A DNA stretch of 64,000 nucleotides from Promethearchaeota archaeon. Lineage in GTDB: Archaea > Asgardarchaeota > Lokiarchaeia > Sigyniarchaeales > SOKP01. The stretch lies in NCBI GenBank assembly GCA_019058365.1, contig JAHPZE010000018.1, positions 1 through 64,000 of the forward strand. Reading direction: 5' to 3'. How positions within the stretch are numbered: the first letter of the stretch is position 1; each line of letters opens with the position of its first letter. Below are positions 1 to 64,000 of this stretch, piece by piece. The notes beneath the pieces were generated by a model. The model was not told the origin of the DNA. It saw nothing but the letters and a program-made list of their open reading frames with translations, and did not search any database. A program made the translations under genes and the position numbers.

Positions 1-301
1 AATAGAAAAATAACAAAAAAGAATTAAAAAAATTAAGAGTAAAATTTACTCAATTTTTTTCTGATATTTTTTCGAATTGAATTCACTAAAAAAAAATAAC
101 TCTAGTTAGCTTGAGTATCTCATAAGAAAAAGTGGACCGGCGTTAAAGAGGATTTAATCCACAGAAAATAAATTTCTTATTTTTTTAGGTGTATTTTTAA
201 CTCGCCTTATAATGAAAAAATCATAAATTATTAGGAAGTAAATATAATATGTATAGATCATTATTTTTTTAAACTGAAAAATTATATATAGTCTCTAAAT
301 T

Positions 302-2215
302 ATGGGAATAGAGAAGATGAACGAAGAACAATCGGAAAAGGAAAGGTTAGAGAAAGAACAACTTGAAAAAGAACAGCTTGAGAAAGAAAGAATTGAAAAA
401 CAGAAAATAGAAAATAAATTATTTCCCAATAACTCACTTTTTATAATCCCGAGTTGGGGAGATTTATTAGGTTATCCTACATTAGGAACATATGTTCATC
501 ATCCAGTATCAAATATAGTCTCAGATATAGTTATATTTTTTAGTGGTTATGATTATTCAATTGAGACCACAAAAGGAACACTTCACTACCTCTTTGGCTT
601 GGGATATTATTTCCTAAAATTTGAATTGGAATCCGGCAAATATATAACGGATAATAGAATCCTAACCGGATTAGTATTACCAGACTTTGTGTATGATCAT
701 ATGGCTACTTCAACAAATATCACGTTAGAAGAAGATCGTGACGTAATTATAGCAGAGAAAGTGATAAAAGTTCCTATTGATTTGTCTAATAAATCAGAGG
801 ATCATTTAACCTTCATAAAGGGAGCATTGATGCGAAATGTGTTCATACCTAATAAAGATATCTTTTTAGAGATGATGGAAACAATACGGAAGGAGGATTC
901 CTATCAGATATCAAACGAGGGTCATATGATTTTAAGTGCACATTGGGATTTTTTTAACCAGATTTTAGTATCTGATAAAATGCATAAATTAACTACCAAT
1001 CACGATTTTACTTACCTCAATTCAACCGCAGGATTGAATGGGGTTAATTTTGCGGCAGATCAACTTTTACAAGAATCAATATCTGACGAAAATCTTAGCA
1101 TTATAGAAGGAAATATCGATTATTTGAAAAATATTTATTCTAAACTTGAGTTTGATCCAATGTATCTATTCTCAATAATAGAAAACGCATCAACAATGTT
1201 AATTTCTGGTATCCCTCAAATTTCTTCCAAACAGAGTGATGCAATCACTAGAAAGACTTCTAAACAATCGATTTTTGCTTCCGCAGAAGATCGACTCTAT
1301 GCATATATTAGCTGGCCAATAGAATTTAAGAGAAAAGCAAAAAAAGAACCACCTAGTTTGCCTAGAATAGCAGAACAACCTATATACACTATCCAGGATG
1401 AAATACAAAGGAGCAATATTGGAATCGCAGCAATATCAGACTATAAACAAGAAGTATTTGAGTTAGAAACTTTAAAATCTGAAAAGGTTGTATTTAAACC
1501 GTTACCTAATCCACCTAAAGCTGATATTCAACAAATTCTATCCTATCTAAAAAAGATTATTCAAGAAAATTATGAAATGGTATCCATTGGACAAGCTTTT
1601 GAAATCGCTAGGGAAACTATAAGACAAATTGGTGTTAGCTCAACCACAACACATCAGAAAAAAGTATGGGAAATGAGCAAATATGCTAATATTTACCTGA
1701 AAAAAGAACCAAGTTTAGGATTGCCAGTAAAAGAAAAACAGGAATTAATTCAAAAAATAGATAATTGGATTTTTGAAATTGAAGAAAATATTAGAAAGGA
1801 AAAGGAAAGGTTAGAAAAAGCTCGCTTGGAGAATGAACGGTTAGAAAGGTTAGAACAGGAGAGAAAAGCGAGAGAAAGGCAAGAAAAGGAAAAGCAAGAA
1901 AAAGAACGTTTAGAAAGAATTCGAATTGAAAAAGAAAGATTAAAGCAAGAACAAATAGAAAAAGAACGATTAGAAAAAATTGAAAGAGAAAAACAGGAGA
2001 TTATCAGATTAGAAAAGGAACGTTTAGAAAGGGAGAGAAAAGAGCAAGAAGCTGTTGAAAAAGAAAAGCAAGAACTTGAAAGATTGAAACAAGAAAGAAA
2101 ACAAAAAGAAAAAGAAGCAAAACAAGAAGCAAAAAAGCGAAAAAAGGTTGAAAAACAAAGGAAAAAAATAGAAAAAAAGAAGCAAAAAGAACAAGAAAGA
2201 TTGGAAAAACTCTAG
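302..2215 (+). CDS. Hypothetical protein with long charged (E/K/R/Q) coiled-coil or single-alpha-helix C-terminus
   Basis: 637-aa ORF; EKE(R/Q)(L/I) pentad repeats at the N-terminus and over the last ~140 aa; central globular region not recognised. Confidence 0.75.
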   Translation: MGIEKMNEEQSEKERLEKEQLEKEQLEKERIEKQKIENKLFPNNSLFIIPSWGDLLGYPTLGTYVHHPVSNIVSDIVIFFSGYDYSIETTKGTLHYLFGLGYYFLKFELESGKYITDNRILTGLVLPDFVYDHMATSTNITLEEDRDVIIAEKVIKVPIDLSNKSEDHLTFIKGALMRNVFIPNKDIFLEMMETIRKEDSYQISNEGHMILSAHWDFFNQILVSDKMHKLTTNHDFTYLNSTAGLNGVNFAADQLLQESISDENLSIIEGNIDYLKNIYSKLEFDPMYLFSIIENASTMLISGIPQISSKQSDAITRKTSKQSIFASAEDRLYAYISWPIEFKRKAKKEPPSLPRIAEQPIYTIQDEIQRSNIGIAAISDYKQEVFELETLKSEKVVFKPLPNPPKADIQQILSYLKKIIQENYEMVSIGQAFEIARETIRQIGVSSTTTHQKKVWEMSKYANIYLKKEPSLGLPVKEKQELIQKIDNWIFEIEENIRKEKERLEKARLENERLERLEQERKARERQEKEKQEKERLERIRIEKERLKQEQIEKERLEKIEREKQEIIRLEKERLERERKEQEAVEKEKQELERLKQERKQKEKEAKQEAKKRKKVEKQRKKIEKKKQKEQERLEKL

Positions 2216-2329
2216 TCGAAATCATTGATAAGGAGAAGCATATCTTTTTAACCCTAAATTTTTTTATAATACTATATTTAATTTAAAAAATTATTTAATG
2301 AAATTCATTAGATCAACTCTGTAGTTTTA

Positions 2330-4345
2330 ATGAAACGAAATCAAAAATTAATTATTGGAATAGTTCTAATTATTTTTGTCGCGGTTTCAGGTGGTTTAGT
2401 CTCATGGTTCATTTTTTTTAGAGCCTTTCCAAATGAAGAAACTCCACCTCCGCTTAACCTATTCCCTCCTAATACTTATTCCCTGGATTGTTCAATAGAT
2501 ACATTTGGCTATGCAGTAGTATTTAATACAAGTCAAATAATACTAGATGATTCCTTAATAATCACAAATGGAGCTATTAACGGCTACAATGTAATGAATT
2601 CAACAATATTGAAGAATACAACCATTATTAATAGTGATATCTCGATTTCCATAGCTCTTTATGGAGAGCAAAACTTAACTATTAGAAATATATGGAATTC
2701 ACGACTTAGTGTGGTATTGTGCGATCAGAGCAAACTCTCGCTTACTAATTGTAGTATTCAGCAAGTTATTATTACAGCTGCTAACCACATATTTGTTTCA
2801 AATAGCTCTATAGAAATAATCAACACTGTACAAACTCCAATGAATATTTCCTCTCTAAAATTTACAAATTATTCTTCAATTAATTATTGTATTATTTCAG
2901 GTCCTGCATCACTAGAAATTGAATATACTTCTATACACAATTTATTGCTTTTTACCTCAACTAATCCTTATGCTCAACAAAAAGAGTATCTTGTAACAGG
3001 AAGCATTATAAATTGCTCTATCTATAGAATTTATGGTTATGGGCAAACAAATTTGAATATCTATAACACCGATATATACCAAATTAATATCCTGGGTAAA
3101 TCTAAACTAAATCTGGTTGAATCTATAATTACTGAAGCGTATGTCTATCAATATGCCTTTTGTATATTGAATAATTCTAAAGTGCTTTCTGAATTAAATT
3201 ATGGAATTATTGTTTATTCAGGTTCCGTCAATATAACGAATGGGGTAATCCAAGGTACAAGTTACATTAATAACACCCTTCTCATTAATACAGATGTATC
3301 TAAATCAACTTTAATGACAGTTGTTGTTAATAATACAGGACAAGTTTTAATATCCAATTTCTCATGTAATGCCTTCTTGTATGATAATGCTAATCTAAAT
3401 ATTATTGATACTAATCCGGCCTCATCAGATTCATATGGAATATATCTCGAAGGATCATCTAAATTTACTGGAATAAATTCGAGTTTTGGGTTTATTATAT
3501 GTCAAGAAAATAGCTCTATAGATCTTTCCGAAGAATGCTATATTCAAAGTGTATTTATCGATAGTATGAATAATATTAAAATAAAGAATTGTACATTCGA
3601 CTCAATTGCATGGTATTCTGAACCACTAACAGGTTATAATGCAGAAATAATTAATTCTGCTGTTGAAATTTTCCAAGCACCTCCTTCAAGTAGAGTTGAT
3701 ATTATAAATTGTTCAATAGAATACTTATATGAAGGCATTAAATTTCAATCGGGAGCAAATATTTATAATTCCTCAGACATTTTTGGAGGAGGTTCGATTT
3801 CAAACTACTTAAATATTAGTGGGTCTGAAATTTCTCATAGAACTTATAAGTATATAGAGATCAATGGAGATGCTAATGTACTAATTAAAGATCTGCATAA
3901 CCTGTTTAGTATATCGATTGAATCAGGAAATTTAACGTTATATAATTGTACTCTAGATTCATTACAGATGCAAAATGATGCAATAGTGTATTTGGATAAT
4001 TGTACATCTCCAGATCTAGGTTCTATTGGCCAAACATTTTCTAGTAAGTTTAGACCTCATACATTTACCTGCTTAGGGGATTCTCACCTTTATATCAATA
4101 ACACAAAAATTTTAGATTGGAATCAATTGATTCTTTATAATACTGCCCAATTGACTATAAACCGTTCTATAATATTCATAGTTAATATTTTCCAAGAAGC
4201 AAGGGCGACTATCACAAATTCAGACATTTATATTATATCTGTGTTGGCTGCCTCTTTAGTGGATTATTCTTTGAACCTTATACACAGTACAACTCAGAAT
4301 CTAATAACAAGCTCATGGAACTTCTTACTTTATCTTCCTTCTTGA
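2330..4345 (+). CDS. Membrane-anchored surface protein, parallel beta-helix-like repeats
   Basis: N-terminal basic residues + TM helix (KRNQKLIIGIVLIIFVAVSGGLVSWFIFF); repeated I-x-N-(S/C)-x-I units, N/S/I-rich. Confidence 0.65.
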   Translation: MKRNQKLIIGIVLIIFVAVSGGLVSWFIFFRAFPNEETPPPLNLFPPNTYSLDCSIDTFGYAVVFNTSQIILDDSLIITNGAINGYNVMNSTILKNTTIINSDISISIALYGEQNLTIRNIWNSRLSVVLCDQSKLSLTNCSIQQVIITAANHIFVSNSSIEIINTVQTPMNISSLKFTNYSSINYCIISGPASLEIEYTSIHNLLLFTSTNPYAQQKEYLVTGSIINCSIYRIYGYGQTNLNIYNTDIYQINILGKSKLNLVESIITEAYVYQYAFCILNNSKVLSELNYGIIVYSGSVNITNGVIQGTSYINNTLLINTDVSKSTLMTVVVNNTGQVLISNFSCNAFLYDNANLNIIDTNPASSDSYGIYLEGSSKFTGINSSFGFIICQENSSIDLSEECYIQSVFIDSMNNIKIKNCTFDSIAWYSEPLTGYNAEIINSAVEIFQAPPSSRVDIINCSIEYLYEGIKFQSGANIYNSSDIFGGGSISNYLNISGSEISHRTYKYIEINGDANVLIKDLHNLFSISIESGNLTLYNCTLDSLQMQNDAIVYLDNCTSPDLGSIGQTFSSKFRPHTFTCLGDSHLYINNTKILDWNQLILYNTAQLTINRSIIFIVNIFQEARATITNSDIYIISVLAASLVDYSLNLIHSTTQNLITSSWNFLLYLPS

Positions 4346-4559
4346 ATACTAATCTGATTAGAACCAGTCTTAGGTAGAATTCTAAAAAAAGATTTTTTCC
4401 TTATTTTTTTAACACATTATAGTACAATTTCTATAATTATTGCACTCCTTTAATTTAGAATTTTTAAACCTCCAAACTTTTTAAATCACGTAAATTTAGA
4501 AATTTATTTCTTTATTACGCCGAATTTTTACCTGTAATAAATAAAAAGAGGAGTTTAAT

Positions 4560-5663
4560 TTACTCCGTATTAGTTTTTAATTTTCTCTTATTTGTCAGAT
4601 AAATAATTCCAAAAATAGAAACCACACCCGCAAAAACAACGAACAATACATCATATCCAGGTATTCCAGAAGGTTCTGAAGGAAGAACAGGGCAACTCAT
4701 AAGGGGAAAGTTATCTCGACTTCCCGCTGCTCCTGTTATATTGTAAGGAACATCACCTATTCCATCATTATTTGAATCAAGTCCAGTGTAATTATCCCAG
4801 TAATTTCCTTTCACACCATTATCCCATGAATTGGTTGAACCATTATCATATGCATGAATATTATTTGTGAAAAAACAATTTTCATAGATCTCGTTATCTT
4901 GACTCAAAGCATTGATTAACACTCCTGTATAAGAACTATTCCCAATATGATTACCTTTTATCGTATTTTTGCCTGTTGAAGAACCTAATTCAACCCCTAT
5001 TGTATTGTTGAAAATGATATTATTAGAGACAGTATTAAGCTCAGAGCCCAAATCTCTAATTTGTATACCCACATCAATATTCTGGGTAATTAAGTTCTCC
5101 GAAATTGTATTATTTCTTGAAACTCCTGAATAAGAGTCAATTAAAACTCCGTAATAAAACCCTCCTGAAGCATTATTGTTTTGAATGACATTATAACTGG
5201 CATTATAAACCCATACTAATGCTCCAGTAAACGGATGCATAAAATTTTCAGTAATCATTCCATTTGTCGTGTTGTGTAATTGAATACCCGCATATTGCGT
5301 CGATCCCTTAAACTCGCAATCTCTAACAATGAAATGTTTCCTTGAGTTCCAAATTGTTAAACAATTCCAATATATTGTAGAAGTATTAAAGAATATATCA
5401 GATATTATATAAGGATCAGATTGCGAGCCTGATCCCGTACAATAACCTTGATCCTTAGCCCATGTCCAATTTGTAGGGCTACTGGGAAGATCGTTAATTA
5501 TAATTGTGTCATTCATCTCAATTGATGCAGATGTATTCAATATGCTGATCTTACCATGGTTTTCATCAGAATTAATTGTGGGTGAGATAAAGATTGGAAA
5601 TATTGGCACAATAACACTCGAAATAATTAGAACTAAAATTGCAGAAAATATCACTTTTCGCAT
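4560..5663 (-). CDS. NosD/CASH-type right-handed beta-helix surface protein with C-terminal sorting signal (Loki-CTERM-like)
   Basis: Signal peptide; GSGSQSDPYII; NxIxxN repeats; GNYWDNYTGLDSNNDGIGDVPY; C-terminal IPGY + TM + KRKLK. Confidence 0.85.
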   Translation of the reverse strand: MRKVIFSAILVLIISSVIVPIFPIFISPTINSDENHGKISILNTSASIEMNDTIIINDLPSSPTNWTWAKDQGYCTGSGSQSDPYIISDIFFNTSTIYWNCLTIWNSRKHFIVRDCEFKGSTQYAGIQLHNTTNGMITENFMHPFTGALVWVYNASYNVIQNNNASGGFYYGVLIDSYSGVSRNNTISENLITQNIDVGIQIRDLGSELNTVSNNIIFNNTIGVELGSSTGKNTIKGNHIGNSSYTGVLINALSQDNEIYENCFFTNNIHAYDNGSTNSWDNGVKGNYWDNYTGLDSNNDGIGDVPYNITGAAGSRDNFPLMSCPVLPSEPSGIPGYDVLFVVFAGVVSIFGIIYLTNKRKLKTNTE

Positions 5664-5975
5664 CTTAATCTTCTGATAAGTTTATTTTTGATTATAAATA
5701 AAAAAACAAACCGCTTATTTATTAATTTGGCTTCTCACTATATATGATTTTACACTATTCTGTCAAAGAAATTGAGTGTGAATTATTGTTTTATACTCTA
5801 ATATGAAGTAAAGTTCACGTTTCAAACTCAAGGCAACAATAATCAACAAATAATCCTATATGGAAATCTCCCATTATTATATTGGACTGTTTTTAATTTA
5901 AGATAATACTAATTATGAATTCAATTTTTAAATTTAGAATTATTAAACCCATTAAATATTAAATCTTATTTGAAT

Positions 5976-6105
5976 CTAAAATTCAATTGACTGATTTTTG
6001 TGTGGTAGAATTATTTGGATATCAGAATTTTGGCTTAATCTCTTCAATAAAGTAAATTATATCATTAGGCGTTGCATGACCTGACGCATGAACCCGATTT
6101 GATGC
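5976..6105 (-). pseudogene. Remnant of the 3' end of an MBL/beta-CASP hydrolase gene (diverged copy of about 7872-8055) with an internal deletion
   Basis: Reverse strand reads ..RVHASGHATPNDIIYFIEEIKPKF / SDIQIILPHKNQSIEF*, against RVHASGHATPHDIINFIEEVKPKF..SDIQVILPEKNQPIEF* in the intact gene. Confidence 0.85.
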
Positions 6106-6209
6106 TTTTTTCCTCTAACAAAATTGTCCTAATTGATATTTTACAAAAAATTAAGGATTAAAATTATAATTCGATTAATCTGAAAAAACACTTTAGCTTT
6201 AATGAATGC

Positions 6210-6671
6210 TTACGATGTAGTAACAAAAATGCTAAGAAATATTTTTCCTAATTTTTTTAAAGCTAATTTAGTAAATTCGCCTCTAGAAATTTCTCCTTCT
6301 TTACACTCCTGCCAGCTATTCTTTAGTTGATTCCAATCAGAACCTAAGTTATCCTTCATATAAGCCTCAACATCATCAATCCTTGCCATTTGACGTCCCA
6401 ATAAAATTACTACCCATTCTACCTCCAAAATTATTTTAGATATATCATCTTTAATTTGGCTAGTCAATTCGTGAGTTTTTTCTAAGGATTCTTCAATTTT
6501 TTTCAATTCCTTCTCTAATTTTTTATGTTGACGGTATACTTTTAAGGATAATTTATAATGTTCCTCTTCTTGATAATCCTTGCTGAATATTTTCTTAAAT
6601 TTGAATTTGAAATAATTACTAGCATTTTTTAAAGCTTTTCCAATCTTTTGAAAAAATTCCTCAGATTTCAC
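6210..6671 (-). CDS. Hypothetical coiled-coil protein (may be the remnant of a longer gene)
   Basis: 153-aa ORF with GTG start and heptad pattern; upstream region looks coding-like but has stops. Confidence 0.5.
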   Translation of the reverse strand: MKSEEFFQKIGKALKNASNYFKFKFKKIFSKDYQEEEHYKLSLKVYRQHKKLEKELKKIEESLEKTHELTSQIKDDISKIILEVEWVVILLGRQMARIDDVEAYMKDNLGSDWNQLKNSWQECKEGEISRGEFTKLALKKLGKIFLSIFVTTS

Positions 6672-6916
6672 ATAAAAAGTTTGCTTTCCATCATTATTTC
6701 TTCAATCTATATCGAAAATCCCTCTCGATTGAACTCCTGTTGCTCAAATTCGGTAGTTTCTTCTAAATCAGATCAATTTCTTTTAGTTTTTCCATAAGAA
6801 ATTAATTAATTCCTTTTCGCATCTAAGCTAATAATCAACATTTAAACTGCTAAATCTTTTAAAAGTTGTGTCATAATTTTCAAAATTATGATATATTGAA
6901 AATATAATAATATTCA

Positions 6917-7528
6917 CTAAAAATAATTATCCAATGAACCTTTCTTAAAAGATTTCTGTATTTTATCTAGATTATCTTTATCTTTGAATATCCCTTCTAG
7001 ACAATATACACTTAATTGTTCTACAGTTCCAAAATCTTCACATTTTCTCATCATATCGCAGTGAGGGCATAGATTTGTTATATCATCTATATCCAATGAA
7101 CCAGTATTAGCATGTAAATCATAAAGCAATTTTAAATATTTCCCCTCTGCAATTCGAGGAATCTCATCTCTCATGTCTAATGTGAAATATTCATACAAGC
7201 GTTTCATTGATTTTTTCAGATTACACTCTTTACATATCCAAACTGTATTATCTGGATGATCTGGTCCACCTCGCGACAAAGGTAAAATATGTTCTATAGT
7301 GAGATTTTTATCTTCCTTACCACAATAATTACACACATCACGCTTCTCGTTTTCTCTTATCCATTCTCGGATTGATGAAGACCACGTTATATCACCATTC
7401 TTTAATTTTTTGAAACGACTCATTATAAATCCATAATTATTCTTGCCAAATCCTGCAGATTGAGAAATAATTTTAGAATATTGCCAAAAAATTAAATCTT
7501 TTATGGTTTTCACAGCTTTTGGAGGCAT
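6917..7528 (-). CDS. HNH endonuclease
   Basis: CNYCG..LTIEHILPLSRGG.DHPDNTVWICKECNLKK (CxxC-HNH-CxxCN). Confidence 0.9.
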   Translation of the reverse strand: MPPKAVKTIKDLIFWQYSKIISQSAGFGKNNYGFIMSRFKKLKNGDITWSSSIREWIRENEKRDVCNYCGKEDKNLTIEHILPLSRGGPDHPDNTVWICKECNLKKSMKRLYEYFTLDMRDEIPRIAEGKYLKLLYDLHANTGSLDIDDITNLCPHCDMMRKCEDFGTVEQLSVYCLEGIFKDKDNLDKIQKSFKKGSLDNYF

Positions 7529-7643
7529 TATTCTCCCAAGTTTTTTTTATATTAAACTAAATAGAAAATATCACTTAAAAAATATAACATTTTTGTAAAT
7601 AAATTTTATAACTTATTAACATAGAATAAGCTCTTAAACGATT

Positions 7644-7871
7644 TTAAACTAAAAGATTCCAATTAGACTCACTATCTATCATTGATGAGTGAATCTGAAC
7701 TCTATATTTATTTTCAAAGTCTCTAATTTTTAGAAAATAATCGGATAAATCATCAAAATTACTGAATTTAACAGTTTTATTAGAATTTTCATTAAAATTA
7801 TTATTTTCTATGCCATATTTAACAATTTCCTTCATCCTTTTTGCTAATGAGATATTACAGTTTGCTTGGAC
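7644..7871 (-). pseudogene. Possible 5'-truncated gene fragment
   Basis: The frame of the 63-aa ORF stays open up to 7871, directly abutting the in-frame TAA stop of the MBL gene; no recognisable motif. Confidence 0.3.
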
Positions 7872-9341
7872 TTAAAATTCAATTGGCTGATTTTTTTCTG
7901 GTAAAATTACTTGGATATCAGAACCTTGGAAGATCTTTCTAAAAAATTCGGGATGCTCTGTATGAATTGGAATCAGGAATTTGGGCTTAACCTCTTCAAT
8001 GAAATTAATTATATCATGAGGCGTCGCATGACCCGAAGCATGAACTCGATACGATGGAATTCCATAAGGTTCGAGCTGCTTTCGAATAGTATTTGTATTG
8101 TCAAAAAATTCCTCAGAATATGGATCGATACTCGAAGAAATAAATAAGCCCCTTTTCGTGAAATCTAGACTTCTCATTAATCCATCATCTAAACGAGTTA
8201 AATAGACAAGAAATTTGCCCTCCAAACTCCTTAAATCCCGATAACCAAGAAATCGGTGTTCTTTATTATGTCGATACATAATTTGCCTTATTTTCTCCTG
8301 CCATTTATAATTTGCAGAGCCTCTCTTTAAAATATAAATATGGTCATCTTTAAGAATATTCGGGTCCCGCATTGTTTCATAAATAGCCTTTTTATTCAAG
8401 AGATAATAAAAATATGCATCCTTTTCCGTTATGATATACTTCCAGCCATACTTTTTTGCCATATGTGAAAACGTTCTGAACCGGTCCCAATCAATTCGAT
8501 CATACTTCACTAAGATAAAATCAAAAGGATTATTCATGAATATCTTTTCTAAATTTTCCTCGACGCTCTGCTCCGATTCAACAATGCCCTTAGAAATTTT
8601 TGTGCCCTCACATATTAACACTTTCACTCCTTCTGTAATTAATTTCTTTTGATCTCCATTTAGTTCACAGTTCGTTAAAACAGTATTATACGCTTTAATT
8701 TCCTGTAAAAATTGCTCTGTCATATGCGATAAAGGACCATGCCTTCGAAAATCTCCAGTATACACCACTGGTCCTGCTGAAGTATAGATAATAAATCCAT
8801 ACGCCGCCGGAACTGAATGATCTACATGAAACGGTGTGATCTTCATTCCCTTGATGATTATAATATCCCCTGTTCGAAATGTGTGCCAATTCAAATTATT
8901 AAAATTATTCGCAATTGTAGACCTTTCTGATTTACAAAAAGCGCGAATTATCCTCTTTGTTACAACCCCTGTGTAGATCGGAATGGTCCGATTGACAAAC
9001 GACAAGCCAAAATAATGATCCTTATGTGGATGGGATATTAAAATCCCGTCTAAATTTGAGGGATTTGGGTGATTACTTTCTACCAAACTTGCTTTATTTA
9101 AATATAAATTATGAACTGGAATCCTATCTTCGTGAGGTAATAAGCTATATTGGACAATTTCTTCAATCGACGAAGGTAATTCTCCACGATCGTATTTGTC
9201 ATAATAGTTTTTGATTTTAATTCCAAAATCTATGAGAATCTTAACATTATACCACTCATCCTCCAATAGGATGATATTTCCACCAACCTCGTCTGCTCCA
9301 CCTAATACAGTTATTCTAATTGATTTCGTCTTTTGCTCCAT
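7872..9341 (-). CDS. MBL-fold metallo-hydrolase, beta-CASP / RNase J-like
   Basis: GGADEVGGN, LIDFG, SHPHKDH (HxHxDH), VDHSVP, YTGDFR, CEGT, HASGHA, PIHTEH; GGAGG upstream. Confidence 0.9.
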   Translation of the reverse strand: MEQKTKSIRITVLGGADEVGGNIILLEDEWYNVKILIDFGIKIKNYYDKYDRGELPSSIEEIVQYSLLPHEDRIPVHNLYLNKASLVESNHPNPSNLDGILISHPHKDHYFGLSFVNRTIPIYTGVVTKRIIRAFCKSERSTIANNFNNLNWHTFRTGDIIIIKGMKITPFHVDHSVPAAYGFIIYTSAGPVVYTGDFRRHGPLSHMTEQFLQEIKAYNTVLTNCELNGDQKKLITEGVKVLICEGTKISKGIVESEQSVEENLEKIFMNNPFDFILVKYDRIDWDRFRTFSHMAKKYGWKYIITEKDAYFYYLLNKKAIYETMRDPNILKDDHIYILKRGSANYKWQEKIRQIMYRHNKEHRFLGYRDLRSLEGKFLVYLTRLDDGLMRSLDFTKRGLFISSSIDPYSEEFFDNTNTIRKQLEPYGIPSYRVHASGHATPHDIINFIEEVKPKFLIPIHTEHPEFFRKIFQGSDIQVILPEKNQPIEF

Positions 9342-9768
9342 TTAAGTCCCTCCTAAACTCTATATAACTCTAATTGAACATTTCATATAAACTAGAATAA
9401 TAAATTATTGAGAGCCATTGAATCACCTTGAAATTATAGAAGAAAAAAGTATCCCTTATTTTTTACAATTTTTTTTTAGAACAAAGTGAACAAGCAAAAG
9501 AAAACTAAAGCAAAACCTTAATTCATAATATACTAACAAATTAAAAAATTATTTCTATTGGTTATCTTTCTACGATATCAAATTGGAGTTATTTTATATA
9601 TTATATATTAAATAATTACCAGAGTACCCATTGATAATTTTTCACTTTGTTAATATCTTATTAATATAATCATAGAAATCAATAATTTTAAAGAATCTAT
9701 TATTTTAAATGGTAAATGCATAATTATTATTTATAAAATATTATTTCTTTACCCTCGGATCGATTAAT

Positions 9769-10899
9769 TTGCATAAAGCTGGAATGGCAACCCTCCCTCT
9801 TCATAGAGGTAAAGCACCACCTTGGTTATTTAAACGAATGGTAATTTTAGGAAAGCCCATTTTCAAAATTTTACATGATATGGAGGGTCCTAATGGAATT
9901 CTTAGAAGATTATCCGATACTTACTGGTATCAAGCTTTAGGGTGCATTCTAGGATATGATTGGCATTCTAGTGGAGTTACTACCGTGCTTGGTGGTGTAT
10001 TGAAGGAGGTGTTAACTCCTCAAGAGCATGGGCTTATAGTTACAGGAGGTAAAGGTAAAAACTCTTTAAAAGTGAAGCAAGAATTACAAGGAAAAGCAAA
10101 ATGTTTAGGATATAATGAAGTTGAAATTGATCATCTTAATGAACTCAGCAGATTGGTAGCGAAAGTTGATAACACTGCTGTACAAGATGGATTCTCATTG
10201 TACCACCATAACTTGATCGTTTCTGAAAACAATTGGACCATAATTCAACAAGGAATGGATGGCTTACTGCATAAGGCAAGAAGATATCATTGGCTCTCTG
10301 AAGGACTTGGAAGTCTTCTTGATAATCCTCATACCGATATCAGTTCAGAAATCTTTAAAGAGAAAGTATTAGATATGACCTCTAAAAATAGCTATAATTG
10401 TAGGAAAGTTTCACTAGAGTTAATTTCAGAAGGTTCCAATCGGATTAAAAGATATTTAAGTAGTTTAAAAAACCCATGTCAAACAAATCTAGATACTTTC
10501 ATTTGTCCTAATAAATCTATTAGTTTAACAAAAATTCCACATCTTGACATGCCTATACCTTTTAAACTTAAATGGGAGAGTGTAGATATGGCTAAAAACC
10601 TTGCAATAAATGATTATACCGATCTTTTAAAAATTAAAGGACTAGGACCTGGAATTATACGAGCATTGGCTTTAATTTCTGAATTCATCTGGGGAGAACC
10701 TCCCAGCTGGAAAGATCCTGCTAAATATGCTTTTACTGTGGGCGGAAAAGATGGGATTCCCTATAAAGTAAACTTAAAAAGGATAGAACGATGCGCTGAA
10801 GTCCTTGAAAGGGCGATCGATTTAGCAAAATTAGATAATAAATCCAGAATAGACACATTAAAAAGACTACATAAATTTGAGAAAGTTACCCTATCTTAG
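9769..10899 (+). CDS. DUF763 family protein
   Basis: LPLHRGKAPPWL, GYDWHSSGVTT, GGKG, AKVDNTAVQDGF.LYHH, QQGM, GGKDGIPY. Confidence 0.9.
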   Translation: MHKAGMATLPLHRGKAPPWLFKRMVILGKPIFKILHDMEGPNGILRRLSDTYWYQALGCILGYDWHSSGVTTVLGGVLKEVLTPQEHGLIVTGGKGKNSLKVKQELQGKAKCLGYNEVEIDHLNELSRLVAKVDNTAVQDGFSLYHHNLIVSENNWTIIQQGMDGLLHKARRYHWLSEGLGSLLDNPHTDISSEIFKEKVLDMTSKNSYNCRKVSLELISEGSNRIKRYLSSLKNPCQTNLDTFICPNKSISLTKIPHLDMPIPFKLKWESVDMAKNLAINDYTDLLKIKGLGPGIIRALALISEFIWGEPPSWKDPAKYAFTVGGKDGIPYKVNLKRIERCAEVLERAIDLAKLDNKSRIDTLKRLHKFEKVTLS

Positions 10900-10921
10900 A
10901 GAATATCAGCTTTTTTGACTC

Positions 10922-11458
10922 TCACACTTTCCAGAGGAGATTAGAATAATCATTTTCAACCTTAAGTTGATCTAAAAGTACCGATACCCCTCCTCGATGA
11001 TGCGTTTCATGATTGAAAAGATGCATTAAAATACGCCATATAATATACTCTAATTTTCCTCTACGCCCTTCAACTACGATTTTTGCGGAGTATTCGGAGA
11101 CCGGAATTGATTCAACCACACGTTCCATTATACCATCGATTTCTGAACGAATATTTTTATATTTATCAAGAGTTGACCAGTAAAGCTTACCAGGGGGAAG
11201 GCGTTCGGTAGGAAAGCGCTCCAGAAGTTGCGGGATAAAATCGAGACTCGAGACATGGGTTCCCAATACTCTGAGCCATCCAATATCAGCCATTAAGTAG
11301 TGGTTCAAGAGTCCCATAATAGACTCATAATAGGATCCAACATTTTCATTCAATTTATCTGGTTCGACACCTTCTAAGATTTTCATCATGTCTAGGTTTG
11401 TGAGTTTATTATACTTAGCAAGTAATTCAAAAACAACTTTAATATCATCAGTCATCAA
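10922..11458 (-). CDS. DinB family protein
   Basis: YN..N, SI.G.LNH...AD..WL, HLFNHETHHRG. Confidence 0.9.
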   Translation of the reverse strand: MMTDDIKVVFELLAKYNKLTNLDMMKILEGVEPDKLNENVGSYYESIMGLLNHYLMADIGWLRVLGTHVSSLDFIPQLLERFPTERLPPGKLYWSTLDKYKNIRSEIDGIMERVVESIPVSEYSAKIVVEGRRGKLEYIIWRILMHLFNHETHHRGGVSVLLDQLKVENDYSNLLWKV

Positions 11459-11720
11459 TATTCACCTCTATTTGATTAAATTCTTTCATATTTTCCGGTT
11501 TTACACCTTTCATAATAACAATATTTTTGTTATGGGTAAGGTGATTATATTCTATTTAATTTTATGGTTTATTTTTTATTAAAAATTGAGAATACTTTAA
11601 AAATAAATATAAAAAAATCCAACCATCTAAATTTCACATTCTAGTAGACAGAACAAAATTGTTTACCTTTAACCAAGCTTATAGAGTTAGACTAATTAAT
11701 ATATCTAATTTCTTCTTTCT

Positions 11721-12107
11721 TTATTTCTCCTTCCTTAAGATTTTTGTAATTTTATACAACACATTCTTGCAATCAAAGAAAATTAGTCCCATTTTTGCAT
11801 TTTTTGTAGTTGAAACTGCCAATATGGCTTCCTCTGCCTTTAAAATCAATATATAACCATCAATTCCTTTAATATATATTTGTTTAAATACCCCTATTTC
11901 CATATCTGCAACAGCCATTTCGGATATAGAAATTATTGAAGCTACCATCGCAGCAATTTTCTGATTATTATATTTTCGGGGTAATATTGAAAAAATTGGG
12001 AATCCTTCTATTGAAGAAATTATCGCAAATTTTATATCTCTATTTTTATGTAATAAATCTTTCAACACAGCTTCTAGTTTCTCTGTTATATTATTTTCCT
12101 TAATCAT
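11721..12107 (-). CDS. Roadblock/LC7 domain protein
   Basis: AIISSIEGFPI, KIAAMVASIISISE, KQIYIKG.DGYI, AKMGLIFFD. Confidence 0.9.
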   Translation of the reverse strand: MIKENNITEKLEAVLKDLLHKNRDIKFAIISSIEGFPIFSILPRKYNNQKIAAMVASIISISEMAVADMEIGVFKQIYIKGIDGYILILKAEEAILAVSTTKNAKMGLIFFDCKNVLYKITKILRKEK

Positions 12108-12355
12108 AGGTTTAATACTTTTTTTTTAAATAGAGATCAAGAATGATACAAATTTACTCAATTGTATCTTAGAAACTTTTGTCATATTCTTCTTTTATAT
12201 CTTTCTTAATCTTATTAATTACTTACTAATAATTTGATGATATTATTGACTTTAGTCTTTTTCTTACATTTAGAAATTATAACACAAATAATTAAAAGAT
12301 TTGATGGGATTTATGGAATTTAAATGGATATATTAATTTGAACAGTGATTAGTTA

Positions 12356-13156
12356 ATGGTTAACCAAAATAATTTTATGAATTGGGATAATCCGGGTGTA
12401 GCATTGATAACTGGAGCCTCTTCAGGAATAGGTGCCGAATTTGCTAGACAATTAGCAAGTCAAGGATTTGATTTAATTCTAATAGCTAGAAGAAAAGAGA
12501 AATTAGAAGAATTAAGTAAAAAATTGAATAAGAAATATTCCATAACTGCTAATGTTTTAGTCGCAGACTTGTCAAAATTATCTGAAAATGAAAAAATAGT
12601 TGCTAAAATAATAGAATTAAATAATTTAGATATTTTAGTTAATAATGCGGGATTTGGTATTTTTAATTCTTTTCTACAAATAGAAAGAAGACAATATGTT
12701 GATATGATTAATCTACACTTCACTTGCCCAGTTACTTTTTGTCACGCTGCTATACCTGGAATGATAAAACGAAAAAGAGGTGTTATAATCAATACTTCAT
12801 CAATGTCAGCGATTACTAGAGATAACTCATTAATTATGTATACCACCACCAAATCTGCAATTTCTATTTTTTCTGAATTATTAAATAAGCAATTTAAAGG
12901 AAAAGGGATTTATATTCAAGCGCTCCATCCAGGTTTTACATACTCAGAATTTCATGATACAGCAACGATGAAGAGTTTCCACAGAGATTGGTTTCCTGAT
13001 GAAAGATGGATGGATGCTGAAAAAGTAGTATCACTATCTTTAGCTACGGTTAAAACAAATAAAGTAATTTTTATTCCTGGAGAAATAAATCAAGCATTAG
13101 CTAAACAAGACCGAATAAAAAAAGAGAAAAAATACCTTAATTATGACATTTTTTAA
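12356..13156 (+). CDS. Short-chain dehydrogenase/reductase (SDR)
   Basis: TGASSGIG, NNAGFG, catalytic S and YTTTK (YxxxK), HPGFT. Confidence 0.95.
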   Translation: MVNQNNFMNWDNPGVALITGASSGIGAEFARQLASQGFDLILIARRKEKLEELSKKLNKKYSITANVLVADLSKLSENEKIVAKIIELNNLDILVNNAGFGIFNSFLQIERRQYVDMINLHFTCPVTFCHAAIPGMIKRKRGVIINTSSMSAITRDNSLIMYTTTKSAISIFSELLNKQFKGKGIYIQALHPGFTYSEFHDTATMKSFHRDWFPDERWMDAEKVVSLSLATVKTNKVIFIPGEINQALAKQDRIKKEKKYLNYDIF

Positions 13157-13245
13157 GTTAAGTGCAATACCAATTAAATAGCTTCTAAAACAAATGAATC
13201 CTATGATGAACTAGCAAAAAAACTAAGAAATTAATTTCCGAATCC

Positions 13246-14088
13246 TCAGGACATATATCTCTGGAGAAAATTCCAGATGACTTTATTTGTTTCTTCGGGA
13301 GCTTCTATATTAAAAGCATGGCTTGTTTTTGGAATCGTTTCTAATATCGAATTAGGAATTTGCTCATGTATAGTGTCTACCTCTCCAGGGATTGCCATCT
13401 TATCTCTTGCTCCTAAAAGGATTAGTGTTGGCTGATCAATGTCTCTCAGTAAATCCTGTATATCAAAATCTTTTAATGCTTCATTTTGATTGATATAATC
13501 CTTGTATTCCGGAGGATCTATGATTTGAGCACAAAAATTCATATCATTGCTAATTAAATTATATAATTCTTTATCTTCCTCTAGTCTTTTCTTAAAACCT
13601 CTTGAATACATAATCGGTAAAAAAAACTCTACTCTTTCTTTCAATTCTAAGTCCCTAAGAGTTTTAAAAAGTATCAAATTTTGCTCATATGTTTTTGGAG
13701 TGTAGTAAGCTGATGGAGCACATAGAACAAGAGTCTTTATGAGTTGCGGATAATTCAAGACAAACTTCTCAGATATCATTGCTCCCATACTTGAACCACA
13801 TAGATGAACTCCCTCATTTATACCAAGATGATTAAGCAAGTTTTTAAGGTCCTCTATCATCATTTCCATGCTGTATGGATAATCTGGTCGAGAACTTTTC
13901 CCCGTGCCCCTAATATCATATGCAATCACCCTCATTTTTTCTTTAAAATAATCAATTTGATAATTCCACGATTGCAATTTTGTAAACGTTCCACAGACAA
14001 AAACTAATGGCTCTCCACTCCCCACATCTATATAATTAATATCAATATCATTATAGGTAAAAATAGGCATGCTTTTTATCACATTCAA
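13246..14088 (-). CDS. Alpha/beta-fold hydrolase
   Basis: YDIRGTGKS, GSSMGA nucleophile elbow, LGARD, SHAFNIE. Confidence 0.92.
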   Translation of the reverse strand: MNVIKSMPIFTYNDIDINYIDVGSGEPLVFVCGTFTKLQSWNYQIDYFKEKMRVIAYDIRGTGKSSRPDYPYSMEMMIEDLKNLLNHLGINEGVHLCGSSMGAMISEKFVLNYPQLIKTLVLCAPSAYYTPKTYEQNLILFKTLRDLELKERVEFFLPIMYSRGFKKRLEEDKELYNLISNDMNFCAQIIDPPEYKDYINQNEALKDFDIQDLLRDIDQPTLILLGARDKMAIPGEVDTIHEQIPNSILETIPKTSHAFNIEAPEETNKVIWNFLQRYMS

Positions 14089-14117
14089 TTTGTCTAATAT
14101 TTGATGATAATGATTTA

Positions 14118-15023
14118 CTATCCTAACGTTATTTTAAGTCGATTAAGCATTGTTATTATAAATTGAGACGTTTCTTCATGTATATACATAGTATCTCTCA
14201 CATAATTTTGAAGTAACTCTTTCAATTCTAAATAATAAAGTTCTTTATCAAGAGCTTGGGGATCTTCCTTAATACTTACCTCGTTTAAATGAAGAGACGC
14301 CATTTCTTGAAAAATTAATTCCATAATTAATTCAATATAGGTTTTTTGTAAAAGTTTTTCGTCATTCTCATTCAATTCGTAATATTGACTCACTGCTTTT
14401 TCTCGAATTCTAATTAGGTCTATTATATCCTCTTTTATTTCATATAGTATGTATAATGCGTCAATCTTCGAGATTAGGGTGTCTAAACCAACTGAAATAT
14501 CCAAGGAAGCAATATATCTCTCAATATAAGATAAAAATCTTATTAAAAACTTAAATGAATCAATCTGAGAATCAATTTTCCACGTTTTATACAAAAATCC
14601 CCAGTCTGGCAGAACTAAATCATCTAAAGCTTTTAATATCTTTTTTTTTAATCGTCCTATTAGATCCACGTTATAATAGTGAGCTTCCCTATAGGGTTTA
14701 TCAAGATTATAGAATTTATATTCATAGCGTTTTCCATTTTCTTTGAATTCTCGCAAATGAAAGATGGTTTTAGATTCTTGGTCTAAAGGTTCCTTTTTCC
14801 CTAACTCAGCAGCAAATTTTATAATATATTTACACTCAGGACAAGTTGTGACCCAAGATCGACTAACTATATTCTGAGGTTGAAACCCTCCATTTATTTT
14901 CTTATATTTAAATTTATTAACTATATGAACTGGAGCACTTATTTCATATTTCAATTTCTCGAGATGAAAAAATCTTGGAATGAACTCAAAACTACATAAT
15001 GGACACTTAATTTTCTTCTTCAT
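14118..15023 (-). CDS. Zn-finger + degenerate HEPN-like helical protein (paralogue of 22973-23896)
   Basis: KIKCPLC..EFIP, WVTTCPEC..IKFAAE, IDSFKF; REKAVS where the paralogue has RNKMIH. Confidence 0.65.
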   Translation of the reverse strand: MKKKIKCPLCSFEFIPRFFHLEKLKYEISAPVHIVNKFKYKKINGGFQPQNIVSRSWVTTCPECKYIIKFAAELGKKEPLDQESKTIFHLREFKENGKRYEYKFYNLDKPYREAHYYNVDLIGRLKKKILKALDDLVLPDWGFLYKTWKIDSQIDSFKFLIRFLSYIERYIASLDISVGLDTLISKIDALYILYEIKEDIIDLIRIREKAVSQYYELNENDEKLLQKTYIELIMELIFQEMASLHLNEVSIKEDPQALDKELYYLELKELLQNYVRDTMYIHEETSQFIITMLNRLKITLG

Positions 15024-15212
15024 TCTACTCGTTTAAAGTATTTTTAATTCTTTTAACGCGTTTTCACTCTATATAATTTTAATTGAACATCTCTTTTAAA
15101 AATTGAATAATAATTTAGTAATAATTTCTTTGGATCTCTAAAATTGAGAAAAAAACTAAACTAAACTAAAAAAAAAATTTTAGCGGTTTGAATTATTCCA
15201 CTAGAGGTGCGA

Positions 15213-15464
15213 CTATTCAGGCATTTTTATACCAATCATATCCAAAGCTTCTGGTACTTTAAATCGAACATCCATCTGGTACCTATATCCTTACACATCA
15301 TGATAATTTATCAAGGTTTTTTGCTCTATGGCTAAAAATTCTTCCAATTTTCCTTCTTTTATACCCCAGACGCCGATTACCTCTATGCCCGCTGTAGTCG
15401 CTTTTATCGCATTTGGTATTATCTCTTTTCCCTTGTCTCTTAATTGGGACCGAAAATCCTTAAG
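15213..15464 (-). pseudogene. 3' three-quarters of a small ~108-aa Lokiarchaeia-type gene; direct repeat of about 18739-18990
   Basis: Reads LKDFRSQLRDKGKEIIPNAIKATTAGIEVIGVWGIKEEKLEEFLAIEQKTLINYHDV*GYRYQMDVRFKVPEALDMIGIKMPE*; 5' part missing, one internal TAA. Confidence 0.85.
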
Positions 15465-15730
15465 TATTTAATCCTTAATTCTTTATTTGGACTGAAATTG
15501 TCAATAATTTAATAAAATCTTTACTGAATTACTTGACATAATTCTTAGAATATTATTACTGTTATTAGATTCTTAAATTCTTGAATTAAAGAATTAAAGA
15601 ATAAAGGATTTTAAATAATTTAATTTCGAACTTGTTATAACCAAAAGACCCAATTAACTTATCTATTATATTAGGCTATTTAGTTGTTCCTCATAATTCT
15701 AATATAATTATATGATTTTAGGGTGAAATT

Positions 15731-16768
15731 ATGACAAATAAGAATATTCTTCAAGGTCCTCCTTACGACTTAAGTCAAATTCATGAAGAAGAAATACTAT
15801 TTGCTATTATAAGTAATTTTCCGGCAAACTTGTATTTTTTTATTTGGAGATGTTGCGAAGAAAAGGACGACTTAAGGTTTACATTTACTCTTCCTGTATA
15901 CTACGATTCAAAGTTTCAAAAGCAAACGGTTAATCATTTATCTAGATTAGGATTAGTGAATCCAATCAATTGGGATGGACCACATGTAGGTATTGAAAAG
16001 TTAGTTGCCTCTGATATAAGAATAAGCAAAAAAGGTAAGGAGATATTTCAAAACTGGTTAGAAGTGGGTTTAGTAGAAATTATAATCCATTTACCTCACA
16101 ATATTCGGCGGAATGTTAGAAATTTCAACAATTATTTCTATCATAATTTTAGATTTTCTCAGACACTAGAAAAAGGAAAATTTCAATTATCTGAAGATAA
16201 ACTCTTAGATGACATGAAATTCTATTCATTAGATGGTCCTAAAGAGCACTATATTAAAATTGTGGTTGAGTACAAACAGATGATAATTAGAAACGCATTA
16301 AGGAAAAAACTAAAAAATATGAGTGTACTGATTTCTTGCGGATTTTGTCAAAATGATTTTGTTATCGTAATAAAACCTAAAACATTCAATAAATATAAAA
16401 CTTATAAGAAATTATTTAAAATCGGTTGTCCAAATTGTAGGTATCCCCAACAATATAGAACGAGATTCTTTTTGGATTTTTATAATAAAAAATTTGAAAT
16501 TGAAAGGTTTTTAGCAAATCATGATAAAGAATTACTCTATAATGAAAAATTTAAAATAAAAAACGAAATCATCCGTAGATTTAAAATTTTTACTTCTAAT
16601 AATATTTTTAATACTATCGAGAAGCAGATGGTTATAAGAAACTTTGAAGAAGAATTGGATGAAAAATGGGACGAGCTAAAGGTTCATTCTATCCTATTTA
16701 ATGAATTTCTAAAGTTAATAGAAGAATTTTATCTGCAAAAAAAGAATGGAATCAAATCTAAGCTATAA
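15731..16768 (+). CDS. Hypothetical protein with CxxC...CxxC Zn-binding motif
   Basis: 345 aa; CGFC and CPNC; GGTGA upstream. Confidence 0.65.
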   Translation: MTNKNILQGPPYDLSQIHEEEILFAIISNFPANLYFFIWRCCEEKDDLRFTFTLPVYYDSKFQKQTVNHLSRLGLVNPINWDGPHVGIEKLVASDIRISKKGKEIFQNWLEVGLVEIIIHLPHNIRRNVRNFNNYFYHNFRFSQTLEKGKFQLSEDKLLDDMKFYSLDGPKEHYIKIVVEYKQMIIRNALRKKLKNMSVLISCGFCQNDFVIVIKPKTFNKYKTYKKLFKIGCPNCRYPQQYRTRFFLDFYNKKFEIERFLANHDKELLYNEKFKIKNEIIRRFKIFTSNNIFNTIEKQMVIRNFEEELDEKWDELKVHSILFNEFLKLIEEFYLQKKNGIKSKL

Positions 16769-16808
16769 TATGTATTTATATCAAATTTAACCATTCCTCA
16801 AGTCATAA

Positions 16809-17942
16809 TTATGAACGAAATACTAATGCTTTGAATTTATTATCAATAAAATCATGGATTTCGGCACCTAATCCCAATATTTTCCATTTGACTAATTTTT
16901 GAAGATTTGTATCTGTTAAAAAAATTATATATTTATTGCTGTCCAAGTGATATTGGCATCTCTGTAACATTAACTTTTCATTTTTAATATTTCTACAAGT
17001 AAGGATTCCGAAATTACTAACTTTTTTGTTTAATCTTGAAGCTAATTGATCAACCTCACGATTTCCTGGATCAAGAGTAAAATTCTTGGCTTCCAAAACA
17101 ATATAATTGCATGAAATTCCTTTATATTTCTCTGGTAGATGTCTGAAAAATCCATTCTGAGCAATATTCGTATATACTGTATCAATATAACATCTTCCAT
17201 TATATACTTCTCTTTCAAATTCCATATTGCTAAATGTGTCTTTAAAAATGTAAGAGATAATATAAGAAATTAATTTATGGTATTTGTGAGCATTTTTAAT
17301 ACCTGTATTAATATTTGACAGAAAGCTAATATCCAAAACTACTTTATAAAGAATTTTGTTTAAATAAAGAAGATTCCATATATTTTCTTTTTCTAAATCA
17401 TTAAATACACCTGGTTTCCATTTTTCCAATTCATTGAATATTTCTTTTTTTAAAATAAAACCCTGTTTTACTAAAAAAAGCATTGATGTTGCTAATTCTA
17501 TTCTATAGTCATCTTTCAACTCGATATTGATTATTTCTTCCATTTTAAAAATTACTTTACCTTCTTCAGCACTTAGTTTTAAGTCTATACCCCTTTTTTG
17601 AAAATAATATTCTATTTTTTTCTTATTTGCTATAATAATATCTTCACCCTCAAAGTGCACAAAACCTTCTTCTTTTAGAAAATTCATATCAAATGCTAGC
17701 TCAGTACTATGAGGCCCCCATTCTTTTCTTAGGTAACGATAAGAAAGATGATTTATCCCTGAAAAATCGGACAAATATTGAAGTAAAAACAAAATTTTTT
17801 GATATATAAATTTTCCTTTAAGACTTTTAATTTTATTTCCTTTAACTATTATCAAACGGTTGTTTCTACTTTTCAAATTATTACCATTAATTTTTTCTAG
17901 ATAATATAATATCTTCATCAGTATTATCAGTCTAAGTTTCAT
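16809..17942 (-). CDS. YwgA/SocA(DUF4065)-like N-terminal domain fused to a PD-(D/E)xK restriction-endonuclease-like domain
   Basis: N-term QKILFLLQY..Y...WGPHSTEL..D, IELATSMLFL; C-term YIDTVYTN..F..LEAKNF..DPGNREVDQLASRL...FGILTCR. Confidence 0.65.
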   Translation of the reverse strand: MKLRLIILMKILYYLEKINGNNLKSRNNRLIIVKGNKIKSLKGKFIYQKILFLLQYLSDFSGINHLSYRYLRKEWGPHSTELAFDMNFLKEEGFVHFEGEDIIIANKKKIEYYFQKRGIDLKLSAEEGKVIFKMEEIINIELKDDYRIELATSMLFLVKQGFILKKEIFNELEKWKPGVFNDLEKENIWNLLYLNKILYKVVLDISFLSNINTGIKNAHKYHKLISYIISYIFKDTFSNMEFEREVYNGRCYIDTVYTNIAQNGFFRHLPEKYKGISCNYIVLEAKNFTLDPGNREVDQLASRLNKKVSNFGILTCRNIKNEKLMLQRCQYHLDSNKYIIFLTDTNLQKLVKWKILGLGAEIHDFIDNKFKALVFRS

Positions 17943-18176
17943 ATTTTCACCATTGTAAAAATTTAGTTAAAACTATTATTAATTTATGTTTCTAAACCCT
18001 TATATTTAAAGTAAACCAATATTTAGATCATTAGAATAATAGATTTAAAAAAAACAAGCATTAAATATATCACTTTGCAGTTATCTAACTAAATTTTATA
18101 GCTTGATTTTTTTCAAGCAGTATAATACTAAATTAATCATTTTTTCCTTTAAATGCCGATGATTAAAGTATGATTT

Positions 18177-18521
18177 ATGAAATTTAAAAAAATACAAGAT
18201 ATCGCAAAACTAATCAGATATGTCTGCGATAAAAACTTCATTTCAGCATATGAGATCCATAGAAACATTAAATCGTACTCATACTTTGGTGTTTTAGATA
18301 ATTTCAAGAAATGGGTGAATTTAGGAATCTTAGAATCCCAAATTATAATCGACCGAAGAAATTTTGTTAAGCAGAAATTCAGAATCAATAAAAAAGGTAT
18401 AAAAATGGTATATAAAATAACTCTTATACTACTGGAAGCATTAATGAAAAGAATTGAAATCATGCCTTTAAATGTTCGACGAACATGGTTAAAAAATCTT
18501 TTGAGTGTTTTTAACAATTAG
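18177..18521 (+). CDS. Small winged-helix-like protein
   Basis: 114 aa; SAYEI...SY..V...FKKW..LGILES..........FRINKKG resembles the PadR/MarR wing. Confidence 0.5.
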   Translation: MKFKKIQDIAKLIRYVCDKNFISAYEIHRNIKSYSYFGVLDNFKKWVNLGILESQIIIDRRNFVKQKFRINKKGIKMVYKITLILLEALMKRIEIMPLNVRRTWLKNLLSVFNN

Positions 18522-18738
18522 TAAGTTATTGTGAATATAATATTCTAGATTTCTCTGGATGGCACGGAGGAGGTTGGAAAATATGTTATTGCTTAGATTC
18601 AGGTAGTTCCATTGGTTCACGATCTATTTCTTTTAGCTCCCCCATAAGAACTACTTCGGTTCATTCGGAAGATCATCAGAGATTATAATTAAAAAAAAAA
18701 TAAGTTTTGAAGTTTAAATTATTCAAGTAATTATCAGA

Positions 18739-19065
18739 CTATTCAGGCATCTTTATACCAATCATGTCTAAGGCTTCTGGCACTTTAAATCAAACATCCA
18801 TCTGGTACCTATATCCTTCAACATCATGATAATTTGTCAATGTTTTTTGTTCTATAGCTAAAAATTCTTCTAATTTTCCTTCTTTTATGTCCCAGACACC
18901 GATGACTTCTATACCCACCGTAGTCGCTTATATCGCATTTGGTATTATCTCTTTTCCCTTGTCTCTTAATTGGGACCGAAGATCCTTAAGAGTTTTAACA
19001 TATATCTCCGCCAATTTCTTTGATGCATGAGGCGGAAATATCGATGTAACAAACACATATGGCAC
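18739..19065 (-). pseudogene. Full-length 108-codon small Lokiarchaeia-type gene with two nonsense codons
   Basis: GGTGAT SD + GTG; MPYVFVTSIFPPHASKKLAEIYVKTLKDLRSQLRDKGKEIIPNAI*ATTVGIEVIGVWDIKEGKLEEFLAIEQKTLTNYHDVEGYRYQMDV*FKVPEALDMIGIKMPE*; stops replace AAA and CGA of the other copy. Confidence 0.85.
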
Positions 19066-19241
19066 ATGGATCACCCTTTTTTGATTCTACATAAAACCGA
19101 AGTTTATGCAATCTTCGAATTACTTTGGTGCTATATAAACCTTCACCTTTTTGTCATAGACAATTTGATTACGGTTTGTCGGCTTATGTAGATATTAATA
19201 AAGAGAGTATTGAAGATATCTATCAAAAAAATGGATTGATT

Positions 19242-20477
19242 TCAATTATCTACAGCCCTTAAAAGATTTATCAGATCATTATAACTAAAGATAACTATCC
19301 TATCACTATAAACTCGTAAGGTTAGATCAATATCTTCTCTTTTAAAATTATCATAATTCCCAACAATTCCTATTAATAATGGATTTTTTACTTTCACTTT
19401 ATATTGTTCATACACCCATTGAGTATTTACTCTGTTATCAAAATAACGATCATAAGTATTGAGTTGTCCAATTAATTCACTAACATACTTATTAAATCTA
19501 GGTCTTTTTTTTCCGCCAATAACTAGATTTTCATAATGTAAAGCTGATCTCTTTAAATCCAGAATATCAAAATAACCATCATCTCTCTCCATTAAATAAT
19601 CGGGAATACTTTCATCTGGATCATCAGAGTATTGCTTCTCAATCCATTTTAGATTTTTCTGGCTTAGGCATTTCTTATATCCTAATGCTTTACTGAAGAA
19701 ATTAGCATGATTTTGAATAAAACTATCTAAAAGAGGTTCAGTAACGTTTTGATCAGTCAAGCTTAATAACTGTTTTGCAAATAAATCAACAGAAGAAGAG
19801 TGACCAATATTTAAACCAAAGATGTCTAGACTTGGAGGTGAATAATATTTCTCACAAACTGATTGGAGCCAATGACGTAGATTTTTCTCTGTTATTGATT
19901 TCTTAACTATTATTGCTGTTGAAATATACTTAAAATAAATTCGAAAGAGATCAGTTCGTATGAAATTTAGCTTTCTGAAATATGCAGATTGAATATCAGG
20001 AAGTATATTTATAATATTATCAACACTTTCACCTATTAATATTGTTCTTGAAAGAGGGAAGTTTACCTTTTTTGAAAAAAGTTCCTCATCAAAATCAGTA
20101 CAAATAGTTAGTGTTGATAATCCAAAATTCTTTGCCTTTTTAACATCAAATACAGGTTTTTTTTTTTCTTCAATCTTAATCCCAGGATTTATAAAATATA
20201 TTGTATTATCAAATTTTTCTCTAGAATCTCTCAAATCTAAATTTATTTCGTCTTCATTTTTGATCTCTGTAGCCCCTAGAAGTTCTGCCATAAAATGATG
20301 AGGACTTTCACCAACTCTAATAAAGTTTGGAAAGGAATAATTTCCTTTAATTAAAATTTCTTTGTTCTTAATCTTTAAATATATCTTCACAAGATATTCA
20401 TTAAAGAAATCCTGAATAATTTTTCCAAATAATTTATAGTCCATGTGATTTTTTGATCTCTTTAAAATATGTTTCAA
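19242..20477 (-). CDS. Shedu/SduA-like nuclease (C-terminal DUF4263-like domain, unknown N-terminal domain); probable start near 20444
   Basis: E..L..FIQNH..F, IPDYLMER.DGY.DILDLKRS, R.RF...V.ELIGQL..YDRYF, IIGIVG, IFSYNDL. Confidence 0.75.
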   Translation of the reverse strand: MKHILKRSKNHMDYKLFGKIIQDFFNEYLVKIYLKIKNKEILIKGNYSFPNFIRVGESPHHFMAELLGATEIKNEDEINLDLRDSREKFDNTIYFINPGIKIEEKKKPVFDVKKAKNFGLSTLTICTDFDEELFSKKVNFPLSRTILIGESVDNIINILPDIQSAYFRKLNFIRTDLFRIYFKYISTAIIVKKSITEKNLRHWLQSVCEKYYSPPSLDIFGLNIGHSSSVDLFAKQLLSLTDQNVTEPLLDSFIQNHANFFSKALGYKKCLSQKNLKWIEKQYSDDPDESIPDYLMERDDGYFDILDLKRSALHYENLVIGGKKRPRFNKYVSELIGQLNTYDRYFDNRVNTQWVYEQYKVKVKNPLLIGIVGNYDNFKREDIDLTLRVYSDRIVIFSYNDLINLLRAVDN

Positions 20478-21000
20478 ATAATTTGTATAATTTGTTAAAG
20501 AATGGTTTCGCTTCTTCTGCTTTTATCCTATCCACTTTCAGATGCTCATGAACGATTTGATTCCTAATTATTCTCCACTCATTCAACTCTCCTAATATAC
20601 CTGAAAAAATATTCAAATTCTCTTCTATCTCTTTTATGATTTCACTTAGATTTATCTGATCATCAAATTTAATTTCTTTATTTAATATGTCTTGATAAAA
20701 GGATCTATAGAAGATTTCTGCTCCTTTATATTTGAGCATGATAAAGTCACTGTAACGTCCATCATCAAAAGCTCTTTGAGCATCCCTATTAACTTCATAA
20801 ATTGTAGCCATAAAAGGTGGCAGATTCTGGGTTCCTATTTTAACACCATCAATGATTTTATTGAATATTTCTGAAACCCCTTGTACTATCTCTGATGGAC
20901 TTATTTTTGTGCCACCTTTATCTAGGGGTGGTATGACTTTAGATATATTCCGAAAAAATCCAAAAACCTTATTGATTACCTCCTCTTCTTTTGAGTTCAT
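20434..21000 (-). CDS. HEPN-domain protein (putative RNase)
   Basis: All-helical; AQRAFDDGRY...I..Y...E and WRIIRNQIVH (RxxxxH). Confidence 0.7.
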   Translation of the reverse strand: MNSKEEEVINKVFGFFRNISKVIPPLDKGGTKISPSEIVQGVSEIFNKIIDGVKIGTQNLPPFMATIYEVNRDAQRAFDDGRYSDFIMLKYKGAEIFYRSFYQDILNKEIKFDDQINLSEIIKEIEENLNIFSGILGELNEWRIIRNQIVHEHLKVDRIKAEEAKPFFNKLYKLFETYFKEIKKSHGL

Positions 21001-21062
21001 ATTTCTCCCTCAATTAATAAATAATATCAAATTGAAACTTAAGAAATTTATTAATTACTCTA

Positions 21063-21893
21063 TTAAATAGTTGGATATATCTTTGTCCATTTATTTTGTT
21101 GCATAAGAATAACCGAATTATTCATTAGTTTTATTACTTTTTTTCTATTTACTCCTTTTAATATTGGATGTTTATCTACACTATCATAGATTTGCATTCC
21201 TTTTTTCAAGAAATCAATTCCCAATAGAAAAAAATTTTTCATACCTTTATCGAGAGCGTTAATATGTCTATTACCAAAAATCTTATAAGTCATAGCTTCA
21301 AGCTGATAAGATTTAAATGGTTTTTTATTAATGGCATTCCATTTTTTTAAAAGTCTAATTAGTTTTGTAGCACGACCATCATTTCTCTGATTTAGATCAC
21401 TTAATTTTTTTTCATCTAACTCTGGATTTATAATGATAATTTTTTGATTTTCAGGTATTTTGTAATATCCTTTTTCTAAGTTAATAGCAGCTAAGCAGTC
21501 TAATTCGATGTCATTGTTAAAAATTCCTGGAATTGCATGAAAGTAAGGTGGCTTACGAGCAATTTTGAAGGGTTTATAAGATTTTTCTAACTCTATTAAT
21601 CTATTTTTAAAATAATTTAATAAATTATTTTCTTGATAATGCCCAATAAAATATACATCTACATCAAAATAATTTTTAATACTAGTATATCGTTTGAATC
21701 CTCCACAAAAACGATAATTATAACAATCTGGTACATGTTCTCTAAACTTTTCGAATATTTTTCTAACTGCATTTTTAATATGTTTCTGTTTTTGAGGTGA
21801 AATTTGAATTTTACTAACAATTTGTTCTAAAAACTCATTAGGTTTCATTATATTCCTCTTATTTATTTTATTTGAATGGTTGAATTTTAACAT
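21063..21893 (-). CDS. SMODS / CD-NTase / OAS-like nucleotidyltransferase; probable start 21848
   Basis: GGFKRYTSIKNYFDVDV (G[GS]..DxD), third Asp in IELDCLAA, NP, LIRLLKKWN, FKSYQLE. Confidence 0.75.
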   Translation of the reverse strand: MLKFNHSNKINKRNIMKPNEFLEQIVSKIQISPQKQKHIKNAVRKIFEKFREHVPDCYNYRFCGGFKRYTSIKNYFDVDVYFIGHYQENNLLNYFKNRLIELEKSYKPFKIARKPPYFHAIPGIFNNDIELDCLAAINLEKGYYKIPENQKIIIINPELDEKKLSDLNQRNDGRATKLIRLLKKWNAINKKPFKSYQLEAMTYKIFGNRHINALDKGMKNFFLLGIDFLKKGMQIYDSVDKHPILKGVNRKKVIKLMNNSVILMQQNKWTKIYPTI

Positions 21894-22590
21894 CGATTTT
21901 CATATTTGACATTGAAAATAACTCATTATTGCCCTTTTTATTTATCCCTAAATACACACATGGTAAATAATATTTATTTGCCATCTCGAGTAATTTAAAC
22001 GAAAATAATTTACTTAAGGGTGTTAAATCTATAATTATATCTGCATTTTTCATCTTATCACTCAAAATACTTTCAACTTTATGAAAGAATTCTGATTCGA
22101 TATGACGATAATCTTCATATGGAAATTTAATAAAAGAATCGATTTTTATCAAACTTTCTTGTTTTTGATGTTCCTTCCTCTTTTTCAACGCATCTGGACT
22201 TGTAAAGCACACTATCCGAGAGACTGGATAATATTTTTCTTTTAATATTTGAAATATTATATCCGGAAGTTTATAACCTGTCCCAAGAGTTCCGAAACCA
22301 GTTATTAATGTATAATCCTTGACTTTAAATCCAAGAATCTTGCGAACATGTTGACGAGCAGAAGGATCTAACGAAATTCTATTAATTCTCGCATTCCCTA
22401 TTTTTTGAACCATTATTTTTCGAATTAGATTATACTTCTCCATCCTGGTTAGGTGATAATGTAAATTTGAACCTGTTGTATTCAGTGCTTTTTGTAATTC
22501 ATGTTGTAAATATTCTTTTTCAAACAATAATTTGAGAATTTGTATCTGATTCTCTGAGAAATCATCAGTATTTAGTCCAAAAATCATCAA
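21868..22590 (-). CDS. ArsR-type wHTH fused to C-terminal CARF-like Rossmann domain
   Basis: QHELQKALNTTGSNLHYHLTRME..NLI (HTH); YTLITGFG, RIVCFTSPDA, IIIDLTPLSKLFS, PCVYL (CARF strand pattern with DxTxxxK). Confidence 0.7.
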   Translation of the reverse strand: MMIFGLNTDDFSENQIQILKLLFEKEYLQHELQKALNTTGSNLHYHLTRMEKYNLIRKIMVQKIGNARINRISLDPSARQHVRKILGFKVKDYTLITGFGTLGTGYKLPDIIFQILKEKYYPVSRIVCFTSPDALKKRKEHQKQESLIKIDSFIKFPYEDYRHIESEFFHKVESILSDKMKNADIIIDLTPLSKLFSFKLLEMANKYYLPCVYLGINKKGNNELFSMSNMKIDVKIQPFK

Positions 22591-22624
22591 AATATGTATT
22601 TTTTCTTAGGTTAAAATATTTTCT

Positions 22625-22668
22625 TTAACAGCGATTAGATGATTTAGTTAACAACGATTAAAGATTTA
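22625..22668. promoter_or_regulatory. Tandem direct repeat in the divergent promoter region (candidate operator)
   Basis: TTAACAGCGATTAGATGATTTA (22625-22646) and TTAACAACGATTAAAGATTTA (22648-22668), 23-bp period. Confidence 0.4.
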
Positions 22669-22738
22669 TTTTTAAAGGTCCAAAAAAACCTATTACTTAA
22701 CAAAATTAAATATAAATTCTAAAAATGAGGTAAAAAGA

Positions 22739-22861
22739 ATGGCAAAAAATAAAATGACACCAAAAGCTGCTCGTAGAATCCAATCACATGCAGATAAAAC
22801 TAGTAGGAATCAAGACTTTAAAGCAAGAGCTCAAAGAGCTGCTTCTAAGGGTAAAAAGTAA
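22739..22861 (+). CDS. 40-aa basic small protein, SMP/LEA-like (not in the ORF track)
   Basis: GAGGT SD; MAKNKMTPKAARRIQSHADKTSRNQDFKARAQRAASKGKK*; MTxxAAxRIQS...FxARAQxAA pattern. Confidence 0.75.
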   Translation: MAKNKMTPKAARRIQSHADKTSRNQDFKARAQRAASKGKK

Positions 22862-22972
22862 AACAAAAAATTCAAACATAAATGTAAAATCTTAAATTAA
22901 CCATCATCCTTTTTTTATTAATCTTTTAAAAAGACTTATTAGAATTAAATAAAGATTACATGGCGAAATTTT

Positions 22973-23896
22973 ATGAATAAGAATGATTATCCTTTAAAGC
23001 AAAAAATTAAATGTCCTATATGTAATTCAGAATTCATCCCAGAGTCTTTTAATGTTGAGAAATTGGATATTGATCAGTCATTGAATTTAGGTGAAATTTA
23101 TCGATCTGATGAAACTGACTCAAAATCAAAAATTAAACCTCTAACTATAATGCGTAGAGCATGGGTCACTTATTGTCTTGATTGTAATCATGCTATTAGG
23201 TTTGCTGCCGAAATTTTAAGAAAGGAAATTGTAGAAAAACCGTCAAACAGTCCCAATAGTGGTGAATTTAAAGAATCTAGTAATACTTATAAATATAATA
23301 TATATACATTCAAAAAGCCCTTTATGGAATTAATTGACTACAGGATAGGAGTAATGGATCGTATAAAGAACGATATCAAAACGACTTTGGATGAATTGAG
23401 AATCTCTGAATGGGGTGCAAAGTATAATGCTTGGAAAAATGAAAAAACTATCGATTCCTTTAAATTTTTTACACAATTCATTTCAAACTTAGATAACCAT
23501 TACAAATCAATTTTTAAAAATGATATAAATAAAGACATGCCCGAGAAAATTAGAGAACTTAACCTCCCAAAAGATCTAGAAAACCTATTGTTAGAAGTTA
23601 ATAGGATTAGAAATAAAATGATTCATAACGATTATGAATTAAAAGAAAGCGATGAAATAGTTATTGATGATGCTTACTTTAATTTGATGTTTTATCTTAT
23701 TTCAAAAGCATTAATCGCCTTAAATCTAACTAGCCATACAGATGAAAGTAATGCTAGCTTTATTGATATTGATTACCTTTCTAATGAGCTTAGGACTTTT
23801 TTACATATTCATTTAGGTGAAAGCCTGGGATTGAAAAAATTTTATGATCCATTTTTGATACCATTACTGAAATTGCTGAAAATACCCATTAATTAA
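22973..23896 (+). CDS. Zn-finger + HEPN-like protein
   Basis: KIKCPIC..EFIP, WVTYCLDC..IRFAAE, IDSFKF, NRIRNKMIH (RxxxxH). Confidence 0.7.
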   Translation: MNKNDYPLKQKIKCPICNSEFIPESFNVEKLDIDQSLNLGEIYRSDETDSKSKIKPLTIMRRAWVTYCLDCNHAIRFAAEILRKEIVEKPSNSPNSGEFKESSNTYKYNIYTFKKPFMELIDYRIGVMDRIKNDIKTTLDELRISEWGAKYNAWKNEKTIDSFKFFTQFISNLDNHYKSIFKNDINKDMPEKIRELNLPKDLENLLLEVNRIRNKMIHNDYELKESDEIVIDDAYFNLMFYLISKALIALNLTSHTDESNASFIDIDYLSNELRTFLHIHLGESLGLKKFYDPFLIPLLKLLKIPIN

Positions 23897-23952
23897 TCAA
23901 GAAATTGTGAAAAATAAACTGTTTTATATCATTCTTTCTTAATTAATAAAAT

Positions 23953-25002
23953 GTGAAAGAATTAACAGCAAGAGAAGACCAATGGTTAGAAGCATTTGCT
24001 AAAAATCATGAATTTTTCGCTTCCTTCCTGCTCCATCACAAATTAAAACATCATTTATCTAATAATCAATATTATTGGCTGTGTCTCTATATCAATCAAG
24101 CAGAGGAGAATGGTGATACTCTACTAACTACTGAAGAAATAACATTTCTGGAAAAAGAATCTGAAACCAATGAAAGTGTGAGAGAATTATTGGAATTGTA
24201 TAAAGATAAAGGATATGTAGAAAATTTGAAGTATCAAGAATTATTAATGTTGAAAGCTAAGATTATGGGAGAAACGGAAGAAGTCAATCAAAAAGTAAGT
24301 AATTTTAAGCATAAAATTGTAAAAGTACTTTGTCCTCATTGCAATTCTCTTTGTTCACCCAAAATTTCGTATTGTTCTAAGTGCGGTGAACCTTTACCTA
24401 AATTAGTTGATTCTAATGAGTATAGTGAGGTTTCAGATGTAATTGATGTGGATTATACCGAAAGGAATATAATTTTTGCCCTTGAAAAATTAATCGATAA
24501 ATCTCTACCCCTACAAGAGAAATTTGACACTAATTCAACTTGCTACGTTAAAGAAGGGGATGATATTACTGGTTTGAGTATCTTCAATTGTGGATTAAGT
24601 GCCTTTCCAAGCGAGATTCTAAGGATTAAATCACTTAAACATTTAGCACTTAGAAGAAATAAAATCAATGATTTACCAAAAAATATTGGATTTCTTTCCA
24701 ACCTTGAATTACTGGATTTGCGTATAAATAAACTCGAGAGGTTGCCAACCGCAATAGGACTCCTTTATAAATTGAAAAATTTAAACCTCAGCTCGAACAA
24801 TTTGACGATGATTCCAGATTCAATCGGAGACATACTGATGCTGAAAAAGCTCAACTTGAGTAATAATAAGTTAAAAAGCATACCTAAGTGTATTGAAAAT
24901 TTAAACTGCCTTGAAACCTTAAATTTAAAGGCAAATTACTGGATTAACATTCCCGAGAGTGTAGAAAAGTTAAAAGACCAGAGGCTCCAAATTATCCTAT
25001 AA
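23953..25002 (+). CDS. Zinc-ribbon + leucine-rich-repeat protein
   Basis: CPHC..CSPKISYCSKCGEPL; about 6 LxxLxLxxNxLxxLP repeats. Confidence 0.9.
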   Translation: MKELTAREDQWLEAFAKNHEFFASFLLHHKLKHHLSNNQYYWLCLYINQAEENGDTLLTTEEITFLEKESETNESVRELLELYKDKGYVENLKYQELLMLKAKIMGETEEVNQKVSNFKHKIVKVLCPHCNSLCSPKISYCSKCGEPLPKLVDSNEYSEVSDVIDVDYTERNIIFALEKLIDKSLPLQEKFDTNSTCYVKEGDDITGLSIFNCGLSAFPSEILRIKSLKHLALRRNKINDLPKNIGFLSNLELLDLRINKLERLPTAIGLLYKLKNLNLSSNNLTMIPDSIGDILMLKKLNLSNNKLKSIPKCIENLNCLETLNLKANYWINIPESVEKLKDQRLQIIL

Positions 25003-25059
25003 GAGTCTCAATCCCTTCATTTGAAAAAGACTTAAATATTAAAAATCTTACCTAATTTT

Positions 25060-26229
25060 GTGAATGAGACAGAAGTTGTTTCTATAATTTGTGAACATCT
25101 ACAAAAAGAAAATTGGCAACTCTGGATTGATGATCATCCTATTCATAAAGATTTGCAATATAAAAAACATTGTTTATTGATTGGTGGAGCTCGTCCTGAT
25201 ATTTTTGGATTAAATAATGTTAAGCAAGTCTTCGCTGTAGAAGTAAAAGGTTTAAAAGACTATAAAAAAGCAATAGGGCAAGCTCTTATTTATAAATCTG
25301 GAGTAAATGTTTCTTATATAGGTGGATTGAATGACTTATTGAACAACATTTCTAATGTTGCATTATCCTCAGGTCTAGGATTAATTTCAGTAAACGAATC
25401 AAATTTTGACGTGGAAGTTATTAACCCCATCTATAACATATCTCCGATTTATTTAGATGATATCAAAAATGAGTTAAAGGTACTCCAAAATCAAAAAAAG
25501 AAAAATAGAAGTTTCTCCTCATTTGGAAGAACCCATATAATTAATTATTTTGCTCCAATTTTTTTATTTCAAGATAGATTCGCTAAAAAAAAAGAAGAAT
25601 TAATAGCTGATTTTGAAAGAGTTAATTGGGCAAATAAAGCTTATCCCGAGTTAATAAACGGAGCAAATACGATAGGATTATTAGATATATGTGATGATGG
25701 TTATAATATATCAAAAATCGGTCGATTTTGCTTGGAACATTTTACATCAATCAATATCGACTCAATCGATAAATTATCAGAAACTTTAAATCAAACTAAG
25801 AGAAATAAGTCTGTATATTCAGAGTTCCCCTCTCTCGCTAAATTTCTACAGTTGATTTATTTTCAAAATCCTGACTTTAAACAATTCATCTCAATTCTTC
25901 AAAACATAAAGGATAAAGAGATAAATTCAAAAATGATTATCGATAAGTTAATTCTTGATTATCCGAACCTTTTTTTGAATTTCTTTATTAAACCTACTGC
26001 TAAAGACCAAGTAGTTTCAATATTTTTATCTGGAGATAAAGAACAATTGATGGAGGATTATAATAAAATGATATCAGATTTTGGGCACTATAATTTCTTT
26101 TTTGCATTTAAGCGACATTTAGTGCATCTGGGTATTTTGAGCCAAGAAAATACAACCTTTTATAAAAAATCTAGTGAATTAAATGTCGAAAATGATATTT
26201 GGATTTTAGGAGATGATATTTTAATTTAA
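25060..26229 (+). CDS. PD-(D/E)xK nuclease-domain protein (restriction-like)
   Basis: ETEV, RPDIFG, FAVEVKG, KAIGQALIY; helical/wHTH-like C-terminus. Confidence 0.7.
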   Translation: MNETEVVSIICEHLQKENWQLWIDDHPIHKDLQYKKHCLLIGGARPDIFGLNNVKQVFAVEVKGLKDYKKAIGQALIYKSGVNVSYIGGLNDLLNNISNVALSSGLGLISVNESNFDVEVINPIYNISPIYLDDIKNELKVLQNQKKKNRSFSSFGRTHIINYFAPIFLFQDRFAKKKEELIADFERVNWANKAYPELINGANTIGLLDICDDGYNISKIGRFCLEHFTSINIDSIDKLSETLNQTKRNKSVYSEFPSLAKFLQLIYFQNPDFKQFISILQNIKDKEINSKMIIDKLILDYPNLFLNFFIKPTAKDQVVSIFLSGDKEQLMEDYNKMISDFGHYNFFFAFKRHLVHLGILSQENTTFYKKSSELNVENDIWILGDDILI

Positions 26230-26240
26230 TTATTATGATT

Positions 26241-27491
26241 TTATTCGCTATTTTCTGATAAAAAGTTGAAAATGCGACCAGGAATTATCTCAAGGATTTT
26301 TTGCCTTTCACTTTTGAGAAAATTAATAATTTCTTCCTCAATTAATTCATTTTCCCGCGTTAAAATATCCAAATCCTTATTTTTATGTAAATTAAAATAG
26401 AAGTATTTCAAATCATTATTAATTAATGGATGCTCTTTATTTATTAGGCATAATTTAATGTGGGATCTGATATTTTCCTCCAACGATTCAGTCCATTCAG
26501 GAATATTATTTGATTTCTTGATATTTATTGTTGGATCGGAAGGATATAAATTCCAAAATCGATTAATTGGATAAAATGACCAAGGTAAAAAGTGGTCAAT
26601 ATGAAAAGCTTCTTCTGGCTCAAATATTGTTCCTGAATAAATGCATTTTCTTGAATCGATTTCTTCATAAAAGTCTCGATAATGGGATATTAGCAATGGA
26701 TCACGGGCTAAATCACTTGTATAGATATATCCTAAAAGTTTATATAATAATATTTCAAAATTAGAAGAGTCTCTCCTCCTGCTTTCTCCTTCAAGAGAAT
26801 AGTTAAACCATGACCTTAAAATGACATCTCTAGCCCAAAAACGATATCGTGCTAATTCCTGATATGTCATATCGTCTATTATTAAGGAAGTATTATCAAA
26901 TTGAAGCAATTCTGCCCATGTCATTGAACTGGGGTGTTTCTGCTTTATAGCTTGTGACCGATGCTCATCATATGAAGATTTAAATGGTATTTCACTATTT
27001 AACATACCAAAAAATCTTATTATCTCACCATTGACATTATGTAAATAATTTAAAGGCTGTAATAGTATCCTTTCTCTCACATTCCATAATAAATCTAATA
27101 AACTTTCTGGTAATAAATCCGGAAGCTCATACAACCGATTTATCCAAAAAATTCCGCTCTCGTCTAAAGTTAAGATTTTATGAAGAATTTTTTCTTGGAT
27201 GCCTTTTTCTGATGGCAATTTAAGCTTAAAGTCTTCAATATAGTTCAATACTCTCAAGGTTTTATCAGCTGCTAAGGAACCTTGGTAAAAATCATGAAAA
27301 GAAAACGGATAATAATAGGAAATGAATTGATGAGATAAATAGACAATTGGAATGAAATGTAGATTGTTTATCGGTTGCTCTGAAGGGTGTTCAGTAATAA
27401 AATCAAATATTCCGAGCAGTGTAGCATACTTATATGATGTTGTTTTCCGTCCGTATTCTAAAATGTTATTAATATCGCGAATTAACGTCAT
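26241..27491 (-). CDS. HNH endonuclease domain protein (restriction-associated type)
   Basis: N-terminal KTTSYKYA; C-terminal CIYSG..FHIDHFLPWS...WNLYPS...NIKKSN. Confidence 0.85.
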   Translation of the reverse strand: MTLIRDINNILEYGRKTTSYKYATLLGIFDFITEHPSEQPINNLHFIPIVYLSHQFISYYYPFSFHDFYQGSLAADKTLRVLNYIEDFKLKLPSEKGIQEKILHKILTLDESGIFWINRLYELPDLLPESLLDLLWNVRERILLQPLNYLHNVNGEIIRFFGMLNSEIPFKSSYDEHRSQAIKQKHPSSMTWAELLQFDNTSLIIDDMTYQELARYRFWARDVILRSWFNYSLEGESRRRDSSNFEILLYKLLGYIYTSDLARDPLLISHYRDFYEEIDSRKCIYSGTIFEPEEAFHIDHFLPWSFYPINRFWNLYPSDPTINIKKSNNIPEWTESLEENIRSHIKLCLINKEHPLINNDLKYFYFNLHKNKDLDILTRENELIEEEIINFLKSERQKILEIIPGRIFNFLSENSE

Positions 27492-27739
27492 GATTATTAA
27501 TAGAATTACTTTTCATACAAATAAATTTTTATGGAGAAATCTCCCTATGTACAACAGGAACTTGTCTTTATTAAGTTTTACATAAAATTAAGATTGAATC
27601 TAATTTTAAAATAAAAGAAAAGAAAATTGATAATTAATTATTAATATCTGAGTCCCAAAATATCATAATGAATTTTTATAAATCATATTATTTACTTTAA
27701 TTAACAATCTCAAAGTGATATAATCAGAGGAAATTAATA

Positions 27740-28954
27740 TTGAGAAAAGTATTTAGATTTGATGAATTATATCAAGCACCTCTTATAATTGACGCCATAT
27801 ATGAAGGTGGTGATAGTGGTAATGTTTCTGATGATCCACTTTCTAAATTACTTAAAGGGATAGGAAATTTAGGTGGTTTTCGCATCGCATATAATCAAAT
27901 TGATAAAAATCCTGCATTTATAGTTTTATATACAAGTGAAAAAGAGTTGGAATGGCCTGATTATATTGATTATCAATCTGGAGTATTTAAATATTATGGG
28001 GATAATAGACATCCTGGACATGAATTACACGATACACCTAAAAGAGGAAATCAAATCCTGAAACAAGTGTTTGATCTTTTACAAGGCTCAGCAGAAGATC
28101 GTAAAAATATTCCACCTTTTCTTGTATTCAAGAAAATAGCTCATGAAAGGTCTAGATCAGTTTCCTTTTTAGGGTTAGCAGTACCGGGAAGAGAGGGTTC
28201 ATCTCCTGGAAAAGACTTATTAGCCATATGGAGGACCAAAGGTTCGGTGAGATTTCAAAATTATGAGGCTTATTTTACAATTTTAGATGCCTCTCTTGAA
28301 TCTGTTTCAAAAGAATGGTTGGAAGCCTTACGGGATGATAGAAATAAAGCTTACGAACTTGCACCTCAAGCTTGGAATGAATTTATTCATAATGGTTTGT
28401 CTAATATCAAACCTCTTAAAGCTCCTAAAGTTAAAACTATTCGAAAAAGATGGGAACAATTACCTAGAGATGAAGATATAAATGGATGGGAACTGTTACT
28501 TTCAATTTATAATTACTTTAAACCTAATCCTTTTGCTTTTGAAAAGTTTGCTGTAAAGATAACAAAAATGATGGATGGAAATTTTAATCATTTTGATCTT
28601 ACAAGACCTTGGAGAGATGGAGGTAGAGATGCTATGGGAACCTATACAATAGGTATAGGCACTGATAAGTTATCTATAATATGTGCTCTTGAAGCAAAAT
28701 GTTATAATCCTAAAGAAAATGGTTGTGGTGTCAAGTTGACAACACGACTGATTTCAAGAATTAAATATAGAGAATTTGGAATATTTGTTACAACTTCATG
28801 GATAAATGATCAAGCCTATAAAGAAATTAAAGAGGACAGGCATCCAGTTTTAGTTATATCAGGGATAGATATTCTAAATATTTTAAGGGAACATGATTTA
28901 GGATCCATTGAATTACTAAAAATCTGGTTAGAAAATAACTTTAAATTAAATTAA
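27740..28954 (+). CDS. AspBHI/MspJI-like modification-dependent restriction endonuclease (SRA-like N-term + Mrr catalytic domain)
   Basis: YEGG..GNVSDDPLSKLL, GNLGGFR, WPD, YYGDNRHPG, RFQNY; FEKFA, TRPWRDGGRDA, LEAKCY, RLISRIKYREFGIFVTTS, QAYKEI.ED.HP. Confidence 0.88.
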   Translation: MRKVFRFDELYQAPLIIDAIYEGGDSGNVSDDPLSKLLKGIGNLGGFRIAYNQIDKNPAFIVLYTSEKELEWPDYIDYQSGVFKYYGDNRHPGHELHDTPKRGNQILKQVFDLLQGSAEDRKNIPPFLVFKKIAHERSRSVSFLGLAVPGREGSSPGKDLLAIWRTKGSVRFQNYEAYFTILDASLESVSKEWLEALRDDRNKAYELAPQAWNEFIHNGLSNIKPLKAPKVKTIRKRWEQLPRDEDINGWELLLSIYNYFKPNPFAFEKFAVKITKMMDGNFNHFDLTRPWRDGGRDAMGTYTIGIGTDKLSIICALEAKCYNPKENGCGVKLTTRLISRIKYREFGIFVTTSWINDQAYKEIKEDRHPVLVISGIDILNILREHDLGSIELLKIWLENNFKLN

Positions 28955-29208
28955 AAATATAACTCTTTCAGATTGTCCTTTAATTAAAAAATATGTCTTA
29001 TTTTTGAATAATTTATCTGTCATAGGATTTAATAATTTAATAATTTTCTTTCAAAGTGCAAAGTTATTTTTTTATATAGTCGTGATATACTAATATTGGG
29101 AATGATAAAAATGGCAGTTAATGATAGAAGTTTTATTCAACTCATAGTAGAAGATTAATCATTTTTATCTATTCATTATATTGAAACCAATCGCGGGAAA
29201 TATTATTA

Positions 29209-30240
29209 ATGAAATATTTGTACCTAAAATTAGGCAGAGGAAATCGTCAGTTAAATTATTGTATAGAAGATGAAAATATATTTGGTCGACCTACCGTTTA
29301 TATCTTTTTTGGAAATATTACAACTGAACAATGCAAAACATTAATTAATTTACCCAAAAATGAACTAGAAAATATGCGTAAAAATGATAAAAGCATTCCA
29401 AAATACATAACTCTACATCAACAAATAAAACCATTTATCGAAGCTGGAGAAACCAGAGAAGTAAGATTCATTTCGATTTTTGAAAATAAAGTATTCATTT
29501 TTGAACCGGATAGCGAAGTTAAAGATATGTCGAAGAAAGAAATAAATGATTTCTGTGATGATTTGAGAAAAAAGAAAATTGCTGACGAACAATATATCGA
29601 AGATATTAAAAAAGATATTCCTAAAATAATGTATATCAAAAATATTTATAAATTTGAGAAAAATGTTCCTTATATACTCAGAACGCTAAATGTATCCCAA
29701 TATTATAACCGAGGCACATGTAGAGAGATTGTAGAGAATGAAAAGAATTGGGGGATAATTCAAGCAATCAAAAAAATTCTTAAAGAAAATGGGGACATTA
29801 TAGAAAAATTTTCTTCTCAACAACTATTCAATCTACTGAGTCCTCATCAATTTGAGACGCTTGTGTTTTTAATTCTAACTAATGCTAACATTTTTTCTCC
29901 AGCTTGACGTGCAGGTTCCTTGCCTGATATAGATATAATAGGAATTAATTATACGAACTCAAAAATTAAGTTAGGAAATGATAAGCCAATTAATTTTGAA
30001 AAAGACAAAGAAATTACCTTTCAAATCAAAAGAAAAGAAGTAAAAGATAATTTCAATGCAGATTTCGCGATTACTTTAAATCCAACGAAAAAACAAAAAA
30101 CGGATAATCGCATTCGAACATCGGATTGGTTATTAGAAATCATTAAAAATCAACCAAATACAAGAAAATGGCTTAATAATTCATTAAAATGGTTGTTAGA
30201 AGATACTCAATATGATTCTATATTTAACTTATTAGAGTAA
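29209..30240 (+). pseudogene. Restriction-endonuclease-like gene interrupted by one in-frame TGA (29905-29907)
   Basis: ORFs 29209-29907 and 29920-30240 share a frame: LSPHQFETLVFLIL..FSPA*RAGSLPDIDIIG....FQIK (Mrr-like E..D..QxK). Confidence 0.7.
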
Positions 30241-30494
30241 TTAATTATATCAAATTTAGTTTTAAATAAAGATAAACCTTCCTTTAGTCAACTATTTATC
30301 TACAAATACGAACTCTAATTTAGAAAATTTAATAATAATAATTAAGTTAAATATGCAACTGCATAGTATTTATCCATTTGAAATGTAATAATGATTATTA
30401 GAATTTACAATTCCTGTATTTAAAATCCTATTAATTTCAAAATGATAATTTTTGCAAATAGAATTTAATATCATTCATTCTTAATTATTAATAG

Positions 30495-30776
30495 ATGAAA
30501 CAATTAACAGAACGCGAAATCCAGTGGTTAGAAGCGTTTGTCAAAAATCATGAATTTTTCGCTTCCTTCCTGCTCCATCACAAATTAAAACATTGTTTAT
30601 CTAATAATCAATATTATTGACTGCATCTTTATATCAATCAAGCAGAGGAGAATGGTGATACTCTACTAACTATTGAGGAAATAACATTTCTGGAAAAAGA
30701 ATCTGAAAACAATGAAAATGTGCAAGAATTACTGGAAATTTATAAAGATAAAGGATATCTGGAAAAGTTGGAATAA
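30495..30776 (+). pseudogene. Decayed copy of the 5' ~94 codons of the LRR gene 23953-25002
   Basis: MKQLTEREIQWLEAFVKNHEFFASFLLHHKLKHCLSNNQYY*LHLYINQAEENGDTLL...KGYLEKLE*; TGG->TGA at 30618; upstream ~25 bp also similar. Confidence 0.88.
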
Positions 30777-30865
30777 TTCCTAATCTAAAAAAATATTAAA
30801 TATTTAAATAAAAATCAAATTTAAATTAAATAATTTCAGTTGAATCCAAATTTAAGCCTAAATTT

Positions 30866-31315
30866 ATGAAAAAAAAAATAAAGGTCTGGAGATGTCCTAA
30901 TTGCATGAAAAAGTCAATAATAATTCAAATTAATAATGCTACTTTAGCAGCAAAAATATCATGTGGTTCATGTGACCTATATGTCGAGATGAAAGCAAAA
31001 AAAATTTACGACCCTATTGATGTTTATGGTGATTTTATTGATGAGTACTATGAAAATCCATTAAAACATTCTATGAAGAAAAATAATCTTTCAGATTCAA
31101 AATCAATCATAGTACATATTACTACCCAAAGCATCATTAAATCCTTATTATTGAATTGGAAGAATTTAACTGAAATCAAAGAAGACTTAAATATAGAAAG
31201 TGATCTGGATTTTAGGTACCTAAAGCTCAAGTTAAAAGAACTAGAGAGAAAATTTAAATTGGAAGTTAAACGAATTGGTACAGAAAAATATTGGAGAACT
31301 GTAAAAAAAAAATAA
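30866..31315 (+). CDS. Elf1-like Zn-ribbon fused to a C-terminal wHTH-like domain
   Basis: WRCPNCMKKSI...AKISCGSCDL...DPIDVYGDFIDEYY matches Elf1; then LTEIKEDLNI...LK.KLKELER...EVKRIG..KYWR. Confidence 0.7.
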   Translation: MKKKIKVWRCPNCMKKSIIIQINNATLAAKISCGSCDLYVEMKAKKIYDPIDVYGDFIDEYYENPLKHSMKKNNLSDSKSIIVHITTQSIIKSLLLNWKNLTEIKEDLNIESDLDFRYLKLKLKELERKFKLEVKRIGTEKYWRTVKKK

Positions 31316-31544
31316 TATTTTATTATTAGTTAAATTTATATATTAGCTTTTTCATATTAATAGTGGCAAAAATTGTTTAATCCAGTAATAAAATTAAACC
31401 CACCTATTGGTTGTTTTATAGCTATATCATAGAAGCCAATGATTAAGTCCTTTAGAAGATTAGAATTGTTTTGATAAGAATTGGATAGAATTGTAAAAAA
31501 ATTAAAATTTAAAGGATATAATAATAAATTGGTGGAAATTTAAG

Positions 31545-32786
31545 ATGAAATATGCTATAGACCTAAATTTAGGTGAATGGGTAACAGTTGATGAATTACT
31601 TGAATATTTCCCAATTGCTTTAAAATATCATAAGTTTACTTGCCCAAAATGTGGTAAACGCGTATCTCCTGTTAAAGCAGTAATTAGAAAAATGCATTTT
31701 AAACATTTAGATGGATCCCCTAATTGCCCCGACTATTTTGGAGGAGGTATATATGATGCAGGAGGCATTTCAAGCGTTAATGTTAGTGGGCTTGCGCGTC
31801 GCAATCCCAATGAAATTTTTGAATTTGTAGGATTTGAGAAATTTTACATTGATGATTATCATTTTTCTGAAGATCTAGAAATAAACACAATTGATGAAAA
31901 ATATCATCCAGATCTAAAACGCAATAAATATTATCTTTGGTTAAAACTTTTAGATGAACTAGAGAGTAAAAACTTTGATATTAATGAATTAGTTCACAGT
32001 ATAGTTTTATTTTCAGAAATTGGTTATCCAGTATTATTTGTTCTTAATCCAAACCTTACACCTTATGGAATGGGGGCGGAAAATCCAATTATTAATACTC
32101 TAGTTAATGGTGTAGGTGTTGTATTCGAAATGCCTCTTTTTACATCTGTTTCACGATTAATTAAAATATGGATCTTGGATTCAGCAGGAGAAGTTATATG
32201 TCCCGGTAAAATCGCTTTTGATTATTTAATAAAGAAGACTAAATTCTCATATAAAGTATTAAAAACCATAATGAAAGATCTGTGTGGGTTTTTTAAAGAA
32301 GACAGTTTTGAATATAGTCAACCAAGATATACTTATACTAATGAGGACTTAATGTTAGAAGTTAAGTGTAGCTGTGGTCAAACTCACTTAATTTATGCCG
32401 TTTGTAATGTTAATTATGAAGTTAAACTCTATTTTATGAAAGGACCTAAGACTTTCACTTACGTTAGTCACATGTATAAATTCAAATGTGATAGATGTGG
32501 AAGGGATTTCTATACTTTTGAAGAACTGAAAGAAGCTTGGACTGAAAAATATATTATTAAACAGAAGGAAAAGCAAAAATCTGAGTTGCAAGAGATCTTA
32601 GACGAACCCCTTGTTGAAGACACTACAGACATATCAATTCTAGATAGAATGGTTAAGATACGATTAGGGGAATACATGGGAGAAATTGGAACCGTAATCA
32701 TGAAAGAGGACGGAGATATTCAAGTAAGATTAGATGAATCAAAAGAAATTATTGAAATAAAAGAAAAATTTGTTATTTATATATGA
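31545..32786 (+). CDS. Multi-domain protein: CoiA-N-like Zn finger, central Cys motifs, C-terminal KOW-like motif
   Basis: FTCPKCG......HFKH....CPDY; CSC...CDRC; DRMVKIRLGEYMGEIGTV. Confidence 0.6.
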   Translation: MKYAIDLNLGEWVTVDELLEYFPIALKYHKFTCPKCGKRVSPVKAVIRKMHFKHLDGSPNCPDYFGGGIYDAGGISSVNVSGLARRNPNEIFEFVGFEKFYIDDYHFSEDLEINTIDEKYHPDLKRNKYYLWLKLLDELESKNFDINELVHSIVLFSEIGYPVLFVLNPNLTPYGMGAENPIINTLVNGVGVVFEMPLFTSVSRLIKIWILDSAGEVICPGKIAFDYLIKKTKFSYKVLKTIMKDLCGFFKEDSFEYSQPRYTYTNEDLMLEVKCSCGQTHLIYAVCNVNYEVKLYFMKGPKTFTYVSHMYKFKCDRCGRDFYTFEELKEAWTEKYIIKQKEKQKSELQEILDEPLVEDTTDISILDRMVKIRLGEYMGEIGTVIMKEDGDIQVRLDESKEIIEIKEKFVIYI

Positions 32787-32817
32787 AAGAAGAAAAAAAA
32801 TCTAAAGGTAAAATAAT

Positions 32818-35800
32818 ATGGTAATAAGAAAAAACCGAGAATTGATCATTTCTGATTTAGTAGGGACAATGTTAGGACCCAAATATGGATTAACTGAAGT
32901 ATACCATGCAACCATGAATCCCTGGAAAGTTTATCTTACGGGAGTCCTTGCTCCTAATAATGCTGAACCAGACGAAGATGCAGAAAATGAAGATATAGAA
33001 ACAACTATATCTGAGGATAATGATGTTGATGTTTCCCAAATAAGTGATCCAGAAGAATTTACTCCTAGCTTAAGCAGCTCATCTCAACCACAATCCTTTG
33101 GTATTTCATTTATCGCAAGTTCACCAGAAGATTGTGCTATGCTAGATTGTTGTTTTACTTGGGCGCGTTATTTATGGCATCCAGATTGGAGTCGAATTCA
33201 AAAAGAGTATGAAGATAATAAATTAGTGGGTTGGTATGATGAGGACTTTATAAACGAAATTACTAAAAGAGTTCAAGAGGAAGGAGTAAAGAAAAAAGGA
33301 GCAAATGATGAACAGGATGAAGGTGCAAAAGAAGATAATTATGTTGTAGATGAAGAAAAAAAAAAGGGTGGCTCTTTTCTCGTTGAAGATGATTCTGAAG
33401 AACCAGATCTGACCCCTACCATATTTGGTGGATGGAAAAGGGATCCTCGTTACTTAATACTAAAAGGTTTGAAAGTTTGCCCTGATTCTGATAAAATCTT
33501 CATAGATCAATCTACCCTAAAAAATAGTGAAATAATCCAAGAGTTAGATTATACGTTTCCTGAAGAAGATGAGGCATTTCGAATATACATTCGCATAAGA
33601 AAGTTGAGTAATATTACACAAACCAAACTTAATTACTTTCATATCTCTTTATATTTCGTTAATGATGCTGAAAGAATATACATAACGGATTTACCTGAGG
33701 CAGAACAAAAAGTAAGTTTGGGAAAACCTACTGAAGCATATATCTTTCAACCACAGATAAGAATAAAATGTAGAGGTGATACCCAGATTACTTCAGAAGA
33801 ACTACATTCTGCTAAAGAAATTTATTTTGAGAAAGAGGAAGAGATGGATCTTGAGAATGAGAAAGATGAGTTAGAGACATACCTTAAGGGTATAGATTGT
33901 ATATCAAATGAAAAGCCTCCAGAAGATAAAATTCTAAATTTAATTTATATGAAAAAACGGGAAAAAGCTAAAGGACATATGTGCTCTGCAATATGGGACG
34001 AAATTGACCCAGAACGCCCATATGAAAATACAGATGCCATTAGGTCACCACCTTTTTATTGGACAGATGGAGAACTGTTAAAAGATGCTGATCGGAACTA
34101 TTTTTATCTGTCTGATATCAGAACGGAATTTGTACCAATAATCTCTGTTAGTGCTCCCGATTTTAATTGGCGAAGCAAAATTGCTTATTCTAATGGTAAA
34201 ATTATCCAGAGTCCATTAACAGGAAATATGCGTGATGAAACCTTTTTAGATCCACTATTTATTGCTGAAAAATGTTGGGATAGAGAGGTACTAAAGGTTA
34301 CATTTCATGAACTAATTGAGGAATATGAGAATTGGATGAGAGTACAGAGCCAAATAATTTTAAATTCATATGTGTATAAGAGTAATCCCAACATTGCAAG
34401 GATTGCCAAATATAATCTTAGAAACCACTTAAAAATATTTAAAAGAATAAAAAGAGGCTTACAAGTTCTTGATTCAAATCCAGAAGCACGAATCTGCTTT
34501 TGTTATGCGAATAAAGTTATTCAATTACAAAATTACTGGGTTGAGAAAAGAAAGCCCAATCCAATGAAATTCTACTGGAGGCCATTTCAAATTGCCTTCT
34601 TATTGTTATCTATCTCTGGTATAATTAATAAGGATGATGTAGATAGGGATTATATTGATCTCATATGGTTCCCTACAGGAGGGGGGAAAACTGAAGCATA
34701 TTTATTGACAGCAGCATTCACATTAGCATATCGACGTCGCATTGCCTATAAAGATTCGGAAAAATTACCTTTCATCGAGAATGGGACTTATTTAATTTCA
34801 AGATACACATTAAGGTTATTAACAATTCAACAATTTCGAAGGGCAAATCTAATGGTCCTCGCAGCAGATTGTTTAAGAGTAAAGAATTTACCCCAGAAGA
34901 TTGGTAATTCTATTGTTGGATGGATACCAGAGGACTTTGGGGTTAATGATAATCCAGAAGTAAAAAAGCAGTTCGGTTATCTATGGGAGAGTTATAACTG
35001 GATATGGGGGACTCATCGTTTTAGTGTAGGACTATGGGTAGGAAGTGGAATGACACCCAATAGGCTTGAACGATCATGGGCGTTCGGTAGACCTTATTAT
35101 GGCGCTCTAGATGCTCTTAAAGTAAAAATTGATTTAACAAAAGAAACGGAAGAAAAAGCAAGAGCTAATGAAAAGGTAGATGAAGATGATGTAGATCAAG
35201 ATGCTCCCCCTATATCTGATTTTGATGAACAACCACAGGATATAGAAGACAGTAGGACTATAAATAGAAATATCCGTAATGTGGTTAAAGAGATTGGCGA
35301 CCCTGCGCAGATAGTTAACTGTCCTGTCTGCGATGCCGTTTTATCTCTCCCAAAATCGAGGGAACAATACCTTTCCACTGAAATTAATAATTTTTTTCTA
35401 CTTATGAAGGTAAAAGATACAACAATTATTCCAGATGGTAATACTTTAAGAACTAAGCTTGAATTAGTAATAAACAGTTCTGTGAACTTATTTCCATTTA
35501 CAAACAGAATTCTTGGAATTGCTATTTGGAAATCACCCGATATTTATTCAGTAAATTTCTCATTTAAAGCTCGAGATGATAGAAGCTATGATAGCGAAAG
35601 GCTTGAAGAATGGTGGTTAAATTTATCACACCAAATCCCGATGATTGAAATTCTAAGTGTAGATATAAGAAATCCAGGATATTATTACTTACATCATAAT
35701 AATAAATGCTATGATTTTGAAATAAGATGTTGTAATCCAAAATGTGAATTAAACTTAGTTAATTGGGCAGAAGGTACAAATATACCAAATGAAGATACAT

Positions 35801-37770
35801 TTTGGACTAAAAATTCTGATCAATGGATAGAAATTGACACTAAAATAGCAAGATCGATCCCAATTTCTGCTTATACCGTAGATGAACAGATTTACCGAAG
35901 ATTACCCTCATTGGTAATAGGAACAGTTGATAAATTCGCCCAACTAGCCTTTAATGATAATGCAGGCACTATGTTTGGACATTTAGAATTATATTCTCCG
36001 AATTTTGGATTCTTTAAAGAAAATGTAGTTCCAAAAATTGGTGATGTAAGAATCAGAACATTTGATATTGGTCTATTAGATCCTCCCGAAATTATTTTGC
36101 AGGACGAATTACATCTAATTGTTGGACCATTAGGGAGTATGGTTGGTATTTATGAAACTGTTATTGATGAGCTTTGTAAGAGAATGGAGGGTGAAAGAGA
36201 ATTAAGACCAAAATATATTGCTTCAACAGCAACAATTAAAGCGGGAGAGCAACAAACTCAATGCCTATATAATCGTAAATTTTCGATATTTCCTCCTTAT
36301 GGAATCGATGAGACTGATAGTTTCTTTTTAATAAATCAAGATTTACACCCATGTAAAGAAGACGTGCCCGGTCGTCTATATATTGGCTTATGTTGTCCAG
36401 GAAAAAGCGCTCAAACTCCATTATCCCATATATGGGGGTCAATATTCCAAAAAACATTTGAACTCATGCAAAGTATTAAAGATAACCCCGATCCAACATT
36501 TACTATAGATCAAAGAAACGAACAACTCAGGCAATTAGATCCATACTGGACTATAGTGGGATATTTTAATGCTATCCGTGAATTGGCAGGAGTTAGGGCA
36601 GTATATCATCAGGAATTTGTCGCTTGGATGAGATTATTTTACGGTAAAACTAAATTCCGCCCATTTCATGAAAAATTAAATGAACCAATTGAATTATCAA
36701 GCAGAACGGATTCAATTATATTACCTGAATATTTTGAACGGTTAGATAAAAGTTTAAAACTATTAGATGATGGATCGGAGGGGTATAAAGTAAAGGAACC
36801 TGTAAATGGTGTTTTAACTACAAGTATGTTTGGAACAGGGGTAGATGTTGTTAGATTAGGTGTTATGGTTGTTAATGGACAACCAAAAACTACTGCAAGT
36901 TATATACAAGCAACTGGAAGGATAGGAAGGAGAATTGGAGGGATAGCTACTATCTTACTTAGAGCAGGTCGCCCCAGAGATCTAGACCATTATGAACGAT
37001 TCTCAGGGTATCACAGGGCTATTTATAAATATGTAGAACCGATTACAGTTATGCCATTTTCACTAAATTGTATGAAAATAGCATTTGGGCCGTTAGCTGT
37101 AGCCCTTTTGAGACAATCAAAGAATATAAAAAATCTCCTTATCTCAACTAGCTGGCGGGGTAAGCAAAAAGGGCATACTAATATCCTCAATCTAAGTCAA
37201 CTATCTGGTACTCCGGTTTCAACACCTGTTGAACCTATTAATTCCATGGAATTTAATCAAATTATTAAAGTCTTTGAAGACAGGCTCCAAACACAAGACA
37301 CTGATCGTAAACCAAAACAAGAACATTACGATGAGGCAAAAAATGAATTTTTTGAAAAATCTGGTAGATGGCAGGAATATGCGATTAATATTAAGGTGAA
37401 GAAAGCCTTTACTTATAGCGAAGCAACAATAGATAACCCCCCAAGTAAATCAGTTGTCCTTGGAGATCCACAACATCAAGTTGCAGCAAGTAAACCTAAA
37501 AGAGCAACCTCCACAGCCCCATTAATCCACGTAGTGTTTCAAAATTCACCCATGTCTTTACGTGGAGTTGAAAAAATGACTACTTTTGGAATCTTTGCAG
37601 ATTATAAAAAAACTAAAGAGAAAATTGAAAGAAAGACCATGAGGAAAAGTAGGGGAAATAAGAAACCCAGCAAAATGCCAGCTAAAAAAACCGAGAAAAA
37701 TCCTCCAAAATCAGGACCTGTAAGAGGAGTAAAGAGAAAACCACCAATGGGGGTTTTTAGACGTACGTGA
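32818..37770 (+). CDS. drmA: DISARM helicase DrmA-like (SF2)
   Basis: WRPFQIAF, WFPTGGGKTEAY, RYTLRLLTIQQFRRA, TVDKFAQL, QDELHLI.GPLGS, ASTATI, YFN..REL, GVDV.RLG, GQPKTTASYIQATGRIGR, RPRD..HYE.F. Confidence 0.92.
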   Translation: MVIRKNRELIISDLVGTMLGPKYGLTEVYHATMNPWKVYLTGVLAPNNAEPDEDAENEDIETTISEDNDVDVSQISDPEEFTPSLSSSSQPQSFGISFIASSPEDCAMLDCCFTWARYLWHPDWSRIQKEYEDNKLVGWYDEDFINEITKRVQEEGVKKKGANDEQDEGAKEDNYVVDEEKKKGGSFLVEDDSEEPDLTPTIFGGWKRDPRYLILKGLKVCPDSDKIFIDQSTLKNSEIIQELDYTFPEEDEAFRIYIRIRKLSNITQTKLNYFHISLYFVNDAERIYITDLPEAEQKVSLGKPTEAYIFQPQIRIKCRGDTQITSEELHSAKEIYFEKEEEMDLENEKDELETYLKGIDCISNEKPPEDKILNLIYMKKREKAKGHMCSAIWDEIDPERPYENTDAIRSPPFYWTDGELLKDADRNYFYLSDIRTEFVPIISVSAPDFNWRSKIAYSNGKIIQSPLTGNMRDETFLDPLFIAEKCWDREVLKVTFHELIEEYENWMRVQSQIILNSYVYKSNPNIARIAKYNLRNHLKIFKRIKRGLQVLDSNPEARICFCYANKVIQLQNYWVEKRKPNPMKFYWRPFQIAFLLLSISGIINKDDVDRDYIDLIWFPTGGGKTEAYLLTAAFTLAYRRRIAYKDSEKLPFIENGTYLISRYTLRLLTIQQFRRANLMVLAADCLRVKNLPQKIGNSIVGWIPEDFGVNDNPEVKKQFGYLWESYNWIWGTHRFSVGLWVGSGMTPNRLERSWAFGRPYYGALDALKVKIDLTKETEEKARANEKVDEDDVDQDAPPISDFDEQPQDIEDSRTINRNIRNVVKEIGDPAQIVNCPVCDAVLSLPKSREQYLSTEINNFFLLMKVKDTTIIPDGNTLRTKLELVINSSVNLFPFTNRILGIAIWKSPDIYSVNFSFKARDDRSYDSERLEEWWLNLSHQIPMIEILSVDIRNPGYYYLHHNNKCYDFEIRCCNPKCELNLVNWAEGTNIPNEDTFWTKNSDQWIEIDTKIARSIPISAYTVDEQIYRRLPSLVIGTVDKFAQLAFNDNAGTMFGHLELYSPNFGFFKENVVPKIGDVRIRTFDIGLLDPPEIILQDELHLIVGPLGSMVGIYETVIDELCKRMEGERELRPKYIASTATIKAGEQQTQCLYNRKFSIFPPYGIDETDSFFLINQDLHPCKEDVPGRLYIGLCCPGKSAQTPLSHIWGSIFQKTFELMQSIKDNPDPTFTIDQRNEQLRQLDPYWTIVGYFNAIRELAGVRAVYHQEFVAWMRLFYGKTKFRPFHEKLNEPIELSSRTDSIILPEYFERLDKSLKLLDDGSEGYKVKEPVNGVLTTSMFGTGVDVVRLGVMVVNGQPKTTASYIQATGRIGRRIGGIATILLRAGRPRDLDHYERFSGYHRAIYKYVEPITVMPFSLNCMKIAFGPLAVALLRQSKNIKNLLISTSWRGKQKGHTNILNLSQLSGTPVSTPVEPINSMEFNQIIKVFEDRLQTQDTDRKPKQEHYDEAKNEFFEKSGRWQEYAINIKVKKAFTYSEATIDNPPSKSVVLGDPQHQVAASKPKRATSTAPLIHVVFQNSPMSLRGVEKMTTFGIFADYKKTKEKIERKTMRKSRGNKKPSKMPAKKTEKNPPKSGPVRGVKRKPPMGVFRRT

Positions 37771-37821
37771 TGTTTATGAAAATATATATTAATAAGATAA
37801 TTAAATGAGAGGGAATATTTT

Positions 37822-39990
37822 ATGGCAAAAAGACCAAGAATTAGAAGAAGGGTGAATGAAAGAAGGGTAGTTTTACCCATGAATCCACTCCAGTTAAGAC
37901 CTTCACAATTTATTACTACTTATGGTGTAGGTGCTCTTGTTGATGGACGTCAGGGGTCATCAATTATTTTGGAGTTTGAAAAATCAGAATTATTCCCTTC
38001 AACTAAACCTGATTTGGGAACAGATGAATTTATCTGTTATGTGGTTGCATTACCAGGAGCATCCCGATTATCAAAAGTTTTAGAAAATAAAAACGCAGAG
38101 CGTAAGGAAATCGGCCTATTCAGAATGATTACAAATTCTGATTTAAATGTTGAAGACAGATTTGAAATATATAAAACACTACGTTTCCCTGAATATTCTC
38201 TATGCAATAAGCACGGGAATACACAAATTATTTACCATCGCCATTATCCCAGAGATTTTGAAAAAGGAATATTCGGGATTTGCCCTAAATGTCTAGCTGA
38301 TCCTGAAAGAAACACTCAGAATTATCAAAGTGATCAAGAGGTTATTCGCTTCATCCAAATTTGCAAAAATGGCCATTTAAATGATGTGGATTGGAATTAC
38401 GAGGTCCATAGAAAAAAAATTCAGGGAACTACGGATAGACCATGTAAATTTACTCATCTAGAATGGATCGAGGAGGGGTCTGAATTGCAATATGTAAAGA
38501 TAAAGTGTCCTCACTGTCATGAAAGTATCAATTTAAAACAACTTAAAAATAGAAAAATAAGATGTAGAAGAGGAATGCCATGGAAGGGAAAGGAGACAAC
38601 AATACAAGGAAGGTCCCGAATATCTGAAGATCATTTTCCTTGCGATGAATATGTCCAAATTATCCAGCGAAATGCCTCAAATGTCTTCATTTCTCAATTA
38701 ATCACTTCAATTTCTTTACCAAAGGAAGCCAATGCATTTTATCGCACTCTAAATTATAAAATTATTATTAATGAGATGTACAATAATTTAATAATTGACT
38801 TCTCTACGCTTTTCCACTTTTATGAAACTCATCAAGCAGAGGAAACCATTAAACAAAATCCTGGCTTTGGTGACTCTTTTGAAATTCTAAAAAAAATAAG
38901 AACAATGGGAGCACAGGAAATTAGTAAAGCTGAAGATATTATCTCTTATTTCATTAATGATGTATTGAAAGCTAGTGGTACTTTTGATGAGATGGACCTA
39001 AGAAGAGAAGAGTTTAGAGCATTTAAAACTGGAGAATCAGAAAGTAGTCTAAAAATTGACCCAAATTTAGTAATTGAAGATCCTATTGAAGTTGATTATC
39101 AATGGATGGGAACAATCCCAATTACATTTAGAGTTACCCCAATACCAAAACTAGAGGCTATTCTTGTTCAAAAAGGTTTTCAACGGATTGCCAGACCACC
39201 AAAATCTAAAGAAGAAAGACATGAAACTGATATTTCACATGCTACAACAAGGAGAACTCCCTATATTGATGTTAATGGACATCATTGGTACCTATCAGAA
39301 AAATTACAAGGGGAGGGAATATTTATTACTTTAAAAAATCCAAAAATCTTAGGTTTTTCAGACGAAAATAGTAAAAAATGGAAATATATGGAAGAATTAG
39401 TAAATCTATTCCCCCAATACTATAAAACGGAGGGTGAAGAAAATGGAGGTGGATCTGAAGATGATAAAGCTCCTCTCAATAATAAACTTACTAGCGATGA
39501 TTCTGGGGAAGTTTCTAAAGAATCAATAGAGGATGCTGCATATGCTTACTCATTTTTCGGTAGAAATTTTGAAGCTTTTGCAAATCCGTTAGGAACATGG
39601 TGGCATACTTTGGCACATCGATTAATACTCGCTCTATCACTAGATTGTGGATATTCGAGTGCAGCTCTACGAGAAAGGTTATACATCGATGGAGAAGAAG
39701 GTGGAGTGCTAATCTTCGCAACACAGGCTGGAGAGGATGGTACTCTAGGAGGACTTATTTCACAAGCTCAAGAATACAGATTTAAAGAAATTCTCGAACT
39801 TGCTCTATCCAATATTAATAACTGTTCAAATGATCCTAATTGTCTTGAAAGTAATATCGATGATAATCTATTTGGGGCCCGAGCCCCCAATGGAGCAGCA
39901 TGCTATGCATGTCTTTTTCTATCTGAGACTTCTTGTGAATTTGGTAACATTGGACTTGATAGAAAATTACTCATAAATAATCCAAGTTAA
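37822..39990 (+). CDS. drmB: DISARM DrmB-like (DUF1998)
   Basis: RPSQFITTYGVGALVD, C.NGHL.D, GEGIF, HTLAH.L, CGYSSAALRERLY, GTLGGL, CSNDPNC..NGAACYACLFLSETSCE.GN..LDR. Confidence 0.92.
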   Translation: MAKRPRIRRRVNERRVVLPMNPLQLRPSQFITTYGVGALVDGRQGSSIILEFEKSELFPSTKPDLGTDEFICYVVALPGASRLSKVLENKNAERKEIGLFRMITNSDLNVEDRFEIYKTLRFPEYSLCNKHGNTQIIYHRHYPRDFEKGIFGICPKCLADPERNTQNYQSDQEVIRFIQICKNGHLNDVDWNYEVHRKKIQGTTDRPCKFTHLEWIEEGSELQYVKIKCPHCHESINLKQLKNRKIRCRRGMPWKGKETTIQGRSRISEDHFPCDEYVQIIQRNASNVFISQLITSISLPKEANAFYRTLNYKIIINEMYNNLIIDFSTLFHFYETHQAEETIKQNPGFGDSFEILKKIRTMGAQEISKAEDIISYFINDVLKASGTFDEMDLRREEFRAFKTGESESSLKIDPNLVIEDPIEVDYQWMGTIPITFRVTPIPKLEAILVQKGFQRIARPPKSKEERHETDISHATTRRTPYIDVNGHHWYLSEKLQGEGIFITLKNPKILGFSDENSKKWKYMEELVNLFPQYYKTEGEENGGGSEDDKAPLNNKLTSDDSGEVSKESIEDAAYAYSFFGRNFEAFANPLGTWWHTLAHRLILALSLDCGYSSAALRERLYIDGEEGGVLIFATQAGEDGTLGGLISQAQEYRFKEILELALSNINNCSNDPNCLESNIDDNLFGARAPNGAACYACLFLSETSCEFGNIGLDRKLLINNPS

Positions 39991-40004
39991 ATTATAATAA
40001 TTAG

Positions 40005-41999
40005 GTGTTAAAAATAACTGATATACTCTCAAAATATGAAACAACCAAAATCTCACAAAAAATGCTAATAAAAGGAGAACCTGGAACAGGTAAAACTGAA
40101 CTATTTGCTAAGCGAGTCGTCCACCTAATTGAAGAAGAAGGGTTAGAACCTAGAGCCATATTAATCTTAAGCTTTACGCGAAATTCGGTACGCGAAATGA
40201 AGGATAGAATCAAGAAGATATTAAAAAAAACATCTCCTCAGGTATTTAATAAATTAAAAATAATGACATTTGATAGATTTGCCGCAAAAATCCTGCAAGA
40301 TGATAGAGAATATAGGGTTTTTGACAATAAATTTGAGACAAATATCTCTAATGCCGTCTCGTTTTTATTAGATTATACAAATAGAAGTGAAGATTTTCAA
40401 TATTTCTTTAGTCGTATAAGATATGTAATTGTTGATGAGATTCAAGATCTATATTATGGTCGTGCTGCTATGTTACAATGCATTTTTTCAACTCTCGCTC
40501 GGATCCAAGATCAATGGGGTTACTTACTCCTATTAGATGAGTGTCAGGAGATATTCTCTTATATGGAAAAAAAAGGAGAAAAATCTGAACTGGGGAATTT
40601 TTTTAAGCGTTCCAAGAATTTTGTTGAATGGGCTATAAAATGGACTGAGAAAAATTATCCTGATGATTTTATAAATGAAATGTTGGATATTCCTATGAGT
40701 GAGAATATACGATTTAAAGACTTAAAAAATGGAAAATTATGTTCCATTATGAAAACGGCACGCTTCATTCTTACAAATCACCCTGATAATATAAAAAAAC
40801 TTAAAAGTTTAAAAAATCGCTTTCCATTAATTACCATTCAAGGAGAGGAAGAATTTTTTCATTTACTTAGAGATAATGAAGATAAAAACAAAACAACTTG
40901 TCTATTATTCAGAGGTAATGAAACGGCAACAAATTTCTCTCTTAAGCTGTACCAGCAAAATCCTCCTTTCAATCACATATATCAATTAAGCAACCAAAGT
41001 AAGGTATTTCCCAATTGGATTGCATTTTCAGTTAAAAATAGTATTAGGGATGATTTAAACTTATCAGATAGTGCTTATATAGAAAAGGAAAAGTATATCG
41101 AGATTTGGAATTTGATGAATTTACAACCAAAATTTAACTTAGATGCTGATAATGCATGGAACTTCCTTTCTTTTATGGCTACAGAAAGTGAAGATGAGGA
41201 ATACATCGACCTCGAGAAATTGAAGTATGGGCTATTGCGGAACTACTCGGATTCATTATTAACAGAATATGGTTATAATGCTGCACCAATTATAATTTCA
41301 AATATACACAAGTCCAAAGGTCGTGAGTATGATTATGTCTTCTTAGAGGATGCATCTCTACCAAATGGAAAAATGTTTGATTTGGATTCCGTACAATTAT
41401 TTGCTAGGTTAAATTATGTTGCACTAACTCGTTGCAGGAAAGACTTCAAATTATTATCTTCCACCCATCGTAGTTTTTATAATTATCGAACTAATGATGA
41501 ATATGAGAATCTAGGTCAGTTTATTTTTAAAATTAAAGAAAAAGATAATGAGAAAATCTTAGAAAAGATCTCATTTTTATTATCTAATGAGGAAAATTCT
41601 AATAACAAACAAGAAAAAATATGGAATTTAAAACTGGGAGAACCTGTAAAAGTTGTAGTAAAAGTTGATCCTCCTGAAAAATTTGCACGAGTGTATATTT
41701 TAAACCAAAATCCTAATAAGAAAAATGAAGAGCTCTGTGTAATAACAGAATCTTATACAAAAAGAATAATTAAGAAAATTAATGGTTTATTGGACAATAC
41801 TGATATAAGCAAAGAGAAAATAAAAAGAAGAAATGATAACACATACACCCTTGTGGGTGCTAGAATAGTAAGCTTAAACACGGAATTATTACCCCCAAAT
41901 GTTAAGGAATTCAATCAAGTAGATATACCCCTTAAAGATTTTCTAATTGGGTATTGGTTAGGCTTTAGAATAATGGGGCCGCTCTATATAAAAAATTAA
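40005..41999 (+). CDS. UvrD/Rep-like SF1 helicase
   Basis: GEPGTGKT, LSFTRNS, TFD, VDEIQD, NIHKSKGREYD, YVALTR. Confidence 0.85.
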   Translation: MLKITDILSKYETTKISQKMLIKGEPGTGKTELFAKRVVHLIEEEGLEPRAILILSFTRNSVREMKDRIKKILKKTSPQVFNKLKIMTFDRFAAKILQDDREYRVFDNKFETNISNAVSFLLDYTNRSEDFQYFFSRIRYVIVDEIQDLYYGRAAMLQCIFSTLARIQDQWGYLLLLDECQEIFSYMEKKGEKSELGNFFKRSKNFVEWAIKWTEKNYPDDFINEMLDIPMSENIRFKDLKNGKLCSIMKTARFILTNHPDNIKKLKSLKNRFPLITIQGEEEFFHLLRDNEDKNKTTCLLFRGNETATNFSLKLYQQNPPFNHIYQLSNQSKVFPNWIAFSVKNSIRDDLNLSDSAYIEKEKYIEIWNLMNLQPKFNLDADNAWNFLSFMATESEDEEYIDLEKLKYGLLRNYSDSLLTEYGYNAAPIIISNIHKSKGREYDYVFLEDASLPNGKMFDLDSVQLFARLNYVALTRCRKDFKLLSSTHRSFYNYRTNDEYENLGQFIFKIKEKDNEKILEKISFLLSNEENSNNKQEKIWNLKLGEPVKVVVKVDPPEKFARVYILNQNPNKKNEELCVITESYTKRIIKKINGLLDNTDISKEKIKRRNDNTYTLVGARIVSLNTELLPPNVKEFNQVDIPLKDFLIGYWLGFRIMGPLYIKN

Positions 42000-42002
42000 T
42001 CG

Positions 42003-43901
42003 GTGAATAAGATGGTTAAAAAATTTCCTTCTACTGAAAATGACCTAAGACTTAAAAGGCCTGATGTTCCACGTTCAGAAATGATATTTTATGAGATTAT
42101 TGATGATTTAAGCGATAACTGGGTCGTATGGCATTCAGTTGAATGGATAGATGAACCAGAAATGAGAGTAGGAGAAGCTGATTTTCTAATATTCAATCAT
42201 AACTATGGATTTTTAGTAATTGAAGTGAAAGGTGGAATTATAACATATGAAGATGATATTTTTTACCAAAAGAATCAAAAAACTGAAAATATAACAAAAA
42301 TACAAGACCCTTTCTATCAAGCAAGGAAATCTACATATTTTTTCAGAGATTACTATACGAAAAAAGCTTTGTTAGAATCTAATCCAAGAGAACTTTTGTA
42401 TTTTTCAGGAAAGAGAGGAAACTTTCCACTATATTATAATTACGGAGTCTTCTTTCCGGGGTCATATTTTAAGAATGATAATGAAGGACTAGCTGGAAGT
42501 CTTAGAACTCCTTTCGATAAGATTTTTGATATATCAGACTATAAAGAACAAGAGACTTGGGTTGAAGAAAATCAAAAAGGAATCACACTTTCTCCATTGG
42601 AAAAATTTCTTATTAACTTATTTAAAGGATTCAAGAAGAGAAGCCTAAAGTTCCCAAGACTAAAAGATTACTTCCCAAAATTAATTAGTCCAAATATAGT
42701 TACAGCTTTTAGGTTAAATCGGTATTTAGAGGAGAGAAATGAGGAACTTATGGGCATAAATGAAGAACAAAATATGATTCTTGATTCACTCTATGCTAAA
42801 CCCCATTGCATTTTTAAAGGAAGCGCTGGATCTGGAAAAACATTTATGGCTATAAAAAAAGCATTAATGAATTACCAAGAGGGCAAAAGAACGCTATTTC
42901 TCTGTTTTAATAAAGAATTACGTGATTTTCTATATTATTATTTCTCAAAAGAATTCAAGCGTAAAGATAGTGCTTGGCATAAAAAAATTCAAGTTTATTC
43001 CATAAATCTTTATTTAAGTGTTATTTGCGAAAAACTATTTGATTTTGATACAATAAAACAAATAAAAAATGAGATTTTTAATTTCCAGTATGAAAATGTA
43101 GCTCATAAGATAAAAACTGAAGTTGAGAGTCAAAAGTTTACATCATCCTATAAGTTCGATGCCGTACTCGTAGATGAGGCTCAGGATATGGATGAAAATC
43201 TATGGGATCTGTTCATTTACTTTTTAAATGATCCCCAAAAATCAATTTATTATATTTTTTATGACCCAGAACAAGCGCTATTTGTCGAAAACTTTGATCC
43301 CAATAGATTTGGGTTAGATATGGGTAATGATCTAATCTTACGTCAAAGAAATATAAGGAATACAACACAGATTGCTCAGTGGCTTAAAGATAAAACTACT
43401 TATGGTGAATACAAGGAATTTTCCGGTATTAAAGGTTTTAATATAGATGATAACAACCAGTTTGATAACCCTGTAGAGGCGATAAACTTTATAATTAACG
43501 AAGTTAAAGACAACATCCTAAAATCTGAAGTGGAACCAGAGAAAATTGGTATACTATCTTTTTTCAAGTTAAATACGGTCTTTAATAAAGTACGGGAGAA
43601 TGATCTCTGTAAATACCTATGGTTCAAGAATGAAGAGGAACCTAAATTCGATTCTATGTTTATAGTAGAACCAAATAATGTTAAAGACTTACCTATAATA
43701 AAACGAACATTAAATAAATGGGTTTTATTATTTACGACTATCTCGTCATTCAAAGGCCTCGAAAAGGATATTATTTTTCTTTTAGTTCCAAAACTGGAAT
43801 TATTTAAAAAGGAAAACCCTAATCAGTATAAATTTTTCCTAATGCAAATTTATGTAGGAGCATCTAGAGCTAAATTTAAATTATATTTAGTGGAATATTA
43901 A
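42003..43901 (+). CDS. NERD nuclease fused to SF1 helicase
   Basis: GEADFLI..GFLVIEVKGG, DPFYQA; GSAGSGKT, VDEAQD, YDPEQ, NIRNT, SFKGLE, YVGASRA. Confidence 0.88.
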   Translation: MNKMVKKFPSTENDLRLKRPDVPRSEMIFYEIIDDLSDNWVVWHSVEWIDEPEMRVGEADFLIFNHNYGFLVIEVKGGIITYEDDIFYQKNQKTENITKIQDPFYQARKSTYFFRDYYTKKALLESNPRELLYFSGKRGNFPLYYNYGVFFPGSYFKNDNEGLAGSLRTPFDKIFDISDYKEQETWVEENQKGITLSPLEKFLINLFKGFKKRSLKFPRLKDYFPKLISPNIVTAFRLNRYLEERNEELMGINEEQNMILDSLYAKPHCIFKGSAGSGKTFMAIKKALMNYQEGKRTLFLCFNKELRDFLYYYFSKEFKRKDSAWHKKIQVYSINLYLSVICEKLFDFDTIKQIKNEIFNFQYENVAHKIKTEVESQKFTSSYKFDAVLVDEAQDMDENLWDLFIYFLNDPQKSIYYIFYDPEQALFVENFDPNRFGLDMGNDLILRQRNIRNTTQIAQWLKDKTTYGEYKEFSGIKGFNIDDNNQFDNPVEAINFIINEVKDNILKSEVEPEKIGILSFFKLNTVFNKVRENDLCKYLWFKNEEEPKFDSMFIVEPNNVKDLPIIKRTLNKWVLLFTTISSFKGLEKDIIFLLVPKLELFKKENPNQYKFFLMQIYVGASRAKFKLYLVEY

Positions 43902-43941
43902 CTCATTTTAAATTTGTTGTGACTTTATGGATCCTATATAA

Positions 43942-44592
43942 ATGGATAAAAATAAGGCATTTTTTAATGAAAATATTGTAAAATGGGGTAAATCAAACTT
44001 AAGGGATTTTCCATGGAGGAAAAACATTACCCCTTATAGAATCTTGATAGGAGAACTACTTTTACAGAGAACTACTTCTAAACAAGTCGATGATGTATTC
44101 AATGAGTTTATTGATGAATATCCTATACCAAAAGATTTAGCTGAAAGTGATGTAGACAAAATTCTAGAAATTATCAAGCCCCTTGGGCTTTATAGACGTG
44201 CTAATGCACTTTTCAAGCTCGCAAATCAATTAGAAAACGAACATTTAGGAGTGATACCTAAAAATTATACAGATTTAATTAAACTATTTGGAGTGGGAAA
44301 GTACATAGCAAATACGGTCCTCTGTTTTAGCTTCAATGAACGAGTTCCGATAGTTGATACAAATGTGATAAGAATTTTCAAGAGGTTTTTTAACTTCAAA
44401 TCTGATAAAAAATACATTGAATCAGATAAAAAAATCTGGGAATTTGCAGAAAGTCTATTACCAAAAAATGATTGCCGATTGTATAACTATTCTTTACTGG
44501 ATTTTGGTAATTTAGTCTGTAGACCAAAAAATCCAGAATGTCAAGACTGTATAATACGGGAAAAATGCGTTTATTATAACAACAAGTTATAA
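43942..44592 (+). CDS. HhH-GPD DNA glycosylase with 4Fe-4S cluster, Mig/TDG (T:G mismatch)-like
   Basis: RDFPWR, PY.ILI.E.LLQRT, GVGKY, VDTNV.R, C..KNPEC..C.....C; no MutY C-terminal domain; linked to a C5-MTase. Confidence 0.8.
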   Translation: MDKNKAFFNENIVKWGKSNLRDFPWRKNITPYRILIGELLLQRTTSKQVDDVFNEFIDEYPIPKDLAESDVDKILEIIKPLGLYRRANALFKLANQLENEHLGVIPKNYTDLIKLFGVGKYIANTVLCFSFNERVPIVDTNVIRIFKRFFNFKSDKKYIESDKKIWEFAESLLPKNDCRLYNYSLLDFGNLVCRPKNPECQDCIIREKCVYYNNKL

Positions 44593-45837
44593 TTATATCT
44601 CTATTTGTATTTTTTTAGCAAAGAAAATCGATTGTTTAACTTCTTCTTTAGATTCAAGGAGGACATTTATAATTAGATCCTGTTGCTCCTTGAATAATAC
44701 TTCTCCCCCTCTTCCCTTGAAATCACCCGTAATAAACTCAATTCTATCTCCAATTTCAATCTCACGGGCATTTTTGATATATGATTTAATAATGTCTATC
44801 CATTTATATATATTAAATAATTCTTTAGAACAAGAGTTACATATAAATATTTGAAACAAATCCTTATGTATTAATCCAGTATGGCGAATTATTCTATAAT
44901 TGAAATTCCATTTATAGGGTAAGGCGAGTACTAAGTTAATTGGATTATAACACGCCTTACAATTACCTACCCTTTCAAAATATCCAAAATATATACCCTC
45001 TCCTAAGTGAGGCCTTATATAGGGATTTATAATCTCTTGAAATTTATTGTATAAGAATTTATGGTTGTATAATACATTTAAAGGAATATGGTCATATTTT
45101 ATAATTTTCTCTTGACGATTAGAATATTTCCATACTCGATTATTGGGTAAAAAATATGAAGGTCTAATATTCGATTCTATAACATAATCAATATCAATTA
45201 ACTTTAAGTTTTTAAAACAACTAAATAAAGAACTCTCTTCGAATTGTGCATATTTTTCAATGAATTTATAATCGAGATAAACGATATTAATAATTCCGGG
45301 ACAAATCGAACTAAAATTCGCTATTTGATGATTAAAACAATCTACAAATTCCTTATCTTTCAAGCATTCTATAAAATTAATGATGGGATAAACCCAGAAG
45401 AAAATAGTTTTTATAACTGAATCGGTTTTGAATTCCTTGAAGAAGGATGGGATTATCCTATATATATAATCTTTATCAAAATTATTCCAATACTTAAATT
45501 GTTTACAATTTAGTGTTTTTAAAAATAAATCGCTTGGAGTTCTAATTATATTTATACTGTTATCTAAATTAACACTAAAGTTCTCCCCTTTATTCCCTGT
45601 ATAAAATGGACAAATTCCAATCTTTTTGCTCCCAATGTGTTTGAAATGTGATTTTCTATTGTAATTCTTAGAACGAAGTACAAAACTGATAGGTAAGAAA
45701 CATATGGGGCATCTAAAACTAAAGTAGTCATTTATATTGTCATATTGTTGAATACTTTTTAAATAATTCAAGATAAATGTTTCAACTTCTAAAGCTGTTA
45801 TTAATTCGTTAGATCCAGATAATATTGCATACTTCAA
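44593..45837 (-). CDS. Multi-domain protein: CoiA-N-like Zn finger, central Cys motifs, C-terminal Spt5/NusG-type KOW (architectural paralogue of 31545-32786)
   Basis: FRCPIC......SHFKH......CPFY; CKAC...CNSC; IEIGDRIEFITGDFKGRGGEV. Confidence 0.6.
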   Translation of the reverse strand: MKYAILSGSNELITALEVETFILNYLKSIQQYDNINDYFSFRCPICFLPISFVLRSKNYNRKSHFKHIGSKKIGICPFYTGNKGENFSVNLDNSINIIRTPSDLFLKTLNCKQFKYWNNFDKDYIYRIIPSFFKEFKTDSVIKTIFFWVYPIINFIECLKDKEFVDCFNHQIANFSSICPGIINIVYLDYKFIEKYAQFEESSLFSCFKNLKLIDIDYVIESNIRPSYFLPNNRVWKYSNRQEKIIKYDHIPLNVLYNHKFLYNKFQEIINPYIRPHLGEGIYFGYFERVGNCKACYNPINLVLALPYKWNFNYRIIRHTGLIHKDLFQIFICNSCSKELFNIYKWIDIIKSYIKNAREIEIGDRIEFITGDFKGRGGEVLFKEQQDLIINVLLESKEEVKQSIFFAKKIQIEI

Positions 45838-45860
45838 TATTATAACCTGATTAATTCGTA

Positions 45861-48065
45861 TTACACAAAGTTTTGAATTACCTGTTTCAGCTGTTCTTTA
45901 TCAATTGTTGAATTTGATAGTATCCAACTAAAAATCTTTTCCATTAATATTACCATCCTATCTACTGAGTGAAAAATATCATTTGGAATTAGATTGACAA
46001 GATCGGAGATATTCTGAGATTTGTTGTTCATATAAAGCTTTTTAGCGTCCTTTAAATCACCATCGATAACCTCATACTCATTAATGAGTTCTATATTTTT
46101 ACTAGGTGTTTTAAACCCTTTTTTTTCAACAATTTCTTTTGATTTTATCTTTTCTAATTCTTCTTGTTGTTCTGCTAGTCTTTTCTTTTCAGCTTCAATT
46201 AGATCTCTTTGTTTTCTTAATCTTTCTTCTTCTTCTCTAAGGATTTCCTCTTGTTTTCTCTTCTCCTCTAAGAATTTCTTTTTCTCATCAATAATTTCTT
46301 TCTTTTGTTCATATATTCTCTTTATCCTAATTTCCTCAGCTATTTTCTTCTTTTCCTCATTCCTCTTTATGATTTGTTTATTTTTAGTTATTATCTCATC
46401 GACTTTCCGTACAAATTGTTCAATATTTCTAGAGAATTCCTTTATCGTTTTATCAAAATCACCTGATTTTGGGCCTGTTTTTAAAGTTTCCTTTGAAGCA
46501 GTTTTTAAATTATTGAAAAACAGCTTTATTTCATCTAATTCATTCTCTTCTTCTACTGATAGAATTTCACTTGATTCTAAGTCTAATTTATATTTCTTCA
46601 ATATGTCATCAAATTTTTCTAAAACATCCATCCAACATTTAATTAAACCAATAAAATTGTTATCATTAGATGGGTCTTTATTAAATTCTTCTTTTGCAGA
46701 CTTATAAATAATTGAAGTGTTTATTTGAATGCTAAATTTTTCTAATTCTTTCTCCAAACCCTCATATAATTCTTCATAATGATTTTGATATCTTTTTGCA
46801 GCCTGTGCCTTTTTCCTTTGCCTTTCGCCGGCTTCTGCCACTTCAACTAACCAGTTGGCAATCTCTTCTCTCACTTTTTTCCAATAATCATTTGAAATTA
46901 TAGAATCTCGACTGCTTTTGGGATTTAGATGTTCAGAGAAGAGATAAATTTCTCCCCACATATTATCAAGGGGATGGCTTTTTAATGATCTCTTGTCAGT
47001 TTTCGCCCATTCCCAAACATCATTAGAGTTATATATTAGAACATTATATAATCTGACTATTATTCCTCTGAAATAGTAGTCAGAAAATTGAGGGGCTGCG
47101 ATTTTCTCTGTTGAACCCCTAAACACAGCCCATCCAGCACCAACTAACTCATTATTAATCTTAAAATCTTTTGCGAGAAAAAAGTATTTTGGGGACAAAA
47201 TGTTGTCTTTTGGTATTGGTTTTTTTATCATAATATTTTTAGTCTGCTTCAAATCAGGAAGATTTCTGTAATGAACCTGTATTTCGTTATAATTATAGTT
47301 CAATGGAATGAATATTTCATCATTAACCTTTATTTTACCAAACTTTTTTCCACTTAAAATGGAATATATATTCTCCTTTAGTAATTCTTTTCCCTCTTCA
47401 TCCTCATTTAGATTATAATCAGTGATAGAAAGATTATTTAACCCATCTTCAAAATCCACTGGCACTACTCTAGATAATTTAAAAATAAATTTCGGGTCGA
47501 GCATTTCCCTGAATTTTTTAGGCGTTATTTCATGTAATGTTATAATAGTTCCATGATATTTCTTTTCTTCTTCATCTTTAGTATCGACTTCTTTCTGGAA
47601 AGATATTATTACATCACTGATATATTTTTTACTTGGATCCTTTAAATCCTCCATCCATTGCCATATTGGAATTCTTCTAATATGCCAATATTCTTCATCT
47701 TTTTTTTTTGACCGAATAATTATATCTTTACATATTTTACCTGCAGAGTATATACCTATCCCAATTTCACCTATAGGAGGAAAGTTTGTTTTTTTATCTT
47801 TAGTTTTAGGACTAACCATTATATCCAAACATTCATTAATTTCATTTTTATCCATACCGATTCCAGTATCCATGATCATTAAATCTCGCTCATCATAATC
47901 TATATAGAGATCAATTTTGGTACTTTTAGCATCTATTGAATTTGATATATATTCCCTCAAAACATACTCACAATTATCATATAATTCTGATGTAAATGCA
48001 TCTAAAATTCTTTTTCCAATTTGAGTATCTTTATAAGGTATTTCTTCTCCTTCTTTTATCCCCAT
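45861..48065 (-). CDS. GHKL (HATPase, MORC/Hsp90-like) ATPase with C-terminal coiled coil
   Basis: LREYISNSIDA, IMDTGIGM, IGEIGIG, HGTIITL, S5-like region ending P.SSRD. Confidence 0.85.
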   Translation of the reverse strand: MGIKEGEEIPYKDTQIGKRILDAFTSELYDNCEYVLREYISNSIDAKSTKIDLYIDYDERDLMIMDTGIGMDKNEINECLDIMVSPKTKDKKTNFPPIGEIGIGIYSAGKICKDIIIRSKKKDEEYWHIRRIPIWQWMEDLKDPSKKYISDVIISFQKEVDTKDEEEKKYHGTIITLHEITPKKFREMLDPKFIFKLSRVVPVDFEDGLNNLSITDYNLNEDEEGKELLKENIYSILSGKKFGKIKVNDEIFIPLNYNYNEIQVHYRNLPDLKQTKNIMIKKPIPKDNILSPKYFFLAKDFKINNELVGAGWAVFRGSTEKIAAPQFSDYYFRGIIVRLYNVLIYNSNDVWEWAKTDKRSLKSHPLDNMWGEIYLFSEHLNPKSSRDSIISNDYWKKVREEIANWLVEVAEAGERQRKKAQAAKRYQNHYEELYEGLEKELEKFSIQINTSIIYKSAKEEFNKDPSNDNNFIGLIKCWMDVLEKFDDILKKYKLDLESSEILSVEEENELDEIKLFFNNLKTASKETLKTGPKSGDFDKTIKEFSRNIEQFVRKVDEIITKNKQIIKRNEEKKKIAEEIRIKRIYEQKKEIIDEKKKFLEEKRKQEEILREEEERLRKQRDLIEAEKKRLAEQQEELEKIKSKEIVEKKGFKTPSKNIELINEYEVIDGDLKDAKKLYMNNKSQNISDLVNLIPNDIFHSVDRMVILMEKIFSWILSNSTIDKEQLKQVIQNFV

Positions 48066-48623
48066 ATTCTATCTCTCTATTCTTAAATACGTAATTTCAA
48101 TTGAATATTTCTATAATTAATATTATTTTTTGTCTTTTTATGCTATAGGATGAATTCTTGATTTTTTCCTATATCATAAAATACTATATTCTTCTATATA
48201 AATTTTAAGAATTTAATTATTTCTTAATCCTGTCAAATTTAGGAGTCATTTAAACCAACTGGGTAATATATCGATAAAAAGTTAGAGATCTACAATAATT
48301 TAGTAAATCAAAAATTAAAATAAATGTAAAAATAGCATTAATAATTCAAAATGACCTGAATATTATTAAATACATATTAATGAAGAGAAAATCTTAATCC
48401 ATTAAACCCTTTCAATTATTAAATGTTTATGGTTTAATAAAAGTAATGTAATCGCTAACATTATTGGATAAGATGTGTTTGAAAAAGGAGAATGAGTAAA
48501 TCTTTTATAAAGAAATTACTCACCCAAGATGAATATATTCAATAGACGATCAACTCGAAAGCCTTTTAAAAACTTCTTATAGCTATGGTTTTTTTAAAGC
48601 AACTAACCTATATCTACAAATTA

Positions 48624-49922
48624 TTAATTATTAAAGGGCTGAAGGTCTTTATTTCCTAGATTGACTCTTCTTTTATTAATTTGATTATTAATATCTCTAT
48701 TATTAAGTATATCAATGAAATTCTTGAGTTTATTATTACTCCCTAAACCCAACATCTTTCGAACACATTCTGCAATTGCCTGAGCTAAAAGGGGGGGAAC
48801 TGAATTTCCTACTTGCTGTACTTGGCAACAAGAGAGCCTTCTTCGACTTCCTCCAGTGGTCGGAGTGCCATAAAACACATAGCTGTCAGGATAACTCTGT
48901 ATTCTAGCCATTTCTCTTATTGTAATTATTCTGTTAAGGGAATAGTGTATAAAATCTTCATTACACGAGGTAATAGTTCTGGTGGGTTTTCTAGCATACA
49001 TCCTTTGTACGGAGCTACGCTTAGTTCTATAATCTTCAGGTATATCTTCCATAGAATGACCTTGTTTAAACTGAGAAAACCTTTTCCGGGTTGTTAATGA
49101 ATGTCTTGTTGTAACATGATTATAAAGTCTATTTTTTTTCCACTGGAAATTTTCCTGAAAAGGACCATTGGGAGTTTTACTATACAACGTTGGATTCTCT
49201 TCATTATTTTTATATGCTATATCATCTAATGCTTCAAAAGCTGTTACCTTCCTCTTTACGTATGGTACTACATCATATTTTTGATTTTCCCTATTAATAA
49301 AATTCAAAATATCACTTTTACGTGTTTGATGTATTTTTGGAAAATAGATTTTTTCACATGATTTCGACCCAATAATAATAAATCTTTCACGATTTTGAGG
49401 AACTCCATAATCTGCCGAGTTTAATAATTCGAAACCGTATCTATATCCTAAAGATGTTATAGTCTTAAAAATAGTGTTTAATGTGTCATTATATTTTTTC
49501 ATTAAGAGGCCTGGTACATTTTCGAATACGAATATTTCCGGTTTTATTTCTTCTATCAATCTAAAAAATTCAAATAATAAATTATTTCTCGGATCCTGCT
49601 TATTGCGTTTTCCTCTCAAGGAAAACCCTTGACAAGGTGGACCCCCAATTATAACGTCAATATTTTCTTTTCTCTTAAATCTCTTCGCAATTCTCATTAG
49701 GATTGCATCTCCTTTGAGCGCTCGTATGTCCTCATTTAAAATTAAAAGCTTTTTTTTTAAATTAGCTCTATTTAATTCATAAGTTTTTAGGGGATCAGGG
49801 TGAAAATCAACAGCACAGACTCCCTGAAATTCTGCCTCTTCAAAACCGAGAGACATACCCCCTGCTCCACAAAAAAGATCTATAAAAGTTGGCTTCTCAA
49901 TATTAGAATCATTAATACCCAT
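48624..49922 (-). CDS. DNA (cytosine-5)-methyltransferase (DrmMII-like position)
   Basis: DLFCGAGG, GGPPCQGFS, ENVPGL, QNRERF, REMARIQSYPD, QVGNSVPPLLA. Confidence 0.95.
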   Translation of the reverse strand: MGINDSNIEKPTFIDLFCGAGGMSLGFEEAEFQGVCAVDFHPDPLKTYELNRANLKKKLLILNEDIRALKGDAILMRIAKRFKRKENIDVIIGGPPCQGFSLRGKRNKQDPRNNLLFEFFRLIEEIKPEIFVFENVPGLLMKKYNDTLNTIFKTITSLGYRYGFELLNSADYGVPQNRERFIIIGSKSCEKIYFPKIHQTRKSDILNFINRENQKYDVVPYVKRKVTAFEALDDIAYKNNEENPTLYSKTPNGPFQENFQWKKNRLYNHVTTRHSLTTRKRFSQFKQGHSMEDIPEDYRTKRSSVQRMYARKPTRTITSCNEDFIHYSLNRIITIREMARIQSYPDSYVFYGTPTTGGSRRRLSCCQVQQVGNSVPPLLAQAIAECVRKMLGLGSNNKLKNFIDILNNRDINNQINKRRVNLGNKDLQPFNN

Positions 49923-50144
49923 GATTTGCTATAATTTTTACCTGCTTTTGATTGAATTATTATCTTTGCCAGATATAAATATTGTGGTGAAATTCCATAA
50001 ATTTTTATTGTATTGAACTAATCTCTACGACAAAAATAATACTTCATTGTTATTATTAACTATTATTACTTTATTGATAATTGTATATTTAAAAACCAAC
50101 TAAAATTAAGTATATATAAAAGAAAAAAAAAAGGGGGGAAATTA

Positions 50145-50777
50145 TTGATTAAAGTTAGGACTTGGTATACTTTCGCAACAGATGTTTTAGGATATTTAAA
50201 TCCAATTTATAGGCTAGCCTTAGGTATGACTCGTGAAACTACTTCAAAAAGACTTCAAGAATCTAAGAAATTTTTAATTTGTCCTAAGGATACGCGGAGG
50301 CATCAGAAGAAAATCTTCAAATCTATTTACCACTCCCTATATGATACAAAAGATCAGATTATTCTACCTAATGATAAGTTAAAAATTCAATCCTATGGTA
50401 AAATTATAACGTCTTTTATAATCACACCTCAGGACGTTGCTGACATAGAATTCATAAAAGCTATTGGCCCATTTAGCCTTTGGACAATTGATCATATTCT
50501 AGATTATACCAAAGGAAAACAAGTCTCACAATTTGGTGTTAATACTGGATCAGTTTCAATCTTTTTAATCCGTATATTTGAGTTAAAAGAAGAAATCATT
50601 ATCCATCGCCCTACAGAGGCAGGGGTTTCAAACCAATTCTTCAATACACCTATCCCTAGTTCAGCCATCCTTAAAAATTGTAAACCTGTAATACCTGATG
50701 AAGAATTCAATGAAATTTTATCATCAATTGAATATATATACTCTCTTTACTCTTCTCTTAAGAAAAAAAATACATAA
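50145..50777 (+). CDS. Hypothetical protein, weak DUF1802/PUA-like resemblance
   Basis: 210 aa, divergent from the MTase; IFLIRIFEL..., PVIPDEEF at the C-terminus. Confidence 0.4.
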   Translation: MIKVRTWYTFATDVLGYLNPIYRLALGMTRETTSKRLQESKKFLICPKDTRRHQKKIFKSIYHSLYDTKDQIILPNDKLKIQSYGKIITSFIITPQDVADIEFIKAIGPFSLWTIDHILDYTKGKQVSQFGVNTGSVSIFLIRIFELKEEIIIHRPTEAGVSNQFFNTPIPSSAILKNCKPVIPDEEFNEILSSIEYIYSLYSSLKKKNT

Positions 50778-50913
50778 GAAATATCTCAGATATCAATTAG
50801 CCTTTTACAACTTTTATTTTATTAGAATGTAACTATGGACCAATAGCTGCAATAATTGACAGATTTAATGAATAACTTTAAGAACTTTCAATTTATACCC
50901 TTCAGAATATCTC

Positions 50914-52824
50914 TCAATATTTATATTTAATTATGCTAGGCAGGGATATAATGTTGATATCTTCCATATTCCTAAATTTCCGGGTAAGAGATTCTTCAAA
51001 TGTTGTTATAATAAGTTGATTTACAAATCCTTTTTTATAAACATCGACAAGATAATCAACAATATTAATACGATTTTCTAAATTTAAATGCTCCAAGGGT
51101 TCATCAAAAATTAAGAATGGTATTTTTGTATACATTTTTAATAATACTGTTTTAATTAAAATTAACAATACCATTTTTTCTCCACCACTTATATTATCAA
51201 ACGATATTTTCTGTCTACCTTTCCTAAAAAAGGGTAAATATTTGTTATCAAAATATAATTCCCTATTCTCAAAAGGAAAAAATAATTTCCAAATATTTTT
51301 AATTTCATCAATTAAATCCTTTAAATTAATATTTCTTTGTTTACTAATAATCTCATCAATAGCTCTTTGTGTAATCTCAGTAATTAACTTACCTTTGATA
51401 TTTTTTTTATAATCTTGTTCAATTTGGAGCTTATCTTTGATTTCTTCAGCCATTTCTAATCTAGTAATTAATTCTTCTATTTCCCTTAATTTATTTTTAT
51501 ATTTCTCTTCCTTTTCCTCAATTGATTTACATTCTTTAAGAAGATCATTCTTTACTTTTTCAAAATCATCTTTTTGTGAGTTACGATATTGTAAATCTTC
51601 ATAATTCAGATCTTTGATTGATTTTATTAAATCATATAAATTTGAAATGAAATTGAATTTATCTTTTAACTTATTTTTTAAATCAATTAAAAAGTTTAAT
51701 TCTCCTTTTAAATCTGCTAATTCTTTATTCAAAATATTAGTTTGATTTAATATTTCTTGATTAATTTGTAAAAACTCATTTTTAGATAGAATTTTTTGAC
51801 AGATTGGGCAATTTAGATTTGGTTGCTCTCTAAAATTAAATTCTAAATTTTCAATTATCATTTTAACTCTATCTTTATCTTTTATTCTGAGTTCTTTTTC
51901 ATATAATTTTTCTTCAATTGAATTAATCTTGACCTTGTTTTCATCCAATTCCCTTGTTATGTTAATCCTTATCAAATCAAGGTTTTTTTTTTCTGATATA
52001 ACCTCTTTTATGTTGATTTCTTTAATATTTAGAGTATAGAAGATATCTTTATTAACGTCAAAGTAATTTTGAACTTTCTGACTTAAAAATTTGTATTCAT
52101 TATAATAACTAGATAATTCAGCAATTTTCTTCTCATTTTTAACCAATTCAGCTTCTTTTGATTTCAATTGTTCTTTTATTATATTAAGCTCTAATTTTTT
52201 TTCTTTCTGTTCTTCTTTAAGTTGAATTAAATCAAATTTTTCTTTTTTTAATTCAATATCTTTTAAAATTTTTAAATAATCTTCATTTTTTTTCTGATTT
52301 CTTTTAAAATTATTGTTTACTTCAGAAATAATTTTCTTAAATTCACTAGTTTTCCCTATTCCGATAATTGTCTCCAAATAATTGACTAATTTTTTTGAAT
52401 TTAACTGAAGAAATTCATAAACTTCACCTTCACTAGAAAAAATTATATTTTCAAAAAATACTTGGCTCGAGTCAAAGATATCTTCTAAATATCTAAGAAT
52501 CTCGTCTTTTGATTCAATTTTTTGTCCAGATTGATTTTTAATTAATCTTGAATCATATTTACCGTTAAAATTCCGAATAATTTCAAAATTTTCGTTATGG
52601 TCCTCTAATTTTAGTTTAACTTCAGTATTTCCTTTACTCCCAATTTTTTTGTACCCTTTGATATTTTTTGTTCTTACTCGCCCCAATAAACCAAAAACTA
52701 GGGCTTCTAGGAGAGAGGTTTTTCCAATTCCGTTATGACCTATAATGAAATTAACACCTTTTTCAAATCGCAGTTCTAAGGAATCATAGCATTTCCAATT
52801 CTTTAATGACAATTTATTAATCAT
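50914..52824 (-). CDS. Rad50/SbcC-like SMC-family ATPase
   Basis: GHNGIGKTS Walker A, coiled coil with CPIC zinc hook, ISGGEK signature, LIFDEP Walker B. Confidence 0.9.
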   Translation of the reverse strand: MINKLSLKNWKCYDSLELRFEKGVNFIIGHNGIGKTSLLEALVFGLLGRVRTKNIKGYKKIGSKGNTEVKLKLEDHNENFEIIRNFNGKYDSRLIKNQSGQKIESKDEILRYLEDIFDSSQVFFENIIFSSEGEVYEFLQLNSKKLVNYLETIIGIGKTSEFKKIISEVNNNFKRNQKKNEDYLKILKDIELKKEKFDLIQLKEEQKEKKLELNIIKEQLKSKEAELVKNEKKIAELSSYYNEYKFLSQKVQNYFDVNKDIFYTLNIKEINIKEVISEKKNLDLIRINITRELDENKVKINSIEEKLYEKELRIKDKDRVKMIIENLEFNFREQPNLNCPICQKILSKNEFLQINQEILNQTNILNKELADLKGELNFLIDLKNKLKDKFNFISNLYDLIKSIKDLNYEDLQYRNSQKDDFEKVKNDLLKECKSIEEKEEKYKNKLREIEELITRLEMAEEIKDKLQIEQDYKKNIKGKLITEITQRAIDEIISKQRNINLKDLIDEIKNIWKLFFPFENRELYFDNKYLPFFRKGRQKISFDNISGGEKMVLLILIKTVLLKMYTKIPFLIFDEPLEHLNLENRINIVDYLVDVYKKGFVNQLIITTFEESLTRKFRNMEDINIISLPSIIKYKY

Positions 52825-52825
52825 A

Positions 52826-53581
52826 TTATTTCACATTTTCTCCAATTTTTTTAAATTTCTTTTTTATATCTTTTCGAGAATATTTGTCTAAAAGATAATC
52901 TGTAAAAAAATCTATTATCATATTGATTTCTTTCTCATTAATTTGCATCATTATATCTTTTTTAACACCACGAAATTTCTTCGATTTATATTTAGATAAA
53001 GCCTCATTTATTAGTTTTTCAAATTCTTTAGACAAATTTAAAGCTTTCCTCTCTTGGATATCTATAACAGGAGTTTTAACTGTTTTTCCTAATAAATCTT
53101 TTCTATTAATTTCTTTTTCAAGTAAATCTTCTAATGGTAGAAGATTATCAATGATGTTTTCAATAATAATCTCAGCAGGGGCACTTAGATCTTCATCTTT
53201 TAATAATAAAGAGCTTAGATTCTTATCATCCCATACAACTATTATTCCAATTTGGTTTAGATTTTCATTAAAAAGCTTTTTATATTCAACTAATTCATTT
53301 ATATTAAGTTTAGGTTGTTTTTTATTAATTACAAAAAAAAGGTATTCCCTAGAACTTATTGAGATAATAAACGAAAAAGGTAAAACTTCAGTTGTTTCGG
53401 GTAAGAATCTAGATAAATTAATCTCTAAGACTTTTATATTATGATTTGAAGTCAACATTTCTTGTACTCTGTTAAAAAACTTTATGAAGCTATTCATTTT
53501 TTCATAATTATCAAGAAATTTACTCTCTAAATCTACTAATTCTTCAGGAGATTTAAACTGCTTTCTACTCAAATATTTCAA
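52826..53581 (-). CDS. Hypothetical protein, translationally coupled to both neighbours
   Basis: 251 aa; overlaps the upstream stop by 4 nt and ends 1 nt before the ATPase. Confidence 0.6.
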   Translation of the reverse strand: MKYLSRKQFKSPEELVDLESKFLDNYEKMNSFIKFFNRVQEMLTSNHNIKVLEINLSRFLPETTEVLPFSFIISISSREYLFFVINKKQPKLNINELVEYKKLFNENLNQIGIIVVWDDKNLSSLLLKDEDLSAPAEIIIENIIDNLLPLEDLLEKEINRKDLLGKTVKTPVIDIQERKALNLSKEFEKLINEALSKYKSKKFRGVKKDIMMQINEKEINMIIDFFTDYLLDKYSRKDIKKKFKKIGENVK

Positions 53582-54411
53582 CCTCCTTCCATTTTCTCTT
53601 TTTCAGTTCTTGCATTATAATACTCATTAGTAGACCAACTATAAAATGGTGTCAATTTAGTTTCTCTCATTTTTGGATTATTAATTTTAATATTATTCAT
53701 AAAAAAAAATCTACCAAAACCCTCTAAGTTATCAAATTTACAGCATTTAAAAACTTTGGTCATATATGATAGCGCAGTAATAGGAATTATATGCAAATTA
53801 TTAAAGACTTCACCATTCAAATCTATTCTATTTTCTTCATTTATATGATTTATTAATGCATATAAGCTAGTATCATCAGTTACAAATAATAATCCATTTG
53901 CTAAAATTCTCTCTTTTAAAATTTCTAAAGCTGCTATTAATAGTGTTAAATCATTAATTTCCACTATCTTACTAATCCCTTTTTGGTTAAGAAACATATT
54001 AGAGATCTCTTCAATTGGTTCGATTAAATTGTTATTTATGGTTTTAATATTCAAAGAATTCTTAATTAAATTAACAAAATCCATTTGATATTGTCTCGCA
54101 AGAACACTAAGATAAGGCACTTTTTCTGAAATTGTTCTTCTATATTCCTCATTAAATACTTGATTTGAGCAATAAATCTTTTGATTGCTACACTCATATA
54201 AGTTAGCTATAAAAATCTTAAAATCTTTTAAGACTTCTCTATAAGGACGTTTTATATTTTCAGTGATGCAATTTAAGTAATTAATAAAAAAATTTGTATC
54301 AAAAATCGTAGTTCTTTTGTTTTCACAGTTTCTATTGATCCTATCACATAGAGCCAAAGTTATCATCTTGAAATATATTTTGGATCTTACCCTAAAGTAT
54401 ATTATTTCCAA
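53578..54411 (-). CDS. PIN-like domain protein
   Basis: TTIFDTNFFI, QVFNEE, NDLTLLIAA, FVTDDTSL (PIN acidic residues). Confidence 0.6.
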   Translation of the reverse strand: MEIIYFRVRSKIYFKMITLALCDRINRNCENKRTTIFDTNFFINYLNCITENIKRPYREVLKDFKIFIANLYECSNQKIYCSNQVFNEEYRRTISEKVPYLSVLARQYQMDFVNLIKNSLNIKTINNNLIEPIEEISNMFLNQKGISKIVEINDLTLLIAALEILKERILANGLLFVTDDTSLYALINHINEENRIDLNGEVFNNLHIIPITALSYMTKVFKCCKFDNLEGFGRFFFMNNIKINNPKMRETKLTPFYSWSTNEYYNARTEKEKMEGG

Positions 54412-54496
54412 TTAATCACAATTAAAAAATATAAACATTTTTTCTAATTTACTTGCTTACAGCCTTCACAGGTGTAATAATTGCTATGGCTAAATT

Positions 54497-54511
54497 TTCG
54501 TGAAATAACCG
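54497..54511 (+). repeat. Site A: arm + core half-site
   Basis: TTCGTGAAA-TAACCG. Confidence 0.8.
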
Positions 54512-54637
54512 CATTAATCATAAAAGATTTTTACTTATATAATCAGAATCTTTATACATTTTTGTAATATCCTTTATTGAAGTCCCCTTTCCCCATGAAT
54601 TAAAGTTTATATTGAATACTTTTTTTAATAACAAGGT

Positions 54638-55657
54638 ATGCTTTTATTATCAATTCTATTTCTTATATTAGGATTTTTTGGGTTATATTTTGGTGCTAAG
54701 TTTGTCATAATTAGCCTTGAAAATATTGCAGATCGCTTAAATATTAGTCATATAATGGTAGGGCTAACAATTTTATCGATTGGGACTAGCTTACCTGAAA
54801 TTGCTGTTAGCATAATGGGGGGTATTGATAAGATTTTGGGTATTGATCCTTACATTGATGGAATAGTTATAGGAAATAAAGTTGGTTCTTTTTTGACTCA
54901 AATCACTTTAATTATTGGAATTTTAGCAGTAAGCCAACCGATTTTCGTTAGTAAATGGGAATTGAGAAGAGAAGGACCTATGCTTTTTATTTCTATATTG
55001 ATTTTTCTTTTTTTCTCTTTGGATGGAATTCTTACTCAATTTGAGGCACTCCTAATGATAATAATATATCTTATTTATCTAATTTTTGTAATTTGGAGTG
55101 AGAAACGTTTACAAAAAATTAAAGTAGATTCTAATTATATTGAAAAAGAACGTTTAGATGCTGTAAGTTTTGAACCAGTTAAGAGTCCTCGTAAAAAATC
55201 ATCAACACTTAGAGATATAGGTATTTTTCTTTTTGGTCTTAGTATATTAATAATTGCAGCAGAGTCCACATTACTTTCAGCGCATGATCTATCAAGAGAA
55301 TTTCACATTCCTGAAAATGTAATTGGTATATTAATTGTTGGATTTGGCACAAGTTTACCGGAACTTGTTGCTGACTTAACCGCTATTAGGAGAGGATCAT
55401 TCGGAATCGCAGTAGGGGATATATTAGGTTCCAATATATGTGATATCTTATTAGCCACAGGATCAGGCGCAATTCTAATTAATTTTAATGTTCCCCTGAT
55501 AATTCTGGTTTTTGATATGCCCGTTCTATTATTGGCGTTAATTTTACTTATTTATTTCTTATGGAGTAAGAAAATACTTAAAAGATGGGAAGGAGCTTTA
55601 TTAATCGGATTTTATGGCGTTTATGCAATTTTAAAATTAGTAATGTTTCAAATTTAA
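54638..55657 (+). CDS. Calcium/sodium antiporter (CaCA, YrbG-like)
   Basis: Two alpha repeats GTSLPE...GN/GSN; about 10 TM helices. Confidence 0.93.
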   Translation: MLLLSILFLILGFFGLYFGAKFVIISLENIADRLNISHIMVGLTILSIGTSLPEIAVSIMGGIDKILGIDPYIDGIVIGNKVGSFLTQITLIIGILAVSQPIFVSKWELRREGPMLFISILIFLFFSLDGILTQFEALLMIIIYLIYLIFVIWSEKRLQKIKVDSNYIEKERLDAVSFEPVKSPRKKSSTLRDIGIFLFGLSILIIAAESTLLSAHDLSREFHIPENVIGILIVGFGTSLPELVADLTAIRRGSFGIAVGDILGSNICDILLATGSGAILINFNVPLIILVFDMPVLLLALILLIYFLWSKKILKRWEGALLIGFYGVYAILKLVMFQI

Positions 55658-55763
55658 TCAACACCATTTTTTTTTAACGATATAAGAAAAAGATCAAAAA
55701 AGTTAAGGCAATTATTCCTCATTTTCATCAATTTCTTTGTTAGCTTCTTAAATTAAAAAATTG

Positions 55764-55778
55764 TTCGTGAAACGGTTA
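55764..55778 (+). repeat. Site B: arm + inverted core half-site
   Basis: TTCGTGAAA-CGGTTA; about 50 bp around it match the reverse complement of site G. Confidence 0.85.
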
Positions 55779-55966
55779 TAAACTAAAAAGCTAATCTTAA
55801 AGGATTTGACTATTGTGTTAAAAATCCTTATTTTTTTAAATTGATTTTAAGACTTCCGATAAATGTTGATAAATCAAAATTTAATTGGAGTAAAAATTAA
55901 TTAACATCTCTCTTTATAAAAGACTTAAATGAAACGTTTTTTATTTGTGAAAAAAGAGTAACAATT

Positions 55967-56629
55967 ATGCAAAATAAAGAATTGGATAAGATATCAAATA
56001 AACCGAATATCAACGCAACAAGGTTAGGAGTATCATCACTCGGAAGCCTCGGGGGATTGATTAGTATCGAGCATGGCATTTTTGAGACGGCTCAGGGGAA
56101 TACCCCCACATCTGGAATAATAATAAATGCAATAGCTCCAGGACATTGGTATTGGAAAGAAGGAGGAGAACTTGCTATGACAATTATTCCGAATTTTTTA
56201 ATTACCGGAATAGTTGCTATAATCATTGGTATTATCGTAATAATTTGGTCAATTAGATTTGTACAAGAAAGATATGGAGCGCTGGGGTTGTTTACTCTTA
56301 CCGTATTAACCTTATTATTCGGAGGAGGGATTGCTTTTTTTATTATTGGGATTATAATCTCTATTATTGCATTACAAATCAATAAATCTCATACATGGTG
56401 GGATATTCATCTTTCAAATAATGTAAAGAAGTATTGTACCAAATTTTGGCTTCCTTTATTTAGCATTACAATTATAATACTTGTATTTTTAGTTTTAGGA
56501 GGGATGTTAGGTGTATGGTTCTTAGAGCCAAATATTGCTACAATTTTACTGACCAATGTTGGCTTAATATCAATTGGACTAATTATCTTTACAATCATCT
56601 TTGGTTTTATACATGATATTAAGAAATAA
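55967..56629 (+). CDS. Hypothetical integral membrane protein (about 6 TM)
   Basis: EHGIFE..QGN, AMTIIPNFLITG, LLFGGG and hydrophobic helices. Confidence 0.75.
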   Translation: MQNKELDKISNKPNINATRLGVSSLGSLGGLISIEHGIFETAQGNTPTSGIIINAIAPGHWYWKEGGELAMTIIPNFLITGIVAIIIGIIVIIWSIRFVQERYGALGLFTLTVLTLLFGGGIAFFIIGIIISIIALQINKSHTWWDIHLSNNVKKYCTKFWLPLFSITIIILVFLVLGGMLGVWFLEPNIATILLTNVGLISIGLIIFTIIFGFIHDIKK

Positions 56630-56656
56630 ATCCAAAATTTAATTTTATTAAATTAT

Positions 56657-56671
56657 ATCGTAAAATAACCG
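56657..56671 (+). repeat. Site C: arm + core half-site
   Basis: ATCGTAAAA-TAACCG followed by AATAATATAATTCAA (similar to the site F flank). Confidence 0.8.
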
Positions 56672-56809
56672 AATAATATAATTCAATTATTAAAAACTTA
56701 ACTTGAATCTACATTTTATTTATTAATTTTAATTGATAATAATTCTTTAAGGAGCTTGAATTTATTACCCTAATAATTTATGTGAATATTGAAAAATTAG
56801 AAAATAAGA

Positions 56810-57115
56810 ATGAATATAATGAAGAAAAATAAAGATGAAATTCTCAATACGCTTAAAAATATAAAAAATGATATTAATCAAAGATTTCGAGTAAAAACAA
56901 TTGGATTATTTGGTTCTTTTGTTAATAATAGGCAAAAAAATACAAGTGATATTGATTTTTTAGTAGAGTTTGAAGAGGATGCAGATCTATTTCATCTTAT
57001 TGGCCTTTCACATTATTTAGAAGAGATTTTTCACACAAGAGTGGATGTTATTTCGAAACCAACTCTAAAAGAAGATTTAAAACAGCATATCCTTCAAGAG
57101 GTTATATATGAATAA
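56810..57115 (+). CDS. MNT (minimal nucleotidyltransferase) antitoxin
   Basis: GLFGSF......SDIDFLVEF, VDVI. Confidence 0.92.
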   Translation: MNIMKKNKDEILNTLKNIKNDINQRFRVKTIGLFGSFVNNRQKNTSDIDFLVEFEEDADLFHLIGLSHYLEEIFHTRVDVISKPTLKEDLKQHILQEVIYE

Positions 57116-57446
57116 AAATTTACCTATCTATTTGAAAGATATAAAGACAGCTATTATTAGTATCGAAAAATTTATTGAAGGATTGGATTTTGAACAATTT
57201 AAATTAGATGATAAAACTTCAAGTGCCGTAATTCGTAAATTTGAAATTATTGGAGAAGCTACAAAAAATGTTCCTGATGCTATTAGAAAGCAATATCCTC
57301 AAATTCCGTGGAAAGATATCACGGGAATGCGAGATAAGTTGATTCATGCTTATTCTGAAGTTGATTTAAAATTGGTTTGGACAACAATCCATCAAAGATT
57401 ACCAAATCTTAAATCTATTATTGAAAAGTTGATTGAAAAAGGATAA
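57108..57446 (+). CDS. HEPN (DUF86) RNase toxin of an MNT-HEPN TA pair
   Basis: AVIRKFEIIGEA, IPWKDITGMRDKLIHAY (RxxxxH); overlaps the MNT gene. Confidence 0.92.
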   Translation: MNKNLPIYLKDIKTAIISIEKFIEGLDFEQFKLDDKTSSAVIRKFEIIGEATKNVPDAIRKQYPQIPWKDITGMRDKLIHAYSEVDLKLVWTTIHQRLPNLKSIIEKLIEKG

Positions 57447-57521
57447 ATAGTGTATTCTCAAATTTCTAAAATATTTTATGTTTAAGGGATATTATTGAGA
57501 TGTATTCCAATATTATGTTTA

Positions 57522-57536
57522 TTCGCGAAACGGTTA
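57522..57536 (+). repeat. Site D: arm + inverted core half-site
   Basis: TTCGCGAAA-CGGTTA. Confidence 0.8.
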
Positions 57537-57751
57537 TTGCCCAAAAAAGTATAAAATTCATACTATTCTTGAAATCATGTATGGAAAAGGAAATTCAGAG
57601 CTTGTAAGAAACAATTTAATGTTGATATCCTTTAAAATAATTGGTACTTTGTTCATTCTCACTTCTTTTAATCCTAATATTTGAAAGTCGATTTTAACTT
57701 AATATTTACACTTTAGTTAAATATATATTATTTAAATTTTTTGTTATTTTC

Positions 57752-60103
57752 ATGAGTATTCTTTTTGATTTTTCATTAGATTTTGATAAAATTGAAGACT
57801 TTTTAGAAGAATCACATTATGAAGAAGCCATTGAAAGATCCTTTAAAATATTAGAAAAAGCATTAGAATTTTTGTATAATGAAGGTTTTACTAAATTGAA
57901 ATTGGATACTCAAATTCAAATTCTTAATGTTCTAAAAGATAATTATTCAGGTAAGAAATTTTATGATTTGCCTATAGGTGAAAAATTAAAAATATTTGAT
58001 GAATATAAATTTCTCTCATATTTAGATATAAATCTAGATAAAGAAGTAAACCCTAAAACACTTTTAAGATTAAATACATTAAGAGTAGATTCTACTCATC
58101 AAAAAAGAAAGATGAGTAAAGGTAATGCTTATTATAGTTATTCTGTTATCCTAAGATTTCTTGAAAAAATTGGGTATAGTTCATTATTCACTCCTGAGAA
58201 AAGTGAAGAAATGAAGAGTGAAATTAAAAAATCTATGAAAATAGATACTTTTATTCCGGAAAATCTACCCGCACGTGATTATATTGAATTTATAGGAAGA
58301 GAAAAGGAAATTAATAATATAATTAATTCACTTTTACATGAAAAAGTACATGTTCTATCAATAGATGGTATTGGGGGTGTAGGTAAGTCATCTTTAGCAT
58401 TAGAAGTAGCTTACAAATTGAAAAAAGATAAAATATTTGATGCAATAATATGGGTTACAGCTAAACAGAGTCGGCTTACTTATAAAGGCATTGAAGAAAT
58501 GGAATATACACTTGGAAATTTAGAAGATTTATTTAATGAAATACTTAAAGTTTTTGACGCAGAAGATCTTTTAAAACTTGGGAATATAGACACAAAAGAG
58601 AGGAAAGTACTCGATATTTTAAAAGAAAATCATTGTCTTTTAATAGTTGATAATTTGGAAACTATTAATGATGAAAATTTAAAAAATTTTTTAATCGATT
58701 TAAGGTTTCCAATTGAAAGCAAAGTTTTAATAACAAGTCGTAAACGATTAGGGCAAGTAGAATATGTAGTCTATCTGGAAAAATTTACTCTTGAAGATAC
58801 AAGTAAATATATAAATTCTCAATTAAAAGCTCGTGATTTTAAAAGAGGTTGTTCCGAAAATTTGATAAATGATATCCATATAAAAACGGGTGGTATACCC
58901 TTAGCAATAAAAGTGTTGATACCATGGATTATCGAAGGAAAGTTAAAGGATAGAATCGAAATTGATATTGATAAGGAAACAGATATTTTAAATTTTTGTT
59001 TTGATACCGTATATAATAAATTTTTAAGTAAAGATGCTCAAAGATTATTGTGTATATTATCTATTGCTCCAACAGAAATTTCAGAAGCTGCTTTAAGGTT
59101 TATTTCAGGATTAGATGATGAAAGCTATAATCAAGCTTTAGGAGCCTTATTGACATATTCTTTGATTAGTATTGGATTAAAAGAGAAATCGGAAGATCAT
59201 TTTTATATGCTTCCCTTGACTCAAGATTTTGGTAAAAGAGAAGCAGAAAAAAATTATCCTGATCTTAAGGAATATATTCATAAAACTTATTTAAAATTTC
59301 TAGAATTGAGTAAAAGTGAAAAGGAATCTGGCAAAAGAGTAATGGCTATAAATAAAGCGGAGGAAGCAAAGAGATTATCATCCTTAGGTGATATTGAGAA
59401 AGCCTCTCAACTCTTCAAAGAAGCTATTGGATATGACTCTAAATGTGATTATGTCCTATACTTATATGCCATATTTTGTAGAGAAAAGCAAGATTTTGGA
59501 CAAGGCAGAACATTAATTGAGAAAGCTATTAGAATCAATGAAAAAAATCCCCTATATTGGTCTGAGTATGCTACAAATTTAGAATTATACGGAGATTTTA
59601 AAAAAGCAGAAAGAATTCTTGAAAAAGCAGTAATTAAAATAAAAAAAGATAGGTATCTGATCTTAAAGTTAATATTATTAAAATCTAAATTACAGAAGAA
59701 TGAAGATGTAATAAAAACTGCTAGAGAAAATATAATTGAAAATTATCAAACGAAAAAAGACAAGTTCATTAACACATTATTGACAATAGCAATATTAGAA
59801 GGGCATTGGAGAAAAGCTTCAAAATCTATAAAGTCAGGTCGGTATGAAGAGGCAATTAGTATTCTATTAGGAGGTTTAAGTGAATTTATGGATTTTTCGC
59901 AGAAGAAATTAATATTTCCTAATAATGGGAAATTATTATGGGAAATTAAAAAAACCTACCATAAATTAGGAGACTTATCAACAATTTTAAGAAATAATGA
60001 AAAGGCAAAAGAGTATTATAGGAAATCAATTTATAAAATTGCTCTTTTTGAGGATAGAAAGAAACATAATAGAATCATTGAAAGCAAGCTATCAAAAATT
60101 TAA
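57752..60103 (+). CDS. STAND/NB-ARC NTPase with N-terminal HEPN-like domain and C-terminal TPRs (NLR/Avs-like)
   Basis: LNTLRVDSTH (RxxxxH); FIGREKE, GIGGVGKS, IIWV, LLIVDNLE, VLITSR, GGIPLAI; TPR-like helices. Confidence 0.85.
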   Translation: MSILFDFSLDFDKIEDFLEESHYEEAIERSFKILEKALEFLYNEGFTKLKLDTQIQILNVLKDNYSGKKFYDLPIGEKLKIFDEYKFLSYLDINLDKEVNPKTLLRLNTLRVDSTHQKRKMSKGNAYYSYSVILRFLEKIGYSSLFTPEKSEEMKSEIKKSMKIDTFIPENLPARDYIEFIGREKEINNIINSLLHEKVHVLSIDGIGGVGKSSLALEVAYKLKKDKIFDAIIWVTAKQSRLTYKGIEEMEYTLGNLEDLFNEILKVFDAEDLLKLGNIDTKERKVLDILKENHCLLIVDNLETINDENLKNFLIDLRFPIESKVLITSRKRLGQVEYVVYLEKFTLEDTSKYINSQLKARDFKRGCSENLINDIHIKTGGIPLAIKVLIPWIIEGKLKDRIEIDIDKETDILNFCFDTVYNKFLSKDAQRLLCILSIAPTEISEAALRFISGLDDESYNQALGALLTYSLISIGLKEKSEDHFYMLPLTQDFGKREAEKNYPDLKEYIHKTYLKFLELSKSEKESGKRVMAINKAEEAKRLSSLGDIEKASQLFKEAIGYDSKCDYVLYLYAIFCREKQDFGQGRTLIEKAIRINEKNPLYWSEYATNLELYGDFKKAERILEKAVIKIKKDRYLILKLILLKSKLQKNEDVIKTARENIIENYQTKKDKFINTLLTIAILEGHWRKASKSIKSGRYEEAISILLGGLSEFMDFSQKKLIFPNNGKLLWEIKKTYHKLGDLSTILRNNEKAKEYYRKSIYKIALFEDRKKHNRIIESKLSKI

Positions 60104-60116
60104 ATCTTAATCAATA

Positions 60117-60144
60117 ATTTCGTAAAATAACCGTTTCACGAAAA
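60117..60144. repeat. Site E: complete 11-6-11 imperfect palindrome (dif/Xer-like geometry)
   Basis: ATTTCGTAAAA-TAACCG-TTTCACGAAAA, between two convergent genes. Confidence 0.85.
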
Positions 60145-60191
60145 AATTTCACTTATTTATTCCTTTTTGGAATATACAAAAATAGATTCTA

Positions 60192-61586
60192 TTATAAATT
60201 TTTCACAATCTCTTTAACGTTCTTATTGATAATTTCAAATTTGTTAATTAAATCTTGATTTTCTTTATTCAGGTAAACCAAGTATTTAATATTCTTAAAA
60301 GGATAAAGATCTTTAAAATATGTTCCATGCCATTCATAAAATAATTGAGGCTGTTCATTTTCTTGTTGTATCCAAATAGATTTCATCTCCTGTTCCTTTA
60401 TTTCTTTTACTTTTTCCTGATCCAATCCTATTGATGGATAAAAGATTGATTCATATTTGGTAAACTTATTTTTGGGAATATCCAAATGTATCTCACTATT
60501 GAACTCTTTTTTTAATTCTCCGATTAATTTAATGATCTTATAATCAGCTAATTCAATTATTCCCATCTGCTGTTTAGTTAAACATTGATAATTAAATATA
60601 TCATAATTTTTTTCACGAAGAATTATTGATTTCAAATTTCGATTCAAACTATTATTTTCAATGGAATTTTTATCTTTTATTTCTTTATATTTATTTAGAA
60701 ATACATTCATTAAAAACCAATCAGTTAATTCATATAATTTTGCATGATCTTCCCTATTTTGCAATATTTCATTTAGTTCAGTTTCATTATTAAAACTCGG
60801 ATAATCCTTATCTGTTATAAAAGAGTTTGCTATTTTTTTCAAAATAAAATTGAAATAGGAAATTGTTTTATGAGTATATAAACGATCATATAAAGAAAAT
60901 CGAGCAATTAAGAAGTTTTCGATAGATCTTGAAGCTTTTTCATTAATTACAAGTTTTTCTTGATTAAATATTTGAAAATTACTTATTAAATAATCAAAAT
61001 CAATGATACCAAATTTGACCCCTGAAAAATATGAATCTCTTAATAAATAATCAAGTCTATCAGCATCTAATTCCCAATTTATAATTTTATTTAATATTGG
61101 ATTATCTGCAATATCGTTTCCCTCAATAAGATTACATATTAAATTAATATCATAATTTTCGCTTGTATCAATAATATCTTTTAAATATGAATTTTTTATT
61201 AGATACACTCCAAATTCTTCATGAGAGATTTTAAAAAATGAAGGAAGATCTTCCCAATTTTCATCTTCTTCATTGAATTCAAGAGCATGTGAAAACGGAA
61301 AATGACCAATATCATGTAATAACGCAGCCATTTTTAGATTATTTAAGTAATATGAGCTCATTATGTCTTCATTTTGCTTTTGTAGAATAACTCCAATTTT
61401 ATCCGTAATATGAAAGACTCCTAAAGAATGTGAAAATCTATTATGGTTTACAGTAGGATAGACATATTCAGCTAGACTTAATTGTCTAATATGTCTTAAT
61501 CTTTGAAAAATAGGTGTATCCACAATGATAGATTCAATTTCATTTAATTCAATTAGTCCATAAATCGGATCATAGATTCTTTTCAA
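60192..61586 (-). CDS. HD-domain phosphohydrolase, YwfO/SAMHD1-like dNTP triphosphohydrolase family
   Basis: DPIYG, FQRLRHIRQL, HNRFSHSLGV, LLHDIGHFPFSH, DADRLDYLLRD, R..LY..LYTHK. Confidence 0.92.
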   Translation of the reverse strand: MKRIYDPIYGLIELNEIESIIVDTPIFQRLRHIRQLSLAEYVYPTVNHNRFSHSLGVFHITDKIGVILQKQNEDIMSSYYLNNLKMAALLHDIGHFPFSHALEFNEEDENWEDLPSFFKISHEEFGVYLIKNSYLKDIIDTSENYDINLICNLIEGNDIADNPILNKIINWELDADRLDYLLRDSYFSGVKFGIIDFDYLISNFQIFNQEKLVINEKASRSIENFLIARFSLYDRLYTHKTISYFNFILKKIANSFITDKDYPSFNNETELNEILQNREDHAKLYELTDWFLMNVFLNKYKEIKDKNSIENNSLNRNLKSIILREKNYDIFNYQCLTKQQMGIIELADYKIIKLIGELKKEFNSEIHLDIPKNKFTKYESIFYPSIGLDQEKVKEIKEQEMKSIWIQQENEQPQLFYEWHGTYFKDLYPFKNIKYLVYLNKENQDLINKFEIINKNVKEIVKNL

Positions 61587-61599
61587 TATACATCAAAAA

Positions 61600-62106
61600 C
61601 TAGCTTGATATTAAGCCTACACTTTTTAAATCATTTAAAACTTCATTAAATTTGAATGAATCAAATAATTTTGGTTTATAGATTGATAATTTAAGTCGTA
61701 TTTTATCCATACTCCAATTTTTAAAATATATATCTTCATATAAATATAAGAAACTTGAATAAAATTCAAATTTCTTTTGATCTATCCCCCATTTATCTAA
61801 AAGATTTTTACCCTTTTTTAAAATCTCTTGCTCTTTTTCATTAAATTTATATCTAGATAGTTCTTCTATCTTCTCTTCTGAGATTTTAGAAGCTTTATAA
61901 TATAAATCTGCTAAATAAGGTGAATATGGCCCATATTTATAAAAATTGAATTTTAGTTTTAAGTTTAAACCATACTTTTCTAGGAAATAGAAGATCTTTT
62001 GAATTAAAAATCTTTGATTAAAATCTTTATCTAATTTCTTTAGTTCCTGATTTAATCCTAATTCATTTAGAATTCTTATAAATTTAATAATGTCTTCTTT
62101 AACCAT
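61600..62106 (-). CDS. YwgA/SocA(DUF4065)-like partner protein
   Basis: RFLIQKIFYFL...LKFNFYKYGPYSPYLAD; 13 bp upstream of the HD gene. Confidence 0.7.
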   Translation of the reverse strand: MVKEDIIKFIRILNELGLNQELKKLDKDFNQRFLIQKIFYFLEKYGLNLKLKFNFYKYGPYSPYLADLYYKASKISEEKIEELSRYKFNEKEQEILKKGKNLLDKWGIDQKKFEFYSSFLYLYEDIYFKNWSMDKIRLKLSIYKPKLFDSFKFNEVLNDLKSVGLISS

Positions 62107-62467
62107 TTTATTCTGGAAATGAATCTTTAATTATTCAAAATACTATTTATATGTATGTTCTTTAGATATATATATTTTCAGTTATTTACATCTTAAGAGT
62201 CTGGTACTTTTCAGGTTTAGATTTTATGAACAAAAATAAAGAGATTTTCCTATTAAATGCCTTCTTAAGATTTTTCAAGTTTTTTTAAATATCATCACGA
62301 ATAGAAATCATTTTTGAATTCATACGATCAACCATTTAATTAATAAATATATATTTATATCGTAAAGAATTAATGACATTTTTTATTTAATGAAGATATT
62401 TTGACATCATATATCACCAGATATATCGCCAATTCAAGCTAACACTTTCTTTTTTTGAATTAAAATT

Positions 62468-62482
62468 CGGTTATTTCACGAT
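62468..62482 (-). repeat. Site F: arm + core half-site on the minus strand
   Basis: CGGTTA-TTTCACGAT = reverse complement ATCGTGAAA-TAACCG, followed by AATTTTAATTCAA. Confidence 0.8.
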
Positions 62483-62605
62483 CATCAATTAAAGCTCATC
62501 TAACAACGTCTTCTCCAGAATCTTAATGACCTAAGAATCATTTCATTAAAGACTCAGCTCTTATTTTTCATTAATTAGATATTTTAAGGTTAGCTTTTAG
62601 TTCTG

Positions 62606-62620
62606 TAACCGTTTCACGAA
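62606..62620 (-). repeat. Site G: arm + inverted core half-site on the minus strand
   Basis: TAACCG-TTTCACGAA = reverse complement TTCGTGAAA-CGGTTA, followed by CAGAACTAAAAGCTAACCTTAAA. Confidence 0.85.
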
Positions 62621-62785
62621 TACTTTTTTAATTAGTGTTTCTATTATGCCTTTTATTTAATTCCTCTTTATATTATCGCAATTCTTCAAGAATTATGTGA
62701 TTCGTTTCGGAATCCGAAAGTCTATACTGACAAAAATCATCAAAAAGACAAAAAAGAACCAGATTTATAATCTTTGGCTAAAACA

Positions 62786-64000
62786 TTATATATTAATTTT
62801 TAAAATTTTAAGAGTAAAAAGTTCGATGGGATATTTTGATGCTTGGAGAGATGCTTTTAGTTTTTGATCATAGCTATTGCAGATTATAATCCCTCTTACA
62901 GGAAATTGCTCTGAGAGATTATTATCAACCCAATAAAGATATCTTTGGATTTGACCCACCACTTTGTCGGAAGCTCTCCCTTTTTTAATTTCTATTATTA
63001 CATAATTATCTTTTTTATCCTTACATAAAATATCGATTGTGCCCACTTCATTTGTATCATATTGATTGTTTATAAACTGTAATCCTTCTTCTACTTCATG
63101 TAAGTTAGAGATTACATATTTTTCAATATCTTTTTCTAAAAATCCATTATTCTTTATTTTAAGTTCTGAGAAAGTATACTTTTGTTTCATTCCTTCCCAA
63201 TCGAGAGGAAGTAATTTGAGCCTCAAACTCTTTTTAATTTTCTTTTTTTCTTTCTCAATCATAATCTCTACTCCCTTTTCACTCCACTCCTTAAAGCTTT
63301 TGGTAAATTTACCCTTTATATAGGCTTTTTTTCCTAAAGAGATGTATTTATCGACGGTTTTTTTTGGATATCTTAATCCCGACATCTCAACCATCTCACC
63401 GTCATCATTTAGTAATATTTTTTCTAATGCCTGTAAGAATAACTTTAAAATAAAGGAAGGTGTAGTATAATTATACCCTGATGGTGAAATCAAGCACTTG
63501 GGTGTAAGGGAAAAATACAAATGCCAGATTCCTAATTTTACTAAAATATCTGAAAGTTCATTATACCAAAATTTTCTTTTTCCAACTTTCAAGTAGGAAA
63601 ACTCATTGGTAATAGAAAATTTCTCACTTATTTTTTTTAGGTTAAAAAGAAGCATAAATTCTTCATCAAAATGATCCTTGTATGATTGATTACTATAGAA
63701 ATGTCTATTGCATACACAGGTGAGCCCTAAGACAAGATTTTTCCAAGCATAGTGATACGGCATAAATGTCCGTCTCGCAGGACCAAAGTTTTCGCGTTCT
63801 TCCACCCCAAGATACATTAATGCGGTTATCGTTTTAATTATACCTTTTTCTAGAGCGGTTGAATTTGAAAGTGTGCTTACTATAACATTTTTATAATTCT
63901 TAGAACTAAGTTTGGTAAAAATATATTTCATTTCTTGGATTGTGTTCGTATAGTAATATCCATTCCTGGTATCTTGATTAAATTTGGGTTCAAGAATCTT
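62786..64000 (-). CDS. Protein with C-terminal NucS/DUF91-like PD-(D/E)xK endonuclease; 5' end probably lies outside the window
   Basis: LEKDIE, GTIDILCKD..YVIIEIKKG.ASDKVVGQIQRY; the frame stays open from 63931 to the window edge (KILEPKFNQDTRNGYYYTNTIQEM). Confidence 0.8.
   Translation of the reverse strand, partial: KILEPKFNQDTRNGYYYTNTIQEMKYIFTKLSSKNYKNVIVSTLSNSTALEKGIIKTITALMYLGVEERENFGPARRTFMPYHYAWKNLVLGLTCVCNRHFYSNQSYKDHFDEEFMLLFNLKKISEKFSITNEFSYLKVGKRKFWYNELSDILVKLGIWHLYFSLTPKCLISPSGYNYTTPSFILKLFLQALEKILLNDDGEMVEMSGLRYPKKTVDKYISLGKKAYIKGKFTKSFKEWSEKGVEIMIEKEKKKIKKSLRLKLLPLDWEGMKQKYTFSELKIKNNGFLEKDIEKYVISNLHEVEEGLQFINNQYDTNEVGTIDILCKDKKDNYVIIEIKKGRASDKVVGQIQRYLYWVDNNLSEQFPVRGIIICNSYDQKLKASLQASKYPIELFTLKILKINI

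Follow-up and report, generated by a model that had tools for sequence, protein, structure and literature searches.

Seven copies of a short motif stand between the defence and accessory genes of a 64,000-nt stretch of DNA from a Promethearchaeota archaeon (the window, the beginning of contig C41), and the question raised by this locus is whether they are recombination sites that organize these genes as cassettes and, if so, which enzyme acts on them. The copies reported in a first-pass annotation of the sequence (cores TAACCG at sites A, C, E and G, CGGTTA at B, D and F) were all recovered where they had been placed; all lie between genes, and the MNT-HEPN and YwgA-HD operons contain no internal site. 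Motif matches with two or fewer mismatches numbered 4 and 5 in the window, where shuffled sequences averaged 0.76 and 0.71 and never equalled the observed counts, and the genome-wide scan proposed earlier placed all exact matches in the 4.74-Mb genome (15/15) within C41:54-80 kb and C11:22-34 kb. Motif searches gave half-sites, each an arm plus a 6-bp core, on the + strand at 54497..54511 (A, T-type core at 54506-54511), 55764..55778 (B, C-type), 56657..56671 (C, T-type) and 57522..57536 (D, C-type). These are followed by site E (60117..60144, core 60128-60133, no strand), which has the two-armed 11-6-11 form and is the only such site of the array, and by half-sites F (62468..62482) and G (62606..62620) on the - strand, T-type and C-type, respectively, in the direction of the arm. 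Half-site A forms the left end of the array: no site was found to its left in positions 1-54400, and the homology of the antiporter module to relatives G057 and G063 begins there. The flank likeness described for B and G proved genuine (∼46/53 positions in a hand alignment), the weak flank of B being similar also to the start of the 138-bp linkers, and the CGGTTA core (+ strand) predicted for the next site to the right of the NucS-like gene was present at C41:64442.

Pfam searches confirmed most of the module identities first proposed (Na_Ca_ex, NTP_transf_2, HepT-like, NB-ARC+TPR, HD and NucS_C), whereas the HEPN of the NLR is an RxxxxH motif only and YwgA a resemblance only. Module A-B carries a Na/Ca exchanger gene (54638..55657, +; PF01699) and is matched site-to-site in G057 at 89.7% over 1283 bp, with sites at both ends; it is also present in G063 and G056, and a 339-aa ORF occupies the corresponding position, the place of the exchanger, in G143 and G117. 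There follow a 220-aa membrane protein without a family in Pfam and PADLOC searches (55967..56629, +), an MNT-HEPN toxin-antitoxin pair (56810..57446, +; genes 56810-57115 and 57108-57446; PF01909 and PF01934, PADLOC PDC-S09) and a 783-aa NLR/STAND-like protein (57752..60103, +) with NB-ARC and TPR domains in Pfam and an N-terminal RxxxxH read from the sequence, for which the PADLOC search gave no match. To the right of E, a gene for an HD-domain dNTPase-like protein (60192-61586) is paired with a YwgA-like gene (61600-62106) (60192..62106, -; PF01966, PF19276); the PADLOC matches of the pair, to dGTPase and DarG, are both weak, and the YwgA-like gene had no Pfam match. The distal end of module E-F is a remnant (62263..62467, -) comprising the start of a vapB-type antitoxin and upstream DNA, which matches C41:80345-80556 at 78.5% over 214 bp in an alignment that stops 1 bp from site F. 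Beyond G lies a NucS-like nuclease of 505 aa (62786..64000 within the window, -; start at C41:64303; Pfam NucS_C, PADLOC PDC-S02).

The sites in the window belong to an array of ∼30 sites spanning ∼45 kb, of which they form the left end and which runs past the window to C41:80907 and probably continues onto contig C11 through a join that is inferred rather than assembled. Equivalent arrays were found in at least 14 related genomes. In nine of nine arrays, from three genera, there is one two-armed centre at which the half-sites always aim, and 123/125 array sites are intergenic. The earlier description of arms and genes both converging on E holds for A to G; across the arrays as a whole, genes face toward and away from the centre about equally often. 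Likewise, the alternation of cores holds within A to G but not as a rule, being seen in 73/110 intervals (66%, p 3e-4) and in 56% after removal of linkers, and core orientation varies independently of the arm, with all-T runs in G067 and G113. Within an array the cores are near invariant and track the spacer of the centre; in G036, from another genus, the centre and all its half-sites share a variant core. As in IMEX of the TLC/GGI type, half-sites combine an intact core with one good and one degenerate arm, and a full site is kept beside the stacked elements. The weak flanks have no clear consensus, and sites show a weak loss of quality the farther they lie from the centre (rho -0.25, p 0.03). 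The modules number in the dozens, range from 0.6 to 7 kb and are cargo-only as far as the 25 leading families listed show, none of which serves replication or transfer.

Comparison of flanks and of relatives, as the first-pass annotation had suggested, showed that homology breaks at the sites. Forty site pairs share one flank only (≥80% vs <62%) and none shares both, the 40 pairs being non-independent; the exchange falls at the arm/core edge, the arm going with the upstream flank (identical in 80% vs 37%). Of 234 BLAST ends, 87 are no more than 15 bp away from a site in both partners. The same modules, bounded by sites, occur in differing contexts between genomes, and within the source genome two copies of a vapBC module, 99.6% identical, have different neighbours. 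Since flanks are swapped, the same modules occupy different neighbourhoods, and cores change together with the central spacer in another genus, recombination at these sites is well supported. Also supported is the proposed hybrid nature of the half-sites, part two-armed site and part weak partner. Neither a credible excision or inversion joint nor a circle was found in the assembled contigs, which drop rare variants and are thus uninformative either way; what looked like joints near F, G and the site after them proved to be repeat artefacts inside one contig.

No recombinase is encoded in the window, in agreement with an enzyme acting in trans, and the tyrosine recombinase predicted to lie nearby was absent from the window, the rest of C41, C11 and 13 contigs of relatives. 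The source genome encodes an intact XerA of 307 aa with its catalytic residues kept (best PDB match P. abyssi XerA, E 4e-41), and XerA was found in 117/134 family genomes. It is the sole PF00589 match in seven array-bearing genomes (G057, G063, G067, G082, G107, G110 and G113), four of which are 97-100% complete. In G001 the two-armed palindrome immediately precedes the xer start codon, and in G046, G047, G057, G086 and G044 it stands upstream of the trxB-xerA block; in haloarchaea, dif is likewise found upstream of xer (PMC11840125). All seven palindrome-bearing families have a XerA match and none of 17 families without a XerA match carries the palindrome, while nine XerA-positive families are without an exact palindrome. 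Taken together, these findings make the XerA of the host, working in trans, the probable enzyme.

Two-armed sites are present in 2-13 copies per genome, with differing spacers. The source genome has 11, each with a different spacer, and only site E bears a large array. A control for spacer length gave nine exact palindromes at 6 bp and none at 3-5 or 7-10 bp, and a search allowing three mismatches returned palindromes at the control level. Scatter of the motif across the genome had been named in advance as the mark of a regulator site; it was observed only among two-armed copies whose spacers differ from that of the array, a pattern that favours a multi-dif reading instead. The other ten sites would be XerA sites with private spacers and, their spacers being private, should not cross-recombine. 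In published Xer/dif systems, each chromosome has a single functional dif (PMC8371274). Neither a role as replication termini (GC-skew step non-significant, p 0.10-0.16, in a genome of 54 contigs) nor one as an inversion point could be assigned to dispersed sites: at the GATGCG site, the apparent side-switching of an MFS gene reflected paralogues, and no half-sites are there.

The F-G interval, first read as an empty module, is instead a recurring gene-less linker of conserved length (138 bp, 62468..62611, -), one of 25 linkers of 134-140 bp. A copy at C11:25765-25903 is 96% identical with both flanks different. An Rfam search of the linker gave no match, and a promoter scan, of a bacterial type ill-suited to archaea, stayed at the level of shuffles. 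The fixed length of the linker falls outside what a XerA scheme explains.

These comparisons favour the tyrosine-recombinase cassette platform with dif geometry that was put forward at the outset, and the locus is likely an array of gene cassettes in the chromosome that has a dif-type site as its basis and is served in trans by XerA, the single Xer of the host. Site E would be the active platform site and every other site a stored junction, with a good arm, a core in either direction and a non-consensus flank. A circular cassette with a one-armed site would integrate at the centre and regenerate it, as TLC and GGI do at dif; since both arms are equivalent, integration could proceed to left or right according to the core orientation used. 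Recombination of the centre with a direct half-site would excise a circle, and recombination with an inverted half-site would, from the geometry, flip the intervening block to the other side and move the centre. All of these reactions would preserve exactly one centre, as in the observed arrays. A common mobile unit may consist of cargo and a linker of ∼138 bp, so that the circle would contain cores of both orientations. A broader picture, which we find quite possible but hold only tentatively, is that XerA acts on about ten spacer-private dif sites per chromosome, that one spacer has become a cross-genus standard for a two-sided cassette library whose active site walks by inversion, and that cargo-plus-linker circles pass between species, the whole forming an integron equivalent that depends on a housekeeping enzyme.

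The same array could be served by a dedicated or unrecognized recombinase encoded elsewhere, with XerA uninvolved. The source genome does encode a second tyrosine recombinase (429 aa, on C46), G061, G071 and G105 have five PF00589 matches each, and array-bearing G073 (88% complete) has three other tyrosine recombinases and no XerA match. Moreover, the inner arm bases are AAA/TTT and thus deviate from the TAA-N6-TTA consensus, the inner TAA/TTA being conserved in characterized archaeal dif sites (PMC11840125). However, the 429-aa integrase belongs to a separate island, with 20 kb between it and the closest two-armed site, searches of arrays and flanks found no recombinase homologue, and both the seven genomes in which XerA stands alone and the linkage of the palindrome to xerA speak for the host enzyme, making this alternative unlikely. 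It is a good deal less probable still that the motif binds a transcription factor or nucleoid protein (or XerA without recombination, as at Bacillus XDS) while the modules are shuffled by other means. The dispersal of two-armed copies with differing spacers and the copy at the xer start codon in G001 fit such a binding site, as does the arm, which we take to resemble a parS half-site in everted order. Against it, 3/11 two-armed sites lie between convergent genes, cores track the spacer of their centre, homology breaks at the sites, and one spacer is kept at 12/18 orthologous places, picked by neighbouring gene, where flanking columns are ∼50% conserved. A binding function is possible for the ten dispersed sites only.

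The first-pass annotation had likened the locus to pdif modules or a shufflon, in which neighbouring inverted half-sites recombine with one another and no centre is special. The excess of core alternation and the toxin-antitoxin and transporter cargo, similar to that of dif modules (PMC6449649), agree with this comparison. Recombination between inverted half-sites would, however, yield a second two-armed site and an armless core, whereas two centres were seen in none of the arrays, and the 61.5 kb of intergenic array DNA contains just 10 bare cores; the arms are all polarised to one centre and do not invert with the cores, alternation is loose once linkers are set aside, and there is no general convergence of genes. 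We consider such an organization improbable. The inverted cores of the linker, 134-140 bp apart, recall the CTX phage attP, a ∼150-bp fold with two inverted sites 90 nt apart (PMC5357621), and would suit integration from a single-stranded hairpin in which the linker folds into a dif-like attP. Yet the arms, being direct repeats, could not pair with each other, linkers show no folding advantage over shuffles (mean z -0.37, 1/50 below -2) and exchange points lie at both linker ends, leaving this the least probable of the explanations considered.

Among known systems, the geometry of the array is closest to that of elements integrating at dif, such as the TLC phage of Vibrio cholerae and the gonococcal genetic island (PMC5357621), with which it would share a host Xer in trans, an 11-6-11 site, an element site of core plus one good arm, and integration that leaves a hybrid site, restores the full site and lets elements stack. 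It differs in that the recombinase would be a single archaeal one, modules flank the centre to left and right, cores occur in either orientation, the cargo-only modules (0.6-7 kb) run into the dozens, and the linkers are of fixed length. Acinetobacter pdif modules are likewise small accessory modules (toxin-antitoxin pairs, transporters) with dif-like bounds, varied contexts and no recombinase in cis, and Acinetobacter has additional chromosomal dif sites too (PMC6449649). Their two recognizable arms (XerC/XerD) alternate in C/D, D/C order, arm and core invert together, the core is variable and there is no centre (PMC6449649), whereas the half-sites of the present array keep a fixed core, lack one arm and all aim at a single site. 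Integrons and CALINs, including archaeal ones (PMC9668308), also combine a primary site with stored cassettes, distal decay and defence and toxin-antitoxin cargo; unlike them, the array has short double-stranded half-sites in place of attC hairpins, genes in either direction, two sides and no IntI beside the site, the genome having only XerA and one distant integrase. Archaeal XerA/dif systems share the 11-6-11 inverted arms, asymmetric spacer, single XerA and, in some genomes, a site near xerA (PMC2958812, PMC8371274, PMC11840125), but have one site rather than ∼2-13 per genome with differing spacers, AAA/TTT inner bases and a cassette array at one of them. A search of full-text literature, with subscription journals mostly outside its coverage, found no description of this system. 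The R64 shufflon (Rci/sfx) has sites with a conserved core, one conserved and one variable arm, and inverts arm and core together. The array resembles it in its conserved core, one conserved arm and potential for inversion, and differs in having no adjacent recombinase, whole genes or operons as cargo rather than swapped 3' ends of one gene, uncoupled arm and core orientation, and modules gained and lost between species.

If this reading is true, Asgard archaea gain a host-encoded platform, distinct from integrons, that collects and rearranges defence genes. As the sites mark cassette bounds precisely, candidate defence modules become readable, among them NLR-like, HD/YwgA, NucS-like, PtuA/Old-like and McrBC modules. 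The recombinase, as a single protein with naturally orthogonal spacers, might also serve as a tool. Dispersed private-spacer sites would break the rule of one dif per chromosome and make chromosome-dimer resolution testable in archaea without FtsK.

The seven sites (A to G) that the first-pass annotation reported at 54497-62620 were all recovered where it had placed them, with a match count higher than in each of 100 shuffles. In each, a 9-bp arm leads into a 6-bp core that occurs in either of two orientations, labelled in the direction of the arm as T (TAACCG) or C (its complement); at site E (60117-60144) arms flank the core on both sides. Exact motif matches in the whole 4.74-Mb genome (G000) numbered 15, all within 54-80 kb of contig C41, which contains the window, and 22-34 kb of contig C11. 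In a weight-matrix scan C41 yielded 15 sites and C11 about 14, against a background of 7 matches in 2.3 Mb. Since a duplicated MNT-HEPN module terminates both contigs, the arms on C11 face the end bearing that module, and a single array in the relative G073 has orthologues of C11 genes on one side and of the C41 defence island on the other, the two sets of sites likely belong to a single array spanning about 45 kb. In at least five genomes the array lies next to the same variable defence island. In the window this island is large, lies left of the array (15700-54400) and lacks array sites; translations read by eye suggest a SMODS-like nucleotidyltransferase (21063-21893), a DISARM/Drm-like helicase cluster (32818-39990), a MORC-like ATPase (45861-48065), a DNA methylase (48624-49922), an SMC-like gene (50914-52824) and an Mrr-like gene.

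Evidence for crossover at the sites came from comparison of modules. Of 234 alignment ends between arrays, 87 have a site at most 15 bp away in both aligned sequences. Module A-B, with the antiporter, matches its G057 counterpart at 89.7% identity from site to site, and its neighbours differ among G000, G057 and G063. Within G000, a vapBC module and the F-G linker each occur twice (99.6% and 96% identical) with different neighbours. Among core-anchored site pairs, which are not independent, upstream flanks alone were shared by 10 and downstream flanks alone by 30, and no pair had both in common. The arm moves with the upstream flank, and variants of the core tend to accompany the downstream flank, placing the exchange point at the arm/core edge. 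In genus g6 the centre carries a variant core, and the same variant is found in its half-sites; tyrosine recombinases require spacer identity between partners, whereas a regulator would not. Taken together, these findings make it very probable that this is an array of cassettes bounded by recombination sites.

Motif clusters were found in many relatives, and 125 sites were mapped on 15 contigs of 12 genomes, 123 of them intergenic. In the mapped arrays every arm faces a single two-armed centre; nine such centres were identified (G000, G036, G060, G061, G063, G073, G082, G105 and G119), never two per array, and site quality drops weakly with distance from the centre. The strict alternation of cores that the first-pass annotation noted across A to G does not hold as a rule (37 T-to-C, 36 C-to-T, 22 T-to-T and 15 C-to-C intervals), and the convergence of genes on E is a local feature, since genes across the mapped arrays face towards and away from the centre about equally. 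The supposedly empty module F-G is one of the gene-less linkers of 134-140 bp that make up 25 of the 36 C-to-T intervals; their interiors split into several divergent families, and a folding test gave no folding signal. Arrays in genus g6 (L167-L171, L173, L174) are variant, with a partial second arm at many sites and partner sites 89-192 bp off with unrelated cores.

Pfam supported the cargo assignments in the window, except that YwgA was called by resemblance and the HEPN region of the NLR protein by a motif. A truncated vapB remnant (62263-62467) where the HD/YwgA module starts suggests replacement of cargo inside an older cassette. Predicted array cargo includes MNT-HEPN and PIN toxin-antitoxin pairs, transporters, TPR and LRR proteins, Nmad2, PtuA/Old-like ATPases, McrBC, a methylase and a restriction enzyme; judged from these predictions, it is defence mixed with general accessory genes. 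On contig C34 of G061 (L049-L052), three modules with different cargo open with the same ~340-bp segment after a T site (97-99% identical), a fourth has ~90 bp of it, and an interval of 26 kb contains an apparent BREX-type cluster.

Site geometry suggests a mechanism. A circular molecule carrying a one-armed site would insert at the centre, leaving a half-site and rebuilding the centre, as integration of TLC and GGI leaves a half-site and regenerates a full site (PMC5357621). With a single recombinase both arms would be equivalent, so that T-type sites would land on one side and C-type sites on the other. Cargo and linker carried together on one circle, with both a T and a C site, would yield a repeated C-linker-T-cargo order, and this order is repeated on both sides of the centre. 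The 138-bp length of the linker corresponds to about 13 helical turns and may reflect an accessory binding position. Recombination of the centre with a direct half-site would excise; with an inverted half-site, the block would cross over and the centre shift, and we give even chances to the centre walking by inversion. Recombination between two inverted half-sites would leave an extra centre and a core without arms, an outcome not seen in the mapped arrays. The model would also have the outermost cores co-oriented, as they are in G105, G063 and G073; in G000 this requires including an eroded core at about C11:13019, and in G060, where cargo reaches the contig edge, they may or may not be.

Two-armed sites also occur dispersed. 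G000 has 11, spaced by 6 bp only, every spacer different and asymmetric; they lie between genes, frequently immediately 3′ of one, with three between convergent genes, and only the TAACCG site bears a large half-site array. Two single-contig relatives have no two-armed site with this core. Every genome of the genus (53/53) has exact palindromes, as do 118/134 in the family; the two main genera have 2-13 per genome, and control counts were close to zero. At one orthologous place, picked by its neighbouring gene, one spacer was kept at 12 of 18 sites and three others occupied the rest. At L092, L094, L103 and L112 the orthologous site bears a spacer used elsewhere in G000, hinting at spacer replacement between dispersed sites. 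On C46 (181303-183470), a possible second mini-array adjoins an MNT-HEPN pair and tRNA-Val: its half-site (182069) and its two-armed site (183453) have a common left flank and different cores. The arm of E resembles a parS half-site in everted order, which we take to be probably coincidence. It also resembles streptococcal difSL arms (PMC5357621), again everted and probably by coincidence.

G000 encodes two tyrosine recombinases, a 307-aa XerA adjoining cdc6 (one of three cdc6/orc1 homologues, on C7, C16 and C35) and, in an island apart from it, a 429-aa integrase. XerA was detected in 117/134 family genomes and is the sole PF00589 match in seven array-bearing genomes. All seven palindrome-bearing families have a XerA match, and none of 17 families without one has the palindrome, these lineages not being independent. 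The palindrome lies upstream of the trxB-xerA block in G057, G086, G046, G047 and G044, the last three having just one or two such palindromes each. In G001 it directly precedes the xer start codon (L175:1466-2460), possibly for autoregulation or as a xer/dif module like XerS/difSL. Against XerA, array-bearing G073 has no XerA match, and the inner arm bases are not the TAA/TTA found in characterised archaeal dif sites (PMC11840125). On balance, sequence comparison makes XerA a probable candidate for the enzyme of the array. In genus g11 (L146-L153), XerA is more diverged in genomes where exact palindromes are few or absent (identity to G000 72-74%, versus 80-84%), with a control gene equally distant in all genomes; this association is suggestive only.

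The pdif- or shufflon-type organisation first proposed is not supported: cargo resembles that of pdif modules, but the array fails the defining tests of both types. An integron was likewise rejected on its defining tests. No description of such an array was found in the largely open-access full-text literature searched. In its mode of working the closest match is IMEX stacking at dif, and we class the array as a new variant among Xer-exploiting systems.
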